Source: a virus
Lineage: Duplodnaviria > Heunggongvirae > Uroviricota > Caudoviricetes
Length of the DNA: 19,882 nucleotides
Direction: 5' to 3' (one strand)
IMG/VR virus record: IMGVR_UViG_2548876858_000016
Positions 1 to 19,882 of this stretch are shown piece after piece; positions within the stretch are counted from its first letter, which is position 1; every line of letters begins with the position of its first letter. A program made the translations under genes and the position numbers. Under the pieces are notes generated by a model. It was not told the DNA's origin. It saw only the letters and a program-made list of their open reading frames with translations, and made no database searches.

Positions 1-492
1 TGACAAACCGGTTTTTGCTTTCAGTTGGCGATATCCGGCATAGCCCTCACGAATGTTGCCCTTTTTGATTTGCTCAACTGTTTCGGCAACGTGGCTGACT
101 TTTTCTTCCACCTGAGTGATCCGTTTCTGCTGACGAACAGCTTCAAGAGCCATCGCGGCAACCATTTCGATTTCGCTCATTGGCTTACGGATCTGTTCTT
201 CCAGTTCGCGCCAGCGATCTACCAGGCGGGCTGTGAATTCGGGACAAAGCTGTGCGACGACAATGATGCTGTCGCGTTTGCCTCGTTCACCTTCGAAAAG
301 ATAATGCTTACTTTTTTGAGTTAAACCTAACCCATTGATATTTTCAGAAATCCCCATTGGGGGAAGCTGAATAATCCTTCGTTCAGCAAGGCGCTCAATG
401 GATTGTTTCACTTTGTCATGGCGGCTACCCACCAGCTCTGCGATCTCAACGCTGGTCATGGATGCTTTGCCGTTAAAAATTGCGGTGTTCAT
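1..492 (-). CDS. Phage regulatory protein Rha-family (N-terminal part; frame runs off the left window edge)
   Basis: Minus-strand frame open from ATG (490-492) to position 1; absent from the ORF track because no stop lies inside the window. My translation starts MNTAIFNGKASMTSVEIAELVGSRHDKVKQSIERL..., which matches the conserved N-terminal pattern of Rha-family regulators. GGAGA 6 nt upstream; the ATG overlaps the TGA of the upstream cro-like gene (ATGA). Confidence 0.65.
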   Translation of the reverse strand, partial: MNTAIFNGKASMTSVEIAELVGSRHDKVKQSIERLAERRIIQLPPMGISENINGLGLTQKSKHYLFEGERGKRDSIIVVAQLCPEFTARLVDRWRELEEQIRKPMSEIEMVAAMALEAVRQQKRITQVEEKVSHVAETVEQIKKGNIREGYAGYRQLKAKTGLS

Positions 493-752
493 TGTTGGTC
501 TCCTGTGGGCTTGTCATCCTCTGTGTGCGCTAAGCCTGAATGTGGAAAAAGCTCTGGTAGGTCTGGACGAAATTCATACGCTTGGATCTTTCCGTCGACA
601 GCTGCAACCAATAACGGCACAAATTCTGGTGAAATCTTGTTCTTGCAGTTCAACCAATCGCAGACTGTTGACTGGGCCTTTCCGCATCGCTTGGCTAAGG
701 CTTGCTGACTTCCAAGAATCTCAATAGCTTTCTCTATGGCTTTATGTTTCAT
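489..752 (-). CDS. Cro/YdaS-like small HTH DNA-binding regulator
   Basis: Track ORF 489..803(-); the internal Met (MKHKAIEKAIEILGSQQALAKRCGKAQSTVCDWL...) at 750-752 has an AGGAGA SD 7 nt upstream, so the shorter start is preferred. HTH-like segment; divergent from the repressor gene; translationally coupled to rha. Confidence 0.6.
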   Translation of the reverse strand: MKHKAIEKAIEILGSQQALAKRCGKAQSTVCDWLNCKNKISPEFVPLLVAAVDGKIQAYEFRPDLPELFPHSGLAHTEDDKPTGDQQ

Positions 753-774
753 AATCGCATCTCCTATTGAACGC

Positions 775-803
775 ATAATAACAACAGGAAAAGCGATATT
801 CAA
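775..803 (-). promoter_or_regulatory. Candidate early promoter for the cro-like/rha operon (minus strand TTGAAT-17-TATTAT)
   Basis: Minus-strand hexamers read from reverse complement: -35 at 798-803, -10 at 775-780, 17-bp spacer. Two related motifs TTnAACGnnTAA (767-778 and 799-810) overlap the hexamers, as operator half-sites would. Confidence 0.4.
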
Positions 804-821
804 CGTTAAACCTAGAACATT

Positions 822-837
822 TATCGGAAAGCCGATA
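822..837. promoter_or_regulatory. Palindrome TATCGGaaagCCGATA in the cro/cI intergenic region; candidate operator
   Basis: Perfect 6-bp inverted arms with 4-bp spacer, ~35 bp upstream of the repressor start. ATCGG/CCGAT elements recur around the pL-like promoter (1616-1650). Confidence 0.35.
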
Positions 838-871
838 GACTAGCCAAGATAGAGAGGGGAGGAAAATCGCA

Positions 872-1564
872 ATGACATTTTCAGAACGACTTGATTTAGC
901 TATGCGCAACGCAAAATTTACGCAAGGTAGGCTGGCCAAAGAAGTGGGTATGGCTCAGTCCAGTGTCAATCAACTACTTAACAAAGCCAACGGTTCCAGA
1001 AAAACAGTCGAAATAGCAAAAGTTTTGGGCGTTAACCCGGAATGGCTCGCATCGGGTGTTGGCCCAATGGAAATCGTGACCTCTGCAGACTCACACCAAA
1101 TACGTAACATTTCTGAGGATTGGGTTACTGATTCGTATGTCGTGGATGTTTTAGACATCAGATATAGTTGCGGACCTGGTAGTTATAACTCTGATTTTCC
1201 TGACATTGTCAGATCTATAGCGATAGAACCAGGATACGCATCAAGAGTTTTTGGCGGCAGGCCAGCATCAGCAATCAAAGCAATAAACGCCCACGGCGAC
1301 AGTATGAAAGGCACAATAGACCCTGAAGACTTGGTATTTGTAGATGTATCAGTTCGCGCATTTAATGGTGATGGTATATACGCCTTTACATACTCTGGAA
1401 CATCGCACATCAAAAGACTTCAAAAAATCAAAGATACTCTAACGGTGATATCTGACAACCCAGCTTACAAGGATTGGGCTATCGAACCGGAAGACTTTGA
1501 ACAACTTCACATTGACGGAAAAGTAATTGTCAGTTGGCCTATGACACTACACCGTTTTGCATAA
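872..1564 (+). CDS. CI-like phage repressor (N-terminal HTH_XRE domain + C-terminal S24 LexA-like autopeptidase domain)
   Basis: 230-aa ORF. N-terminal HTH (QGRLAKEVGMAQSSVNQLL), C-terminal GDSM serine motif and downstream Lys (HIKRLQK) typical of S24 peptidases. GGAGG SD ~9 nt upstream; divergent from cro-like gene. Confidence 0.85.
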   Translation: MTFSERLDLAMRNAKFTQGRLAKEVGMAQSSVNQLLNKANGSRKTVEIAKVLGVNPEWLASGVGPMEIVTSADSHQIRNISEDWVTDSYVVDVLDIRYSCGPGSYNSDFPDIVRSIAIEPGYASRVFGGRPASAIKAINAHGDSMKGTIDPEDLVFVDVSVRAFNGDGIYAFTYSGTSHIKRLQKIKDTLTVISDNPAYKDWAIEPEDFEQLHIDGKVIVSWPMTLHRFA

Positions 1565-1582
1565 GCAAAAATCATTTAACCC

Positions 1583-1608
1583 GCCCACTCTTAAGTGGGC
1601 TTTTTTTT
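1583..1608 (+). terminator. Rho-independent terminator after the repressor gene
   Basis: GCCCACTC / GTGGGC stem with short loop followed by T8 run (1601-1608). Confidence 0.55.
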
Positions 1609-1629
1609 GGAAAGAAATCGATAAACCGA

Positions 1630-1658
1630 TTGACAGGAAAAATCGGCAAACCTATTAT
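1630..1658 (+). promoter_or_regulatory. Near-consensus sigma70 promoter (TTGACA-17-TATTAT), pL-like
   Basis: TTGACA at 1630-1635, 17-bp spacer, TATTAT at 1653-1658; flanked by CCGAT/ATCGG dyad elements; drives the downstream plus-strand operon. Confidence 0.55.
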
Positions 1659-1707
1659 CATGGCATAGGTATCGAACTCACCAAAACAATTATAGAGGAT
1701 GAGAAAA

Positions 1708-2205
1708 ATGTCATCGTATATGGGGTTACCAACAAATCAGCACGATGCTCTTGAGAATATTCAGCTCTTAGTCGGGGCTGGTGCACTACTGTATAGCAGC
1801 AATAACCCTGAGTTAATTGAACTTGCCAGCTCCATCCTGGCTGTAACTCAAAAATATAGCCTCACAGCGTCGCGTTTATGCAAACAAAATTTAGCTATTA
1901 ATTCCCAGAATCGGATTAGCACCCAACGCGAAGCCTGCGGCTTAACAACAGCCGAACTCGCCAGGCTGCTCGATCTCGATGAAGAAATTATCATCCAGTG
2001 GGAGAGCGGAGAGTATGAACCAACTATCAGTATGCTTATCCCACTGGCAAATATTCTTGGCTGCGATCCGATGTGCCTGTTAACTGGTGAGGTTACTCCT
2101 CCGGAGCAACCAAAAAGTGAGGAGCAGCAACACCATGACGCATCTCAACAAGTTTGCCCCTTATCTCGCGAAGCTCTTCTGCGGAAGAACCAATACCAAT
2201 GGTGA
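1708..2205 (+). CDS. HTH_XRE-family DNA-binding protein
   Basis: Track ORF 1699..2205. AGAGG (1694-1698) abuts the first ATG, so the second ATG at 1708 (8-nt spacing) is preferred. Cro/C1-type HTH (LTTAELARLLDLDEEIIIQWESGEYEPTISMLIPLANILG) lies in the C-terminal half. Confidence 0.55.
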   Translation: MSSYMGLPTNQHDALENIQLLVGAGALLYSSNNPELIELASSILAVTQKYSLTASRLCKQNLAINSQNRISTQREACGLTTAELARLLDLDEEIIIQWESGEYEPTISMLIPLANILGCDPMCLLTGEVTPPEQPKSEEQQHHDASQQVCPLSREALLRKNQYQW

Positions 2206-2333
2206 CATAATCGCCGCTTCGCCCCTCAAGGTACATGCGAACATTTTTATCAATCATTGCGGAAACAGTCTCAATATGAAAACACTTCTGAGACTCGCTA
2301 TATAGCAGAACATATAAGTCAGCTGAGGAAGCC

Positions 2334-2690
2334 ATGAAAAAGTTCGAAAACATAACTGTTCTCCATGTTGATAACTTTGATTATACAAACCAGGAACTTC
2401 TCCCGGAGGTTGTAAAGGCAATAGATGTTGCCGATATAGTGATTAGAGGAAAGAGAATTGTCAAAAACAGGCTCGCATGCACTTCAGGAGCAATGACAGA
2501 AACAACCTCACAACAAGATGATTATGAAGGCATTTGTCTGGAGCCTGATTCATTTGCGGTAAATGTTTATCATTTATTGCATGCAACACAGGTATTACAT
2601 ATTTCCAGTAATCACGAAACGAAAACACTCGGCAGCGAAATTCTGAATTTTGCATGTGAGTATGCAAAAGCTGCTGCCGAAAATAATTAG
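2334..2690 (+). CDS. Hypothetical protein (118 aa)
   Basis: Track ORF; GAGGA SD 4 nt upstream; same orientation as the operon. Start overlaps a competing minus-strand ORF (see findings). Confidence 0.4.
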   Translation: MKKFENITVLHVDNFDYTNQELLPEVVKAIDVADIVIRGKRIVKNRLACTSGAMTETTSQQDDYEGICLEPDSFAVNVYHLLHATQVLHISSNHETKTLGSEILNFACEYAKAAAENN

Positions 2691-2890
2691 CACAATAAAT
2701 ATGCCCTGAACGTTTATTACGGTTTTATCGCCGGGGATTGTTACAACCTTTATTCACAGATGGAACTCAGTTATGACTTTCCTGAAAAATAAGGCATCGT
2801 ATAAAACTGCCTGCCTCATTGCACAACATGGAGATTCTTATCTTCATATAGCCAACCTGTATTTGCGCAAAGCATATGGGAGATAAATCA

Positions 2891-3079
2891 ATGGAAGAAA
2901 AAGAACAGAACATAACACATGAAAAAGTCAGAGTGTTGTTGACCATTGAAAATGGGAAGGTAATTCACTCAAAACATCTGTTGGATAATGAATTTGTTGG
3001 CTGCACGGATACATTTTTGTGGATGGTAAAACGAGCGGGTTACACTATTATTCCACCAGCAAAGGAGCAAACATTATGA
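2891..3079 (+). CDS. Hypothetical small protein (62 aa)
   Basis: Internal start of track ORF 2876..3079, with GGGAGA SD 7 nt upstream of the ATG at 2891. Stop overlaps the next start (ATGA at 3076-3079). Confidence 0.4.
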   Translation: MEEKEQNITHEKVRVLLTIENGKVIHSKHLLDNEFVGCTDTFLWMVKRAGYTIIPPAKEQTL

Positions 3080-3657
3080 ATCATTCAGAGTTCCGACCAG
3101 AAGTTACGCCACACGGTATAAAAATTGGCAATACAACCATAGATTATGCCGAGGCCGTACAGCGACTTAATGATGGTGAATATGATTATCCAAATTCACG
3201 CGGTTTAAGAATTCTTCAGTGCCTTGCTGAAGCGGATGATGCCGGATTGCTGGGAAAATTATCCGTCGATATGAAAGTTGCTCAATGGCGCTGGCTGTAT
3301 GTTACGACGTTTATAAATGAAGAGGAAGTCAGGAACGGCACCGTTGATATCCCTAACGATAATGGGACTACATATCGTGCAGTTATTTATAAGGGGAAAT
3401 ATGGTTGCATGAGTATATACCCTGAACCAATTCGCATTGCCCTGCAAAACCATGTCGAATGGGGATTCATTGAAAAATATGGCGAAGCTGAAGGCATGGG
3501 GCGAGTTCTGTTTCTCTATCAAAAAATGCTCATCGCAGATCCTGATAATGGCTTCATTGTCTCTGCTATGGGACGAGAAGGGCTTGAACTTCTTCTGGAT
3601 GAAATGATTCACGATCTGAATACTCATGGTATGCCAGAAACACCAGTGGCACATTAA
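3076..3657 (+). CDS. Hypothetical protein (193 aa)
   Basis: Internal start of track ORF 3019..3657 (track start is GTG without SD). ATG at 3076 has AAGGAG SD 8 nt upstream. Confidence 0.6.
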   Translation: MNHSEFRPEVTPHGIKIGNTTIDYAEAVQRLNDGEYDYPNSRGLRILQCLAEADDAGLLGKLSVDMKVAQWRWLYVTTFINEEEVRNGTVDIPNDNGTTYRAVIYKGKYGCMSIYPEPIRIALQNHVEWGFIEKYGEAEGMGRVLFLYQKMLIADPDNGFIVSAMGREGLELLLDEMIHDLNTHGMPETPVAH

Positions 3658-3659
3658 AT

Positions 3660-3938
3660 ATGTCAAATCAGAATAAAATTAATGTATTTCAGGTTGAGTC
3701 AAAACATAAAACACCTGTGATAAAACACGTTCGCCGCCATACACGCATCTATACGCCAGAAGAGTTTATGGCAATGCCAATGATAAAGAAACTCATACGA
3801 GACAATCCCGGTCTCGTTGCTATAGATAAAAACAGTGGAGAAATAATGTTATCACGTGAGATTGCCGAAATTTACTGTAGCGTGAATAACAGTAAAAAGT
3901 TGAAAAAGGCAATCAGAAAGATATCAGGAGGAGCATGA
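3660..3938 (+). CDS. Hypothetical basic protein (92 aa)
   Basis: Track ORF, 2 nt after the previous stop; its stop overlaps the next start (ATGA at 3935-3938). Confidence 0.5.
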   Translation: MSNQNKINVFQVESKHKTPVIKHVRRHTRIYTPEEFMAMPMIKKLIRDNPGLVAIDKNSGEIMLSREIAEIYCSVNNSKKLKKAIRKISGGA

Positions 3939-4123
3939 ATATTTATTTCAGAATAGTCATATCACTGGCAATTATCTCATGCATTTACGGATTACTCGTC
4001 CCGTTTCTGATATCAATGAAGGATACGGTAGCGGTAATTTCTGGCTTTGCACTGGCGTTTCTGACCCCGCCATGCATTTATGCCATTTATAAGGGGCTTT
4101 CTTTCACTAAGGATAAAAGATGA
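3935..4123 (+). CDS. Small membrane protein with two hydrophobic segments (62 aa)
   Basis: Track ORF; AGGAGG SD; segments IVISLAIISCIYGLLVPFLI and VAVISGFALAFLTPPCIYAI. Coupled on both sides by ATGA overlaps. Confidence 0.55.
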   Translation: MNIYFRIVISLAIISCIYGLLVPFLISMKDTVAVISGFALAFLTPPCIYAIYKGLSFTKDKR

Positions 4124-4947
4124 AAAAAATTATTTTTTCTTTAGCCATTGTTCTGCCTGCCATTGGCCTTGTCGGTTGTGATCGTGTTGAGCCTGGTAAT
4201 GTGGGCATCAAAGTCAACAAACTTGGCGACGACAAAGGCGTCGGTGAAGTGGTCGGTGTTGGTCGCTACTGGACAGGCTGGAACACTGAAGTTTATATCT
4301 TCCCGACCTTTAAGCAGATGAAGACCTACGATGATCCATTCAGTTTCCAGATGAGCGATGGAACAACCATTGGTTACCACATCGGAGTAGCCTACAAGGT
4401 TGATCCATCCAAAGTTACCACGGTGTTTCAAACCTACCGCAAAGGTGTGGATGACATTACCGACACCGACCTGCGCCAGAAGATAGCAGATGCACTAAAT
4501 CGGCTGGCCAGCAAAATGACCACTGATAAATTTATCGACGGTGGCAAATCTGAACTACTGGATGCAGCTCTAAAAGATATTCAGGCAGAAATGACGCCCA
4601 TCGGTATTCAGGTAATGAGCCTGTCTTATGTAGGTAAACCGGAGTACCCGCCAACCGTTATCGACAGCATTAACGCCAAAGTCACGGCAAACCAGAAAAC
4701 CCTGCAACGCGAGCAGGAAGTAAAACAGCGCGAAGCGGAAGCCAACATGTTGCGTGCGGAGGCTGCCGGACAGGCAGATGCAATTCGCACAAAAGCCCAG
4801 GCCGAAGCCGATGCTATTCGTTTACGCGGTGAAGCTCTGCGCCAGAACCCCGGAGTTATGGAGCTGGAAGCCATCAATAAATGGAACGGCACACTGCCGC
4901 AATACATGACCAGCGGAGCCAATACACCCTTTATCCAGGTTAAATAA
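4120..4947 (+). CDS. SPFH/band-7 (stomatin/HflK-C-like) domain lipoprotein
   Basis: 275-aa ORF; N-terminal signal peptide with lipobox LVGC (MKKIIFSLAIVLPAIGLVGC); central region resembles the SPFH fold; A/E/Q-rich coiled-coil tail (QREAEANMLRAEAAGQADAIRTKAQAEADAIRLRGEA); AAGGA SD 6 nt upstream. Confidence 0.75.
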   Translation: MKKIIFSLAIVLPAIGLVGCDRVEPGNVGIKVNKLGDDKGVGEVVGVGRYWTGWNTEVYIFPTFKQMKTYDDPFSFQMSDGTTIGYHIGVAYKVDPSKVTTVFQTYRKGVDDITDTDLRQKIADALNRLASKMTTDKFIDGGKSELLDAALKDIQAEMTPIGIQVMSLSYVGKPEYPPTVIDSINAKVTANQKTLQREQEVKQREAEANMLRAEAAGQADAIRTKAQAEADAIRLRGEALRQNPGVMELEAINKWNGTLPQYMTSGANTPFIQVK

Positions 4948-4954
4948 CTTATAT

Positions 4955-4973
4955 GCCCGGCAGGCCGCCGGGC
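4955..4973 (+). other. GC-rich hairpin (GCCCGGC-aggcc-GCCGGGC) between the SPFH gene and the next gene, without a U-tract
   Basis: Perfect 7-bp GC stem with 5-nt loop; no T-run follows, so not a classical intrinsic terminator; possible RNA-stability or processing element. Confidence 0.4.
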
Positions 4974-4987
4974 TAAGGGAAAAGCAG

Positions 4988-5347
4988 ATGAACACTCATA
5001 ATACTCAACCGCAAATAATGAACTATGACCCAAATCTGACGTTATGCGGACGCATGGCAAAACAAACCGTTCGATTAATTTTCGGGCTATGGGAATACCG
5101 CGAAACATTCGAAGTCACTGTCGGTGGCAACCTGACCGGACTCGATGTTATCAGTTGCGCTATTGAAAGCCTGTACGAAACGCTGCCTTATGAAGAAGTC
5201 GAGGATGAGCGCGATATCATCGCCACCATTAATATCGGCGGCGTGAAATGCAAGGATGAAAACTTGATCGGAGAGCTATGGCTTGCCGGAATGCTTATCT
5301 CAGCAGAAATTATCAGTATTGAACCCGCTACAAACATACGGCTCTGA
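4988..5347 (+). CDS. Hypothetical protein (119 aa)
   Basis: Track ORF; AAGGG SD 8 nt upstream. Confidence 0.5.
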   Translation: MNTHNTQPQIMNYDPNLTLCGRMAKQTVRLIFGLWEYRETFEVTVGGNLTGLDVISCAIESLYETLPYEEVEDERDIIATINIGGVKCKDENLIGELWLAGMLISAEIISIEPATNIRL

Positions 5348-5378
5348 AGTTCTCACAACTCAGGGAACAGGAGAAAAA

Positions 5379-5621
5379 ATGTTCGCTTTGATTAATCAAG
5401 GGCAACTGTATACCGACAGTGCCGGTTACCCGGTAAAAATTATTCGCTGCATAAATAATATCGTGTTGTACAGAAGAATGGATGGGCGAACACAGTCGGT
5501 AAAAATAAACGATTTTAATGAACTGTTTGAACGGATCGATCACCAGGAATACCGACAAATTCTGGCAGAAACAGAGCAGGAAGCTCATCTGAAAAAATTA
5601 CGAGCCATGAAAAGGAAGTAA
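5379..5621 (+). CDS. Hypothetical small protein (80 aa)
   Basis: Internal ATG of track ORF 5283..5621, with AGGAGA SD ~5 nt upstream. Confidence 0.5.
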   Translation: MFALINQGQLYTDSAGYPVKIIRCINNIVLYRRMDGRTQSVKINDFNELFERIDHQEYRQILAETEQEAHLKKLRAMKRK

Positions 5622-5624
5622 AGA

Positions 5625-5771
5625 ATGAATAAAGCATTTGAACGATGGGTCCACCAGCGTTACGGCAATCGCTATGACCTGACACGAGATGTTGACGGTT
5701 TCTACTGTCGTGAAATTGTGAAACGAATGTTTGAAGTGTGGTGCCACTGCCGTGGGCTGAGTGTTGTGTGA
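5625..5771 (+). CDS. Hypothetical small Cys-containing protein (48 aa), not in ORF track
   Basis: My translation: MNKAFERWVHQRYGNRYDLTRDVDGFYCREIVKRMFEVWCHCRGLSVV, stop TGA at 5769-5771. AGGAAG SD ~8 nt upstream; fills the gap between neighbouring genes in the same orientation. Confidence 0.35.
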   Translation: MNKAFERWVHQRYGNRYDLTRDVDGFYCREIVKRMFEVWCHCRGLSVV

Positions 5772-5779
5772 GGTAATGC

Positions 5780-6016
5780 ATGGGCAATGTGATTCAACTG
5801 GCTCCCAATGAATGGGTTTGTGAAAGCGTTCTAATCGCAATTACCGGGCTCAAACCAGGCACAATTCTTCGGGCCCGGAAAGAATGCTGGATGGTTGGAA
5901 GAGAGTATATTCACGTATCACCAGACGGTAATCCAAAGCCTTCCAGTGAATGTATGTATAACAGAAAAGCAATAGATGCCTGGGTTGCTTCAATGAAAAA
6001 CAAACAACCTGGGTGA
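5780..6016 (+). CDS. Excisionase-like (Xis-type) small DNA-binding protein
   Basis: 78-aa ORF immediately upstream of the integrase; EW...R...W...GREY pattern reminiscent of lambda-type Xis; GAGGT SD. Confidence 0.55.
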   Translation: MGNVIQLAPNEWVCESVLIAITGLKPGTILRARKECWMVGREYIHVSPDGNPKPSSECMYNRKAIDAWVASMKNKQPG

Positions 6017-6071
6017 TTTAATGCCATGAAGTATGTAAGCTCGTATCGCTCTTGGGTGTCTGGAGGTATCA

Positions 6072-7385
6072 ATGGATAAAGTCAAATATCCAACAGGCGT
6101 CGAAAACCACGGTGGCACATTACGCATCTGGTTTAATTTTAAAGGTAAACGTGTCAGGGAAAATCTTGGTGTCCCTGACACTGCCAAGAACAGGAAGATC
6201 GCCGGAGAGCTGCGGACATCTGTATGTTTTGCTATTCGTACAGGAAACTTTGATTACGCTGCGCAGTTCCCTGACTCTCCTAACCTCAAGGCTTTTGGGG
6301 TAAGTAAAAAAGAAATTACGGTGAAGGAACTTGAAGAAAAGTGGCTGGATCTGAAACGAATGGAAATCTCTGCAAATGCATTCAATCGCTATGAATCCGT
6401 TGCAAGAACGATGGTTCCGAAAATTGGAGGCAGCAGACTGGTGTCATCGGTAACTAAAGAGGAATTGCTGTATATCAGGAAAGATTTGCTGACCGGATAT
6501 CAGAATTCAACGAAAAACAAAGCAGCAGCAAAAGGACGGAGCGTCGTTACTGTAAATTATTACATGACGACAATCGCTGGAATGTTTCAGTTTGCTGCAG
6601 ATCACGGTTACCTAGAAGCAAATCCTTTCCAGGGAATTAAGCCTCTTAAAAGAGCCAGGGCAGAGCCAGATCCGCTAACTCGTGACGAATTTATTCGCCT
6701 GATAGATGCTTGCCGACATCAGCAGACGAAAAACCTGTGGTCATTGGCTGTGTACACAGGAATGCGTCACGGTGAACTGGTCTCCCTGGCCTGGGAAGAT
6801 ATCGATCTGAAAGCAGGAACTATTACTATCAGGCGCAATTATACGAAACTCGGTGAGTTCGCTCTACCTAAAACTGAAGCAAGTACAAACAGGGTTGTGC
6901 ATCTTATCCAGCCCGCTATCAGTGTCCTGAAAAATCAGGCTGAAATGACAAGACTGGGTAAGCAGCACCACATCAAGGTTCAACTACGTGAATATGGGCG
7001 TTCAGTGAATCATGAATGTACTTTCGTATTTAACCCCCAGGTGGTTAGAAAAAGCAAACAGGTCGGTTTTATCTACAAGGTAGATTCTATTGGCGACTCA
7101 TGGGAAACAGCCATTAAGCGTGCGGGCATCAGGCACCGGAAAGCATACCAGTCACGACACACTTATGCGTGCTGGTCATTATCTGCCGGAGCAAACCCAA
7201 GCTTCATTGCCAGCCAGATGGGCCATGCAAGTGCCCAGATGGTGTTCAATGTATACGGAGCATGGATGACTGACAGTAATGCAGAACAGATCGCAATGCT
7301 GAATCAGAAGCTGGCAGATTATGTCCCAATGATGTCCCATGGTCACCAAAGTGACACAAGAGACTTATTAAAATCAGTGGGTTAG
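6072..7385 (+). CDS. int: Tyrosine site-specific integrase (phage integrase family)
   Basis: 437-aa ORF; GGAGGT SD; C-terminal catalytic-domain pattern (TGMRHGEL, HxxR-type segment SRHTYA, catalytic Tyr in NVYGAWM); stop lies directly at the junction with the host-gene fragment. Confidence 0.9.
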   Translation: MDKVKYPTGVENHGGTLRIWFNFKGKRVRENLGVPDTAKNRKIAGELRTSVCFAIRTGNFDYAAQFPDSPNLKAFGVSKKEITVKELEEKWLDLKRMEISANAFNRYESVARTMVPKIGGSRLVSSVTKEELLYIRKDLLTGYQNSTKNKAAAKGRSVVTVNYYMTTIAGMFQFAADHGYLEANPFQGIKPLKRARAEPDPLTRDEFIRLIDACRHQQTKNLWSLAVYTGMRHGELVSLAWEDIDLKAGTITIRRNYTKLGEFALPKTEASTNRVVHLIQPAISVLKNQAEMTRLGKQHHIKVQLREYGRSVNHECTFVFNPQVVRKSKQVGFIYKVDSIGDSWETAIKRAGIRHRKAYQSRHTYACWSLSAGANPSFIASQMGHASAQMVFNVYGAWMTDSNAEQIAMLNQKLADYVPMMSHGHQSDTRDLLKSVG

Positions 7386-7399
7386 CCTTCAATACCCGT

Positions 7400-7813
7400 C
7401 ATGTTAACTGTGTGGAGGGTAACACCACGCTTTATGCCCTGCCGAAACCCGAGGTTGTCCTGCGCTGGCGTGAGCAGACCACAGATGACTTCCGCTTCTG
7501 TTTTAAGTTTCCGGCGACTATTTCGCATCAGGCAGCATTACGGCATTGCGATGATTTAGTGACTGAATTTTTGACCCGCATGTCACCGTTGGCTCCGCGC
7601 ATTGGACAATACTGGCTGCAACTGCCTGCCACATTCGGCCCACGGGAGCTGCCTGCGCTTTGGCATTTTCTCGACTCTCTTCCCGGCGAATTTAATTATG
7701 GTGTGGAAGTCCGCCATCCACAGTTTTTCGCCAAAGGGGAAGAGGAACAAACGATTAATCGCGGTTTACATCAGCGCGGCGTTAATCGGGTGATTTTCAT
7801 CAGACACGTTTAA
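7400..7813 (+). pseudogene. yecE: Internal fragment of a DUF72-family host gene (yecE-like), disrupted on both sides
   Basis: Frame encodes ~135 aa (VEGNTTLYALPKPEVVLRWREQTTDDFRFCFKFP...GVEVRHPQFF...) with no plausible start. Assignment to DUF72/yecE is from memory of the family. The fragment sits between the integrase and the serine recombinase. Confidence 0.5.
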
Positions 7814-7914
7814 ATACACCACCTAAAGCGATACAATCTAGGGGTTGGTAGATGATTCGGATGAAGCATCCTCATAACAAGCCCAACTGCTATTAGTTTT
7901 TATGGTGGTAAAGA

Positions 7915-9438
7915 ATGAAACGTGTAATCAGCTACATCAGATTCAGTTCTGAGCGACAAGCCAAAGGCGACTCACTACGCAGACAGTCTAAGATGGTTAA
8001 TGACTGGCTTAAGGCTCATCCTGAGTACTACCTTGACCAAGATTTATCCTTCCGTGATTTGGGGGTGAGTGGGTTCACTGGTAAGCACTTGAAAGGTGGC
8101 TTAGGTGACTTTTTAACCGCTATCGAGAAAGGGCTTGTTAAAGCTGGTGATACGCTCTTGATAGAATCTCTTGACCGTCTGTCACGTCAAGATGTAGACC
8201 AAGCAAGTGAGCTACTCAGAAACATTCTTCGCTCTGGTGTAGATGTGGTCACCTTGTCCGATGGTGAACATTACACACGAGAATCTCTTAAAGACCCGTT
8301 AGCTCTGATTAAAAGCATTCTGATAATGCAGCGGTCGCATGAGGAGAGTTTGAGGAAGTCTGAGCGTATACAAGCTGCATGGAACCGTAAAAAAGAACTC
8401 ATCTCTGAAGGTATCAAGATTTCTAAACGTTGTCCTGCATGGCTTAAGCTTAATGATGACCGTAAAAGCTTCTCTGTAATCCCTGAGAAAGTGGAGACTG
8501 TGAAGAGGTGCTTTCAGCTACGGTTAGAGGGTAAGTCTATCTGGGAGATTGTCAGGACTCTTAATGATGAAGGTCACCAGACGCTTAACCAATATAAAGC
8601 GGGTTCATTTGGTCAAACCTCAGTACAAGACCTTCTGAAAAATCGCTCTGTAATTGGTTACTTCACACCTAAAGGCTGTGAAGAGATAGCTGATTATTAT
8701 CCTGCAATTATAGATGAAACAACATTCTACAAAGTCCAGCAACTATCATATGCTCGTTACGGTAGAAAACCTGCTTCAGATAAGCCAATGGCTGTGAATC
8801 TTTTCAAAGGTGTTATCCGTTGCTCTGAATGTGGTCATGCTCTGATTATCACAGGCTTTAGCGATACAAGAAACGGGATTTATCGCTGTCCCCTTCGTAA
8901 TGAAAACCGTTGTAGTGCTAAAGGGCTGTCACGTAAGCAAACCGATGGTACATTGCTTACCCTGCTATCTCGTCTTGACCGATTTGATAGCGATACGACG
9001 AATACCATCGATACACTGAAGTTACACCGTGAACACATCTCAAGCAATATTGAGAAGCTGGTACAGCTATCACTTGAAATTGAAGATTTGTCAGCTATTA
9101 CCAGCAAGCTAAAACAACTAAAGAATGAGCTATCACAGGTTGATGCGGATATCGAGAAGGAGACACAACGCCTTAAATCTATTGATGTGGGGTGTTTGTC
9201 TGATTGTGACTTGACTACAAAGGCGGGAAGGATTGAAGCACAACTGATAATCAAAAGTGCTGTTAAAGAGGTCGTTTTAAATACTGCTAAACGTCGATGT
9301 AAAGTGACTTTTCACAACGGTAAGGTAATTGACCTACCAATAACAGAAAACCCCTCAGACAACGTTACAGAGGCTATACAGTCGCTTTCTGAAGTCACTG
9401 AGAGGGGTTTAATAGATGTTGATGAGGTTATCATATAG
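7915..9438 (+). CDS. Large serine recombinase (resolvase catalytic domain + recombinase domain + zinc-ribbon)
   Basis: 507-aa ORF; N-terminal YIRFSSERQ with catalytic Ser; Cys cluster CSECGH...YRCPLRNENRC; C-terminal coiled coil. Confidence 0.85.
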   Translation: MKRVISYIRFSSERQAKGDSLRRQSKMVNDWLKAHPEYYLDQDLSFRDLGVSGFTGKHLKGGLGDFLTAIEKGLVKAGDTLLIESLDRLSRQDVDQASELLRNILRSGVDVVTLSDGEHYTRESLKDPLALIKSILIMQRSHEESLRKSERIQAAWNRKKELISEGIKISKRCPAWLKLNDDRKSFSVIPEKVETVKRCFQLRLEGKSIWEIVRTLNDEGHQTLNQYKAGSFGQTSVQDLLKNRSVIGYFTPKGCEEIADYYPAIIDETTFYKVQQLSYARYGRKPASDKPMAVNLFKGVIRCSECGHALIITGFSDTRNGIYRCPLRNENRCSAKGLSRKQTDGTLLTLLSRLDRFDSDTTNTIDTLKLHREHISSNIEKLVQLSLEIEDLSAITSKLKQLKNELSQVDADIEKETQRLKSIDVGCLSDCDLTTKAGRIEAQLIIKSAVKEVVLNTAKRRCKVTFHNGKVIDLPITENPSDNVTEAIQSLSEVTERGLIDVDEVII

Positions 9439-9452
9439 TTGAGATTCTATCG

Positions 9453-10226
9453 TCAGTAGCGCTTATTCGGATTCACCGAAAACTTCTTCAAAGTACTACC
9501 TGTACCAGCATTATTAAGCACCTTTGAAGCTTGCTCATTAGCGGCATCTGAGAAGGTGCTTTTTCCGTTCTTAACTCTGACATTCCTACCACAATTGATA
9601 CGGGCTTGAAGTTGCTCATTAGAAAGTTCACTCGTAGAGCGATTATATAGCTCCTGACACATCAACATACCGTTACCTAAGCTTGTCGTAGTGTTCCCTG
9701 TATTCTTTTTGCTGGTAGCACCACCATCATTTGTAGTAGCTGTCTTTCCAGTAGCAGCCGAAATATCAGTTTGACCCACAATAGCTTTAAAGTTAATTTC
9801 CTGAAAAGTTAGCTGGATTCTTAGACCATTTGAAATACCAACATCTTTAGAGGCTTTAAAGCTTGTAATAATGGAGTCATCAATTTTAATACCATCTTTA
9901 CAGATGACCGAAATAATCTGCTTCTGGTCACGCCAGTTTTCAAGAGTGTCGATGAAGTTCTCCACCAGCTTATTATCTCTTGAGATAAGGATACTACCGG
10001 ATTCACCAACCACAACCACACCACTGATTGAAATAGTTCTTGGTGAACGCATTACATTATCTGTTACAGTCTGCCCTGATTGCATATTTTGAGTGGTCAC
10101 CATCATAGGGCTGTCATATTCCATCTGTTCAGTTGCTGATAAGGTTAAGAAATTATCTGGCTGTCCTTGTAGATGGAAGTAAACACCATCTTTACCAGTG
10201 TAACGAAGCTGACTAGTGTAAATCAT
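9453..10226 (-). CDS. Hypothetical protein (257 aa); possible tail component by position downstream of the tape-measure-like gene
   Basis: Track ORF; GGAGA SD 5 nt upstream of ATG; convergent with the recombinase gene. No domain recognised. Confidence 0.55.
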
Positions 10227-10309
10227 TAAATTCTCCTTTGATTTCAGAGACTTAGTGTATTTTAATCATTTTTAACCAAGCCTTTGATATATAAGTGTTT
10301 TCTCTGTTA

Positions 10310-10376
10310 AGCGTGAGCTACGTAAAAAATAATTTTTGGTGGGTATATCTGTTCAGAAGATTTCACGTAGCACACG
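10310..10376. promoter_or_regulatory. Copy A of a duplicated intergenic regulatory element (AAGCGTG..TACGTAAA..GTGGGTAT..CAGA..TTTC..ACGTAGCACAC)
   Basis: Shares ordered conserved blocks with 12501-12594; arms CGTGAGCTACGT / ACGTAGCACACG form an 11/12 inverted repeat; lies upstream of gene 9453-10226. Confidence 0.5.
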
Positions 10377-10389
10377 GATATATAAGAAA

Positions 10390-12480
10390 TCATTCTTCCT
10401 CTGGATAGCTTGAACTTAAGAGCATATCCTGCGTGAACTGGTCATTAGCTGATTGATTGAAAGTAAAGAAAGCTGGTTCATCCGGTCTAACAATTGCTTC
10501 ACCAGTGATATTAACTGACAAGGGCTTCTTAGCTTCTACTGTTAAAGCATCAACCTTGCGTGATAGCTCACTAATAGTCATTGCAAGTTGAGCATTACTA
10601 TTAACCATGTCACCCGTAATAGCTGGTGGAGTTGATTGTGTGTTATTTACGAAGTTATTCATCGGTTCTTGGGAGTTAGCAATTTTATCAGCTGCACTAC
10701 TAAACCAACCTTTAACATCGTCCATAGTGAACACTGGTTTAAGTCCAGACTCTTTAGCTAGCTCTGGTAATTTAGCTTGTGCTTCCATTCGTTCAGGTGT
10801 AGAAGCTAATCTTTCATAACCTGCATAGATAGCACTACCAGCTAATAGCATATTCATAGGGTTTAGTCTTGATGGTTTCCCATTCTTTCTATTCACGTTA
10901 TCCGCTGTGGTATCAGCGACCTGACCTAATCTTGTGATAGCAGTCATAAGCCCGTAAATACTTCTGGTTACACCAACAACTTTATTCACAGCAATAACAC
11001 CAGCCAAGACTTTTAAACTATTAATCAAGCCAGAACCTAAAGCATCAACTACTTTCTTTTGCTCATCGGTTAAACCACGATAAGCTAATGTCACCTCATC
11101 GAAGAATGCTCTTACCCTGTAGCTGATATCAGTCAATGAATCGACACCATGCGACATATCGCTCATCAAGCTACCAAGAGATTCACCAAGACTTTTACCA
11201 CTTCCACCAAGAGCGTTTAAAAGCGTTGTTAGGCTTCTTGTGAAATCTTGAAGACCATTTTCAGAACCTCTGAAGATACTATCAAGCGTGGTATTCCAAG
11301 AGTTTTTCAAGTTCCCTAGTTGTGCCTGTGTACTTTCTGAAATGGCTTTCCAGCCACCTTTAGCGGTGATTTGTCTATTCAGTTCCTGAGTGACCTTCTG
11401 AAGAGTATCGGCAGATTTTAAAGCCCCCTTCTTCATGGCATCAAATAATTCCTGTTCACTCTTTCCGGTTGCTTTAGCGAATACCTGAACCATACCAGGA
11501 ACAGCTTCAGCCAGTTGCCCCTTAAGCTCTTCAGCCATAATCTGACCCTTACCAGCCATCTGTGATAATGCTGTCAGTGCTCGCTTAATCTCTTCTTCAC
11601 TTCTCCCCATCAGACGAGCATAGCCAATCATATTTTTAAAAAGTTCTTCAGAACCTTGAATACCCATAGACTCTTTAGCTGAAGCACCAAAACCAGCAAA
11701 CTGTGATTGCAGTTCAGCGATATCTAAACCCGTTGTTTGAGCTAATGACTTTGTGAACTCTTTTACCTGACCTGCATCTTTATCAAATACGAAATCAATT
11801 GAACGCTCAGCACTTGCACGCTGTAAACCAATTTCCATAATCTTCTGATAACTGGCTAATACAGCCTGCATTGAGATAAATGCACCTGCTGTTTTAACTG
11901 CTGCTGAAGACAGGTTATCAAGACTATTAGCTGCTCTGTCAGCATTAATGCTGGTGGATGTATGACCTCTGGCTTTAGCAATTGCTTCTCTGACTGAAGC
12001 GTTTAACTGAGCTAACTTCTCATTGAATTTTGAAGAATCCATTGACCCGGCTTTAGCAGATAGCCCGTAAAACTGAGATTTGATGTATTTCTGCAAAATA
12101 GGGTCAAAGCCTTTTAGCTTAGACATATTAGCTGAGTAAGCCGCTGTGATTGCTCTGTTGCCGCTAATTAGTGGCTGTCTTGGCTGTCTAAGTGGCTTTA
12201 AAGTATCCTCAATTTCCGTTTTAATCTTAAACGCTCTAGTGTTTTTAAGACGCTGCTCAATCTTGTCAAAGGTCTTATTAAACTTCCTTTCAAGTTGCCC
12301 TAAAGAACTTGTCAGATTGCTGTCAAGTTGCTTGGTATCGACCTTAAACGCTCTATTCAAATTGCGTTCAATTCTTTGTGCTGACTGCAAAGCTGCCTTT
12401 TCAACTCTTTGCAGTCCCTTAATAACGTTTTCATTGAAGCCTAGCTCAACGATAAAACTATCAACTGTGAATTTGCTCAT
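10390..12480 (-). CDS. Phage tail tape-measure-like protein
   Basis: 696-aa ORF; central region (GSEELFKNMIGYARLMGRSEEEIKRALTALSQMAGKGQIMAEELKGQLAEAVPGMVQVFAKATGKSEQELFDAMKKG) matches the tape-measure core pattern; coiled-coil N-terminus; GAGGTG SD. Confidence 0.7.
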   Translation of the reverse strand: MSKFTVDSFIVELGFNENVIKGLQRVEKAALQSAQRIERNLNRAFKVDTKQLDSNLTSSLGQLERKFNKTFDKIEQRLKNTRAFKIKTEIEDTLKPLRQPRQPLISGNRAITAAYSANMSKLKGFDPILQKYIKSQFYGLSAKAGSMDSSKFNEKLAQLNASVREAIAKARGHTSTSINADRAANSLDNLSSAAVKTAGAFISMQAVLASYQKIMEIGLQRASAERSIDFVFDKDAGQVKEFTKSLAQTTGLDIAELQSQFAGFGASAKESMGIQGSEELFKNMIGYARLMGRSEEEIKRALTALSQMAGKGQIMAEELKGQLAEAVPGMVQVFAKATGKSEQELFDAMKKGALKSADTLQKVTQELNRQITAKGGWKAISESTQAQLGNLKNSWNTTLDSIFRGSENGLQDFTRSLTTLLNALGGSGKSLGESLGSLMSDMSHGVDSLTDISYRVRAFFDEVTLAYRGLTDEQKKVVDALGSGLINSLKVLAGVIAVNKVVGVTRSIYGLMTAITRLGQVADTTADNVNRKNGKPSRLNPMNMLLAGSAIYAGYERLASTPERMEAQAKLPELAKESGLKPVFTMDDVKGWFSSAADKIANSQEPMNNFVNNTQSTPPAITGDMVNSNAQLAMTISELSRKVDALTVEAKKPLSVNITGEAIVRPDEPAFFTFNQSANDQFTQDMLLSSSYPEEE

Positions 12481-12500
12481 TCATATTTTTCACCTCTTTA

Positions 12501-12594
12501 AGCGTGTTGTACGTAAATTCTATTTTTCAGTGTGGGTATTAGCTTTACAGATTTCATGAGGATAATTCTTATCCGAATCATCACGTAGCACACA
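12501..12594. promoter_or_regulatory. Copy B of the duplicated intergenic regulatory element, upstream of the tape-measure-like gene
   Basis: Same conserved blocks as 10310-10376 with a ~27-bp insertion; contains CACGTAGCACACAGGAT (12582-12598). Confidence 0.5.
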
Positions 12595-12622
12595 GGATTC
12601 GATAGAAGACTATCTCATATAC

Positions 12623-12663
12623 AAAAAAGGGAGAGCTACCGATGTCACTCGATAATCTCTCCC
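12623..12663 (-). terminator. Candidate intrinsic terminator on the minus strand (GGGAGAG / CTCTCCC stem, 21-nt loop, U6)
   Basis: 7-bp GC-rich stem at 12629-12635 / 12657-12663; on the minus-strand transcript it is followed by UUUUUU (plus-strand A6 at 12623-12628). Loop is long for a terminator. Confidence 0.4.
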
Positions 12664-12688
12664 GTTGATTTTTACCCAACCAATCTTT

Positions 12689-12892
12689 TTACCTAACCAG
12701 ATAATAATTACCATCTTCACCGACAATCTGACAATCACTTGGTAATTTATCAAGACACCATTTAGCGATTCTTCTGATTCTATTCTTTTGCTTAGAGGTG
12801 GATGATTTGATTCGTTTTGGTTTGTTGGGTTGTTCTTTCAATCGTTCACTAATTGCTTTAATAAGCTCATAGCGTTCTGTTAAATCAATCAT
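12689..12892 (-). CDS. Hypothetical small basic protein (67 aa)
   Basis: Track ORF; strong AGGAGGTG SD; Lys/Arg-rich centre (KPKRIKSSTSKQKNRIRRIAK). Confidence 0.5.
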   Translation of the reverse strand: MIDLTERYELIKAISERLKEQPNKPKRIKSSTSKQKNRIRRIAKWCLDKLPSDCQIVGEDGNYYLVR

Positions 12893-12916
12893 TCACCACC
12901 TCCTTTTAATTCATAG

Positions 12917-13657
12917 TTAAAGTGCCTTTGCATATTTCTGAGAAATCTTCACTAACTGCTCAATATCAGCCTGCATAGCAATTTTCTTCTGTGATTCATA
13001 TTCACTAACAAGCTCTTTCATAGTATCAAGCTCTTTTTTAAGCTTTTGCTTTAACTTATCCAGCTTATCGGAGTAATGCTTAGTCAGATTAGCTTCAGCT
13101 AACTGAAGAATCTCTTCATCTGTTTTGTTAGTCATCAGGATATATGAGCCTGTACCACGTGAAGCTTGTCTGACATCCATTAATCGAAAACCGTCAGGAA
13201 TACTTTGAAGCACTTTTGGAACATTCTCTCTTGCTGTACCGAAACCATTGTTGTAATTTCCTTCGTAATAGATAAACGGGTTTGTCTTAAGCTCATATTC
13301 AATATCATATTCTGAAGGTTTCTGAGTTTCTTCGAAGTTTTTGACAACATCATAAGCATTATCAAGCTTGATGCGCTGCTCTTTTAGTAGTGGATAGTAC
13401 TTCCTCTCAAGTGCAATCAGAGCTTCTGTCTTGCAAACATCAGTCATTTCCAGAGGCTCAGGATTGATATATTCAAGATTATTGGCTGGAACAATCTTTC
13501 GCAGCCTTTCTTTTTTGGCCTCTTCATCTGCAAGCTTGGCAATAATTTTGTGATAAGGTTTCATATGTGCATACTCATCTCCTTCATCAGTAAAATGCAA
13601 ATCATATGCACAAGGTTTTCTATCAACAATCGCTTCATGTTCATCACGGATAGACAT
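12917..13657 (-). CDS. Hypothetical protein (246 aa), charged with coiled-coil C-terminus
   Basis: Track ORF; GAGGAAAA SD ~9 nt upstream. Confidence 0.55.
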   Translation of the reverse strand: MSIRDEHEAIVDRKPCAYDLHFTDEGDEYAHMKPYHKIIAKLADEEAKKERLRKIVPANNLEYINPEPLEMTDVCKTEALIALERKYYPLLKEQRIKLDNAYDVVKNFEETQKPSEYDIEYELKTNPFIYYEGNYNNGFGTARENVPKVLQSIPDGFRLMDVRQASRGTGSYILMTNKTDEEILQLAEANLTKHYSDKLDKLKQKLKKELDTMKELVSEYESQKKIAMQADIEQLVKISQKYAKAL

Positions 13658-13692
13658 TATTATTTTTCCTCTTCTAAGATAATTTATGTTTC

Positions 13693-13774
13693 AGTTTTTA
13701 AAAAGCACACCTGACAGCCTACGAACTTAGAAGAGACTTAAAAGGCGGTTTGCCAAGTGCGCTTTTTAAAAGCT
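13693..13774. repeat. 18-bp inverted repeat (AGTTTTTAAAAAGCACAC ... GTGCGCTTTTTAAAAGCT, 16/18) with ~47-bp spacer
   Basis: Seen directly in the sequence, inside a 470-bp ORF-free gap between minus-strand genes. Confidence 0.6.
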
Positions 13775-14130
13775 GAAAAAGCCCTAGATAACTAAAACGC
13801 TATAAAGGGCTAAGGTGAAGAAATTAAAGAACATCCAAAGGATTCAATAACGAATGAACAAAGACTTTTTGAGATAGCCTATCTAGTGTGGGCTAAATAG
13901 GCCATGACGAAAAGCATTGCACCTTTCCAACTCAGAATAACTATCATTGATGTAGAATGATTAATAGTTTAATTCAGGAAGAGTTGCTCTCCCCTATTAC
14001 CATCATCTCATGCTTAAGGTTATTTGTCAACAGCTTTTAACAGATTGATAACATCAATTCTTATTTACTGTGTTACCCACCCAGCAACCAACAAATAAGC
14101 CAAGCAACGTCCAAGCAATTATTAAGCCCA

Positions 14131-14454
14131 TTAGTGAACCCTCACGGAATCCGTAACCAAAATATTATCGCTGTACAGGATTGTCACAGCACCTTTCAAA
14201 AATCGCTCTGGGGAAATACTGTATTTGTTCGTTTGCTCAATAACCAATCTTTTCATATTACTGTCTGTAATTGGTAACATCATTCGAGGCTCGTTAAACT
14301 CCACCGAGTGAATAAAGTCAGAGATGCTTTCCGCATTATCAGCCATTAACTCTAACAACTTATCAAAGTCAATGCTAACACCTACATCAGTGAAAGCCTG
14401 AATCATCATGGCGGTGTCGGTATCAATAAAAATCTGTAGTGGGAAATTATTCAT
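14131..14454 (-). CDS. Hypothetical protein (107 aa)
   Basis: Internal Met of track ORF 14131..14565 (MNNFPLQIFIDTDTAMM...), with AGGA SD 9 nt upstream. Confidence 0.5.
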   Translation of the reverse strand: MNNFPLQIFIDTDTAMMIQAFTDVGVSIDFDKLLELMADNAESISDFIHSVEFNEPRMMLPITDSNMKRLVIEQTNKYSISPERFLKGAVTILYSDNILVTDSVRVH

Positions 14455-14592
14455 TTTTAAAATCCTATAAAAACACATCTTAAATCTGCCAAAATAGCCA
14501 TTCTGAGGCCAGTAACCATGCGGGTTACAGAGGGAGTGAGACACCTTAGTAATAGGGTAGCTCATCTTTGAGTCTCACTCATTCTCACAGAC

Positions 14593-14979
14593 TTACACAG
14601 ACGCTTTAATCTTGTAGTATTGACTACGTGATAAGCCGTATTTCTCAGAAATATAACTTTGTGATTGTCCTTTGGTGATTGCATCAATGATTAAATCTTT
14701 ATCGTATCTGTTACCGTTGGCTTTGTGCTTGTCACTATTTTTAATAGAGTTGAAGTTCTCCATTAATTCAATGGCGTCTTTAAGGTCGCTTTCGTAAGCA
14801 TAATCAAAACCTCTGATAAACTCGAAATCACCATTATCTTTTTGTGCTTCAGCCCAGATATCAAATCTTGAGGCTAATTGCTGGTGGGTAAACTTGGGCT
14901 TATTGGTTTGTGTTACGTCTTTCCAGACCTTACCGTCAAATCTTACCAAATGGTCACGATGCTTATAAAAATCATACAT
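14593..14979 (-). CDS. Hypothetical protein with C-terminal HTH (128 aa)
   Basis: Track ORF; GGAGG SD; C-terminal ITKGQSQSYISEKYGLSRSQYYKIK resembles a resolvase/Hin-type or small-terminase-type HTH. Start overlaps the upstream stop (TAATG). Confidence 0.55.
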   Translation of the reverse strand: MYDFYKHRDHLVRFDGKVWKDVTQTNKPKFTHQQLASRFDIWAEAQKDNGDFEFIRGFDYAYESDLKDAIELMENFNSIKNSDKHKANGNRYDKDLIIDAITKGQSQSYISEKYGLSRSQYYKIKASV

Positions 14980-15257
14980 TAAACCTCCATTGCTAATTTG
15001 TGAATTTTGATACTTAGTAATCTTGCTAAATCCAGTCCAAAGGCATTTAGAGCCTTCAGACTATCAAGGTCATCTTGCTTAATCCTGATATGGTGTCTTG
15101 CTGCCTCTAAACGACTATTAAGCAAATCCTGCTCGTTAATATCACGGTTAATTGCAAGCTTCATCACTGCTGAGTGTGGCAGACCTGTAATGTTTTTGAT
15201 TCGGTTAAGTTCGTCAAAGGCTGTCTTTGTAACTCTGGTTAAAGTGTGCTTAGTCAT
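14979..15257 (-). CDS. Hypothetical protein (92 aa)
   Basis: Track ORF; tightly packed between neighbours in one minus-strand operon. Confidence 0.5.
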   Translation of the reverse strand: MTKHTLTRVTKTAFDELNRIKNITGLPHSAVMKLAINRDINEQDLLNSRLEAARHHIRIKQDDLDSLKALNAFGLDLARLLSIKIHKLAMEV

Positions 15258-15260
15258 TAT

Positions 15261-15824
15261 TTAAAATCCTTCTGCTTGTGCGTACACGTCAAATTCAAAG
15301 TCTGGCTCACTGCTTGTAAGACTGATATTACCAACGGTAATATGATGCTCGACAATACCAATTAACTTTGCGCACATCACAGCAAGTAATGCGCAATAGG
15401 CATCGCTTGGTAACTCATGGCTTAACCTGGTTGCCTGACGCTGGAGATGGTTTGTCACGGTAGCTGAGTTAATTTCATCAAGATTCTTTAGAAGATAAAA
15501 CAATTTCTTGTTGTATTTTGGGTGCCCCTCACTTCTGCAAAATCCGATAAGAATGTCGTCAAGCTTGCTCGGTAATTGCTCGTAGCTGTCAAAGTTAGCC
15601 AGATAATTCTTGATGCTGTTCTTTGTTGTTTTGCGTACTGACATATAACGACTCCTCGGTGTAATTGCCCGAATTACTTCGTCAATGCCTTTGCGTTCTG
15701 CTCTGGTGAACTTGGGTGCTTCGTGGCTGGTGGGGGAGTTTGTGTAGCTGTAGGAGTTGTAGGAGTTGTATCTGTTACGTTGTCTCGATGCCTGAAGCAT
15801 CGCTCTAAATTCTCTGTCGTTCAT
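15261..15824 (-). CDS. Hypothetical protein (187 aa) with in-frame 9-bp tandem repeat
   Basis: Track ORF; AAGGA SD 11 nt upstream; GTAGGAGTT x2.3 at 15750-15770 encodes NSYNSYSY. Confidence 0.55.
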   Translation of the reverse strand: MNDREFRAMLQASRQRNRYNSYNSYSYTNSPTSHEAPKFTRAERKGIDEVIRAITPRSRYMSVRKTTKNSIKNYLANFDSYEQLPSKLDDILIGFCRSEGHPKYNKKLFYLLKNLDEINSATVTNHLQRQATRLSHELPSDAYCALLAVMCAKLIGIVEHHITVGNISLTSSEPDFEFDVYAQAEGF

Positions 15825-15910
15825 TCATAAGCTAGTCCTTATAATTGTTAATTCTCTGTTAACTTATATAGACAATACTAGCATTTTCAAAGACTAATGT
15901 CAAGCATTTT

Positions 15911-15940
15911 TTAACATTTCATTAACATCTGTGGTATAAT
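15911..15940 (+). promoter_or_regulatory. Candidate sigma70 promoter with extended -10 (TTAACA-18-TGgTATAAT)
   Basis: TATAAT at 15935-15940 preceded by TG at 15932-15933; TTAACA at 15911-15916. Confidence 0.5.
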
Positions 15941-16122
15941 GGTTCTATGGGGAGAGTAAAATATAAAGGCGTGGCTATGAGAGTGGTCATATGGTTATTG
16001 CATTGCACACAGACCTCTTCAATCGCTCTGTAACGAGTTAAATGGCCTCTTCAGGTCAACATATAAGGTCAGGTACTTTTTTGTGTCAGAATGCGATTGA
16101 GAGCGTCTTACAAGGAAAACTA

Positions 16123-16299
16123 ATGGTAAATCTCCCTCCTGAGCTGGGGTCACCTGATGTATGGGCTGGTGGAGGTGTTGGGCTGATTGCAGGTCTGCTA
16201 CTTCGCTACGTCCTCGTCAGAGTGCTTGTTGTCTTTAAACTGTTCGGTCGTACATGGACGCTTGACCTTAAGGATAACGACCACACAGAACCCCGTTAA
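16123..16299 (+). CDS. Candidate small single-TM protein (58 aa)
   Basis: Internal ATG of track ORF 16042..16299, with AAGGA SD 6 nt upstream; hydrophobic segment VGLIAGLLLRYVLVRVLVVF; downstream of the 15911-15940 promoter. Confidence 0.35.
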   Translation: MVNLPPELGSPDVWAGGGVGLIAGLLLRYVLVRVLVVFKLFGRTWTLDLKDNDHTEPR

Positions 16300-16340
16300 A
16301 CTCCCTTCAAAACCCCCTGTACGTGATGGTATAGGGGTAT

Positions 16341-16357
16341 CTTTAGCATTTTGTGCT
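16341..16357. promoter_or_regulatory. Copy 1 of 17-bp dyad motif CTTTAGCAWWWWGTGCT
   Basis: CTTTAGCATTTTGTGCT; internal dyad AGCA-N5-TGCT; same motif recurs at 17471-17487 and inverted at 17501-17517. Confidence 0.45.
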
Positions 16358-16525
16358 ATCTATTAATAAATAGCTTGACATAACCGGAAAACTGAATCTA
16401 TCAAGTATTCACCCCTCTGACAGTAATTTCTAAAAATGCTTATTTTTCAATGAGTTGTAATTAGCCAATATAAAGGACTGACAAGACTCTTCACAGAGAA
16501 CTTTCAAGACTCACTAAGACACAAG

Positions 16526-16562
16526 GCGATAACCCCAGACAGGGAGAGCCTCCTTCTTAACC
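16526..16562. repeat. Direct repeat copy A (GCGATAACCCCAGACAGGG...TCTTAAC)
   Basis: ~75% identical to 16696-16732; contains a CCCC-N5-GGG mini-hairpin. Confidence 0.5.
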
Positions 16563-16695
16563 GACTTCTTAAACAATCTTTACAGACCCCCGTTCACCAG
16601 TCTCAATATTTTTATTTCTCGCTCTTCGTTTTTTGCTCGTTTCTATTATTGAGGGGGTTTGAAAAACCTCTGTAAAATAACCCTTCCAGTAAAAA

Positions 16696-16732
16696 GCGAA
16701 TAACCCCAGAAAGGGGAAATCGCATCTTTAAC
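16696..16732. repeat. Direct repeat copy B (GCGAATAACCCCAGAAAGGGG...TCTTTAAC)
   Basis: Pairs with 16526-16562; contains the perfect hairpin CCCCagaaaGGGG. Confidence 0.5.
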
Positions 16733-16763
16733 ATTCTCGTAATCAGTGCTCTATATGAGAACT

Positions 16764-17432
16764 TCAGCCCAACCTTTGAACAATCCTGTAAGTGGTGCTT
16801 AGAGGTATTCTTAGCGATTCTGCGATGCTCTTGATGGGTTGCCCTTGGTCATACATTTTAATCAACCTGTCAAGCGTCTGTGCATCGTGCATATGAGGTC
16901 TTCCACGTAAACCACCCCTGTTAACCACGGCAAGTAAAAGCATTGTGTCACCACAATAGATTGTCTGGGTAACTTCAACTTTCGGTTTGCGGGGTGTGTT
17001 CCTGTATATCAAAACGCAACTTGGAAACGGTGAGCGCACTACAACACCTCTCTTTCCTGCTGGTGGAAGGTATTTGACTGCTCGGTGTAACGTTCGAATC
17101 TCATGCAGGAAGGGGTTTGTATATACACACCGAAGCCAGTAAGTTGTCTTTGACCTGAGCGGAACCAGACATACACACACATCAGCTTCAGGGGCTTTTA
17201 AGAGGAACTTTTCAGCCATGCTAAACGGCGGGTTAACGAAGACCCGTTCACCAACCCATGATTGATTGTGAATATCATCGGTGAACCGTGGCAACAATGC
17301 GTCATACTCAGTTGCAGCACCATCTAGACTGAAGTTAAACTCACGATGCAGGTTATGAAATAAACGATACGGTGTACGCCAGTCATCAGAACCACCATGA
17401 TAACGACCAACATTGATTATTGGATGCGACAC
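16764..17432 (-). CDS. Phage Dam-family N6-adenine DNA methyltransferase fused to a C-terminal resolvase/Hin-type HTH
   Basis: 222-aa ORF with GTG start (AGAGGGG SD ~10 nt upstream). N-terminal ~150 aa shows DDWRTP...F.F.LDGAA...NPPFS...SPFPS, which I recognise as the phage Dam MTase pattern; C-terminal GRPHMHDAQTLDRLIKMYDQGQPIKSIAESLRIPLSTTYRIVQRLG resembles a serine-recombinase HTH. Confidence 0.7.
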   Translation of the reverse strand: MSHPIINVGRYHGGSDDWRTPYRLFHNLHREFNFSLDGAATEYDALLPRFTDDIHNQSWVGERVFVNPPFSMAEKFLLKAPEADVCVCLVPLRSKTTYWLRCVYTNPFLHEIRTLHRAVKYLPPAGKRGVVVRSPFPSCVLIYRNTPRKPKVEVTQTIYCGDTMLLLAVVNRGGLRGRPHMHDAQTLDRLIKMYDQGQPIKSIAESLRIPLSTTYRIVQRLG

Positions 17433-17470
17433 AAGCGAAGCGCCCCTCTTAGTATATTTCTTAATCGTCT

Positions 17471-17517
17471 CTTTAGCATTTAGTGCTTTTTGTTAAGTTT
17501 AGCACTTTTTGCTAAAG
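17471..17517. promoter_or_regulatory. Inverted pair of the 17-bp dyad motif, upstream of the Dam-HTH gene; candidate operator
   Basis: CTTTAGCATTTAGTGCT (17471-17487) and reverse complement of CTTTAGCAAAAAGTGCT (17501-17517), 13-bp spacer; 40-85 bp upstream of the GTG start; a minus-strand TATACT -10 candidate lies at 17451-17456. Confidence 0.45.
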
Positions 17518-17944
17518 ACAAAAGCATTGACAAAATGGTAGGATTGTTCACATAGCCCTTACTTAACAGACTCTTAAGAGCTTTGAAACAGCCTGTTTAA
17601 CAAGGTCACTACCTCTGGTCTTATCGTTCCCTTCTTTCTAGGTAGTCATCTGTTAAGAACTTTTCAGTTTTATTCTTAAGATAATTGTTAAGATGATACT
17701 CTCCCTTCGGGTTATATCGTATCTCTCCTCCCGTTAAATATCCCTTCACAGTCAGACTAAATAACACCTGTGTAGTTTCTTGGTAGAATCTTTCAAGGTA
17801 ACTTAACTCTGAGTTTATGAAGTTGACCTATGAGATAGACTCTACCGAATCTGTTAGTCAATTGTTGCTTAGGTGCTGCTAAGGCTTACTTAGTGGGAAG
17901 AGAGGGAATATGTGACCATAGGAACCCCTCCTGTTAAAAGCTTC

Positions 17945-17972
17945 TTGACGTTACTATCTCGATATGTATAAT
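17945..17972 (+). promoter_or_regulatory. Near-consensus sigma70 promoter (TTGACG-16-TATAAT)
   Basis: TTGACG at 17945-17950, 16-bp spacer, TATAAT at 17967-17972; no credible ORF downstream. Confidence 0.5.
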
Positions 17973-17979
17973 GGCTTAC

Positions 17980-18148
17980 TGTACTAGGTTTACTTCCAAA
18001 GCAACCAAGCACACTCTCTATGGCAGTGTCCAGCGAGGTAAGGTCGTGTAGGGTGCGGTTCGGTGGGGTAAGGTTTGGTGCGGTATGGGTGGATTGTCGT
18101 AGCCACGTTAAAAATCGACTTATAGGGACTCTTTCGGGAGTCCTTTTT
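17980..18148 (+). ncRNA. Candidate ~170-nt small RNA bounded by promoter and intrinsic terminator; G-rich internal tandem repeat
   Basis: Starts ~7 nt after the -10 and ends at the 18125-18148 terminator; contains GGTAAGGT...GGTGCGGT twice (18046-18095); the only overlapping ORF (18020-18298) reads through the terminator and looks non-coding. Confidence 0.4.
18125..18148 (+). terminator. Rho-independent terminator (GGACTC-tttcgg-GAGTCC + T5)
   Basis: 6-bp stem at 18126-18131 / 18138-18143, T-run 18144-18148; plus-strand specific. Confidence 0.6.
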
Positions 18149-18298
18149 AGTTTGTATAAAATCTGTACAGTAACTTTTCAGAGTCTGAAAATTTTTATAA
18201 ATATCGTAGTAACCCCTCTACATTCCCCTTCACCGATAATTTTCAAAAATATCTACACTCAATTGATGGCTGTTAAGTACCCCAGATTCACGATATAG

Positions 18299-18308
18299 CC
18301 CCCCCCCC
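18299..18308. repeat. Homopolymeric C10 tract
   Basis: Ten consecutive C in intergenic DNA, immediately upstream of a promoter-like TTGCAA-16-TATAAC (18310-18337). Confidence 0.9.
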
Positions 18309-19048
18309 TTTGCAAAAGCAGTTAAAATATCTATAACCAACCATTGACTTTCTTCATGATATCTGTTTAGCCCCACCTCAATAAGCCATCATCACACATC
18401 AAAGCATCTATCAAGAAGGTTTAACCTATCAATAGCTGTAACATTTTATAGTTCTGTGAAGTCCTATCCAGTTTTCTCTGTAACAGCTACAAACTTCTGT
18501 GACCTTATGTGTCAATGACTTATAAGACATGCTCTCAAGGTGCTGTATAGCCTCTTATCAGCCAATACACAAAACCCTTATAAATCAGTACTGATATGTA
18601 TACAGTATGTTTTTAACATAATAGCTGTTTTACGCACTAATAAGCACCTACGTAGATTCTGTATAGAGATTAAGATGTCTCTAAGTGATTTTTTAAGAGG
18701 AGATACGAAGGAACTATAACCATCACTTCATAACTTTCACGTAGGTAACTATTAAGTAGGTTGATAGTCACTTTGAGGGAATATTGATAGTGACCAACTG
18801 CATAGACACCGTTATATAGCCCTGTATATAGCACTATATGTAGTGTCTGGAGAGGGACGACTAACACGATATAGTTTACCCTGAAAAGAGGATTTACAGA
18901 TTCTCTATACATTTCAATAAGTTATGATAAAAAGGGGCTATGTCGATACTGTATAGAATCTGTGTAGGATTGCATAGATACTTGGAAAAATACCGTTAAA
19001 TTGCATAGGTACTAACCTGTTTATGTCCTGTTATTTACAGGCATAGCA

Positions 19049-19882
19049 TTATTGGTTAATTAATTCATCCGACTCTATATCATTACCTTTTTCTTTTTCC
19101 TTTTTAATTTTAGCCTCTACCATATCGAACATTTTCATTGTCTGTGATGAAGTTAGCTCTTTCTTTTGTCGTAGCGCGTTACGTATGGTAGAAGCTTCAA
19201 TATCAGAAACTGTTAAAAGTTCTTCTACCCTACTCTTCAATTGCTGTAATGAACGGCTATTATCAACTTTAAAGAAATCATCCATTACCTCAAGTGAGGC
19301 AACAATCAAATCCTGTAGTCTCTCTTTTTCTATCTCGATATTTTCAATGGTTTGTTTTTCTTTAGATACTAACTGCTTTAAATTATTAATTTCTTTCTGA
19401 ATCAGTTTCTTCTCTGTCTGTAGCTCTTCTGTGACCAGCTCTTCACGCTTACCACGCTCTACTTCCGCTTTAATATCAGCATCAATTTTAGCATTTTCTT
19501 TCTCTTCTTCTCTGGCAGCCCGAACCTTTAACCCCGTTAACCTGATTGAATCCAAGTATTCTTTTTCCTTTGTAAGATAAACATTTTCATTGTGTTTATC
19601 TGTAGCCCATTTTTGAGCAAGAGAAAGTAACCATTGAGCATAAGGAGTAATAACAGCTAGCACACCTCCAAAAAAGACAGGAGCAAGCAGATAATGAGCG
19701 TAAAAATATTCCTGAGATAGTATATAATCTATTCGAAACTTAACAGGCGCATCACTCATAAAGAGCATTGCTAAGTTAGGCCAGTTGAACCATACCCATG
19801 CAAGAATGATATATCCCCATAATGGGCTTTTAATCCTATCGTTTATTGCTTGCATAGTAGAATCTAACCACCCATCACTCAT
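19049..19882 (-). CDS. Membrane-anchored coiled-coil protein (two N-terminal TM segments + long K/E-rich coiled coil); start at or beyond window edge
   Basis: Track ORF; hydrophobic segments LWGYIILAWVWFNWPNLAMLF and YLLAPVFFGGVLAVITPYAQWLL, then heptad-like K/E-rich sequence. The Met at 19880-19882 is the last codon in the window, so the true start may lie outside. Confidence 0.55.
   Translation of the reverse strand: MSDGWLDSTMQAINDRIKSPLWGYIILAWVWFNWPNLAMLFMSDAPVKFRIDYILSQEYFYAHYLLAPVFFGGVLAVITPYAQWLLSLAQKWATDKHNENVYLTKEKEYLDSIRLTGLKVRAAREEEKENAKIDADIKAEVERGKREELVTEELQTEKKLIQKEINNLKQLVSKEKQTIENIEIEKERLQDLIVASLEVMDDFFKVDNSRSLQQLKSRVEELLTVSDIEASTIRNALRQKKELTSSQTMKMFDMVEAKIKKEKEKGNDIESDELINQ

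Follow-up and report, generated by a model that had tools for sequence, protein, structure and literature searches.

An orphan phage-type adenine methyltransferase fused to a recombinase-type DNA-binding domain in an enterobacterial island, and the marbox-like motif around its gene

Dam-HTH, a 222-amino-acid protein encoded in a 19,882-nucleotide stretch of viral DNA (IMG/VR record IMGVR_UViG_2548876858_000016, the whole of which we call the window), is one protein and a genuine two-domain fusion of a phage-type DNA adenine methylase with a recombinase-type DNA-binding domain. The initial annotation had noticed this fusion together with three copies of a 17-bp motif around the gene, and had proposed that the fused helix-turn-helix (HTH) binds the motif. 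Our analysis confirmed what had been observed and the reading of the protein as an orphan methyltransferase, but not the binding of the HTH to the motif. The motif is most likely a site for the host regulators MarA, SoxS and Rob (a marbox), given its match to the marbox, a mar-like promoter layout, the same element in promoter modules of T1-like phages and its decoupling from the gene. Taken as a whole, the data are probably best explained by an orphan PF05869 methyltransferase with a fused HTH in a phage-like island, where the motif is a marbox and not a dedicated operator of the HTH. Of this model, our data show the domain architecture with its conservation and purifying selection, the identity of the marbox at the sequence level, the distribution of alleles and the setting in the island, while occupancy of the boxes by MarA, SoxS or Rob, the activity of the promoters, DNA methylation and the target of the HTH are inferred.

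Domain architecture and conservation of Dam-HTH

The gene and its two domains are located in the window as follows.

16764–17432, minus strand: Dam-HTH coding sequence, 222 aa, GTG start, TGA stop (WP_029789581.1 in NZ_CP075462)
16938–17432, minus strand: N6-adenine methyltransferase domain, residues 1–165, with the motifs DDWRTP, LDGAA and NPPFS (Pfam PF05869, PHROG 111, Foldseek)
16764–16913, minus strand: serine-recombinase-type DNA-binding domain, residues 174–222, a G177-R178-P179 arm followed by a three-helix HTH (HTH_7, PDB sequence match, Foldseek)

The open reading frame has no internal stop. The Pfam profile search that had been suggested as a check of the architecture detected both domains above their cut-offs: Dam (PF05869) at residues 15–105 (E=1.1e-12, 48.4 bits versus 28.1) and HTH_7 (PF02796) at residues 177–217 (E=1.3e-6, 28.9 bits versus 23.8). 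PHROG 111, 'DNA methyltransferase', spans residues 15–163 (E=5e-24). The TIGR01712 equivalog phage_N6A_met aligned with residues 15–82 only and stayed below the NCBIfam cut-off (38.7 versus 97.05 bits); Dam-HTH represents a divergent subfamily. The serine-recombinase catalytic domain PF00239 found no match in Dam-HTH, the N-terminus of which is the methyltransferase; lacking that domain, the protein cannot recombine and is not a recombinase.

The AlphaFold model (pLDDT 73.8) comprises an N6-adenine methyltransferase fold followed by a three-helix C-terminal domain with a local pLDDT of 73–90. Using Foldseek, the methyltransferase part was matched to the N6-adenine methyltransferases 6irx, 3lkd, 7vs4, 7rfk and 6pbd, while the C-terminus was aligned at probability 1.0 to Sin resolvase, namely to its DNA-binding domain in chains C and D of 2r0q, with 30–32% identity over 60–63 columns. 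The Sin/Bin3 DNA-binding domain (2r0q, in complex with DNA), GRP arm included, was also its top PDB sequence match. Among 19 family sequences, down to 40% identity, N67, P68 and P69 of the catalytic NPPFS (residues 67–71) are invariant and D37, the AdoMet-binding acidic residue, is nearly so; G177, R178 and P179 of the arm are invariant among the aligned relatives.

Of 5426 complete E. coli genomes, 213 encode the fusion, which is also kept in Klebsiella, Raoultella, Pseudocitrobacter, Pantoea and Erwinia. The architecture is common to more than 120 protein clusters of 220–222 aa and is retained in relatives at 38–56% identity. These two observations rule out a frameshift artefact, against which the initial annotation had asked for a check; the sole case annotated as two genes, that of strains ECE228 and ECE218, goes back to a single nonsense mutation, R113*. 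Purifying selection acts on both domains, with dN/dS values of 0.18–0.40 for the methyltransferase part and 0.23–0.49 for the HTH part. Two sequence types of the HTH occur, RIVQRLG and RIAQRLS, and the HTH region is a recombination mosaic in which the recognition helices are nearly identical.

PF05869 enzymes, among them the Dam proteins of phages T1, HP1 and VT2/933W, are minimal methylases that have hardly any target-recognition domain, or none. Dam-HTH resembles them in its N-terminal 165 residues, which score above the HMM threshold and keep WxTP, LDxAA and NPP(F/Y)S, and it is likewise small, orphan and borne by a mobile element. It differs by its C-terminal HTH_7 domain of about 55 residues. 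As the initial annotation remarked, such a DNA-binding fusion is unusual: in a search of cluster representatives most PF05869 relatives were 140–190 aa long and had no HTH, and among the matches listed about 7 clusters, all below 240 aa, had the full-length fused architecture. Phage-encoded members share only 27–36% identity with Dam-HTH. As to a kinship with the non-specific methyltransferases Hia5 and M.EcoGII, the Hia5 paper treats FxGxG/DPPY enzymes in which the TRD region is divergent, and it does not connect them with PF05869.

The orphan state also stood up to scrutiny. No nuclease-like or defence-system domain was found in the neighbouring island genes that were searched, and PADLOC labels the enzyme an 'orphan methyltransferase'. 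As no restriction partner is detectable, Dam-HTH is an orphan methyltransferase. Its catalytic motif is intact, and it would modify DNA adenines; the fused HTH would provide the DNA anchoring or sequence targeting that is absent from the minimal methyltransferase family.

The 17-bp motif and its match to the marbox

The motif CTTTAGCAWWWWGTGCT occurs three times in the window, at 16341–16357 (plus), 17471–17487 (plus) and 17501–17517 (minus), versus 0.06 occurrences expected, and none of 200 shuffled sequences reached three. Two copies form a pair 39–85 bp upstream of the Dam-HTH start codon and the third lies 407 bp past the stop, at the distances first described.

MarA, SoxS and Rob are activators of the AraC family with two HTHs, and the marbox is their asymmetric site. 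The consensus marbox from MarA ChIP-seq has been published as gcactaattgctaaa, with a match at 13 or more of 15 positions as the criterion (PMC5684230). Read on the opposite strand, copies 1, 2 and 3 agree with gcactaattgctaaa at 13, 14 and 13 of the 15 positions, and they are the sole matches with at most two mismatches in the 19.9 kb of the window, where 0.06 were expected. They are one or two bases away from sites bound by MarA in vivo and in vitro (pheP, ypeC, yeeF, ybaO and mar). Copy 1 has one mismatch to the marbox consensus AYnGCACnnWnnRYYAAAY as quoted in PMC3709825. The 'dyad' AGCA-N5-TGCT is a by-product of the asymmetric marbox GCAC...TGCTAAA.

16341–16359, minus strand: marbox copy 1, ATAGCACAAAATGCTAAAG; 13/15 of the ChIP consensus; invariant in 15/15 backbone loci, including L003 and L004, which lack Dam-HTH
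17471–17487, minus strand: marbox copy 2, GCACTAAATGCTAAA; 14/15 versus gcactaattgctaaa; points toward the Dam-HTH gene
17501–17517, plus strand: marbox copy 3, GCACTTTTTGCTAAA; 13/15; one mismatch from MarA-bound ypeC and yeeF; points away from the Dam-HTH gene

Compared by eye, the consensus sequences of sigma-54, Lrp, Fis, CRP and NtrC fitted the motif less well than the marbox. Sites that fit the degenerate marbox consensus are common in genomes and most of them are non-functional (PMC5684230, introduction); the argument for a marbox therefore rests on the high-stringency match together with promoter geometry. A ChIP-seq table for ETEC H10407 contained no site with the sequences of the three copies. 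Near homologues of the gene, a marbox matching at 12 or more of 15 positions was absent in Pantoea, Erwinia, Pseudocitrobacter and Raoultella.

The following promoter- and terminator-like elements accompany the three copies.

16375–16404, plus strand: promoter-like TTGACA, 18 nt, TATCAA, starting 15 nt past marbox copy 1 (read from the sequence; bases nearly invariant across loci)
17443–17456, minus strand: candidate Dam-HTH -10 TATACT (17451–17456) and putative ribosome-binding site GAGGGG (17443–17448)
17536–17544, plus strand: extended -10-like TGGTAGGAT, 22 nt past the AAA of copy 3, a tentative candidate rightward promoter in a block conserved in islands without Dam-HTH
16691–16723, minus strand: terminator-like hairpin and T-run, 41 nt past the Dam-HTH stop (fold GCGA..CCCC..GGGG..UCGC, then UUUUU)

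A hairpin unit related to the last of these is found at 16529–16561.

In the K-12 mar promoter (marO) a backward marbox is followed after 16 nt by TTGACT, and copy 1 is followed after 15 nt by TTGACA. Copy 1 and its TTGACA form a putative mar-promoter-like unit, with the elements ordered as in E. coli mar. The likeness to the marRAB promoter comprises the backward box, the 15–16 nt spacing to TTGAC(A/T) at copy 1 and the agreement of the copies at 13–14 of 15 positions; however, the island boxes reside in a mobile element and not in the core stress regulon, and copies 2 and 3 are arranged in a non-canonical geometry. These two copies point in opposite, outward directions within a divergent promoter region. 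The distance from copy 2 to TATACT is 15 nt and that from copy 3 to TAGGAT is 22 nt, versus 20–21 nt in the phage modules described below; neither is at a canonical distance from a convincing -10 or -35. The candidate Dam-HTH -10 went unreported by the promoter scan because of its poor -35, and the rightward promoter is tentative since its spacing exceeds the phage rule by 1–2 nt.

The same element is found in T1-like phages. In 31 of 48 ATAGCAC-type sites on T1-like phage contigs, a TAnnnT hexamer follows exactly 20–21 nt past the box, while other offsets occur 0–1 times. The phage promoter modules consist of a marbox, 20–21 nt and TATAGT; in Veterinaerplatzvirus the ATAGCAC-type sites are intergenic. 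In the genomes of Felix O1 and ECP2307, matches to the motif were limited to those with 2–3 mismatches, at chance level. In the most likely model, host stress activators, or constitutive Rob, would drive or modulate transcription around the Dam-HTH cassette, as they apparently do in the T1-like phage modules.

The element might instead belong to another factor, a protein of a T1-like phage or of the island, and merely look like a marbox. The phage and island copies, (T)TTTAGCAAAAAGTGCTAT, are far more uniform than chromosomal marboxes, which fits a more sequence-specific reader, and their conserved flanks (TTT... and ...TAT) exceed the 15-bp core. However, these flanks belong to the 19–20 bp marbox (A-Y-n before GCAC and AAA-Y after), the island proteins yielded no candidate for a shared regulator, of the AraC type or otherwise, and a fixed 20–21 nt to the -10 hexamer without a -35 is reportedly characteristic of class II MarA/SoxS/Rob promoters. 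We consider such a different reader very unlikely.

Alleles of the motif and their relation to the gene

The region is highly mosaic: upstream alleles alternate, and the cassette has been exchanged at 16576–17513. At least three such alleles occur upstream of Dam-HTH, one of which contains copies 2 and 3, and the pair was found in 52 genomes versus 213 with the gene (about one quarter). An identical protein (P0071) is encoded with the pair at three loci (L141, L143 and L144) and without it at three others (L142, L145 and L146). Copy 1 belongs to the conserved island backbone and not to the Dam-HTH cassette: it is invariant in islands without the gene (L003 and L004).

This distribution bears on the proposal of the initial annotation that HTH_7 binds the 17-bp motif, either for autoregulation through the upstream pair or for methylation or occupancy at the three sites. 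Hin (at hix) and Sin read a major-groove hexamer and an adjacent A/T tract, the invariant GRP arm of Dam-HTH is like theirs, and the shape of the motif, TTTAGC followed by WWWW (TTTAGC-AAAAA), is a half-site type that could be read in this way. In addition, the upstream pair overlaps the candidate -35 region, and methyltransferases of the M.SsoII type repress their own promoters by means of a fused HTH. Against the proposal stand the occurrence of an identical protein with and without the pair and the invariance of the downstream copy in gene-less islands. The two HTH types do not co-vary with the motif either, as RIVQRLG and RIAQRLS each occur with and without the pair. Moreover, the motif fits the independently defined site of a different protein family, it recurs in T1-like phages where no HTH_7 homologue was found within about 7 kb of the element, and its 17 bp are too short for two Hin-type domains of about 12 bp each. 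We therefore regard recognition of the motif by the fused HTH as distinctly improbable. A possible cross-genus HTH site with the core GC(A/G)C(T/A)AAATG, near the homologues of Pantoea piersonii, Raoultella and Klebsiella, was retained as a hint only, being a post hoc pattern of marginal significance.

The mosaic structure would also suit copies that are inert leftovers of T1-like phage promoter modules, acquired by recombination and without present function in the cassette. Consistent with such decay, the TAnnnT hexamer at 20–21 nt has been lost at copy 1, where the class II position, read leftward, holds TACAGG. However, copy 1 and the adjacent TTGACA are invariant or nearly so over 15 loci with flanks that differ by 10–25%, the upstream pair is 96–100% conserved in 50 of its 52 genomes, and a high-scoring marbox (13/15) is found again 365 nt upstream of the Klebsiella homologue. 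That the copies are inert leftovers is thus highly unlikely.

Two known types of system invite comparison here. M.SsoII, M.EcoRII and M.MspI are C5 methyltransferases with an N-terminal autoregulatory HTH and belong to restriction–modification pairs. Control of restriction–modification systems by C proteins is represented by C.PvuII (PMC2175313). Dam-HTH shares with these systems the general plan of a methyltransferase polypeptide with a sequence-specific HTH and with repeats in its own promoter region. It differs from the M.SsoII type in being an N6A methyltransferase with a C-terminal recombinase-type HTH and no endonuclease, and its repeats are explained by another protein family. With the small serine recombinases (Hin, Gin, gamma-delta and Sin) Dam-HTH shares the GRP arm and the three-helix HTH; in contrast to their sites, no hix- or res-like paired 12-bp half-sites and no evidence of inversion were found here. 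An invertible segment had been considered because of the inverted motif copies, the Hin-like HTH and the small serine recombinases next to the gene in some islands, and was rejected. In each of the 17 E. coli loci inspected the Dam-HTH gene points the same way, and the two orientations of the neighbouring recombinase are two different proteins, that is, unrelated alleles and not flipped copies. Hix-like repeats flanking the neighbouring small recombinase genes were absent.

The island and its relation to Felix O1-like phages

Dam-HTH is conserved in a family of phage-like islands of about 12 kb in Enterobacterales, where it lies at the edge next to the attachment site. It is a core gene of the island, which has a large serine integrase and lies between the halves of yecE; in E. 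coli the islands are inserted in yecE or next to kch/yciI. Among complete E. coli genomes about 8%, O157:H7 included, have the backbone block 16300–16500. The island copies inspected carry tail genes that share 72% identity with their counterparts in lytic Felix O1-like phages, a strictly lytic group used in phage therapy and typing; the only recognisable structural genes are those for a tape-measure protein (TMP) and a Dit-like baseplate protein. Some island variants, but not the window, contain a gene for a 95-aa HNH protein about 2 kb from Dam-HTH.

Megablast of 15800–18400 against phage and plasmid collections gave no match. Rfam detected no family at the gathering threshold in the window and none at E≤1 in 15800–19100. 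Literature searches on the island, on fusions of PF05869 with an HTH, on Felixounavirus satellites and on the motif string returned nothing relevant, and no description of a satellite of Felix O1-like phages in E. coli was found.

The island has the features by which phage satellites are recognised, namely its own integrase, small size and an incomplete set of structural and replication genes, and may therefore be one. In Vibrio cholerae, the lytic myophage ICP1 is parasitised by PLE satellites (PMC9040626 and PMC13595925). The yecE island resembles PLE in being a small chromosomal element that encodes a large serine integrase, consists mostly of unknown genes and is tied by sequence to a virulent myophage. 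It differs in that its sequence is not homologous to PLE and that it carries tape-measure and baseplate genes of helper-like type as well as the methylase–HTH gene. Kinship to Felix O1-like phages at the sequence level is the sole evidence on a helper-phage tie of the island.

A wider reading, which we consider unlikely, makes the yecE island a satellite or dedicated parasite of virulent Felix O1-like (Ounavirinae) phages. Dam-HTH would then be a conserved early gene for an HTH-targeted methylase that marks or protects the satellite DNA, or methylates adenines in marbox-type promoters. If so, marbox-adenine methylation would couple the MarA/SoxS/Rob regulon to satellite activation, as a self-contained switch with its own writer and reader. 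Given a backbone in about 8% of E. coli genomes and tail genes of lytic phages, the island may act as a satellite or against phages, and may thereby matter for the efficacy of Felix O1-type phages.

A natural fusion of a minimal methyltransferase with a sequence-reading recombinase domain would illustrate a way of adding specificity to such an enzyme, and might serve as a template for targeted m6A writers. A link between mobile elements and MarA, SoxS and Rob was not met in our literature searches, which had other targets. With the motif identified as a marbox, the question of regulation becomes a different one, since the island and T1-like phages then seem to plug into MarA, SoxS and Rob, the regulators of the stress and antibiotic response of their host.

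Dam-HTH and its two domains

At 16764-17432 the minus strand carries one frame of 222 codons that starts with GTG (Dam-HTH). The initial annotation had read it as a phage-Dam-like catalytic region joined to a resolvase-type HTH, and a Pfam search bore out this two-domain architecture: Dam (PF05869) matched residues 15-105 at 48.4 bits (cut-off 28.1) and HTH_7 residues 177-217 at 28.9 bits (cut-off 23.8). With PHROG 111 the methylase match reaches residue 163, and PADLOC labels the protein 'orphan methyltransferase' only. The protein's AlphaFold model (pLDDT 73.8) shows the fold of an N6-adenine methylase. Structure alignment of its C-terminal three-helix domain with the DNA-bound domain of Sin resolvase (2r0q) gave 30-32% identity, and 2r0q is also the best PDB sequence match, GRP arm included.

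The window is E. coli chromosome, 99.5% identical to NT1F10 over a 1.3-kb query (16300-17600), and BLAST detected the gene in 213 of 5426 complete E. coli genomes. More than 120 protein clusters of 220-222 aa are 68-93% identical to the query. Among cluster representatives, full-length relatives were found at 42-56% identity; the other matches were mostly stand-alone methylases of 140-190 aa, in keeping with the earlier remark that phage Dam proteins usually have about 150 aa and no DNA-binding fusion. Members of the fused family turned up in Klebsiella, Raoultella, Pseudocitrobacter, Pantoea and Erwinia, through genomic loci and a further search of proteins. N67-P68-P69, G177-R178-P179 and further residues are invariant across 19 members. 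Pairwise dN/dS ranged from 0.18 to 0.40 in the methylase part and from 0.23 to 0.49 in the HTH part; among the E. coli genes dS reached about 1. RefSeq lists a separate 'helix-turn-helix domain-containing protein' in strains ECE228 and ECE218 (locus L002) because a single nonsense change (R113*, CGA-to-TGA at codon 113) inactivates Dam-HTH there. This is the sole split annotation, so we are dealing with one gene, not with two separated by a frameshift. The fused gene is real and evolves under selection. It is a new combination of known kinds, a phage Dam methylase and a recombinase HTH, for which fused methyltransferase-HTH regulators offer a loose precedent.

The 17-bp motif

Scanning the window for CTTTAGCAWWWWGTGCT returned three occurrences (0.06 expected):

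16341-16357, +, copy 1
17471-17487, +, copy 2 (upstream pair)
17501-17517, -, copy 3 (upstream pair)

Copies and distances from the gene agree with the initial annotation and both domains are present; its observation is therefore real. It had further proposed that the fused HTH binds the motif, whose shape, a hexamer plus an A/T tract, does fit the type of site that Hin-type domains read. However, in 17 E. coli loci with the Dam-HTH gene and two islands without it, copy 1 was unchanged in 13 of the 17, differed by one base in a fourteenth (L002) and was also intact in both inspected islands lacking the gene. Only some of the 17 loci have the upstream inverted pair; an identical protein (P0071) occurs with the pair in L141, L143 and L144 and without it in L142, L145 and L146. 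By BLAST, 52 genomes carry the pair allele versus 213 with the gene. In the HTH region two sequence types form a mosaic; their recognition helices are nearly identical, and each type occurs both with and without the pair. Since copy 1 persists in islands without Dam-HTH and P0071 is found with and without the pair, co-occurrence ties no motif to Dam-HTH. The earlier interpretation is thus only partly supported, and binding of the motif by the fused HTH is improbable. The dyad AGCA-N5-TGCT, pointed out in the initial annotation, is a side effect of GCAC...TGCTAAA.

The motif is instead a known kind of site, a predicted marbox (the site of MarA/SoxS/Rob). Extended to (T)TTTAGCAAAAAGTGCTAT, the element recurs in some phage contigs of a viral contig scan, with two to four occurrences per 12-15 kb; they include a contig of a T1-like Veterinaerplatzvirus, where its sites are intergenic; no HTH_7 homolog was found near the sites in those contigs. 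Its opposite strand, ATAGCACTTTTTGCTAAAG, fits the marbox consensus AYnGCACnnWnnRYYAAAY (quoted in PMC3709825) and agrees with the ChIP-seq consensus gcactaattgctaaa (Sharma et al. 2017, PMC5684230). Searched against the window, this independently published 15-mer hit the three motif copies and no other site (2, 1 and 2 mismatches; 0.06 expected). The copies are one or two bases from the pheP, ypeC, yeeF, ybaO and mar sites, which are MarA-bound in vivo, and in vitro at 0.3 uM.

Of the 48 ATAGCAC-type sites in the phage contigs, 31 are followed by a TAnnnT hexamer at exactly 20 or 21 nt past the box, and every other offset accounts for 0-1 sites. The spacing in the phages is the geometry of class II MarA/SoxS/Rob promoters as Martin et al. 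(1999) reportedly described them, with a forward box and no -35. T1-like phages contain repeated intergenic modules of ATAGCACTTTTTGCTAAA, 20-21 nt and TATAGT, seen in L203/L276 (Veterinaerplatzvirus vB_EcoS-12210I) and about 20 other viral loci (including L166, L176, L177, L186, L243 and L248). Each such module is a near-consensus marbox with constant spacing to a -10 hexamer and no -35, which suggests that some promoters of T1-like phages rely on host MarA/SoxS/Rob.

In the K-12 mar promoter the order is GATTTAGCAAAACGTGGCAT - 16 nt - TTGACT and in copy 1 it is CTTTAGCATTTTGTGCTAT - 15 nt - TTGACA, box and TTGACA bases being nearly invariant among island loci. When copy 1 is read leftward, the class II position is occupied by TACAGG. 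Copies 2 and 3 point away from each other, between Dam-HTH and a conserved rightward block; their nearest -10-like hexamers, TATACT at 15 nt and TGGTAGGAT at 22 nt, lie at non-canonical distances. We infer MarA/SoxS/Rob binding and promoter activity at the copies. A 13/15 marbox lies 365 nt upstream of the Klebsiella homolog, and none of at least 12/15 was found near the homologs of Pantoea, Erwinia, Pseudocitrobacter and Raoultella.

A hairpin left of copy 1 (16314-16337, CCCCTGTACGTGATGGTATAGGGG) is exactly inverted in AMA1167 (CCCCTATACCATCTCGTACAGGGG; 9013-9036 of L004, an island without Dam-HTH), which puts TATAGG, not TACAGG, 20 nt from the marbox. In islands of Raoultella and Klebsiella, a 32-nt direct repeat (CCCATCACGGCGCTAAATGG...) stands both upstream and just downstream of a 146-aa/Dam-HTH operon (L270, 7444-7475 and 8893-8924; L268, 8765-8774), in the same relative positions as the E. 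coli motif but different from it.

The yecE island and its non-coding elements

A ~12-kb island interrupts yecE in NT1F10 and further strains; variants insert at yecE or adjoining kch/yciI. In the window it spans 7915-19882 and comprises:

7915-9438, +, large serine recombinase gene
9453-10226, -, Dit-like baseplate gene
10390-12480, -, tape-measure gene
between tape-measure gene and Dam-HTH, a run of small uncharacterised genes
after Dam-HTH, a 1.6-kb stretch without genes
after that stretch, a 277-aa uncharacterised gene

Segment 16576-17513, which includes Dam-HTH and the two upstream motif copies, acts like an exchangeable cassette; islands of O157:H7 and others are without it and have an AP2-domain gene further right. 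In Pantoea the homolog adjoins cmoA/cmoB and precedes a g187 homolog and a tape-measure gene, and in Pseudocitrobacter, Klebsiella and Raoultella it is gene 1 or 2 at the island edge. A small serine recombinase (182-191 aa, Resolvase plus HTH_7) directly adjoins Dam-HTH in L133, L135, L136 and L141-L146, as two unrelated alleles and in either orientation. L133-type islands also encode a wHTH protein of 322 aa, which has an acidic tail and may be a replication initiator.

Window positions 1-7813 hold a second element at the same locus:

872-1564, cI/LexA-like repressor
4120-4947, SPFH protein
6072-7385, tyrosine integrase, abutting the yecE 5' fragment
7412-7813, yecE 5' fragment

Since yecE is a known integration site of Stx phage (PMC5592225), two elements lie in tandem here.

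Within the gene-free stretch, 17945-18145 (+) forms a promoter-to-terminator unit:

start of unit, +, strong promoter-like site TTGACG-16-TATAAT
18030-18090, +, about eleven GGTNN repeats
past the repeats, +, hairpin with conserved loop UAGCCACGUUAAAAAU
18124-18145, +, terminator-like hairpin

Its hairpin stems vary by compensatory changes (GTCG/CGAC, GGTAG/CTACC, GTCTC/GAGAC, GGCAG/CTGCC), the 5-nt periodicity of the repeats recalls binding sites of TRAP-type ring proteins, and the unit had no Rfam match. Unannotated DNA beside the ligase gene in about 130 Ounavirinae phages shares 75-81% identity with its core (18019-18119), of which ECP2307 has three copies.

Nearer the gene, 16405-16560 and 16691-16732 hold two further kinds of element. 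A ~90-bp unit (CTGACAGTAATTTCTAAAAATGCTTATTTTTCAATGAGTTGTAATTAGCC...) occurs in one to three tandem copies, varying by island. Two related hairpin units (ATAACCCCAGA(C/A)AGGG...) follow the Dam-HTH stop, the first of which looks like its terminator. Two overlapping divergent near-consensus promoter-like sites, both with TG, lie at 15875-15940 between a 187-aa gene and a small ORF (16123-16299, +):

within 15875-15940, -, TTGACA-17-TAGTAT
within 15875-15940, +, TTAACA-18-TATAAT

Possible function and kinship with Felix O1

Most likely, Dam-HTH is an orphan adenine methylase, anchored or targeted on DNA by its recombinase-type HTH. Judged from the marboxes, transcription around the cassette is probably controlled by host MarA/SoxS/Rob, in the manner of the T1-like promoter modules.

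The island Dit-like protein shares 72% amino acid identity (83% at the DNA level) with ORF68 of Felix O1, the gene directly past the tape-measure gene, and the island tape-measure protein matches ORF67. Short pieces of the gene-free region match Felix O1 non-coding DNA (gap at 12.3-13.9 kb), palindrome TTTTCAGAGTCTGAAAA included:

17597-17639, matching piece
17696-17726, matching piece
18163-18201, matching piece

Two compensatory pairs distinguish the hairpin at 17696-17726 from its counterpart in O157:H7. A literature search found no description of a satellite of Felix O1-like phages (Ounavirinae). The Dam-HTH gene itself is of moderate interest and its island context of higher interest: because its tail genes match those of Felix O1, a strictly lytic myophage, the island, which also has a large serine integrase, could be either a PLE-like satellite or an anti-phage element, with Felix O1-like phages as its target.

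Follow-up and report, generated by a model that had tools for sequence, protein, structure and literature searches.

A putative orphan vrRNA on a Felix-O1/SUSP1-type phage satellite whose guide code matches host REP elements

The window, the whole 19,882-nucleotide stretch of IMG/VR virus record IMGVR_UViG_2548876858_000016, very probably contains, on the evidence of sequence comparison, a vrRNA gene at positions 17979-18148 of its plus strand, encoding a guide RNA of the VIPR system of the SUSP1/Ounavirinae clade. VIPR is a phage RNA-guided DNA-binding system described in 2026, whose guides are termed vrRNAs (10.64898/2026.04.26.720920); the family is described there and in a second preprint (10.64898/2026.04.26.720927). 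Vipr is a RAMP-family protein that polymerises on the vrRNA with one protomer per YNNGG unit, the NN dinucleotides read DNA, and the system is minimal and proposed to be older than CRISPR (10.64898/2026.04.26.720920, 10.64898/2026.04.26.720927). The candidate is, probably, an orphan vrRNA whose code matches the REP elements of its host, E. coli.

Architecture of the RNA gene

A sequence-only reading had proposed a discrete non-coding RNA gene of ~170 nt extending from a near-consensus promoter to an intrinsic terminator, and comparison with related sequences supports it. Both signals are present where that reading placed them (Table 1), and relatives keep the hexamers as well as the hairpin and U-run. 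The promoter, TTGACG-16-TATAAT, agrees with the consensus at 11 of 12 positions and ranks first among the promoter-like sites of 17300-19200. Because promoter-like sites in that interval are no more numerous than in shuffles, the weight of the call lies in its conservation: diverged satellite homologues have promoter-like hexamers at the same position (TTGATG..TATAAT and TTGACA..TAAGAT). Transcription would start at about 17979, judging from the promoter position, and would yield an RNA of ~170 nt reaching the predicted terminator. The terminator stem comprises 9 pairs (18124-18145), followed by a T run up to 18148, and in five relatives (L005, L134, L135, L004 and L011) its sequence varies with the hairpin and U-run retained. 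The 5' leader is common to L134-L136 and differs in the other satellites, and the mature RNA has probably lost it or keeps it as a flexible segment; the mature form of phage vrRNAs is ~100 nt (10.64898/2026.04.26.720920).

Table 1 Features of the candidate vrRNA gene and of the satellite carrying it
Feature	Position	Strand	Details
Felix-O1/SUSP1-type phage satellite	7915-19882		~12 kb, integrated in yecE; assigned from baseplate homology and phage vrRNA matches
Large serine recombinase	7915-9438		Satellite gene
Dit-like baseplate protein	9453-10226		Satellite gene
Tape measure protein	10390-12480		Satellite gene
277-aa ORF	up to window end		Satellite ORF; hypothetical genes and the vrRNA are also aboard
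Sigma-70-type promoter	17945-17972	+	-35 TTGACG, 17945-17950; 16-nt spacer; -10 TATAAT, 17967-17972
Predicted 5' leader of primary transcript	17979-18018	+	From promoter position; C/A-rich
Tandem YNNGG (GGY/NN) tract	18019-18088	+	14 in-phase 5-nt units
Guide portion	18024-18083	+	12 units; NN code AG CC GA AA CG AG GC TC GG AA TT GC
3' tail, H-type pseudoknot	18089-18119	+	Alignment A1 and pair counts
Pseudoknot stem S1	18089-18092 with 18103-18106	+	GTGG pairs with CCAC
Pseudoknot stem S2	18096-18099 with 18116-18119	+	GTCG pairs with CGAC
Pseudoknot loop	18107-18115	+	A-rich, GTTAAAAAT
Intrinsic terminator	18125-18148	+	GGGACTCT/GGGAGTCC stem, 4-nt loop, T5

A coding role was rejected, as the sequence-only reading had anticipated in finding no credible ORF. 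The sole ORF over the gene (18020-18298, 92 aa) extends through the terminator, and two other small ORFs tested, of 80 aa (18670-18912, minus strand) and 59 aa (18540-18719, plus strand), are disrupted in relatives by stops or a lost start codon. The surrounding ORF-poor stretch, put at 1.6 kb earlier, spans 17433-19048 and has no match in the plasmid database. Rfam 15 covariance models, whose use the same reading had suggested, found no match anywhere in the window at the gathering score and none at E<=1 in 17400-19100, and the RNA thus belongs to no family recognised by Rfam 15; ARAGORN found neither a tRNA nor a tmRNA.

The repeat tract and its code

The G-rich repeat noted earlier appears to be the functional core of the gene. 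It had been described as a tandem duplication at 18046-18095; the repeats are real, and those coordinates are slightly off, because the copies of GGTAAGGT (18037-18044 and 18067-18074) and GGTGCGGT (18052-18059 and 18077-18084) span 18037-18084. The pattern is instead one of 14 YNNGG units with a true period of 5 nt (TRF calls a period of 15), which read, in order, TATGG, cagtg, TCCaG, CGAGG, TAAGG, tcgtg, TAGGG, TGCGG, TTCGG, TGGGG, TAAGG, TTTGG, TGCGG and TATGG. Eleven of the 14 are canonical, and the three exceptions (CAGTG, TCGTG and TCCAG) fall among the 12 guide units; TCCAG (18029-18033) results from a G-to-A change specific to the window, relatives having TCCGG. The outer TATGG units are constant in most sampled satellites, the 5' one being absent from L008 and L011. 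Perturbed GGY motifs abolish silencing, according to the main text of the VIPR preprint (10.64898/2026.04.26.720920), and with three non-canonical guide units the window copy of the guide may therefore be weakened.

The internal units of seven distinct satellite variants have G at position 5 in 71/71 cases and at position 4 in 62/71, position 1 is a pyrimidine (C or T) throughout, and every one of the 16 NN dinucleotides is represented. The number of units ranges from 10 to 14 and changes in 5-nt steps only. This combination of conserved GG and Y with hypervariable NN and length shifts in multiples of 5 argues against a decaying relic, that is, a vrRNA once acquired from a helper and left non-functional since its protein partner is absent. 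Such decay would account for the missing vipr gene (see below), the altered GG of TCCAG and the three non-canonical units. It would not account for the maintenance of the pseudoknot by compensatory change, for that of the promoter and terminator, or for the occurrence of homologues of the RNA locus in 153 of 5426 complete E. coli genomes, and we regard it as very improbable.

A covarying 3' pseudoknot

The repeat tract is followed by a 3' tail predicted to fold into an H-type pseudoknot. Across 14 distinct tails (alignment A1), 96% of paired cells are complementary and compensatory changes on both sides occur at 8 of 9 pairs, which answers the earlier suggestion to look for covariation in homologues. 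This level was reached by 0 of 500 shuffles, and slid registers are 28-44% paired. Cryo-EM of the SUSP1 vrRNA shows a 3' pseudoknot cap (10.64898/2026.04.26.720920, 10.64898/2026.04.26.720927).

The covarying pseudoknot, together with the pyrimidine conserved after GG, represents a constraint at the level of RNA and protein that fits vrRNAs in particular. It bears on the more conventional explanations, among them the regulatory sRNA, in a base-pairing form, and the type III antitoxin-like RNA considered in the sequence-only reading. A G-rich RNA with its own promoter and terminator, lying in an ORF-poor region near the end of an element, could be a trans-acting or protein-binding sRNA (Hfq/CsrA), a type III antitoxin, or a DNA-level element (R-loop origin, G-quadruplex or iterons), but Rfam gives no match, the sequence holds a single GGA and none in a hairpin loop, and its units are 5 nt long, not ~36 nt as in type III antitoxins. 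No toxin ORF lies downstream, in line with the earlier reading: the repeat leads into the terminator, beyond which no ORF is conserved. These explanations are hardly credible, and the class of the RNA is better given as a vrRNA guide. A retron-like RNA, already thought unlikely, is likewise rejected, with no reverse transcriptase domain in the nine main ORFs of the element, tape measure aside, that were scanned with Pfam and PHROGs, and no Rfam retron match. A TRAP-like ring-binding RNA (11 triplets at 5-nt spacing), an R-loop-primed origin, a two-tetrad G-quadruplex and primase or iteron sites were also considered, and were dropped because the covarying pseudoknot and the vrRNA description explain every feature.

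Homology to Ounavirinae phage RNAs

By blastn, the RNA matches unannotated intergenic DNA adjoining a 195-aa gene in ~106 Ounavirinae phages, phiSUSP1 among them, at 75-80% identity. Five of these phages (SUSP2, XTG1, Sf18, dune and SeKF_63) have 4-5 such RNAs each, flanking the gene. The 195-aa protein is Vipr: of the nine residues that the cryo-EM preprint names, it has eight (H17, E71, M72, R138, C173, D177, W178 and R179), position 175 being V, not T. Five tail classes are common to phages and satellites, and XTG1 vrRNA2 has exactly the tail found in sister satellites L134 and L135.

A guide without a vipr gene in cis

No vipr gene was found by tblastn in the window or the related satellites. 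A Vipr HMM built from 121 sequences, run against six-frame ORFs, gave best E values of 7.5 for the window and 3.7 for 10 satellite loci, and hhalign gave a best probability of 2% over the same window and loci; the phage-locus controls of the profile searches scored E ~1e-85. A conserved neighbouring ORF of 187 aa (15261-15824) gave a single-sequence AlphaFold2 model too poor to be informative, with a pLDDT of 40. The locus is therefore an orphan guide and not a complete VIPR system, and the RNA presumably borrows the Vipr of a helper phage. The satellite could conceivably still encode a cryptic RAMP effector, because RAMP proteins can diverge beyond the reach of profile methods.

The satellite element

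The element around the RNA gene is, by its sequence, a SUSP1/FelixO1-type satellite as described in the main text of the VIPR preprint (10.64898/2026.04.26.720920). Satellites of this type are integrated elements of ~12 kb that have Ounavirinae-like tape measure and baseplate proteins, lack a full set of virion genes and are targets of phage vrRNAs. The baseplate protein of the window's element is 72% identical to that of FelixO1, and in L002 the satellite lies between the two halves of yecE; strains ECE228 (NZ_CP196312) and NT1F10 (NZ_CP075462) are among its carriers. Read with a rule in which 1 nt of the target is skipped after every dinucleotide, six phage guides match satellite genes at 18/22 to 24/28 NN positions, values equalled or exceeded in 0-1 of 100 permutations; the guides of dune and SeKF_63 match the window, and those of XTG1 and Sf18 match sister satellite L003. 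The four SUSP2 vrRNAs have no significant match on the window. SUSP1 satellites are described as carrying vrRNAs of their own, aimed at closely related satellites (10.64898/2026.04.26.720920).

These observations bear on the idea, raised in the sequence-only reading, that the RNA sequesters protein, which can now be kept as no more than a possible role, that of a sink for helper-phage Vipr, because vipr is absent in cis. In its pure form, the RNA would titrate helper Vipr and shield the satellite from helper guides, and DNA targeting would be irrelevant. A satellite lacking vipr, a near-consensus promoter, a stoichiometry of one protomer per repeat and helper guides that target the satellite are all consistent with a pure sponge. 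A sponge, however, has no need of a particular NN code, whereas the 12 NN are identical in L134 and L135 despite a diverged tail and terminator, and match REP exactly; this makes the pure sponge unlikely.

The guide matches host REP/BIME elements

The NN code predicts a double-stranded DNA target of the pattern AGxCCxGAxAAxCGxAGxGCxTCxGGxAAxTTxGC. Under the 1-nt-skip rule, and only under that rule, the 12 dinucleotides match the host z-type REP plus flank, AGGCCTGATAAGCGTAGCGCATCAGGCAATTTTGC, exactly (24/24); with a skip of 0, 2 or 3 the match is at most 18/24. Exact sites for the 24-base pattern number 191 and are spread over 118 stretches of DNA from Escherichia, Shigella, Pseudocitrobacter and Enterobacter, against a chance expectation of ~0.004 exact matches in 596 Gb; a host repeat consensus would be matched at 24/24 by chance ~1e-8 times per E. 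coli genome. The target, a z-type REP with its right flank, lies in BIME-1-like host elements (y REP, IHF linker, z REP), and the corresponding 35-mer occurs in 5426/5426 complete E. coli genomes, the median number of near-identical places per genome being at least 19. The REP-matching guide is carried by ~54 genomes of the window's clade. A related guide in L136 supports REP targeting independently: its first 7 NN are kept, after which a shift follows a REP variant whose loop is one base longer, and over that variant 20/20 NN positions match.

A vrRNA directed at a rival satellite or another mobile element, with the REP match incidental or derived from REP-like sequence in the rival, is the natural alternative, given that the preprint has satellite vrRNAs aimed at closely related satellites (10.64898/2026.04.26.720920) and that the sister guides of L003, L004, L008 and L010 match rival satellites, including the window's ORF-poor region, at 17/20 to 21/24. 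The window guide behaves differently. Within the satellite DNA scanned (~74 kb) it has no site above 18/24, and its better matches in L005 and L009 are REPs of the chromosomal flank. A 20-base sub-pattern of the target has zero matches among 2.9 million viral contigs, the window contains no match to the 18-base REP part, the target sequence was not found in Ounavirinae records, and a REP 42-mer matches, in the phage database, solely records that include host DNA. With the exact match to a host consensus and the L136 guide that follows another REP variant, these results render a rival-satellite target improbable. Targeting of REP would nonetheless be the exception and not the rule, because the preprint states satellite targets and the four sister guide types tested match satellites. 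VIPR and vrRNAs are already known as a kind; an orphan guide aimed at host REP is not in the main text of the preprint, which makes no mention of REP/BIME, of palindromic or extragenic repeats, or of the host genome (10.64898/2026.04.26.720920).

Comparison with known systems

The window RNA resembles the type II VIPR vrRNAs of the Ounavirinae (SUSP1 clade) in having a number of YNNGG units within their range of 9-16, hypervariable NN and a constant 3' pseudoknot tail, in nucleotide identity (75-80%, with sister-satellite tails at 100%) and in that its 1-nt-skip code yields a high-quality natural target. A complete VIPR locus has vipr, a RAMP homologue of ~20 kDa, usually with vap, beside the vrRNAs (10.64898/2026.04.26.720920), whereas the window has neither gene in cis. 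The phage vrRNAs sit in arrays split by hairpins; the window gene stands alone and has a sigma-70 promoter and an intrinsic terminator to itself. It is also borne by a satellite of the kind that the phage system attacks, and its predicted target is a host repeat, not a competing virus. The element shares with the SUSP1 satellites of the preprint's main text tape measure and baseplate proteins that have homologues in SUSP1/FelixO1 (the baseplate identity is 72% in both analyses), as well as the RNA, and differs in that the guide of its clade (~54 genomes) matches host REP/BIME and not a satellite.

Phages and other mobile elements also carry orphan or mini CRISPR arrays that depend on a Cas effector encoded elsewhere. 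The likeness to CRISPR RNAs extends to a variable guide joined to a constant handle, to RAMP-fold binding proteins and to a guide given in trans to the effector of another genome, but the vrRNA code is non-contiguous (2 of 5 RNA bases and 2 of 3 DNA bases are used), and there is no repeat-spacer array, PAM or known acquisition machinery. If the decoy reading is right, the RNA would also resemble CsrB/RsmZ or 6S RNA, in which a multi-site RNA holds many copies of one protein; it differs from CsrB/RsmZ in presenting GGY every 5 nt in single-stranded RNA instead of GGA in hairpin loops, and from protein-titrating RNAs in that the vrRNA-bound complex is itself a DNA-targeting filament. ToxI-like type III antitoxins are likewise tandem-repeat non-coding RNAs on mobile elements in a context of defence and conflict, but their units of ~34-36 nt precede an endoribonuclease toxin gene, whereas the 5-nt units here precede a terminator with no conserved ORF downstream.

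Proposed mechanism and implications

In the mechanism we propose, the near-consensus sigma-70 promoter would give rise to a ~170-nt transcript made up of the leader, 12 variable YNNGG units between constant TATGG units, the pseudoknot cap and the terminator. By analogy with the SUSP1 system, Vipr protomers, one per repeat, would sequester each GGY and display the NN, the displayed NN would pair with double-stranded DNA with every third target base skipped, and the bound filament would stop transcription. The lysogen would produce the orphan guide constitutively, and helper-phage Vipr would be loaded onto it upon infection. Its mismatch-free REP code suggests that it would then direct this Vipr to many host chromosomal sites, and functional binding of REP by way of helper Vipr is, on balance, the outcome we would expect. 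Two consequences can be envisaged: Vipr may be soaked up, at ~12 or more protomers per RNA, and parked off the satellite that helper vrRNAs target, or host transcription or replication may be roadblocked at REPs. The full proposal, in which an orphan guide hijacks the helper's Vipr to host REP/BIME elements, with dozens of near-perfect sites per chromosome, as a helper-disarming sink or a chromosome roadblock, is tentative.

By way of a target that the main text of the preprint leaves undiscussed, the locus provides an independent computational confirmation of the VIPR repeat code, the pseudoknot and the 1-nt-skip rule, and it illustrates that Rfam and gene callers are blind to the vrRNA class in annotation. 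It goes beyond the main text of the preprint in two respects, a guide without an effector on a parasite of the effector-owning phage, and a guide aimed at a host repeat family instead of a virus. If the proposal holds, the RNA would stand as the first natural example of a host-directed vrRNA and as a guide-level counter-defence against an RNA-guided system. Confirmation would add a layer to the arms race between phages and satellites, in which an RNA-guided effector is hijacked or decoyed at the level of its guide, and would tie REP/BIME elements to mobile-element conflict.

Structure and relatives of the RNA gene

The promoter and terminator described in the sequence-only reading are both present and enclose a tract of 14 pentamers on the plus strand (see table). 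The G-rich repeat that this reading placed twice in tandem at 18046–18095 is off by a few bases: its repeated motifs exist (GGTAAGGT starts at 18037 and 18067, GGTGCGGT at 18052 and 18077), and the true pattern is an in-phase run of YNNGG units in the order TATGG cagtg TCCaG CGAGG TAAGG tcgtg TAGGG TGCGG TTCGG TGGGG TAAGG TTTGG TGCGG TATGG, called as period 15 by TRF. The claim that credible ORFs are missing holds for 17433–19048, where the small ORFs tested are disrupted in relatives. No tRNA was found, and Rfam, which the same reading had suggested searching, returned 0 matches both at gathering score and at E ≤ 1. A C10 homopolymer at 18299–18308 of the ORF-poor stretch, C9 at the same place in the related satellite L134, is a possible slipped-strand variable tract.

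Coordinates of the RNA gene, its pseudoknot and the guide matches in the window
Feature	Position	Strand	Detail
Promoter TTGACG-16-TATAAT	17945–17972	+	11/12 consensus positions; top promoter-like site within 17300–19200
YNNGG tract	18019–18088	+	14 in-phase pentamers
Stem S1	18089–18092 with 18103–18106		H-type pseudoknot, constant tail
Stem S2	18096–18099 with 18116–18119		H-type pseudoknot, constant tail
Terminator	18124–18145, T run ending 18148	+	9-pair hairpin, then T run
SeKF_1 guide match	11672–11703	+	18/22
SeKF_2 guide match	12990–13027	-	20/26
dune_3 guide match	13711–13745	+	20/24
SeKF_4 guide match	14247–14281	-	20/24
dune_5 guide match	14690–14724	-	22/24
SeKF_3 guide match	17624–17664	-	24/28
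L008/L011 guide match	18522–18550	-	17/20
L004 guide match	18601–18635	+	21/24
L003/5/6 guide match	18800–18834	-	19/24

Residues 18019–18119 match unannotated intergenic DNA of approximately 106 Ounavirinae phages (Felixounavirus, Suspvirus and Mooglevirus) at 75–80% identity, downstream of the DNA ligase gene. SUSP2, XTG1, Sf18, dune and SeKF_63 have 4–5 such units each, which flank genes for proteins of 195 and 146 amino acids. Among 5426 complete E. coli genomes, 153 also have homologues of the RNA region, in every case on the chromosome and in related elements at yecE, ymdF–rutG or yciI. The copies retain the promoter hexamers and the hairpin with its U-run, and their 3′ 33 nt are almost invariant. 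The pentamer count ranges from 10 to 14, with steps that are always multiples of five. Position 1 is C or T in every unit, position 4 of the internal units is G in 62/71 and position 5 in 71/71, and the N positions cover all 16 dinucleotides; the GG and the next pyrimidine are conserved across copies. The unit TCCAG at 18029–18033 carries a window-specific G-to-A change in this GG (TCCGG in L002, L134, L135 and L136), which may make the window copy a slightly weaker guide.

The constant tail folds into an H-type pseudoknot, with an A-rich loop between the 3′ strands of S1 and S2. When 14 distinct tails from five classes are aligned without gaps, 96% of the cells pair and 8/9 pairs vary on both sides. 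Variants of S1 include GTGG/CCAC, GTAG/CTAC and AAGG/CCTT, and those of S2 GTCG/CGAC, GGTAG/CTACC, GTCTC/GAGAC, AATCG/CGATT and GGCAG/CTGCC. None of 500 shuffles attained the observed pairing values, and slid registers were only 28–44% paired.

Identification as a VIPR guide RNA

The VIPR system combines Vipr, a RAMP-family protein of ~20 kDa, and an accessory gene, vap, with guide RNAs of ~100 nt (vrRNAs), in which 9–16 YNNGG repeats (GGY/NN) lead into an invariant tail that, in the SUSP1 clade, folds as a pseudoknot (10.64898/2026.04.26.720920). The NN dinucleotides pair with double-stranded DNA, one target base being skipped per unit, and transcription is repressed by binding (10.64898/2026.04.26.720920). 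Cryo-EM places one Vipr protomer on each repeat and caps the 3′ end with the pseudoknot, and the R-loop extends from 3′ to 5′ (10.64898/2026.04.26.720927). The 195-aa protein of SUSP2 has 8/9 residues named for the SUSP1 Vipr (H17, E71, M72, R138, C173, D177, W178 and R179), position 175 being V instead of T, and 529 homologues at E ≤ 0.001. The RNA gene of the window has all the sequence hallmarks of a SUSP1-clade vrRNA, a class already known from 2026 preprints. It is a genuine non-coding RNA gene, as the sequence-only reading suggested, of a class other than the regulatory, protein-sequestering or type III antitoxin-like RNAs proposed there.

The satellite and the guides aimed at it

The window lies at yecE on an E. 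coli chromosome. Its first ~7800 bases are the integrase end of a phiP27/Stx-like prophage, and from 7915 there follows a second element of ~12 kb, which is found alone in yecE of strain ECE228 (L002). This element encodes a large serine recombinase, a Dit-like baseplate protein with 72% identity to that of FelixO1 and relatives, a tape measure protein, several hypothetical proteins, a Dam/HTH_7 fusion ORF and a 277-aa ORF, and includes the ORF-poor stretch. Of 20 targets of SUSP1-clade vrRNAs, 18 lie on a satellite with a SUSP1-like tape measure and baseplate (72% baseplate identity; 10.64898/2026.04.26.720920). The second element is a member of this satellite family, and the RNA is the satellite's vrRNA.

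Guides of phages and sister satellites were decoded by the 1-nt-skip rule, with 100 permutations of NN order as control. Each of the six scores on the element, from guides of the Ounavirinae phages dune and SeKF_63, was equalled or exceeded by 0–1/100 permutations. Calculation from the coordinates puts the skipped base at the wobble position of codons in 3/4 coding-sequence matches, a placement described in 10.64898/2026.04.26.720920. These predicted sites agree with attack on the element by a helper VIPR. Guides of sister satellites match the ORF-poor stretch, which thus both houses the guide and is a target of rivals. The L010 guide scores 18/20 on L005 and L007, at a site immediately upstream of the −35 of the vrRNA promoter there and overlapping it. 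None of the four sister-satellite scores was attained in 100 permutations.

The 16764–17432 (−) ORF joins an N-terminal Dam methyltransferase fragment to an HTH_7 domain of the resolvase type at its C terminus; the ECE228 annotation divides this region into two short genes. The ORF lies in a unique segment (~16580–17513) that the other sampled satellite variants lack, and resembles a rearrangement scar. At the segment edge, just upstream of the ORF start, is a near-identical 12-nt direct repeat (17481–17492, TAGTGCTTTTTG; 17500–17511, TAGCACTTTTTG), and homology to other satellites begins at 17514. Further downstream, 18283–18705 is restricted to window-type satellites and 18706–19041 is conserved in 9/10 sampled. 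Most related satellites (L003–L011, L134 and L136 compared) have a gene for a 182-aa, invertase-size serine recombinase immediately after the vrRNA terminator; it is missing from the window and L135, and reversed in L010 and L011. A shared junction ending in TTCAAAAATATC (window 18244–18253) leads into three different downstream sequences, which suggests that the segment adjoining the vrRNA gene is invertible or exchangeable.

An apparent orphan

No match to SUSP2 Vipr or Vap was obtained in the window by tblastn. A Vipr HMM built from 121 sequences, applied to the ORFs of all six frames in the window and in 10 satellite loci, found none (best E-values 7.5 and 3.7, compared with ~1e-85 in phage controls), nor did hhalign detect Vipr in any element ORF of at least 70 aa (top probability 2%). 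The conserved 187-aa neighbour gave a single-sequence AlphaFold model of unusably low confidence (pLDDT 40). The vrRNA therefore appears to be an orphan guide. Its tail is that of phage class B, and the L134/L135 tail is identical to that of XTG1 vrRNA2, which argues for reading by the Vipr of a helper phage.

The guide matches a host repeat

The NN dinucleotides of the 12 variable units read AG CC GA AA CG AG GC TC GG AA TT GC, which the 1-nt-skip rule converts into the predicted target AGxCCxGAxAAxCGxAGxGCxTCxGGxAAxTTxGC. Its top local matches are chromosomal intergenic REP elements outside satellites. When a single genome from each species was scanned, the exact 24-base pattern turned up at 191 sites in 118 stretches, all from E. 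coli, other Escherichia species, Shigella, Pseudocitrobacter or Enterobacter, against a chance expectation of ~0.004 matches in 596 Gb. With skips of 0, 2 or 3 the top score was 18/24, and no other guide exceeded ~82% on the same REP-rich DNA. The commonest matched sequence, AGGCCTGATAAGCGTAGCGCATCAGGCAATTTTGC, is a z-type REP with its right flank. Upstream of it there is typically a y-type REP and then a conserved linker containing AATTCAATATATTGCA. This is the arrangement of BIME-1, in which y is followed by an L linker with an IHF site and by z1 (PMC3333891), and we infer that the matched REP is z1. The 35-mer is present in 5426/5426 complete E. coli genomes, and the median genome has 19 or more near-identical places, almost exclusively chromosomal. 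The specificity of the match is supported by the scores for other skips and other guides and by three further controls: the window lacks the 18-base REP part of the pattern with up to 3 mismatches allowed, a 20-base sub-pattern has no match among IMG/VR contigs, and in the phage database the target occurs only in records containing host DNA.

L002, L134 and L135 carry this same guide, even though L134 and L135 have a different tail and terminator. In L136 (NZ_CP024223, ~1560–1620; see also L137 1501–1531) the first seven NN are common with the window guide and then the register changes, giving 20/20 over a REP variant whose loop is longer by one base, AGGCCTGATAAGCGTAGCGCCATCAGGCA. This variant lies downstream of gdhA and has a single copy in 3441 genomes; as decoded, the L136 guide is a second, independent REP-directed guide. 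Guide identity despite tail divergence, and the tracking of a REP variant by L136, argue that the REP match has been selected.

Satellites integrated at ymdF–rutG have REP sites scoring 21/26 with the window guide at ~1.2 kb from their ends (L005 8093–8130 and L009 4559–4596, intergenic), a proximity that is probably coincidental given REP density. Some Escherichia genomes (L019, L025, L066–L068, L074 and L126–L128; Escherichia sp. MOD1-EC7003 and others) carry the exact target in expanded BIME arrays of 4–9 tandem copies with periods of ~115 or ~160–170 bp, which would bind many Vipr filaments.

Proposed role

No gene for a cognate protein was found in cis with the vrRNA, whose code equals a host repeat. 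Host REP/BIME targeting is not mentioned in the main text of 10.64898/2026.04.26.720920; orphan status and exact host-REP specificity are computational results for which we found no earlier report, and both are directly testable. The RNA would be made constitutively in the lysogen from its own sigma-70 promoter. On infection by an Ounavirinae helper, the helper's Vipr would polymerise on it, one protomer per unit and 12–14 per RNA, and the loaded filament would then bind z-REP/BIME sites. A pure sponge, with no role at the DNA level, is the least likely consequence, and a roadblock to host transcription or replication at REPs ranks above it. Most likely, the RNA would act as a sink, diverting Vipr from the helper's anti-satellite guides and parking it on the chromosome.

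Follow-up and report, generated by a model that had tools for sequence, protein, structure and literature searches.

The C10 homopolymer at positions 18299–18308 (+ strand) of the 19,882-nt window, by which we mean the whole stretch of DNA analysed here, is probably a recent and neutral slipped-strand expansion of a conserved C5 core rather than a dedicated regulatory switch. The conserved element is C5 joined to TTTGCA, close to where a 176-bp non-coding linker (linker B) ends on the right, and in most copies its run of Cs is short, stable and interrupted (C-A-C5, C-A-C6 or C-T-C6). In the lineage of the window, whose nearest relatives (0.5% divergent) read CACCCCCC, the interrupting A would have been replaced by C and two further bases would then have been gained. 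Once uninterrupted and at least 7 bases long, such a run would gain and lose single bases by replication slippage, which would account for the pure C6–C10 runs found among near-identical copies. Since the promoter match is weak and at chance level, with the run outside its spacer, and since the site accepts 6–10 bases between conserved flanks, we infer that these length changes are of little or no regulatory consequence. As it stands, the run is of minor importance: one more slippage-prone homopolymer, of use chiefly for marking strains and as a caution in reading assemblies. The main value of the observation lies in its context: a widespread and unannotated island in yecE, a mosaic accessory region, and an sRNA-like gene held in common with Felixounavirus phages.

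An integrative element in yecE

The window is part of an E. coli chromosome. Positions 1 to ~7800 correspond to the integrase end of a phiP27/Stx-like lambdoid prophage, and an integrative element of ~12 kb inserted in yecE occupies positions 7915–19882 (2475–14575 in the relative L001). In the 99.5%-identical strain ECE228 the element sits inside yecE (DUF72). The yecE site is occupied in tandem, the integrase end of the lambdoid prophage lying directly beside the 12-kb element. At its two ends the element has a large serine recombinase and a 277-aa protein of unknown function. In addition to the serine recombinase, its genes encode a Dit-like tail protein, a tape-measure protein, five unknown proteins and a Dam-HTH fusion; no capsid, terminase or replication genes were recognisable in it. 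The fusion (222 aa, 16764–17432, minus strand; 11365–12033 in L001) combines a Dam-type methyltransferase with a C-terminal resolvase-type HTH domain, and the corresponding region of ECE228 is annotated as two separate CDSs. Searches of the neighbouring proteins with PADLOC, NCBIfam, Pfam and PHROGs returned nothing beyond Dam, HTH, tape-measure, Dit and recombinase matches, and no tRNA or tmRNA was found.

Of 5426 complete E. coli genomes, 515 contain parts of a 1.7-kb query spanning the tract region, in every case in the chromosome, and 256 contain an 84-nt segment with the tract. The element was found in ~5–10% of complete E. coli genomes and occupies other sites too, one copy lying beside yciI. 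No similarity to plasmids was found, and a 24-mer from the conserved block had no match among species-representative genomes. We found no description of the element in the literature on satellites, Felixounavirus, yecE or serine recombinases. One possibility is a phage satellite, perhaps one of Felixounavirus in view of the RNA-like module common to both; another is a conserved prophage remnant.

A mosaic non-coding region with an sRNA-like gene

The tract lies in a 1.6-kb stretch (17433–19048) whose largest ORF is of 92 aa or less, and which is therefore ORF-free in any useful sense. Substitutions follow a 3-nt period in the neighbouring 277-aa gene (p = 0.002) but not in this stretch (p = 0.45), which is genuinely non-coding; the idea of a hidden coding region was rejected on this ground and because no plausible small ORFs were seen. 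The sole ORF that crosses the tract, a 48-aa ORF starting with GTG on the minus strand, has its frame broken by the tract lengths of 6–10 seen in relatives. Among the seven relatives that possess a homologous 277-aa gene, 26% of non-coding columns were variable versus 13% of coding columns. The non-coding DNA had seemed better conserved than the genes, but only because the flanking genes have been replaced in mosaic fashion. Another stretch poor in ORFs, of ~940 nt (15825–16763), lies between a 187-aa ORF and the Dam-HTH gene.

Comparison of the relatives revealed that the non-coding stretch is itself a mosaic in which three conserved linkers, A (17506–17747), B (18157–18332) and C (18712–19038), stand between alternative cassettes. 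The A–B interval is filled by one of two units, the sRNA-like gene (the state of the window) or an AP2/HNH homing-endonuclease-like gene; the B–C interval likewise has two forms, 379 nt of non-coding DNA (again the state of the window) or a gene for a 191-aa small serine recombinase. Variants of these cassettes are also found at 9095–9936 of L021 and 6455–7209 of L025. Such an arrangement amounts to modular shuffling inside an "ORF-free" region. Just upstream of the start of the Dam-HTH gene (minus strand), a 49-nt near-perfect palindrome, TCTTTAGCATTTAGTGCT...AGCACTTTTTGCTAAAGA, spans positions 17470–17518 and could be an operator or a bidirectional terminator.

Upstream of the tract, an unannotated sRNA-like unit (17945–18151, + strand) comprises a promoter, a pentamer array, a hairpin and a terminator. 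Its promoter, TTGACG-16-TATAAT (17945–17972), matches the sigma-70 consensus at 11 of 12 positions and is the best of the region. The (NNGGT)n array (18037–18092) is followed by a hairpin with a conserved loop (~18096–18120) and by an intrinsic terminator (18124–18145 and a T run) that is the only terminator hairpin of the region. The predicted 174-nt transcript folds with a z-score of -2.7. Across island variants the sequence of the unit is nearly invariant, and its indels are multiples of 5. The array contains 7–15 NNGGT pentamers, in which positions 1–2 are near random and positions 3–5 are G in 87%, G in 99% and T in 89% of units, percentages that are somewhat inflated by a unit-calling procedure that demanded at least two of three GGT matches. 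The stem of the hairpin covaries perfectly, with GTCG...CGAC in 13 copies, GTAG...CTAC in 34 and none mixed, and it encloses an invariant 16-nt loop, TAGCCAC(G/A)TTAAAAAT. Lytic Felixounavirus phages share both array and hairpin, which lie there between genes (seen in 106 GenBank phage records and in IMG/VR contigs of 88–93 kb). Further copies of the sRNA-like unit were observed at 2360–2600 of L020 and in L058–L070. Searches against Rfam gave nothing at the gathering threshold for the whole window and nothing at E ≤ 5 for positions 17300–19200, and a phage copy of the array and hairpin returned chance-level matches only. The sRNA-like gene is a much better candidate for a functional non-coding gene than the site of the tract.

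The tract and its surroundings

A preliminary description of this DNA had reported a C10 run followed by TTGCAA-16-TATAAC in ORF-free DNA, and this was confirmed exactly as claimed. Immediately 3' of the tract come a T (18309), TTGCAA (18310–18315), a 16-nt spacer and TATAAC (18332–18337). The run is the sole homopolymer of at least 9 bases in the 19.9-kb window. In dinucleotide-preserving shuffles a C8 run was expected 0.12 times per shuffle, and the observed count was reached in 1 of 200; given this rarity, the C10 run is not a chance feature.

The tract stands near the right edge of linker B, which is present in every mosaic variant, is AT-rich with C far in excess of G on the + strand, and contains an invariant TTTTTATAAA, three AAATATC boxes and several C3–C4 runs. 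The last five Cs together with TTTGCA (18304–18314) are identical in all 44 distinct versions of the block. The invariance of this core, together with the presence of linker B in all mosaic variants, shows that the site is constrained and does something. Directly 5' of the tract, positions 18284–18298 (+ strand) read AGATTCACGATATAG, a conserved 15-mer that could be a protein-binding site and whose phasing relative to TTGCAA would shift with tract length. The motif ACGATATA recurs at 18866 (+ strand) and 17711 (minus strand); it is enriched in the region, as are ATAGCCY, AGATTC-N3-ATAG and CTGTATAG. These repeated motifs were considered as candidate binding sites, but chance alone would yield several triplicated 8-mers in 1.6 kb.

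Length variation in relatives

Alleles of the tract were read between ...CACGATATAG and TTTGCAAAAG in 56 homologous copies, drawn from 22 complete E. coli genomes, 32 metagenome contigs and 2 IMG/VR contigs. The commonest allele was CACCCCC (30 copies), followed by CTCCCCCC (8 copies), CACCCCCC (5 copies), C7 (4 copies), C9 (4 copies, in contigs from separate metagenome records), C8 (2 copies), C6 (1 copy) and CCCCCCCT (1 copy). The interrupted alleles CAC5, CAC6 and CTC6 accordingly make up 43 of the 56 and pure C6–C9 runs 11. Neither these relatives nor any of the 256 complete E. coli genomes with the 84-nt segment showed C10. About 230 of those 256 fall in the 90–95% identity band, where nearly all among the matches listed span 81 nt, the span that a 7-nt tract would give.

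The two classes of allele behave differently. CACCCCC remains constant up to ~23% divergence in the compared flanks, whereas pure runs vary within clusters that are less than 1% divergent: L045, L025 and L026 carry C8, C9 and C7, and in a second such cluster L046 and L047 carry C9 and C7. The C10 of the window was set against the CACCCCCC (CAC6) of its nearest relatives, L001 and L002, at 0.48% divergence. Over 2301 nt, the window and L002 differ by no indel other than the tract, and the same holds for L046 and L047 over 1249 nt. Pure tracts are known from at least three backgrounds, namely the window lineage, the serine-recombinase clade and E41/FAM21845, and the step in length between near-identical pure runs is 1–2 bases. 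As pure runs differ by 1–2 bases between copies less than 1% apart, slippage-type instability is confirmed as real for the uninterrupted alleles. The earlier statement that homopolymers of this kind are prone to length change thus holds, the uninterrupted tract being C6, C7, C8, C9 or C10 in near-identical copies; the length heterogeneity that was to be sought in other isolates was found among the pure runs, the interrupted versions being constant.

A second poly-C/G run, C6 or C7, was observed in the recombinase cassette at ~7030–7040 of L025 and also in L045, L026, L033, L034 and L044, where by our own reading it would occupy the Shine-Dalgarno position of the small serine recombinase gene. 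It differs by one base between near-identical metagenome contigs. Because this second run varies likewise, the variation of the tract looks generic; part of it may be generic homopolymer noise, whether biological or technical, and errors of sequencing or assembly could account for some length differences among metagenome contigs and long-read genomes.

The promoter-like match and the DNA downstream

The sequence TTGCAA-16-TATAAC (18310–18337, + strand) agrees with the sigma-70 consensus at 9 of 12 positions, TTGCAA contributing 4 of 6 and TATAAC 5 of 6. Position 6 of the -10 hexamer (-7), its most conserved position, is here a C. The site is missing from our promoter scan for want of that T, and the combination of near-consensus hexamers with A2 and T6 in the -10 element was not found at this position. 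Between 17300 and 19200 the scan returned 6 sites versus 6.1 expected from shuffles; when the A2/T6 rule was relaxed, sites matching at least 9 of 12 positions numbered 84 in the window and 16 in the 1.6-kb stretch. The promoter match is at chance level.

Across the 44 distinct block versions the -10-like hexamer reads TATAAC in 31, TATAAT in 2, TACAAC in 1 and TGTCAT in 7, and is deleted in 3. It is missing or replaced in 10 of 44, and is not conserved in the manner of a sigma-70 hexamer; the TGTCAT versions form the clade in which pure tracts are the rule. TTGCAA is kept in relatives as part of the invariant C5+TTTGCA core, and, in comparison with the recombinase clade, a mosaic breakpoint at ~18332, the first base of the -10-like hexamer, separates that hexamer from the conserved block. 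A weak promoter may exist in window-type lineages, as suggested by the conserved TTGCAA and by the perfect TATAAT of two relatives (L004 and L006). The tract abuts TTGCAA on its 5' side and lies outside the -35/-10 spacer, so that changes in its length cannot alter the spacing of the two hexamers. The converse arrangement, with the tract as the spacer of a minus-strand promoter, was considered because TTGCAA is self-complementary, but was rejected by inspection as only 9–12 nt separate it from TATATC.

Downstream of the promoter-like site there is no ORF of at least 60 aa and no conserved or credible small ORF. Folding of this DNA is unexceptional (z = +0.32 on the + strand and +0.64 on the other). 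RNAalifold applied to 23 distinct sequences gave a covariation term of -0.79, with compensatory changes in 1 of 80 pairs. A structured non-coding RNA downstream of the putative promoter is not supported by this ordinary folding and near absence of covariation, and no gene or RNA product under the control of the tract was found. The DNA 3' of the tract is in fact a swappable non-coding cassette of 379 nt (18333–18711), replaced in one clade by the gene for the 191-aa small serine recombinase on the minus strand. The recombinase cassette has res-like repeats upstream, seen by eye, and a terminator-like hairpin downstream.

Alternative explanations

The preliminary description had proposed a possible contingency switch for a downstream transcript, antisense or non-coding. 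In such a switch, gain or loss of Cs would shift the phase of an upstream site against the TTGCAA/TATAAC promoter, or alter an UP-like region, and so toggle a rightward non-coding or antisense transcript. The window does share some properties with contingency loci: its run is uninterrupted and above the slippage threshold, lengths vary (C6–C10) between copies less than 1% divergent, TTGCAA is conserved with TATAAT in L004 and L006, and a conserved 15-mer stands directly upstream, although its conservation is in part imposed by the search pattern. Against this, 43 of 56 relatives have interrupted and stable tracts, the run is outside the -35/-10 spacer, and the -10-like hexamer, which has no T at -7, is missing from 10 of 44 versions, including the very clade in which pure tracts are the rule; the second short C run, moreover, varies equally. 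The proposed downstream transcript fares no better, as no ORF, unusual folding or covariation was found there. To our knowledge, phase variation in E. coli normally proceeds via invertible DNA or Dam methylation, and homopolymer contingency loci are rare in this species. We therefore regard a phase-variable switch as very improbable. A fuller version, in which slippage in a phage-satellite-like island would re-phase the 15-mer against TTGCAA, or change Rho loading on (NNGGU)n readthrough RNA, and thereby toggle a regulatory or antisense transcript affecting the response to a helper phage, strikes us as exceedingly unlikely; if true, E. coli would offer an unusual instance of phase variation by homopolymer, located in a phage-satellite-like mobile element. 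A technical origin for the exact length, with a true tract that is shorter (C8 or C9, for example), is also improbable. Several sequencing platforms typically err in the length of homopolymers, none of the more than 300 related copies shares the C10, and the other C6/C7 run also flickers between near-identical metagenome contigs. Yet no other homopolymer indel separates the window from its 99.5% relatives in 2.3 kb, the ORFs of the window are intact where the Dam-HTH of L001 is annotated as two CDSs, pure C9 is present in four contigs from separate metagenome records, and the substitution of A by C is not an indel-type error.

It is likewise unlikely, if less strikingly so, that the tract belongs to a functional cis element of linker B, either a rut-like region at which Rho would load and end the transcripts of + strand cassettes, or a protein-binding or origin-like site marked by the AAATATC boxes and TTTTTATAAA, in which extra Cs would be tolerated or mildly modulatory. 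Poly-C is the preferred ligand of Rho. Nowhere in the window does C exceed G more strongly than on the + strand of 18160–18400 (C 24–33%, G 7–12%, ~3 sd above the mean), which covers linker B and the next ~70 nt and lies directly 3' of the sRNA-like gene, itself rich in G; this zone is C-rich, G-poor, untranslated and longer than the 70 nt expected of a rut region. This bias is kept in 30 of 30 distinct versions of the block even when the tract is left aside (C 0.25–0.30, G 0.10–0.16), but homologous sequences would keep their composition anyway. Linker B always lies 3' of a + strand unit, be it the sRNA-like gene or the AP2/HNH gene. In the alignment, no G+C-rich hairpin was seen by eye between the latter gene and the linker, but the sRNA-like gene already possesses a good intrinsic terminator. 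The invariant C5+TTTGCA of the 44 distinct versions, and the count of AAATATC, 4 in the 1.6-kb region versus 3 in the other 17.4 kb, would also suit a cis element; the repeated short motifs are, however, modestly above chance, and no replication gene was identified in the element. Such a reading draws on base composition and would be compatible with the C10 expansion being neutral.

Comparison with known systems

The poly-C tracts of Bordetella pertussis fim2 and fim3, and the poly-G/poly-C tracts in the porA and opc promoters of Neisseria meningitidis, are phase-variable. The present tract resembles them in being a G/C run of slippage length beside promoter-like hexamers, with a length that differs between close copies. 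In those systems, however, the tract separates the two hexamers, or else an activator site from the core promoter, the promoter is a proven one for a surface protein, and long pure tracts are the normal state. Here, the tract is upstream of a chance-level match, is mostly interrupted and stable, and has no product downstream. The likeness to rut regions consists in a ~240-nt zone of C far in excess of G on the + strand, directly after + strand transcription units. It is a likeness of composition, and in the window an intrinsic terminator already precedes the zone.

The linkers of the mosaic region resemble the PeSL promoter/stem-loop cassettes of T4-type phages, in that conserved intergenic linkers here too flank swappable cassettes; they differ in lacking a demonstrated promoter and stem-loop, and in belonging to an integrated island of ~12 kb rather than to a T4-type phage. 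The array of the sRNA-like gene recalls the binding sites of TRAP, a ring-shaped RNA-binding protein, through the 5-nt periodicity of its conserved triplet, and this is put forward as a resemblance only. Finally, the tract itself behaves like a neutral mononucleotide microsatellite: it is unstable once pure and about 7 bases or longer, it is stable when interrupted, and close copies differ by 1–2 bases. It departs from such a microsatellite in that its 3' five Cs and the adjoining TTTGCA are invariant, so that part of the run lies within a constrained motif.

Follow-up and report, generated by a model that had tools for sequence, protein, structure and literature searches.

A phased, ORF-free module of an E. 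coli integrative element resembles the genome-terminus region of Felix O1-like phages

A cluster of short motifs at positions 18480-19040 of the window (the whole stretch of 19,882 nucleotides analysed here) forms the right two-thirds of a conserved, ORF-free module of ~890 bp, block C (18153-19044), which terminates a ~12-kb (~11-12 kb) element inserted in yecE. The left part of this module is homologous, by profile and BLAST searches, to Felix O1-like phage sequence that crosses the left boundary of the direct terminal repeat (DTR), and the module and the phage region share an 11.25-bp phasing of degenerate 8-mers that begin with CT. This boundary homology and common phasing point to the Felix genome-terminus region rather than to replication iterons or operators, the two roles suggested by an earlier, sequence-only reading of the same DNA. 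The explanation we prefer, whose chances we put at about even, is that the element is an undescribed satellite or hitch-hiker of Felixounavirus and that block C would be its cis-acting, terminus-like DNA module for packaging and possibly for replication. "Terminus-like" is used here as a positional description of block C, distinct from a demonstrated packaging signal.

Composition, conservation and phasing of block C

The gene-free stretch around the motifs is longer than the ~550 bp first described: it extends over 1.6 kb (17433-19048), and no RefSeq genome that was fetched has a CDS annotated beneath it. The one ORF within the cluster, 18670-18912, had been suspected to be spurious, and frameshifting indels indeed break it in 3 of 8 relatives. 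Searches by tblastn with the resolvase, HNH-AP2 and cargo proteins of relatives detected no remnant of a decayed gene in 17400-19100, and a tRNA scan found nothing. No plasmid record matched the region, which argues against an origin as oriT or plasmid ori. The region is also mosaic, with haplotype blocks that reassort freely.

Block C is 78-94% identical among E. coli elements, often above the conservation of the neighbouring Dam gene: 64% of its columns do not vary among elements in which the Dam gene alongside is only 68-91% identical. It can be divided into three parts. C-left (18158-18345, plus strand) is the homologue of the Felix O1-like sequence spanning the left DTR boundary. C-mid (18400-18720) is a nearly invariant core with CTATCAAG, CTGTAACA, CTCTCAAG, CTGTATAG and similar 8-mers; in three relatives (L002, L011 and L012) it is replaced by a small resolvase cassette. 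C-right (18810-19041) is the universal core of the family; the attP/attR half-site is always ~20 nt away, except where a cargo gene intervenes. It was found in 12 of 12 E. coli loci, in Citrobacter, E. albertii and Escherichia sp., and in ~70 metagenome contigs, and it accompanies four att sites and a recombinase that is only 35% identical.

Every motif copy named in the sequence-only reading is present, with three coordinates shifted slightly (1-3 nt). The reference copy AGATTCTGTATAGA lies on the plus strand at 18654-18667 as described, with 8 of its 14 columns invariant. AGATTCTCTATACA is found at 18898-18911 (given before as 18897-18910) and CTGTATAGAATCT on the plus strand at 18949-18961 (before, 18952-18964), the inverted copy being the reverse complement of CTGTATAGAATCT. 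Two shorter plus-strand copies are conserved throughout: CTGTATAG at 18543-18550 (before, 18542-18549) is invariant in 9 of 9 aligned elements, and CTGTATATAG at 18822-18831, previously a "core" at 18821-18832, is invariant in 10 of 10 columns.

Two of these copies fall in a conserved inverted repeat. Its left arm is ACAGATTCTCTATACA (18896-18911, plus strand), whose variants are uncompensated in the other arm, and its right arm is ATACTGTATAGAATCTGTGTA (18946-18966, plus strand), the most conserved 21-mer of the family. With two free positions, the 21-mer is matched exactly in 12 of 12 E. coli loci, which had been found independently by BLAST. It also served as a scan pattern in searches for family members, where L014, L037, L042, L051, L071 and L096 proved to be chance matches and were discarded. 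A run of sites opens at the 21-mer, at 18949, 18960, 18970 and 19001 (spacings of 11, 10 and 31 bp), and conservation closes with CCTGTTTATGTCCTGTTATTTACAGG (19017-19041, plus strand), beyond which comes the recombinase-specific attP arm or a cargo gene.

The motifs are enriched over shuffled background: with up to 3 mismatches, AGATTCTGTATAGA occurs 10 times in the window as against 2.81 +/- 1.65 in dinucleotide shuffles, none of 200 of which reached 10, and 9 of the 10 matches fall within 17839-18968. Allowing up to 1 mismatch, CTGTATAG has 30 matches, compared with 14.0 +/- 3.8 in shuffles (0/200). Within 18153-19044, CTGTATA is seen 5 times where 0.31 is expected and TGTATA 8 times where 1.65 is expected (0/300 shuffles). 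The motif columns are not significantly better conserved than the rest of block C (mean identity 0.928 versus 0.903, a difference reached by 140 of 891 circular shifts), so the named copies are the clearest members of a denser array and not isolated conserved islands. A candidate LexA (SOS) box, TACTGATATGTATACAGTA at 18589-18607, was rejected: it reads CTG-N9-CAG and not CTG-N10-CAG, and the relatives have the same N9.

The array is strongly phased. Across the 890 nt of block C, the degenerate CT-initiated 8-mers recur every ~11.25 bp (z=8.6; 0/1000 and 0/400 dinucleotide shuffles), with a periodicity power of 0.76 versus 0.20 +/- 0.07 in dinucleotide shuffles and 41 of 60 CT sites in one phase. 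The stretch 18480-19040 alone gives z=4.4 (1/400 shuffles), and the relative L007 gives z=7.4. The DTR of phage UAB_69 displays the same CT phasing, with its peak at 11.25 bp (z=6.7); the periods of block C, of 18480-19040 and of this DTR are all 11.25-11.6 bp. Whole Felix ORF-free regions have phasing of z = 5-6.4, and in the 87.6-kb genome of BPS17W1 the ORF-free region accounts for most of the windows with the strongest ~11-bp signal, among them the top five on the CT strand. What had been read as iterated binding sites is thus indeed iterated, as a phased array conserved as DNA and without RNA covariation, to which proteins may bind.

The element and its relation to Felix O1-like phages

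The element begins at its left end with a large serine recombinase gene (7915-9438, plus strand), which in the excised circle would sit just downstream of C-right and attP. Two of its genes have counterparts in Felix phages. The product of a Dit-like "baseplate" gene (9453-10226, minus strand; Pfam Dit_like) is 71.8% identical to BPS17W1 gp89 (tblastn E 6e-121), the gene of which is immediately downstream of the Felix tape measure protein (TMP) gene. The TMP of the element (10390-12480, minus strand) is 29% identical over its full length to that of Felixounavirus, and the gene order is the same. The element also encodes Dam, as well as proteins with C-terminal HTH domains (HTH_28, weakly, and HTH_7, by Pfam). 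Searches of the small proteins against NCBIfam, PHROGs, Pfam and PADLOC gave only weak HTH matches and "orphan methyltransferase".

Reconstruction from attL and attR gives the attP core GTGTATTTAAATACAC, and the family integrates at yecE, tonB/yciI, ymdF and mdtG (four or more att sites). The non-coding region is matched in at least 515 of 5426 complete E. coli genomes (~9%), and the family also has members in Citrobacter and E. albertii. Searches with Pfam, PHROGs and NCBIfam revealed no capsid or terminase gene in the element, no capsid-remodelling gene was recognised, and it has none of the marker genes of the P4-like, PICI, cfPICI or PLE families. In its make-up the element looks like a phage satellite: it is small, has its own integrase and att sites, carries no detected capsid or terminase gene and shares components with its putative helper. 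Searches of the literature on phage satellites, Felixounavirus and Ounavirinae yielded no described family corresponding to it.

Neither circular nor virion-derived contigs of the element were found: no contig has terminal overlaps, and the IMG/VR matches are prophage calls. L049 and L031 turned out to be tandem copies with rearrangements, and in L085/L066 two different members of the family stand in tandem.

The element and the phages also have in common a lack of GATC. The element has none where ~48 would be expected, and BPS17W1 none where ~297 would be expected. Among 64 family loci there are 11 GATC in 358 kb, and the flanking host DNA has 2.8-4.4 per kb. If the satellite reading is right, this shared absence would hint that infection of the Felix type brings with it an activity directed at GATC, from which phage and parasite alike have to escape.

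Megablast and ordinary blastn of the non-coding region and of block C against phage records returned no match, and the homology to Felix phages surfaced only with the more Felix-like copy of C-left in L010 and with profile searches. An nhmmer profile of block C matches UAB_69 (E 3.6e-11), BPS17W1 (E 2.9e-10) and allfine (E 4.7e-8), in each case in C-left, and a Felix profile used in reverse matches elements at E 1.3e-14 to 4.6e-9, with the window copy at E 0.0056. BLAST of the L010 C-left copy against 50,697 phage records (2.3 Gb) matched 73 records with E down to 8e-9. The 25 listed among the 73 are all Felixounavirus-type Salmonella or Escherichia phages of 22-89 kb, one other record is labelled Staphylococcus, and all 73 are apparently Felixounavirus.

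The match crosses a landmark of the phage genome. A DTR of ~610 bp sits inside the Felix ORF-free region according to the annotation of UAB_69, and a DTR of 608 bp has been determined experimentally for its sister phage UAB_Phi87 (PMC4837284). Since the UAB_Phi87 record starts elsewhere than at the physical end, the DTR was placed from the annotation of UAB_69, and the boundary in the alignment rests on the annotation of this one record. The annotated left boundary of the UAB_69 DTR aligns between 18273 and 18274 (GATGGCTGT|TAAGTACCC), inside the stretch 18266-18283 (plus strand). We predict 18273/18274 to be a terminus-equivalent site, at which cleavage might occur. Transcription units converge on the Felix ORF-free region (PMC3185647 and the genome records), and this favours a role at the level of DNA over a promoter role.

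A second homologous segment, module A (17579-17639, plus strand), corresponds to the DTR interior of Felix phages and shares CTTATCGTTCCCTT with it (nhmmer E 2.4e-6 for the window, 9.2e-8 for L003 and 8e-7 for L006; pairwise 74%, E 3e-8). It is out of order relative to the phage arrangement. A 29-nt sequence, AGTTGATTCGGTAGAATCTACCTCATGAT, is identical in the elements L005 and L006 and in phage BPS17W1, at a homologous position; L007 differs from it at 2 positions, and phage UAB_69 is without it. Short words are shared as well: TATAGAG, YTRTATAG and CTTAACA are enriched 65-fold, 27-fold and 22-fold in the Felix ORF-free region and 7.5- to 14-fold in the non-coding region of the window. The Felix region shows no enrichment of the satellite-type 8-mer YTGYRTAG (0.51 versus 0.44 per kb).

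The stretch 18480-19040 has no significant similarity to Felix phages (profile E 0.3-2 per sequence): it gives only a weak colinear match, which starts exactly at the right DTR boundary (E 0.3-2), and one 34-nt match at E=10 in a database search. Felix phages have no counterpart of the 21-mer that is best conserved in the family.

Readings of the module

How such a module might work can be sketched as follows. Once a Felix-like phage has infected the cell, the element, excised or in the course of replication, would present the phased array, and a terminus-recognising protein would bind there cooperatively, on one face of DNA that is slightly under-twisted. This protein could be the small terminase of the helper or some other factor that binds ends, possibly with help from an element protein at the satellite-specific core of C-right. 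The helper machinery would then process and package the element DNA, and perhaps replicate it. Helper dependence, binding of protein by the array and the packaging function are each inferred in this scheme. Its most specific version holds that a new satellite family of E. coli, Citrobacter and E. albertii parasitises virulent Felix O1-like phages and that block C is a DTR mimic, whose phased CTNTNNAG-type 8-mers nucleate a terminus-binding or terminase complex; we put this forward tentatively, as somewhat short of an even chance. Against a packaging role, a genome of 12 kb is no obvious fit for an 87-kb head.

A replication origin is the best-surviving alternative, though we think it unlikely: the 8-mers would be iterons for the element's own or the helper's initiator, and replication would be fired after excision. 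The repeats are short and phased, the DNA is AT-rich (35-40% GC), and in the excised circle the region would lie at the transcription divergence between the Dam operon and int. The origin of the phage, too, could be located in the Felix ORF-free region. Relatives in one sub-family, moreover, encode a 308-324-aa protein with HTH_36, a domain common in replication initiators, which makes it a possible initiator. However, block C is kept at 78-85% identity when this protein takes the place of the alternative candidate module, a 187-aa protein with the left non-coding region 15825-16763, and it is that non-coding block which co-varies with the 187-aa gene and is the better candidate for an origin. 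More generally, block C is common to sub-families with differing candidate initiator modules and differing recombinases, which argues against iterons of an own Rep as well as against att accessory sites. The sequence itself fits iterons poorly: there is no DnaA box (TTWTNCACA) in 17433-19048 (3 in the whole window, with 2.96 expected), no discrete AT-rich 13-mer cluster was seen, and GC skew has no inflection at the region. The 8-mers are degenerate and in both orientations, unlike direct iterons of 17-22 bp, and the longest repeat families have 2-3 copies at 70-77% identity.

The other role first suggested, a multi-operator region, seems to us rather improbable. Here an HTH regulator of the element would act on the leftward operon and, across attP in the circle, on the recombinase, and C-right does immediately precede attP and int once the element is circular. 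Near-palindromic sites (TCTRTAYAGA, as in TCAGTACTGA at 18587-18596), the conserved inverted repeat (18896-18909 / 18952-18963) and the C-terminal HTH proteins of the element would all suit operators. Yet the Dam-HTH_7 protein, one of the binders originally proposed, is absent from L002, L003 and L007, which keep block C, and the nearest leftward gene starts at least 720 bp from it. A scan restricted to sigma-70-like sites found 11 where 9.1 are expected and none conserved in block C, and a coherent 11.25-bp phase over 890 bp far exceeds known operator clusters.

A structured or antisense RNA, like the P4 CI RNA or the P1 c4 immunity RNA, in which the inverted copies would pair within a transcript, is very unlikely. 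The arms 18647-18666 and 18949-18968 could pair at 20 of 20 positions on the plus strand (by eye; 16 Watson-Crick and 4 G-U pairs), the consensus fold of the plus strand of C-right has -13.2 kcal/mol (z=-4.7 versus column shuffles), and 18720-19044 folds at z=-3.3. But the covariance term of the consensus fold is +0.57, that is, without compensatory support, and the arm variants are uncompensated; pairing of the inverted motif copies in RNA was rejected on this ground. Nor does the arm 18647-18666 exist in elements with the resolvase cassette, no promoter or terminator brackets block C, no Rfam family matched at the gathering threshold or at E<=5, and the homologous Felix region lies at the ends of converging transcription units.

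We regard accessory or resolution sites of a serine recombinase, whether res-like sites for the small resolvase or architectural sites near attP, as highly improbable. The resolvase cassette lies within C-mid in the three elements that have it, and C-right abuts the attP half-site. Against this, the window and most relatives have no small resolvase or remnant of one, and C-right is unchanged across four att specificities (yecE, mdtG, ymdF and yciI arms) and with the 35%-identical recombinase. Large serine recombinases, moreover, need only ~50-bp att sites.

Least probable of all is that recombination with a Felix-like phage left the region behind as a relic without function, or that its features are an artefact of AT-rich composition. 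The mosaic haplotype blocks and the absence of special conservation in the motif columns would allow this reading, but it fits ill with an invariance of 64% of block columns beside a less conserved Dam gene, with retention by other genera and by at least 515 genomes of E. coli, and with enrichment and phasing that both exceed dinucleotide shuffles.

The terminus-like reading, if true, would have several consequences. It would establish in E. coli a satellite-helper pair for a group of virulent phages widely used in diagnostics (Salmonella typing) and therapy, and the island, matched in about 1 in 10 complete E. coli genomes, could influence in its carriers how well such phages work and how genes are transferred. 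Block C would be the first packaging mimic described for a DTR-type helper, and would bear on packaging by phages with exact terminal repeats, which is far less understood than cos or headful packaging. It would give a clue to the role of the 2-kb gene-free region that is conserved in Felix O1-like phages: the satellites have kept only the DTR-boundary sequence and the phased array, which would mark these as its functional core. The cis element would be precisely defined by the 18273/18274 boundary, the 11.25-bp phase and the invariant 21-mer at 18946-18966, and the pair would offer a route to why both genomes exclude GATC. Should the reading be wrong, the result would still be of use: block C is well delimited, non-coding and strongly conserved, and the E. 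coli island to which it belongs is abundant.

Comparison with known systems

The closest relative of the module is the terminal region of Felix O1-like phages (UAB_Phi87, UAB_69, BPS17W1 and Felix O1), with which it shares homologous C-left and module A, the 11.25-bp phasing of CT-initiated 8-mers, and the words CTTAACA, YTRTATAG, TATAGAG and TATAGCC. Both are gene-free and flanked by terminators, and both genomes are without GATC. Unlike the phage region, the satellite block is about half the size, and its interior and right part, which include 18480-19040, have no detectable homology. The dominant 8-mer of the satellite is CTGTATAG/TGCATAG, whereas that of the Felix region is CTTAACAG; the symmetric TATAGAG arrays that flank the Felix DTR are reduced in the satellite to 2-3 copies, and module A, which resembles the DTR interior, is displaced upstream.

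In architecture, though by analogy only, the array recalls the 11-bp iterons of R1 parC, which are bound by ParR, and the nucleoprotein complex that p6 forms at the genome ends of phi29. A period slightly above the helical repeat allows a protein to wrap or coat DNA over hundreds of base pairs, and these arrays likewise consist of short degenerate sites with such a period; unlike in those systems, no homologous protein was identified in the element.

Phage satellites are known to carry packaging sites copied from their helpers: the cos of P4 matches that of P2, PICIs and SaPIs carry cos or pac sites, and the helper machinery recognises the copied DNA. As in P4, PICIs and SaPIs, we find a small integrative element that has no detected capsid or terminase gene and carries DNA like the terminus of a helper. 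Those satellites use cos or headful pac sites and temperate helpers, whereas the putative helper here is a virulent myovirus with exact DTRs, and in place of a short site the candidate mimic is a phased array of ~0.9 kb.

A large non-coding region is also found in the terminal repeat of phage T5, where an untranslated repeat region is described as an injection stop signal in two-step DNA injection (bioRxiv 10.1101/866236). By that description, it resembles the module in being large, gene-free, repeat-rich and cis-acting, in or at the DTR of a virulent coliphage. Unlike in T5, nothing here indicates control of two-step injection.

With respect to lifestyle, parallels may be PLE, the satellite of ICP1, and the PICMIs of Vibrio, which like the element are small chromosomal islands with reduced gene content and large, repeat-bearing non-coding stretches. 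Both exploit a virulent helper, as the element would; PICMIs are described as having no capsid-remodelling genes and being packaged as concatemers (PMC10803314). Compared with these islands, the element differs in its Enterobacteriaceae host, in the lineage of its putative helper, in its large serine recombinase, and in carrying TMP and Dit-like genes of the helper type.

The yecE element and its gene-free region

The window is E. coli chromosome and from position 7915 on consists of a ~12-kb element in yecE, with the yecE 5′ fragment at 7412-7813 and attR immediately past the window end. A second, prophage-like element (1-7400; its genes include those for a cI-like repressor, 872-1564, and a tyrosine integrase, 6072-7385) lies directly upstream of that fragment, so the yecD-yecE locus holds two unrelated elements side by side. 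The yecE element belongs to a family with a recurring layout: a + strand gene for a large serine recombinase; a - strand group made up of a Dit-like “baseplate” gene, the tape measure gene, a few small genes of unknown function and, in many cases, a Dam-family methyltransferase gene; and next a 1.5-2.5-kb gene-free region, sometimes with one cargo gene ahead of attR. Of 5426 complete E. coli genomes, at least 515 have a match to the non-coding region. Family members are inserted in yecE, between tonB and yciI, beside ymdF and in mdtG, and also occur in Citrobacter, E. albertii, another Escherichia species and about 70 metagenome contigs. Neither circular nor virion-derived copies of the element turned up in our searches, and the literature searched, with incomplete coverage, gave no description of this family or of any satellite of Felix O1-like phages.

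The sequence-only reading had noted a motif cluster at 18480-19040 in DNA lacking credible ORFs and had judged that the ORF at 18670-18912 looks spurious. Both judgements hold: the gene-free stretch is wider than proposed, spanning 17433-19048 with no gene in RefSeq annotations, and 3 of 8 relatives have frameshifts in the ORF. Pairwise and multiple alignments divide the region into module A (17506-17747), the variable module B (17748-18150) and block C (18153-19044). Block C is 78-94% identical between elements, with 64% of columns invariant across nine sequences; identity of the adjoining Dam gene is just 68-91%. Some relatives carry a small resolvase cassette in place of the central part of block C (about 18332-18712); the last ~230 nt of the block, C-right (18810-19041), are kept in all members found. 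About 20 nt separate the end of C-right from the attP arm specific to the recombinase; at times, as in the window, a cargo gene lies between the two. C-right stays constant with four att specificities and with a recombinase of only 35% identity, so it does not serve as an att accessory site.

Several features of these loci deserve separate mention. The cassettes in block C encode small serine resolvases/invertases (183-189 aa, Resolvase and HTH_7 domains; L002 12844-13395 (-), L012 11137-11688 (-), L011 11252-11821 (+)) and are of at least two kinds, oppositely oriented; no trace of such a cassette occurs in the window. In the window, module B holds a strong, near-consensus sigma-70 promoter at 17945-17972 (+) (TTGACG-16-TATAAT, 11/12 matches) and a clean intrinsic terminator at 18124-18145. 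The stretch of ~170 nt that they enclose has repeats rich in G (GGTAAGGT..GGGTGCGGT..GGGGTAAGGT) and is a candidate small RNA, confined to a subset of elements, with no Rfam match and a fold z-score of -2.1. The Dam-family methyltransferase (16764-17432 (-)) has a C-terminal resolvase-type HTH_7 domain, and the annotation of its gene as two separate ORFs in the ECE228 element (99.5% identical) suggests a frameshift. The attP core rebuilt from attL and attR (window 7800-7830, L005 5480-5510) is a perfect 16-bp palindrome, GTGTATTTAAATACAC, the form expected of a large serine recombinase site, and the P′ arm is common to yecE and mdtG insertions. Metagenome contig OOBX01000469.1 (L066 and L085) carries two different family members in tandem, the second, whose recombinase is only 35% identical, lying ~200 nt past the C-right of the first. 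L031 and L049 represent a rearranged tandem, in which C-right, together with a remnant of the yecE attR, is joined to a 5′-truncated recombinase gene. The window's 57-nt stretch from attL to int recurs inverted in L008 and L049, at their right ends.

Iterated motifs and a phased array

All the motif copies first listed are present in the sequence, three of them 1-3 nt away from the positions originally assigned: AGATTCTGTATAGA (18654-18667), AGATTCTCTATACA (18898-18911), CTGTATAGAATCT (18949-18961, + strand), CTGTATAG (18543-18550) and CTGTATATAG (18822-18831). The motif is enriched over shuffled background: with up to 3 mismatches the 14-mer has 10 matches in the window, where dinucleotide shuffles give 2.81 ± 1.65 (10 reached in 0 of 200), and 9 of the 10 fall inside 17839-18968. 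For CTGTATAG, allowing up to 1 mismatch, there are 30 occurrences (14.0 ± 3.8 in shuffles), and CTGTATA is found in five copies within 18153-19044, where 0.31 are expected. The motif cluster is confirmed.

Fourier analysis of CT positions against shuffles shows a peak at 11.25 bp in block C (z 8.6, 0/1000 shuffles), at 11.25 bp in block C of the related locus L007 (z 7.4, 0/400) and at 11.6 bp in the 18480-19040 stretch (z 4.4, 1/400). Of the 60 CT sites in block C, 41 fall into a common phase, and the 8-mers in this phase include CTGTACAG, CTATCAAG, CTGTGAAG, CTGTAACA, CTCTCAAG, CTGTATAG, CTTATCAG, CTCTATAC and CTGTGTAG. The motif copies are thus the clearest members of a larger degenerate array, which is why their columns are no more conserved than the surroundings. 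Two coding controls (tape measure gene 10500-11400 and the recombinase gene) gave no significant periodicity in an initial test. In later sliding-window scans, parts of the tape measure gene (11100-13000 (-)) had ~11-nt power comparable to or above that of block C, presumably from protein repeats, which is a caveat against using periodicity as the sole marker; block C ranks about 9th among 760 windows of its size.

A second, largely gene-free block at 15825-16763 contains only one + strand ORF of 58-85 aa. Windows overlapping it (15976-16917) show ~11.5-bp CT periodicity similar to that of block C; the block by itself is marginal (z=2.2, 15/400 shuffles reach its power). It was found solely in elements with a 187-aa protein (15261-15824), and L008-L010 and L012 have an HTH_36 protein of 308-324 aa in place of both gene and block; the block may be a swappable replication module.

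Homology to the terminal region of Felix O1-like phages

C-right weakly matches Felix-like Salmonella phages, pointing to their ~2-kb gene-free region, on which the transcription units of both flanks converge and which holds short repeats similar in style to those of the element. Stronger similarity lies further left: positions 19-223 of a block C profile (window ~18158-18345, C-left) match the gene-free region of three phages with E values of 3.6e-11, 2.9e-10 and 4.7e-8. Conversely, a profile of six Felix regions retrieves the elements at C-left (E 1.3e-14 to 4.6e-9) and at module A (E 2.4e-6 to 9e-8). By BLAST against 50,697 phage records, C-left of L010 matched 73 (E down to 8e-9); the 25 matches listed all belong to Salmonella or Escherichia phages of Felixounavirus type, as the rest apparently do by organism name, except one labelled Staphylococcus. 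The 18480-19040 stretch itself has no significant homology to Felix phages.

The genomes of Felix O1-like phages end in exact direct terminal repeats (DTRs), that of UAB_Phi87 being 608 bp by experimental determination (PMC4837284); Felix O1 was inferred to have short terminal repeats (PMC3185647). The UAB_69 record annotates the DTR within the gene-free region, at ~661-1256 in profile coordinates. C-left corresponds to profile 544-805 and so straddles the DTR left boundary, which, as annotated in this one record, aligns to window 18273/18274; module A maps to the DTR interior. From the exact right boundary, profile 1257-1412 weakly matches window 18739-18904 (E 0.3-2 per sequence), and the match recurs in four elements. 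Block C therefore looks like a shortened terminal region, comprising left flank, DTR start, satellite-specific interior and right flank, the last two of which the similarity does not establish. The poly-C tract at 18299-18308, ~25 nt inside the predicted DTR-like unit, has 10 C in the window and C5 to C10 among relatives, and may be slippage-prone.

The array also has a phage counterpart. Inside the DTR, CTTAACAG, CTAACAAG, CTCTCAAG and CTTTATAG units follow one another about 11 bp apart, with a peak at 11.25 bp in UAB_69 (z 6.7; 0/400 shuffles reach the observed power), and the gene-free region of BPS17W1 holds most of that genome's strongest ~11-bp windows, including the CT-strand top five. 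TATAGAG (65-fold), YTRTATAG (27-fold) and CTTAACA (22-fold) are enriched in the Felix region, and shared words are 7.5- to 14-fold enriched in the non-coding region of the window; YTGYRTAG, a word of the satellite type, shows no enrichment in the phage. TATAGAG is inverted around the phage DTR, with four - strand copies on the left and four + strand copies on the right.

Other ties connect the element to these phages. The closest phage relatives of its tape measure protein are from Felixounavirus (29% identity, full length), and its Dit-like protein is 71.8% identical to BPS17W1 gp89, encoded directly downstream of the phage tape measure gene. An HNH_3-AP2 homing-endonuclease gene, annotated as “AP2/ERF family transcription factor”, sits in module B of many elements (L003 12508-13032 (+) and many genomes); the endonuclease of these relatives is 42% identical to the BPS17W1 HNH endonuclease. 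GATC is absent both from the 12-kb element (7830-19882; about 48 expected) and from 87.6-kb BPS17W1 (about 297 expected). The observation also covers elements L001-L003 and Felix-like phage loci L098-L106. A set of 64 family loci has 11 sites in 358 kb, 7 of them in L011, a locus with IS insertions elsewhere in the element; flanking host and prophage DNA has 2.8-4.4 per kb. A Dam-family methyltransferase is encoded despite the lack of GATC. A 29-nt stretch is identical in L005, L006 and BPS17W1 at a homologous position, with 2 differences in L007, and is absent from other elements and from UAB_69; the identity suggests recent exchange between element and phage. A hairpin-like ~24-29-nt cassette, AGTTGATTCGGTAGAATCTACCTCATGAT, is variably present at one position just left of the DTR boundary in some satellites and some Felix-like phages alike (L005 ~4660-4690, L006, L007, BPS17W1 (L098) ~300-340). 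A related inverted copy occurs at window 7840-7896, and similar GATTCGG..CCGAATC cassettes lie at other module borders.

Possible functions of block C

A coherent period just above the helical repeat over hundreds of bp is expected of cooperative protein binding or wrapping, and a protein may bind cooperatively along the block C array or wrap it. Protein-binding DNA fits the conservation at the DNA level and the lack of covariation, Rfam matches and conserved sigma-70 promoters in block C. In view of the DTR-boundary homology and the further links with Felix-like phages, we favour, at about even chances, block C being a cis-acting, helper-terminus-like module through which the helper's machinery would recognise the element. 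We infer that it most likely serves packaging and possibly replication. No phage counterpart exists for the invariant 21-mer ATACTGYATAGAATCTGTGTA or for the inverted repeat 18896-18909/18952-18963; a protein encoded by the element may bind them. That a genome of 12 kb would be packaged in an 87-kb head calls for an explanation, e.g. concatemers or unrecognised remodelling genes.

The sequence-only reading had proposed iterated binding sites of the kind found in replication-origin iterons or multi-operator regions. This is supported in part: the sites are iterated DNA sites and probably bind protein, but the fit to classic iterons or operators is poor. Origin iterons are unlikely, since DnaA boxes and long direct iterons are absent and the candidate initiator modules co-vary with block 15825-16763, not with block C. 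An operator cluster is somewhat less likely again: the sigma-70 scan gave no conserved promoter in block C, the genes that would be controlled are far away and one candidate binder is dispensable. That block C acts as RNA is improbable given the absence of covariation and of evidence for a transcript, and a recombinase accessory or res site is more improbable still, block C being independent of recombinase type. A relic or artefact, the least probable reading, is contradicted by the conservation and the statistics.

The feature is best placed among the cis-acting mimics by which satellites imitate their helpers, in this case a mimic built as an 11.25-bp phased array and a helper that would be a virulent phage carrying direct terminal repeats.

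What the first reader, a model, noticed from the sequence alone, without database searches (positions are those of the whole stretch)
19049..19882. Membrane-anchored long coiled-coil protein at the right window edge
Seen: two N-terminal hydrophobic helices followed by ~200 aa of K/E-rich heptad-like sequence. The gene is transcribed convergently to the upstream ORF-poor region and may continue beyond the window. Inference: this architecture is typical of membrane sensors or effectors in abortive-infection and exclusion systems and of some holin-like or scaffold proteins; function is unknown.
Basis: partly seen in the sequence, partly recalled or inferred. Interest (0 to 1): 0.45.

Follow-up and report, generated by a model that had tools for sequence, protein, structure and literature searches.

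The report
Membrane-anchored cargo protein, probable phage defence
This is a complete, conserved gene for an uncharacterised inner-membrane protein with a long helical stalk. It rides as optional cargo at the edge of a mobile island in E. coli, and its position and neighbours make an anti-phage role the best guess, though nothing here proves it.

Summary
The ORF is real and complete: 19049-19882, minus strand, 277 aa. It has two hydrophobic helices, a roughly 145-residue continuous helix and a small C-terminal helical domain. Clear heptads cover only about aa 150-200. No member matches Pfam, NCBIfam or PADLOC, or any solved or viral fold. The only matches are PHROGs of unknown function. The family is large (707 clusters at 50% identity) and its closer members are all Enterobacterales. 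The 61-90 aa membrane module is highly conserved, and the rest is variable and swapped by recombination. In E. coli the gene is optional cargo in the slot next to attR of a serine-recombinase island inserted in yecE. That slot is empty in both sampled islands of the commonest types. Elsewhere, relatives sit at prophage or island edges or as opposite-strand morons. They lie next to AbiTii, Shedu, Druantia II, PD-Lambda-4, PDC-S15 or a CI repressor, with no conserved partner gene. My best reading is a single-gene, membrane-acting anti-phage factor, either abortive-infection-like or exclusion-like. This rests on context only. Holin, spanin and scaffold readings are disfavoured. In passing, the host island shares tail genes and a non-coding repeat element with virulent Felix O1-like phages. 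That island may be the more interesting object.

The parts
19049..19882 (-). Complete CDS of 277 aa plus the stop codon at 19049-19051. The start ATG is at 19880-19882, the last bases of the window.
   Evidence: ORF list and translation. The same CDS is annotated in NZ_CP160468. An in-frame stop lies 21 nt upstream and a GAGG Shine-Dalgarno is present. dN/dS is 0.15-0.30.
19829..19882 (-). aa 1-18: N-terminal helix, containing the family-invariant Arg (R16 in protein numbering), placed just before the first membrane helix.
   Evidence: AF2 helix 4-16. Invariant columns of alignments A1 and A2.
19757..19828 (-). aa 19-42: first hydrophobic helix, PLWGYIILAWVWFNWPNLAMLFM, with a conserved kink at FNWPN. 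This is the best conserved part of the family.
   Evidence: Kyte-Doolittle profile. Mean identity is 92% in A1, against 35-55% in the C-terminal half. AF2 breaks the helix at residues 31/33.
19703..19756 (-). aa 43-60: short conserved loop, SDAPVKFRIDYILSQ, predicted to be periplasmic.
   Evidence: 93% identity in A1. It has the fewest K+R of the three flanking segments. The topology is inferred.
19616..19702 (-). aa 61-89: second hydrophobic helix, which runs on without a break into the stalk.
   Evidence: Kyte-Doolittle profile. AF2 helix 59-203. The recombination breakpoint between alleles falls at aa 61/62.
19433..19615 (-). aa 90-150: charged helical stalk with the conserved motif NAKIDADIKAEVERGKRE (aa 126-150). 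Heptad signal is weak here.
   Evidence: 79% identity for aa 126-150 in A1, and weak heptad scores. AF2 model.
19274..19432 (-). aa 151-203: the segment with a clear heptad (coiled-coil) pattern.
   Evidence: Heptad score 0.5-0.65 in a constant register. Only generic coiled-coil matches to PDB.
19052..19273 (-). aa 204-277: variable small C-terminal helical domain (three helices in the full-length model, after the end of the stalk) of unknown fold.
   Evidence: AF2 models. No Foldseek PDB match below E = 2.6. This is the least conserved region.
17433..19048 (.). Context, not part of the gene: a conserved non-coding backbone segment of the host island, directly 3' of the gene. The gene is inserted between this segment and attR.
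   Evidence: Window 18150-19045 matches 433 of 5426 complete E. coli genomes and is mostly annotated 'none'. It is 85-94% identical even where the cargo allele differs or is absent.
7811..7823 (+). Context: left end of the island. This is the attP-type half-site TAAATACACCACC, which abuts the truncated yecE 5' part. An inverted copy lies about 85 nt beyond the gene's ATG, outside the window.
   Evidence: yecE fragments flank the island in L001.
7915..9438 (+). Context: the island's large serine recombinase.
   Evidence: Pfam Resolvase + Recombinase + Zn_ribbon_recom.

Best explanation
The gene is optional cargo (a 'moron') of a mobile island. It encodes an inner-membrane protein that most likely protects the lysogen or island carrier against phages, acting alone.

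Proposed mechanism. A constant N-terminal module dips into or spans the inner membrane as a two-helix hairpin. It comprises a short helix, a kinked hydrophobic helix with the WFNWPN motif, a conserved loop and a second transmembrane helix. The long helix that continues from the second transmembrane helix oligomerises through its heptad segment (aa ~150-200). It holds a variable stalk and a variable C-terminal domain in the cytoplasm. That variable part recognises a phage product. Recognition changes the packing of the membrane module, which permeabilises or otherwise disables the membrane and aborts the infection. This is the sensor-plus-membrane-effector logic of abortive-infection systems.

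Shown here: the ORF is intact and under purifying selection; the architecture; the conservation gradient and the modular swap at aa 61/62; cargo status in an island hotspot; recurrent placement at mobile-element edges and beside defence systems; absence of a conserved partner gene.

Inferred: N-in/C-in topology, oligomerisation, sensing, the membrane effect, and the anti-phage role itself. I put an anti-phage role of any kind at about 0.55 and this particular abortive sensor-effector mechanism at about 0.35.
For: Cargo status. The ORF-poor backbone segment occurs in 433 of 5426 E. coli genomes, but this gene occurs in only 49. The slot between that segment and attR is empty in both sampled islands of the commonest types. 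It holds an unrelated 306-aa ORF in 14 genomes, and it holds divergent alleles of this family, 38-43% identical, at the same position.

Foreign composition. The gene is 34% GC, against about 40% for the island.

Contexts of relatives:
- a Klebsiella integrase island with AbiTii and Shedu;
- a serine recombinase-AbiTii-target arrangement in a metagenome contig;
- convergent with and adjacent to PD-Lambda-4_A in a prophage, between RecT and an S24 repressor;
- beside Druantia II;
- a restriction-modification pair 4 kb away;
- PDC-S15 in the adjacent variable region of the E. coli island;
- 241 nt downstream of a phage CI repressor on the same strand;
- the gap between the replication and nin regions of lambdoid prophages;
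- an opposite-strand moron in a Uetakevirus;
- next to an integrase at prophage ends;
- between RelBE and an IS on an IncF plasmid;
- a lone gene between core genes in Serratia.
No partner gene is shared across these loci.

Modular structure. Residues 1-61 are 100% identical, and the first 183 nt 98.4% identical, between two alleles whose remainder is 19-39% identical. Mean identity to the window protein in alignment A1 is 92-93% in aa 19-60 and 35-57% in the C-terminal half. dN/dS is lowest in the membrane module. The positive-inside count favours a cytoplasmic stalk.
Against: There is no experimental evidence. There is no sequence or fold similarity to any known defence, Abi or exclusion protein. 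Guilt by association at mobile-element edges also fits other cargo functions. The topology rests on a weak charge bias, and the AF2 confidence in the membrane module is low (pLDDT 45-68). One relative lies inside a head-morphogenesis operon. A strongly conserved membrane module could equally mean binding to a conserved host membrane protein, which would point to an injection block rather than a pore.
Confidence: 0.35

Rival explanations
1. Superinfection-exclusion protein that blocks phage genome entry at the inner membrane without killing the cell. The conserved membrane module and loop would bind a conserved host entry factor or the phage ejection or tape-measure conduit. The stalk would be a spacer or oligomerisation device.
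For: The protein is membrane-anchored, prophage- or island-encoded and a single gene. The membrane module and its loop are the most conserved parts, as expected for contact with a conserved partner. One relative lies directly downstream of a CI repressor and would be expressed in the lysogen. P22 SieA is an inner-membrane single-gene injection blocker with sequence types <30% identical to one another (PMC10883804). SNIPE shows that membrane-anchored elongated proteins can act at the injection site through tape-measure proteins (PMC13190303).
Against: Known injection blockers such as SieA (a small inner-membrane protein by my recollection, not checked here) carry no roughly 190-aa helical soluble part. 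The most variable, recombining part is the predicted cytoplasmic region, which an entry block at the periplasmic face would not need. Target alleles and island tape-measure alleles show no co-variation. No homology to PHROGs annotated as exclusion proteins.
Confidence: 0.2
2. Accessory membrane protein with a role other than phage defence. Examples are a lysogenic-conversion factor that alters envelope physiology, a toxin-like addiction or competition factor for the mobile element, or a factor by which the island manipulates its helper phage.
For: The same cargo positions also host non-defence morons. The E. coli carrier island shares tail genes and a non-coding element with Felix O1-like phages, so helper manipulation is conceivable. 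One homologue lies next to a RelBE module on a plasmid. No recognisable enzymatic or sensing domain is present.
Against: The gene is absent from most islands of the family, so it is not needed for island biology. It recurs beside validated defence systems in unrelated elements. It also occurs alone between core genes.
Confidence: 0.25
3. Housekeeping phage protein: a holin or antiholin, an i-spanin or a scaffolding protein.
For: Coiled coil plus an N-terminal membrane anchor superficially resembles an i-spanin. One distant relative (P0146) lies between the portal/Bbp19 genes and the major capsid gene, where scaffolds are encoded.
Against: No Pfam or PHROG lysis or scaffold match. The protein has two hydrophobic helices and 277 aa. 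No ORF of at least 50 aa overlaps the gene on its coding strand, so there is no embedded o-spanin-sized ORF of that size. The gene is never next to an endolysin. Prophages that carry it have their own holin, lysozyme and spanin. It occurs in islands, plasmids and chromosomal islets without any virion or lysis genes. A scaffold with two transmembrane helices is implausible.
Confidence: 0.05

Closest known systems
PHROG families phrog_13369, phrog_4780, phrog_35327, phrog_22645 and phrog_8191 (all 'unknown function')
   Same: True sequence relatives. HMM matches reach E = 2.6e-17 and 1.9e-13 and cover the membrane module and stalk. This is the only library membership found.
   Different: None has a described function, so membership says nothing about mechanism.
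P22 SieA (superinfection exclusion; PMC10883804)
   Same: A single prophage-expressed inner-membrane protein that is sufficient on its own. It exists as very divergent sequence types.
   Different: No detectable sequence similarity. SieA lacks the long helical stalk and C-terminal domain (from my own recollection of SieA; the paper's sequence details were not checked). Its demonstrated targets are the P22 ejection proteins gp16 and gp20. Nothing comparable is known here.
SNIPE / PD-lambda-1 (PMC13190303)
   Same: A single-gene defence protein found in E. coli, with an N-terminal membrane anchor and an elongated cytoplasmic part. It acts at the membrane.
   Different: SNIPE has one transmembrane helix, a DUF4041 domain and a GIY-YIG nuclease. 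The present protein has no DUF4041, no nuclease domain and no PADLOC PD-Lambda-1 match.
Transmembrane effector modules of abortive-infection systems (for example lambda RexB, and the two-transmembrane effectors of CBASS, Pycsar and retrons); from my own knowledge, not tested here
   Same: The logic is the same: a conserved short membrane module is coupled to a variable sensing part and causes membrane damage on activation.
   Different: Those effectors are triggered by a separate sensor protein or a nucleotide signal encoded next to them. Here there is no conserved neighbour, and no signal-binding domain is recognisable.
HK97 gp15 moron (superinfection exclusion; cited in the reference list of PMC11364771)
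   Same: A membrane protein encoded by a moron inserted in a prophage. It acts alone, in connection with the tape-measure and injection step.
   Different: It is much smaller by my recollection, with no stalk.

Membership tests
Uncharacterised phage/prophage family (phrog_13369 / phrog_4780) | Significant profile match over most of the protein | tested here: met
   E = 2.6e-17 (aa 9-198) and E = 1.9e-13 (aa 7-260). In addition, 707 clusters at 50% identity match the family profile at E <= 1e-3.
Known or candidate defence systems (PADLOC-DB v2.0.0) | Match to any of the 5027 defence protein models | tested here: not met
   No hits for the window protein at E <= 1. Eight divergent relatives give either no hit or only weak matches (E >= 9.6e-5), nearly all within the stalk and mostly to coiled-coil-rich models such as LmuB and DruC.
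Pfam Abi families (Abi_alpha/DUF4393, AbiTii, Abi_C, AbiH and others) and any other Pfam or NCBIfam family | HMM match above or near the gathering threshold | tested here: not met
   The only hit is TH_ACT at E = 0.087, far below its cutoff. NCBIfam gives none. The 47 distant members give only coiled-coil noise.
SNIPE / PD-lambda-1 | DUF4041 domain plus a C-terminal GIY-YIG nuclease behind a membrane anchor | tested here: not met
   No DUF4041 or GIY-YIG match in Pfam and no PD-Lambda-1 model hit. The SNIPE architecture is taken from PMC13190303.
Holins | Small membrane protein encoded in a lysis cassette next to an endolysin | tested here: not met
   The protein is 277 aa with a 190-aa soluble part. 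It is never adjacent to an endolysin in about 17 contexts. Carrier prophages have separate holin and lysozyme genes. No Pfam or PHROG lysis hit.
i-spanins (Rz-like) | Single N-terminal transmembrane helix, periplasmic coiled coil, and an embedded or adjacent o-spanin lipoprotein gene in the lysis cassette | tested here: not met
   The protein has two hydrophobic helices. No ORF of at least 50 aa overlaps the gene on its coding strand. The carrier prophage L026 has its own DUF2570 spanin. The charge bias favours a cytoplasmic stalk (weak).
Superinfection-exclusion proteins annotated in PHROGs (SieA, SieB, Imm and similar) | Sequence similarity to an annotated exclusion family | tested here: not met
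   All seven PHROG hits at E <= 1 are 'unknown function'. Functional equivalence cannot be tested with these tools.
Phage scaffolding proteins | Soluble helical protein encoded between the portal/protease gene and the major capsid gene | tested here: not met
   The protein has two transmembrane helices. In the window it lies at the island edge, far from any head gene. Only 1 of about 17 contexts (P0146) is in a head operon.
Canonical coiled-coil proteins | Sustained heptad periodicity of hydrophobic residues | tested here: inconclusive
   The pattern is clear for aa ~150-200. It is not significant over aa 101-205 against shuffles (90 of 500). The family profile matches only generic coiled coils in PDB.

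The most novel reading that the evidence does not exclude
The protein founds a new family of single-gene, membrane-embedded anti-phage effectors. The family would be built from a constant 61-aa membrane module and a swappable cytoplasmic sensor stalk. In E. coli it would be carried as optional cargo by a so-far undescribed integrative island, present in about 8% of complete genomes. That island borrows a tape-measure gene, the adjacent baseplate gene (72% identical to Felix O1) and a non-coding repeat element from strictly virulent Felix O1-like phages. The island would therefore be a satellite of, or a decoy defence against, that phage group.
Probability: 0.25. Interest if true: 0.7.

Novelty: new variant of a known kind. 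Interest (0 to 1): 0.42.

Why it matters
If the anti-phage role holds, this would add a widespread, very compact (277 aa, single-gene) membrane-acting defence family. Its modular build, a constant membrane module with exchangeable stalks, would make specificity swaps easy to test. The family has 707 clusters at 50% identity in public data, and every named member examined here comes from Enterobacterales. It would also mark the attR-proximal slot of the yecE island as a defence-cargo hotspot in E. coli. For phage therapy and typing, such cargo genes help explain strain-to-strain differences in phage sensitivity. If the role does not hold, this is one more conserved hypothetical moron. As it stands it is a reasonable but not exceptional candidate. 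The island that carries it deserves its own look.

Tried and rejected
- A family profile against PDB sequences found only generic coiled coils.
- A conserved downstream partner or RNA. The ORF-poor regions 3' of the gene in E. coli, Enterobacter and Klebsiella share no similarity by blastn or tblastx. Rfam finds nothing in 15800-19882, and there are no tRNAs.
- Co-variation between the cargo allele and the island's tape-measure allele, as expected for an exclusion/bypass pair. None was seen.
- Positive selection in the variable part. There are too few substitutions among the close alleles; the only clear signal is purifying selection. One sequence (L017) was extracted out of frame and its values were discarded.
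- The search for related loci with the divergent alignment A2 failed for lack of a conserved stretch. With A1 it returned only 4 genome loci and 3 viral loci.
- Literature. Searches for the protein accessions, for a yecE serine-recombinase island and for a Felix O1 satellite returned no paper describing any of them. The yecE literature I read concerns Stx prophages that use a tyrosine integrase. Tai systems (PMC11364771) show no sign of being membrane proteins: 'transmembrane' and 'coiled' do not occur in the paper's text.

Full report
**1. What is at the coordinates**

The minus strand of 19049-19882 carries a 277-codon ORF whose ATG is the last three bases of the window. A 99.8%-identical copy in E. 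coli PEC1009 (NZ_CP160468) is annotated with exactly the same ends. There, an in-frame TAA lies 21 nt upstream of the ATG and no alternative start exists. A GAGG Shine-Dalgarno sits 7 nt upstream, and a TATGAT -10-like hexamer lies further up. The protein is therefore complete and the worry about truncation is unfounded. Among three E. coli alleles, dN/dS is 0.15-0.30 overall and 0.07-0.15 in the first 95 codons. This is a functional gene under purifying selection. Its G+C content is about 34%, below the island's roughly 40%.

**2. Architecture**

Kyte-Doolittle analysis finds two hydrophobic segments, aa 24-43 and aa 60-89. Residues 101-277 are 42% charged. AlphaFold2 with a 27-sequence alignment gives a mean pLDDT of 71, lower (45-68) in the membrane part. 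The model contains:
- a short N-terminal helix;
- a first hydrophobic helix broken at the conserved FNWPN;
- a short loop helix;
- one uninterrupted helix from residue 59 to 203, that is the second membrane helix running straight into a stalk of about 115 residues;
- three short C-terminal helices.

A heptad pattern is clear only for about aa 150-200. Over aa 101-205 it does not beat composition-matched shuffles (90 of 500). Residues 126-150 carry the conserved motif NAKIDADIKAEVERGKRE. Counts of K+R across two family alignments are lowest in the loop between the hydrophobic helices and highest after the second helix. This weakly favours both termini, and hence the stalk, being cytoplasmic.

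**3. Homology**

No match reaches significance in Pfam or NCBIfam, and PADLOC gives none. PHROGs gives five significant matches, the best at E = 2.6e-17, and all are 'unknown function'.

A word-indexed search found 179 relatives, the named ones from Enterobacterales, named 'hypothetical' or, by PGAP, 'myosin/kinesin family protein'. An exhaustive profile search of 1.84 billion cluster representatives found 707 clusters at E <= 1e-3 and 93 at E <= 1e-10, mostly 240-390 aa long. Forty-seven divergent members carry no Pfam domain beyond coiled-coil noise. Eight carry no PADLOC match beyond weak matches lying mostly in the stalk.

The family-defining part is the membrane module. Mean identity to the window protein is 92-93% over aa 19-60 in the closer alignment, against 35-57% in the C-terminal half. 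In the divergent alignment, R15, P19, N32, W33, P67 and P79 (numbered on the alignment's first sequence, which lacks the initiator Met; add 1 for protein numbering) are invariant.

**4. Genomic setting in E. coli**

The window contains an island of about 12 kb inserted in the middle of yecE. Its parts, in order, are:
- the truncated yecE 5' part (7412-7813);
- a half-site, TAAATACACCACC, at 7811-7823;
- a large serine recombinase (7915-9438);
- a Dit-like tail protein (9453-10226, minus strand);
- a tape-measure protein (10390-12480, minus strand);
- six small ORFs;
- a Dam-type methyltransferase;
- a 1.6-kb ORF-poor stretch (17433-19048);
- the target gene.

The inverted half-site and the yecE 3' part follow about 85 nt beyond the window.

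The ORF-poor segment next to the gene is present in 433 of 5426 complete E. coli genomes. The target gene is present in only 49, always at this position. In both sampled islands of the commonest types, the ORF-poor segment abuts attR with nothing in between. In 14 genomes, including O157:H7 strains, an unrelated 306-aa ORF on the other strand fills the slot. It has no Pfam or PADLOC hit.

Alleles of the target family only 43% and 38% identical, P0282 and P0280, occupy the same slot in otherwise syntenic islands. The P0282 type is found in just one of the 5426 complete genomes. The island as a whole is mosaic: its tape-measure protein varies between 43% and 81% identity.

The P0282 allele is 100% identical to the window protein over aa 1-61, and 98.4% identical over the first 183 nt. 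It is 19-39% identical thereafter. This sharp intragenic recombination joint lies at the start of the second membrane helix. The variable region just inside the slot carries, in different strains, a methyltransferase, a resolvase plus a 178-aa ORF, or an IS plus the candidate defence gene PDC-S15 (FRG domain). The gene is thus optional cargo in a hotspot, not part of the island's core.

**5. Settings of relatives elsewhere**

The independent contexts examined were:
- Klebsiella: the far edge of an integrase island that also holds AbiTii and Shedu.
- Enterobacter: beside a three-gene TCAD9 / histidine-kinase-type ATPase / SMC-like system, next to the ogr end of a P2-like prophage in one strain.
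- Serratia marcescens: alone between core genes.
- A metagenome contig: serine recombinase, then AbiTii, then the target.
- A small tape-measure-bearing element: next to its integrase.
- A lambdoid prophage: between the replication genes and the nin/Q region.
- Klebsiella phage ST11-VIM1phi8.2: the same place, on the opposite strand.
- A Uetakevirus: an opposite-strand insertion.
- An IMG/VR prophage: convergent with and adjacent to a full-length PD-Lambda-4_A gene, between the RecT/exonuclease module and an S24 repressor.
- Rahnella: 241 nt downstream of a phage CI repressor on the same strand.
- Serratia fonticola: beside Druantia type II and an IS.
- Ewingella: 4 kb from a methylase/restriction pair.
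- A prophage end: next to the integrase.
- An IncF plasmid: between RelBE and an IS.
- One podophage-like prophage: inside the head operon, between the portal/Bbp19 genes and the capsid gene.

No neighbouring gene is shared across these loci. The ORF-poor regions that follow the gene in different genera are unrelated.

**6. Interpretation**

Five features match what is routinely seen for prophage- and island-borne anti-phage genes:
- a patchy distribution;
- a foreign base composition;
- placement in cargo slots next to att sites, integrases and repressors;
- recurrent company of validated defence systems;
- independence from any partner gene.

Within that frame, the conservation pattern argues for a two-part protein. 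The first part is a constant membrane module with unusual invariant Trp, Asn, Pro and Arg residues. That is more than a passive anchor would need. The second part is a variable, recombining stalk and C-terminal domain. My preferred mechanism is a self-contained sensor-effector. The cytoplasmic variable part would recognise a phage product, and oligomers held by the heptad segment would rearrange the membrane hairpins and compromise the membrane, aborting infection (confidence about 0.35).

The main rival is a non-lethal block of genome entry, as for P22 SieA (PMC10883804), or action at the injection site as for SNIPE (PMC13190303). The strongly conserved loop and membrane helices would suit contact with a conserved entry component (about 0.2). 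A non-defence accessory role cannot be excluded (about 0.25).

Holin, spanin and scaffold readings are disfavoured (about 0.05). There is no lysis or scaffold homology. The protein has two membrane helices and 277 aa. No ORF of at least 50 aa overlaps it on its coding strand. Carrier prophages have their own lysis cassettes. The gene also occurs where no virion genes exist.

**7. Comparison with what is known, and novelty**

The protein belongs to PHROG families of unknown function and to no described family. It fails every membership test for known defence, Abi, exclusion, lysis and scaffold families that could be run here. It resembles SieA, HK97 gp15, SNIPE and transmembrane Abi effectors only in general logic. 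I rate it a new variant of a known kind: a mobile-element-borne, single-gene membrane protein with a probable anti-phage role. Interest is moderate, because many such candidates exist and nothing here is mechanistically surprising.

**8. Things seen on the way**

The island itself is unusual. Its Dit-like protein is 72% identical over its full length to the protein encoded directly after the tape-measure gene in Salmonella phage Felix O1 and about 260 relatives. The best phage matches of its tape-measure protein are Felix O1-like phages, at 29% identity over the full length.

An 85-100-nt array of GGTNNGGT-type repeats in the island's conserved non-coding region (about 18019-18119) matches a non-coding region in 106 phage records, at 75-81% identity in those listed. 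Nearly all the listed records are Felix O1-like. In SUSP2 the match lies between the DNA ligase gene and gp040.

Felix O1-like phages are, as far as I know, strictly virulent, so the island is not one of their remnants. It may be a satellite of them, or a decoy-type defence against them. No paper in the searchable library links Felix O1-like phages with a satellite.

The same non-coding region carries seven TGYATAG motifs within 465 bp. It also carries a promoter-like site and a terminator-like hairpin that would bracket a transcript of about 170 nt.

Noticed in passing
window 7811-19882 (island); Dit-like protein 9453-10226, tape-measure protein 10390-12480: The yecE-inserted serine-recombinase island encodes a tape-measure protein and the adjacent baseplate (Dit-like) protein in the same order as Felix O1. 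The Dit-like protein is 72% identical over its full length to the Felix O1 protein. The tape-measure protein's best phage hits are Felix O1-like phages (29% identity). Its conserved non-coding backbone segment is found in 433 of 5426 complete E. coli genomes. The island family is mosaic and also occurs at a second site (ymdF/rutG). It may be a satellite of, or a decoy defence against, virulent Felix O1-like phages. I found no literature on it.
   Followed up: partly
window ~18019-18119: An array of GGTNNGGT-type repeats, 85-100 nt long, ends in GGTATGGGTGGATnGTnGTAGCCACGTTAAAAATC. It matches a non-coding region in 106 phage records, at 75-81% identity in those listed; nearly all the listed records are Felix O1-like. 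In SUSP2 the match lies in the 580-nt gap between the DNA ligase gene and gp040. It could mimic an origin, a packaging site or a regulatory site.
   Followed up: partly
window 17433-19048: This ORF-poor stretch is conserved non-coding island backbone. It is 85-94% identical between islands and is mostly annotated 'none' by PGAP. Seven TGYATAG motifs cluster in 18544-19008, and inverted repeats lie at 18895-18911 and 18950-18966. There is no Rfam hit and no tRNA.
   Followed up: partly
window 17945-18156, + strand: A promoter-like site (TTGACG-16-TATAAT, 11 of 12 matches) at 17945-17972 and a terminator-like hairpin with a T-run at 18124-18145 bracket a possible transcript of about 170 nt. That transcript would contain the Felix O1-like repeat element. 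Its fold z-score is -2.25. It is present in some island variants only.
   Followed up: partly
L038 4935-5855 (E. coli 06-3462; also O157:H7 strains): In 14 complete genomes, the same attR-proximal cargo slot holds an unrelated 306-aa ORF on the opposite strand. It has no Pfam or PADLOC match and is another uncharacterised cargo gene.
   Followed up: partly
window 19700-19882 versus L029 9001-9183: There is an intragenic recombination joint. The first 183 nt (aa 1-61) are 98.4% identical in DNA and 100% identical in protein between two alleles whose remainder is only 19-39% identical.
   Followed up: yes
window 16764-17432, minus strand: The methyltransferase ORF combines an N-terminal Dam domain with a C-terminal resolvase-type HTH_7 (Pfam E = 1.1e-12 and 1.3e-6). 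This is either an unusual fusion or a recombination scar.
   Followed up: no
window 1-7813: A second, unrelated prophage end abuts the 5' end of the same yecE gene, which lacks about 25 codons. It includes a CI-like S24 repressor candidate at 872-1564 and a tyrosine integrase at 6072-7385. yecE is therefore doubly occupied. This matches the known use of yecE by Stx and other lambdoid phages.
   Followed up: partly
window 4120-4947, + strand: A 275-aa ORF near the integrase end of the left prophage has a lipoprotein-like signal (…LVGC) and what looks by eye like an SPFH/band-7-type sequence. It may be another membrane-associated moron. This is read from the translation only.
   Followed up: no
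L029 9833-10369: In islands with the P0282 allele, a 178-aa ORF overlaps the end of the target gene by 20 nt, which suggests an operon. It has no Pfam or PADLOC match and is absent from the window's allele.
   Followed up: partly
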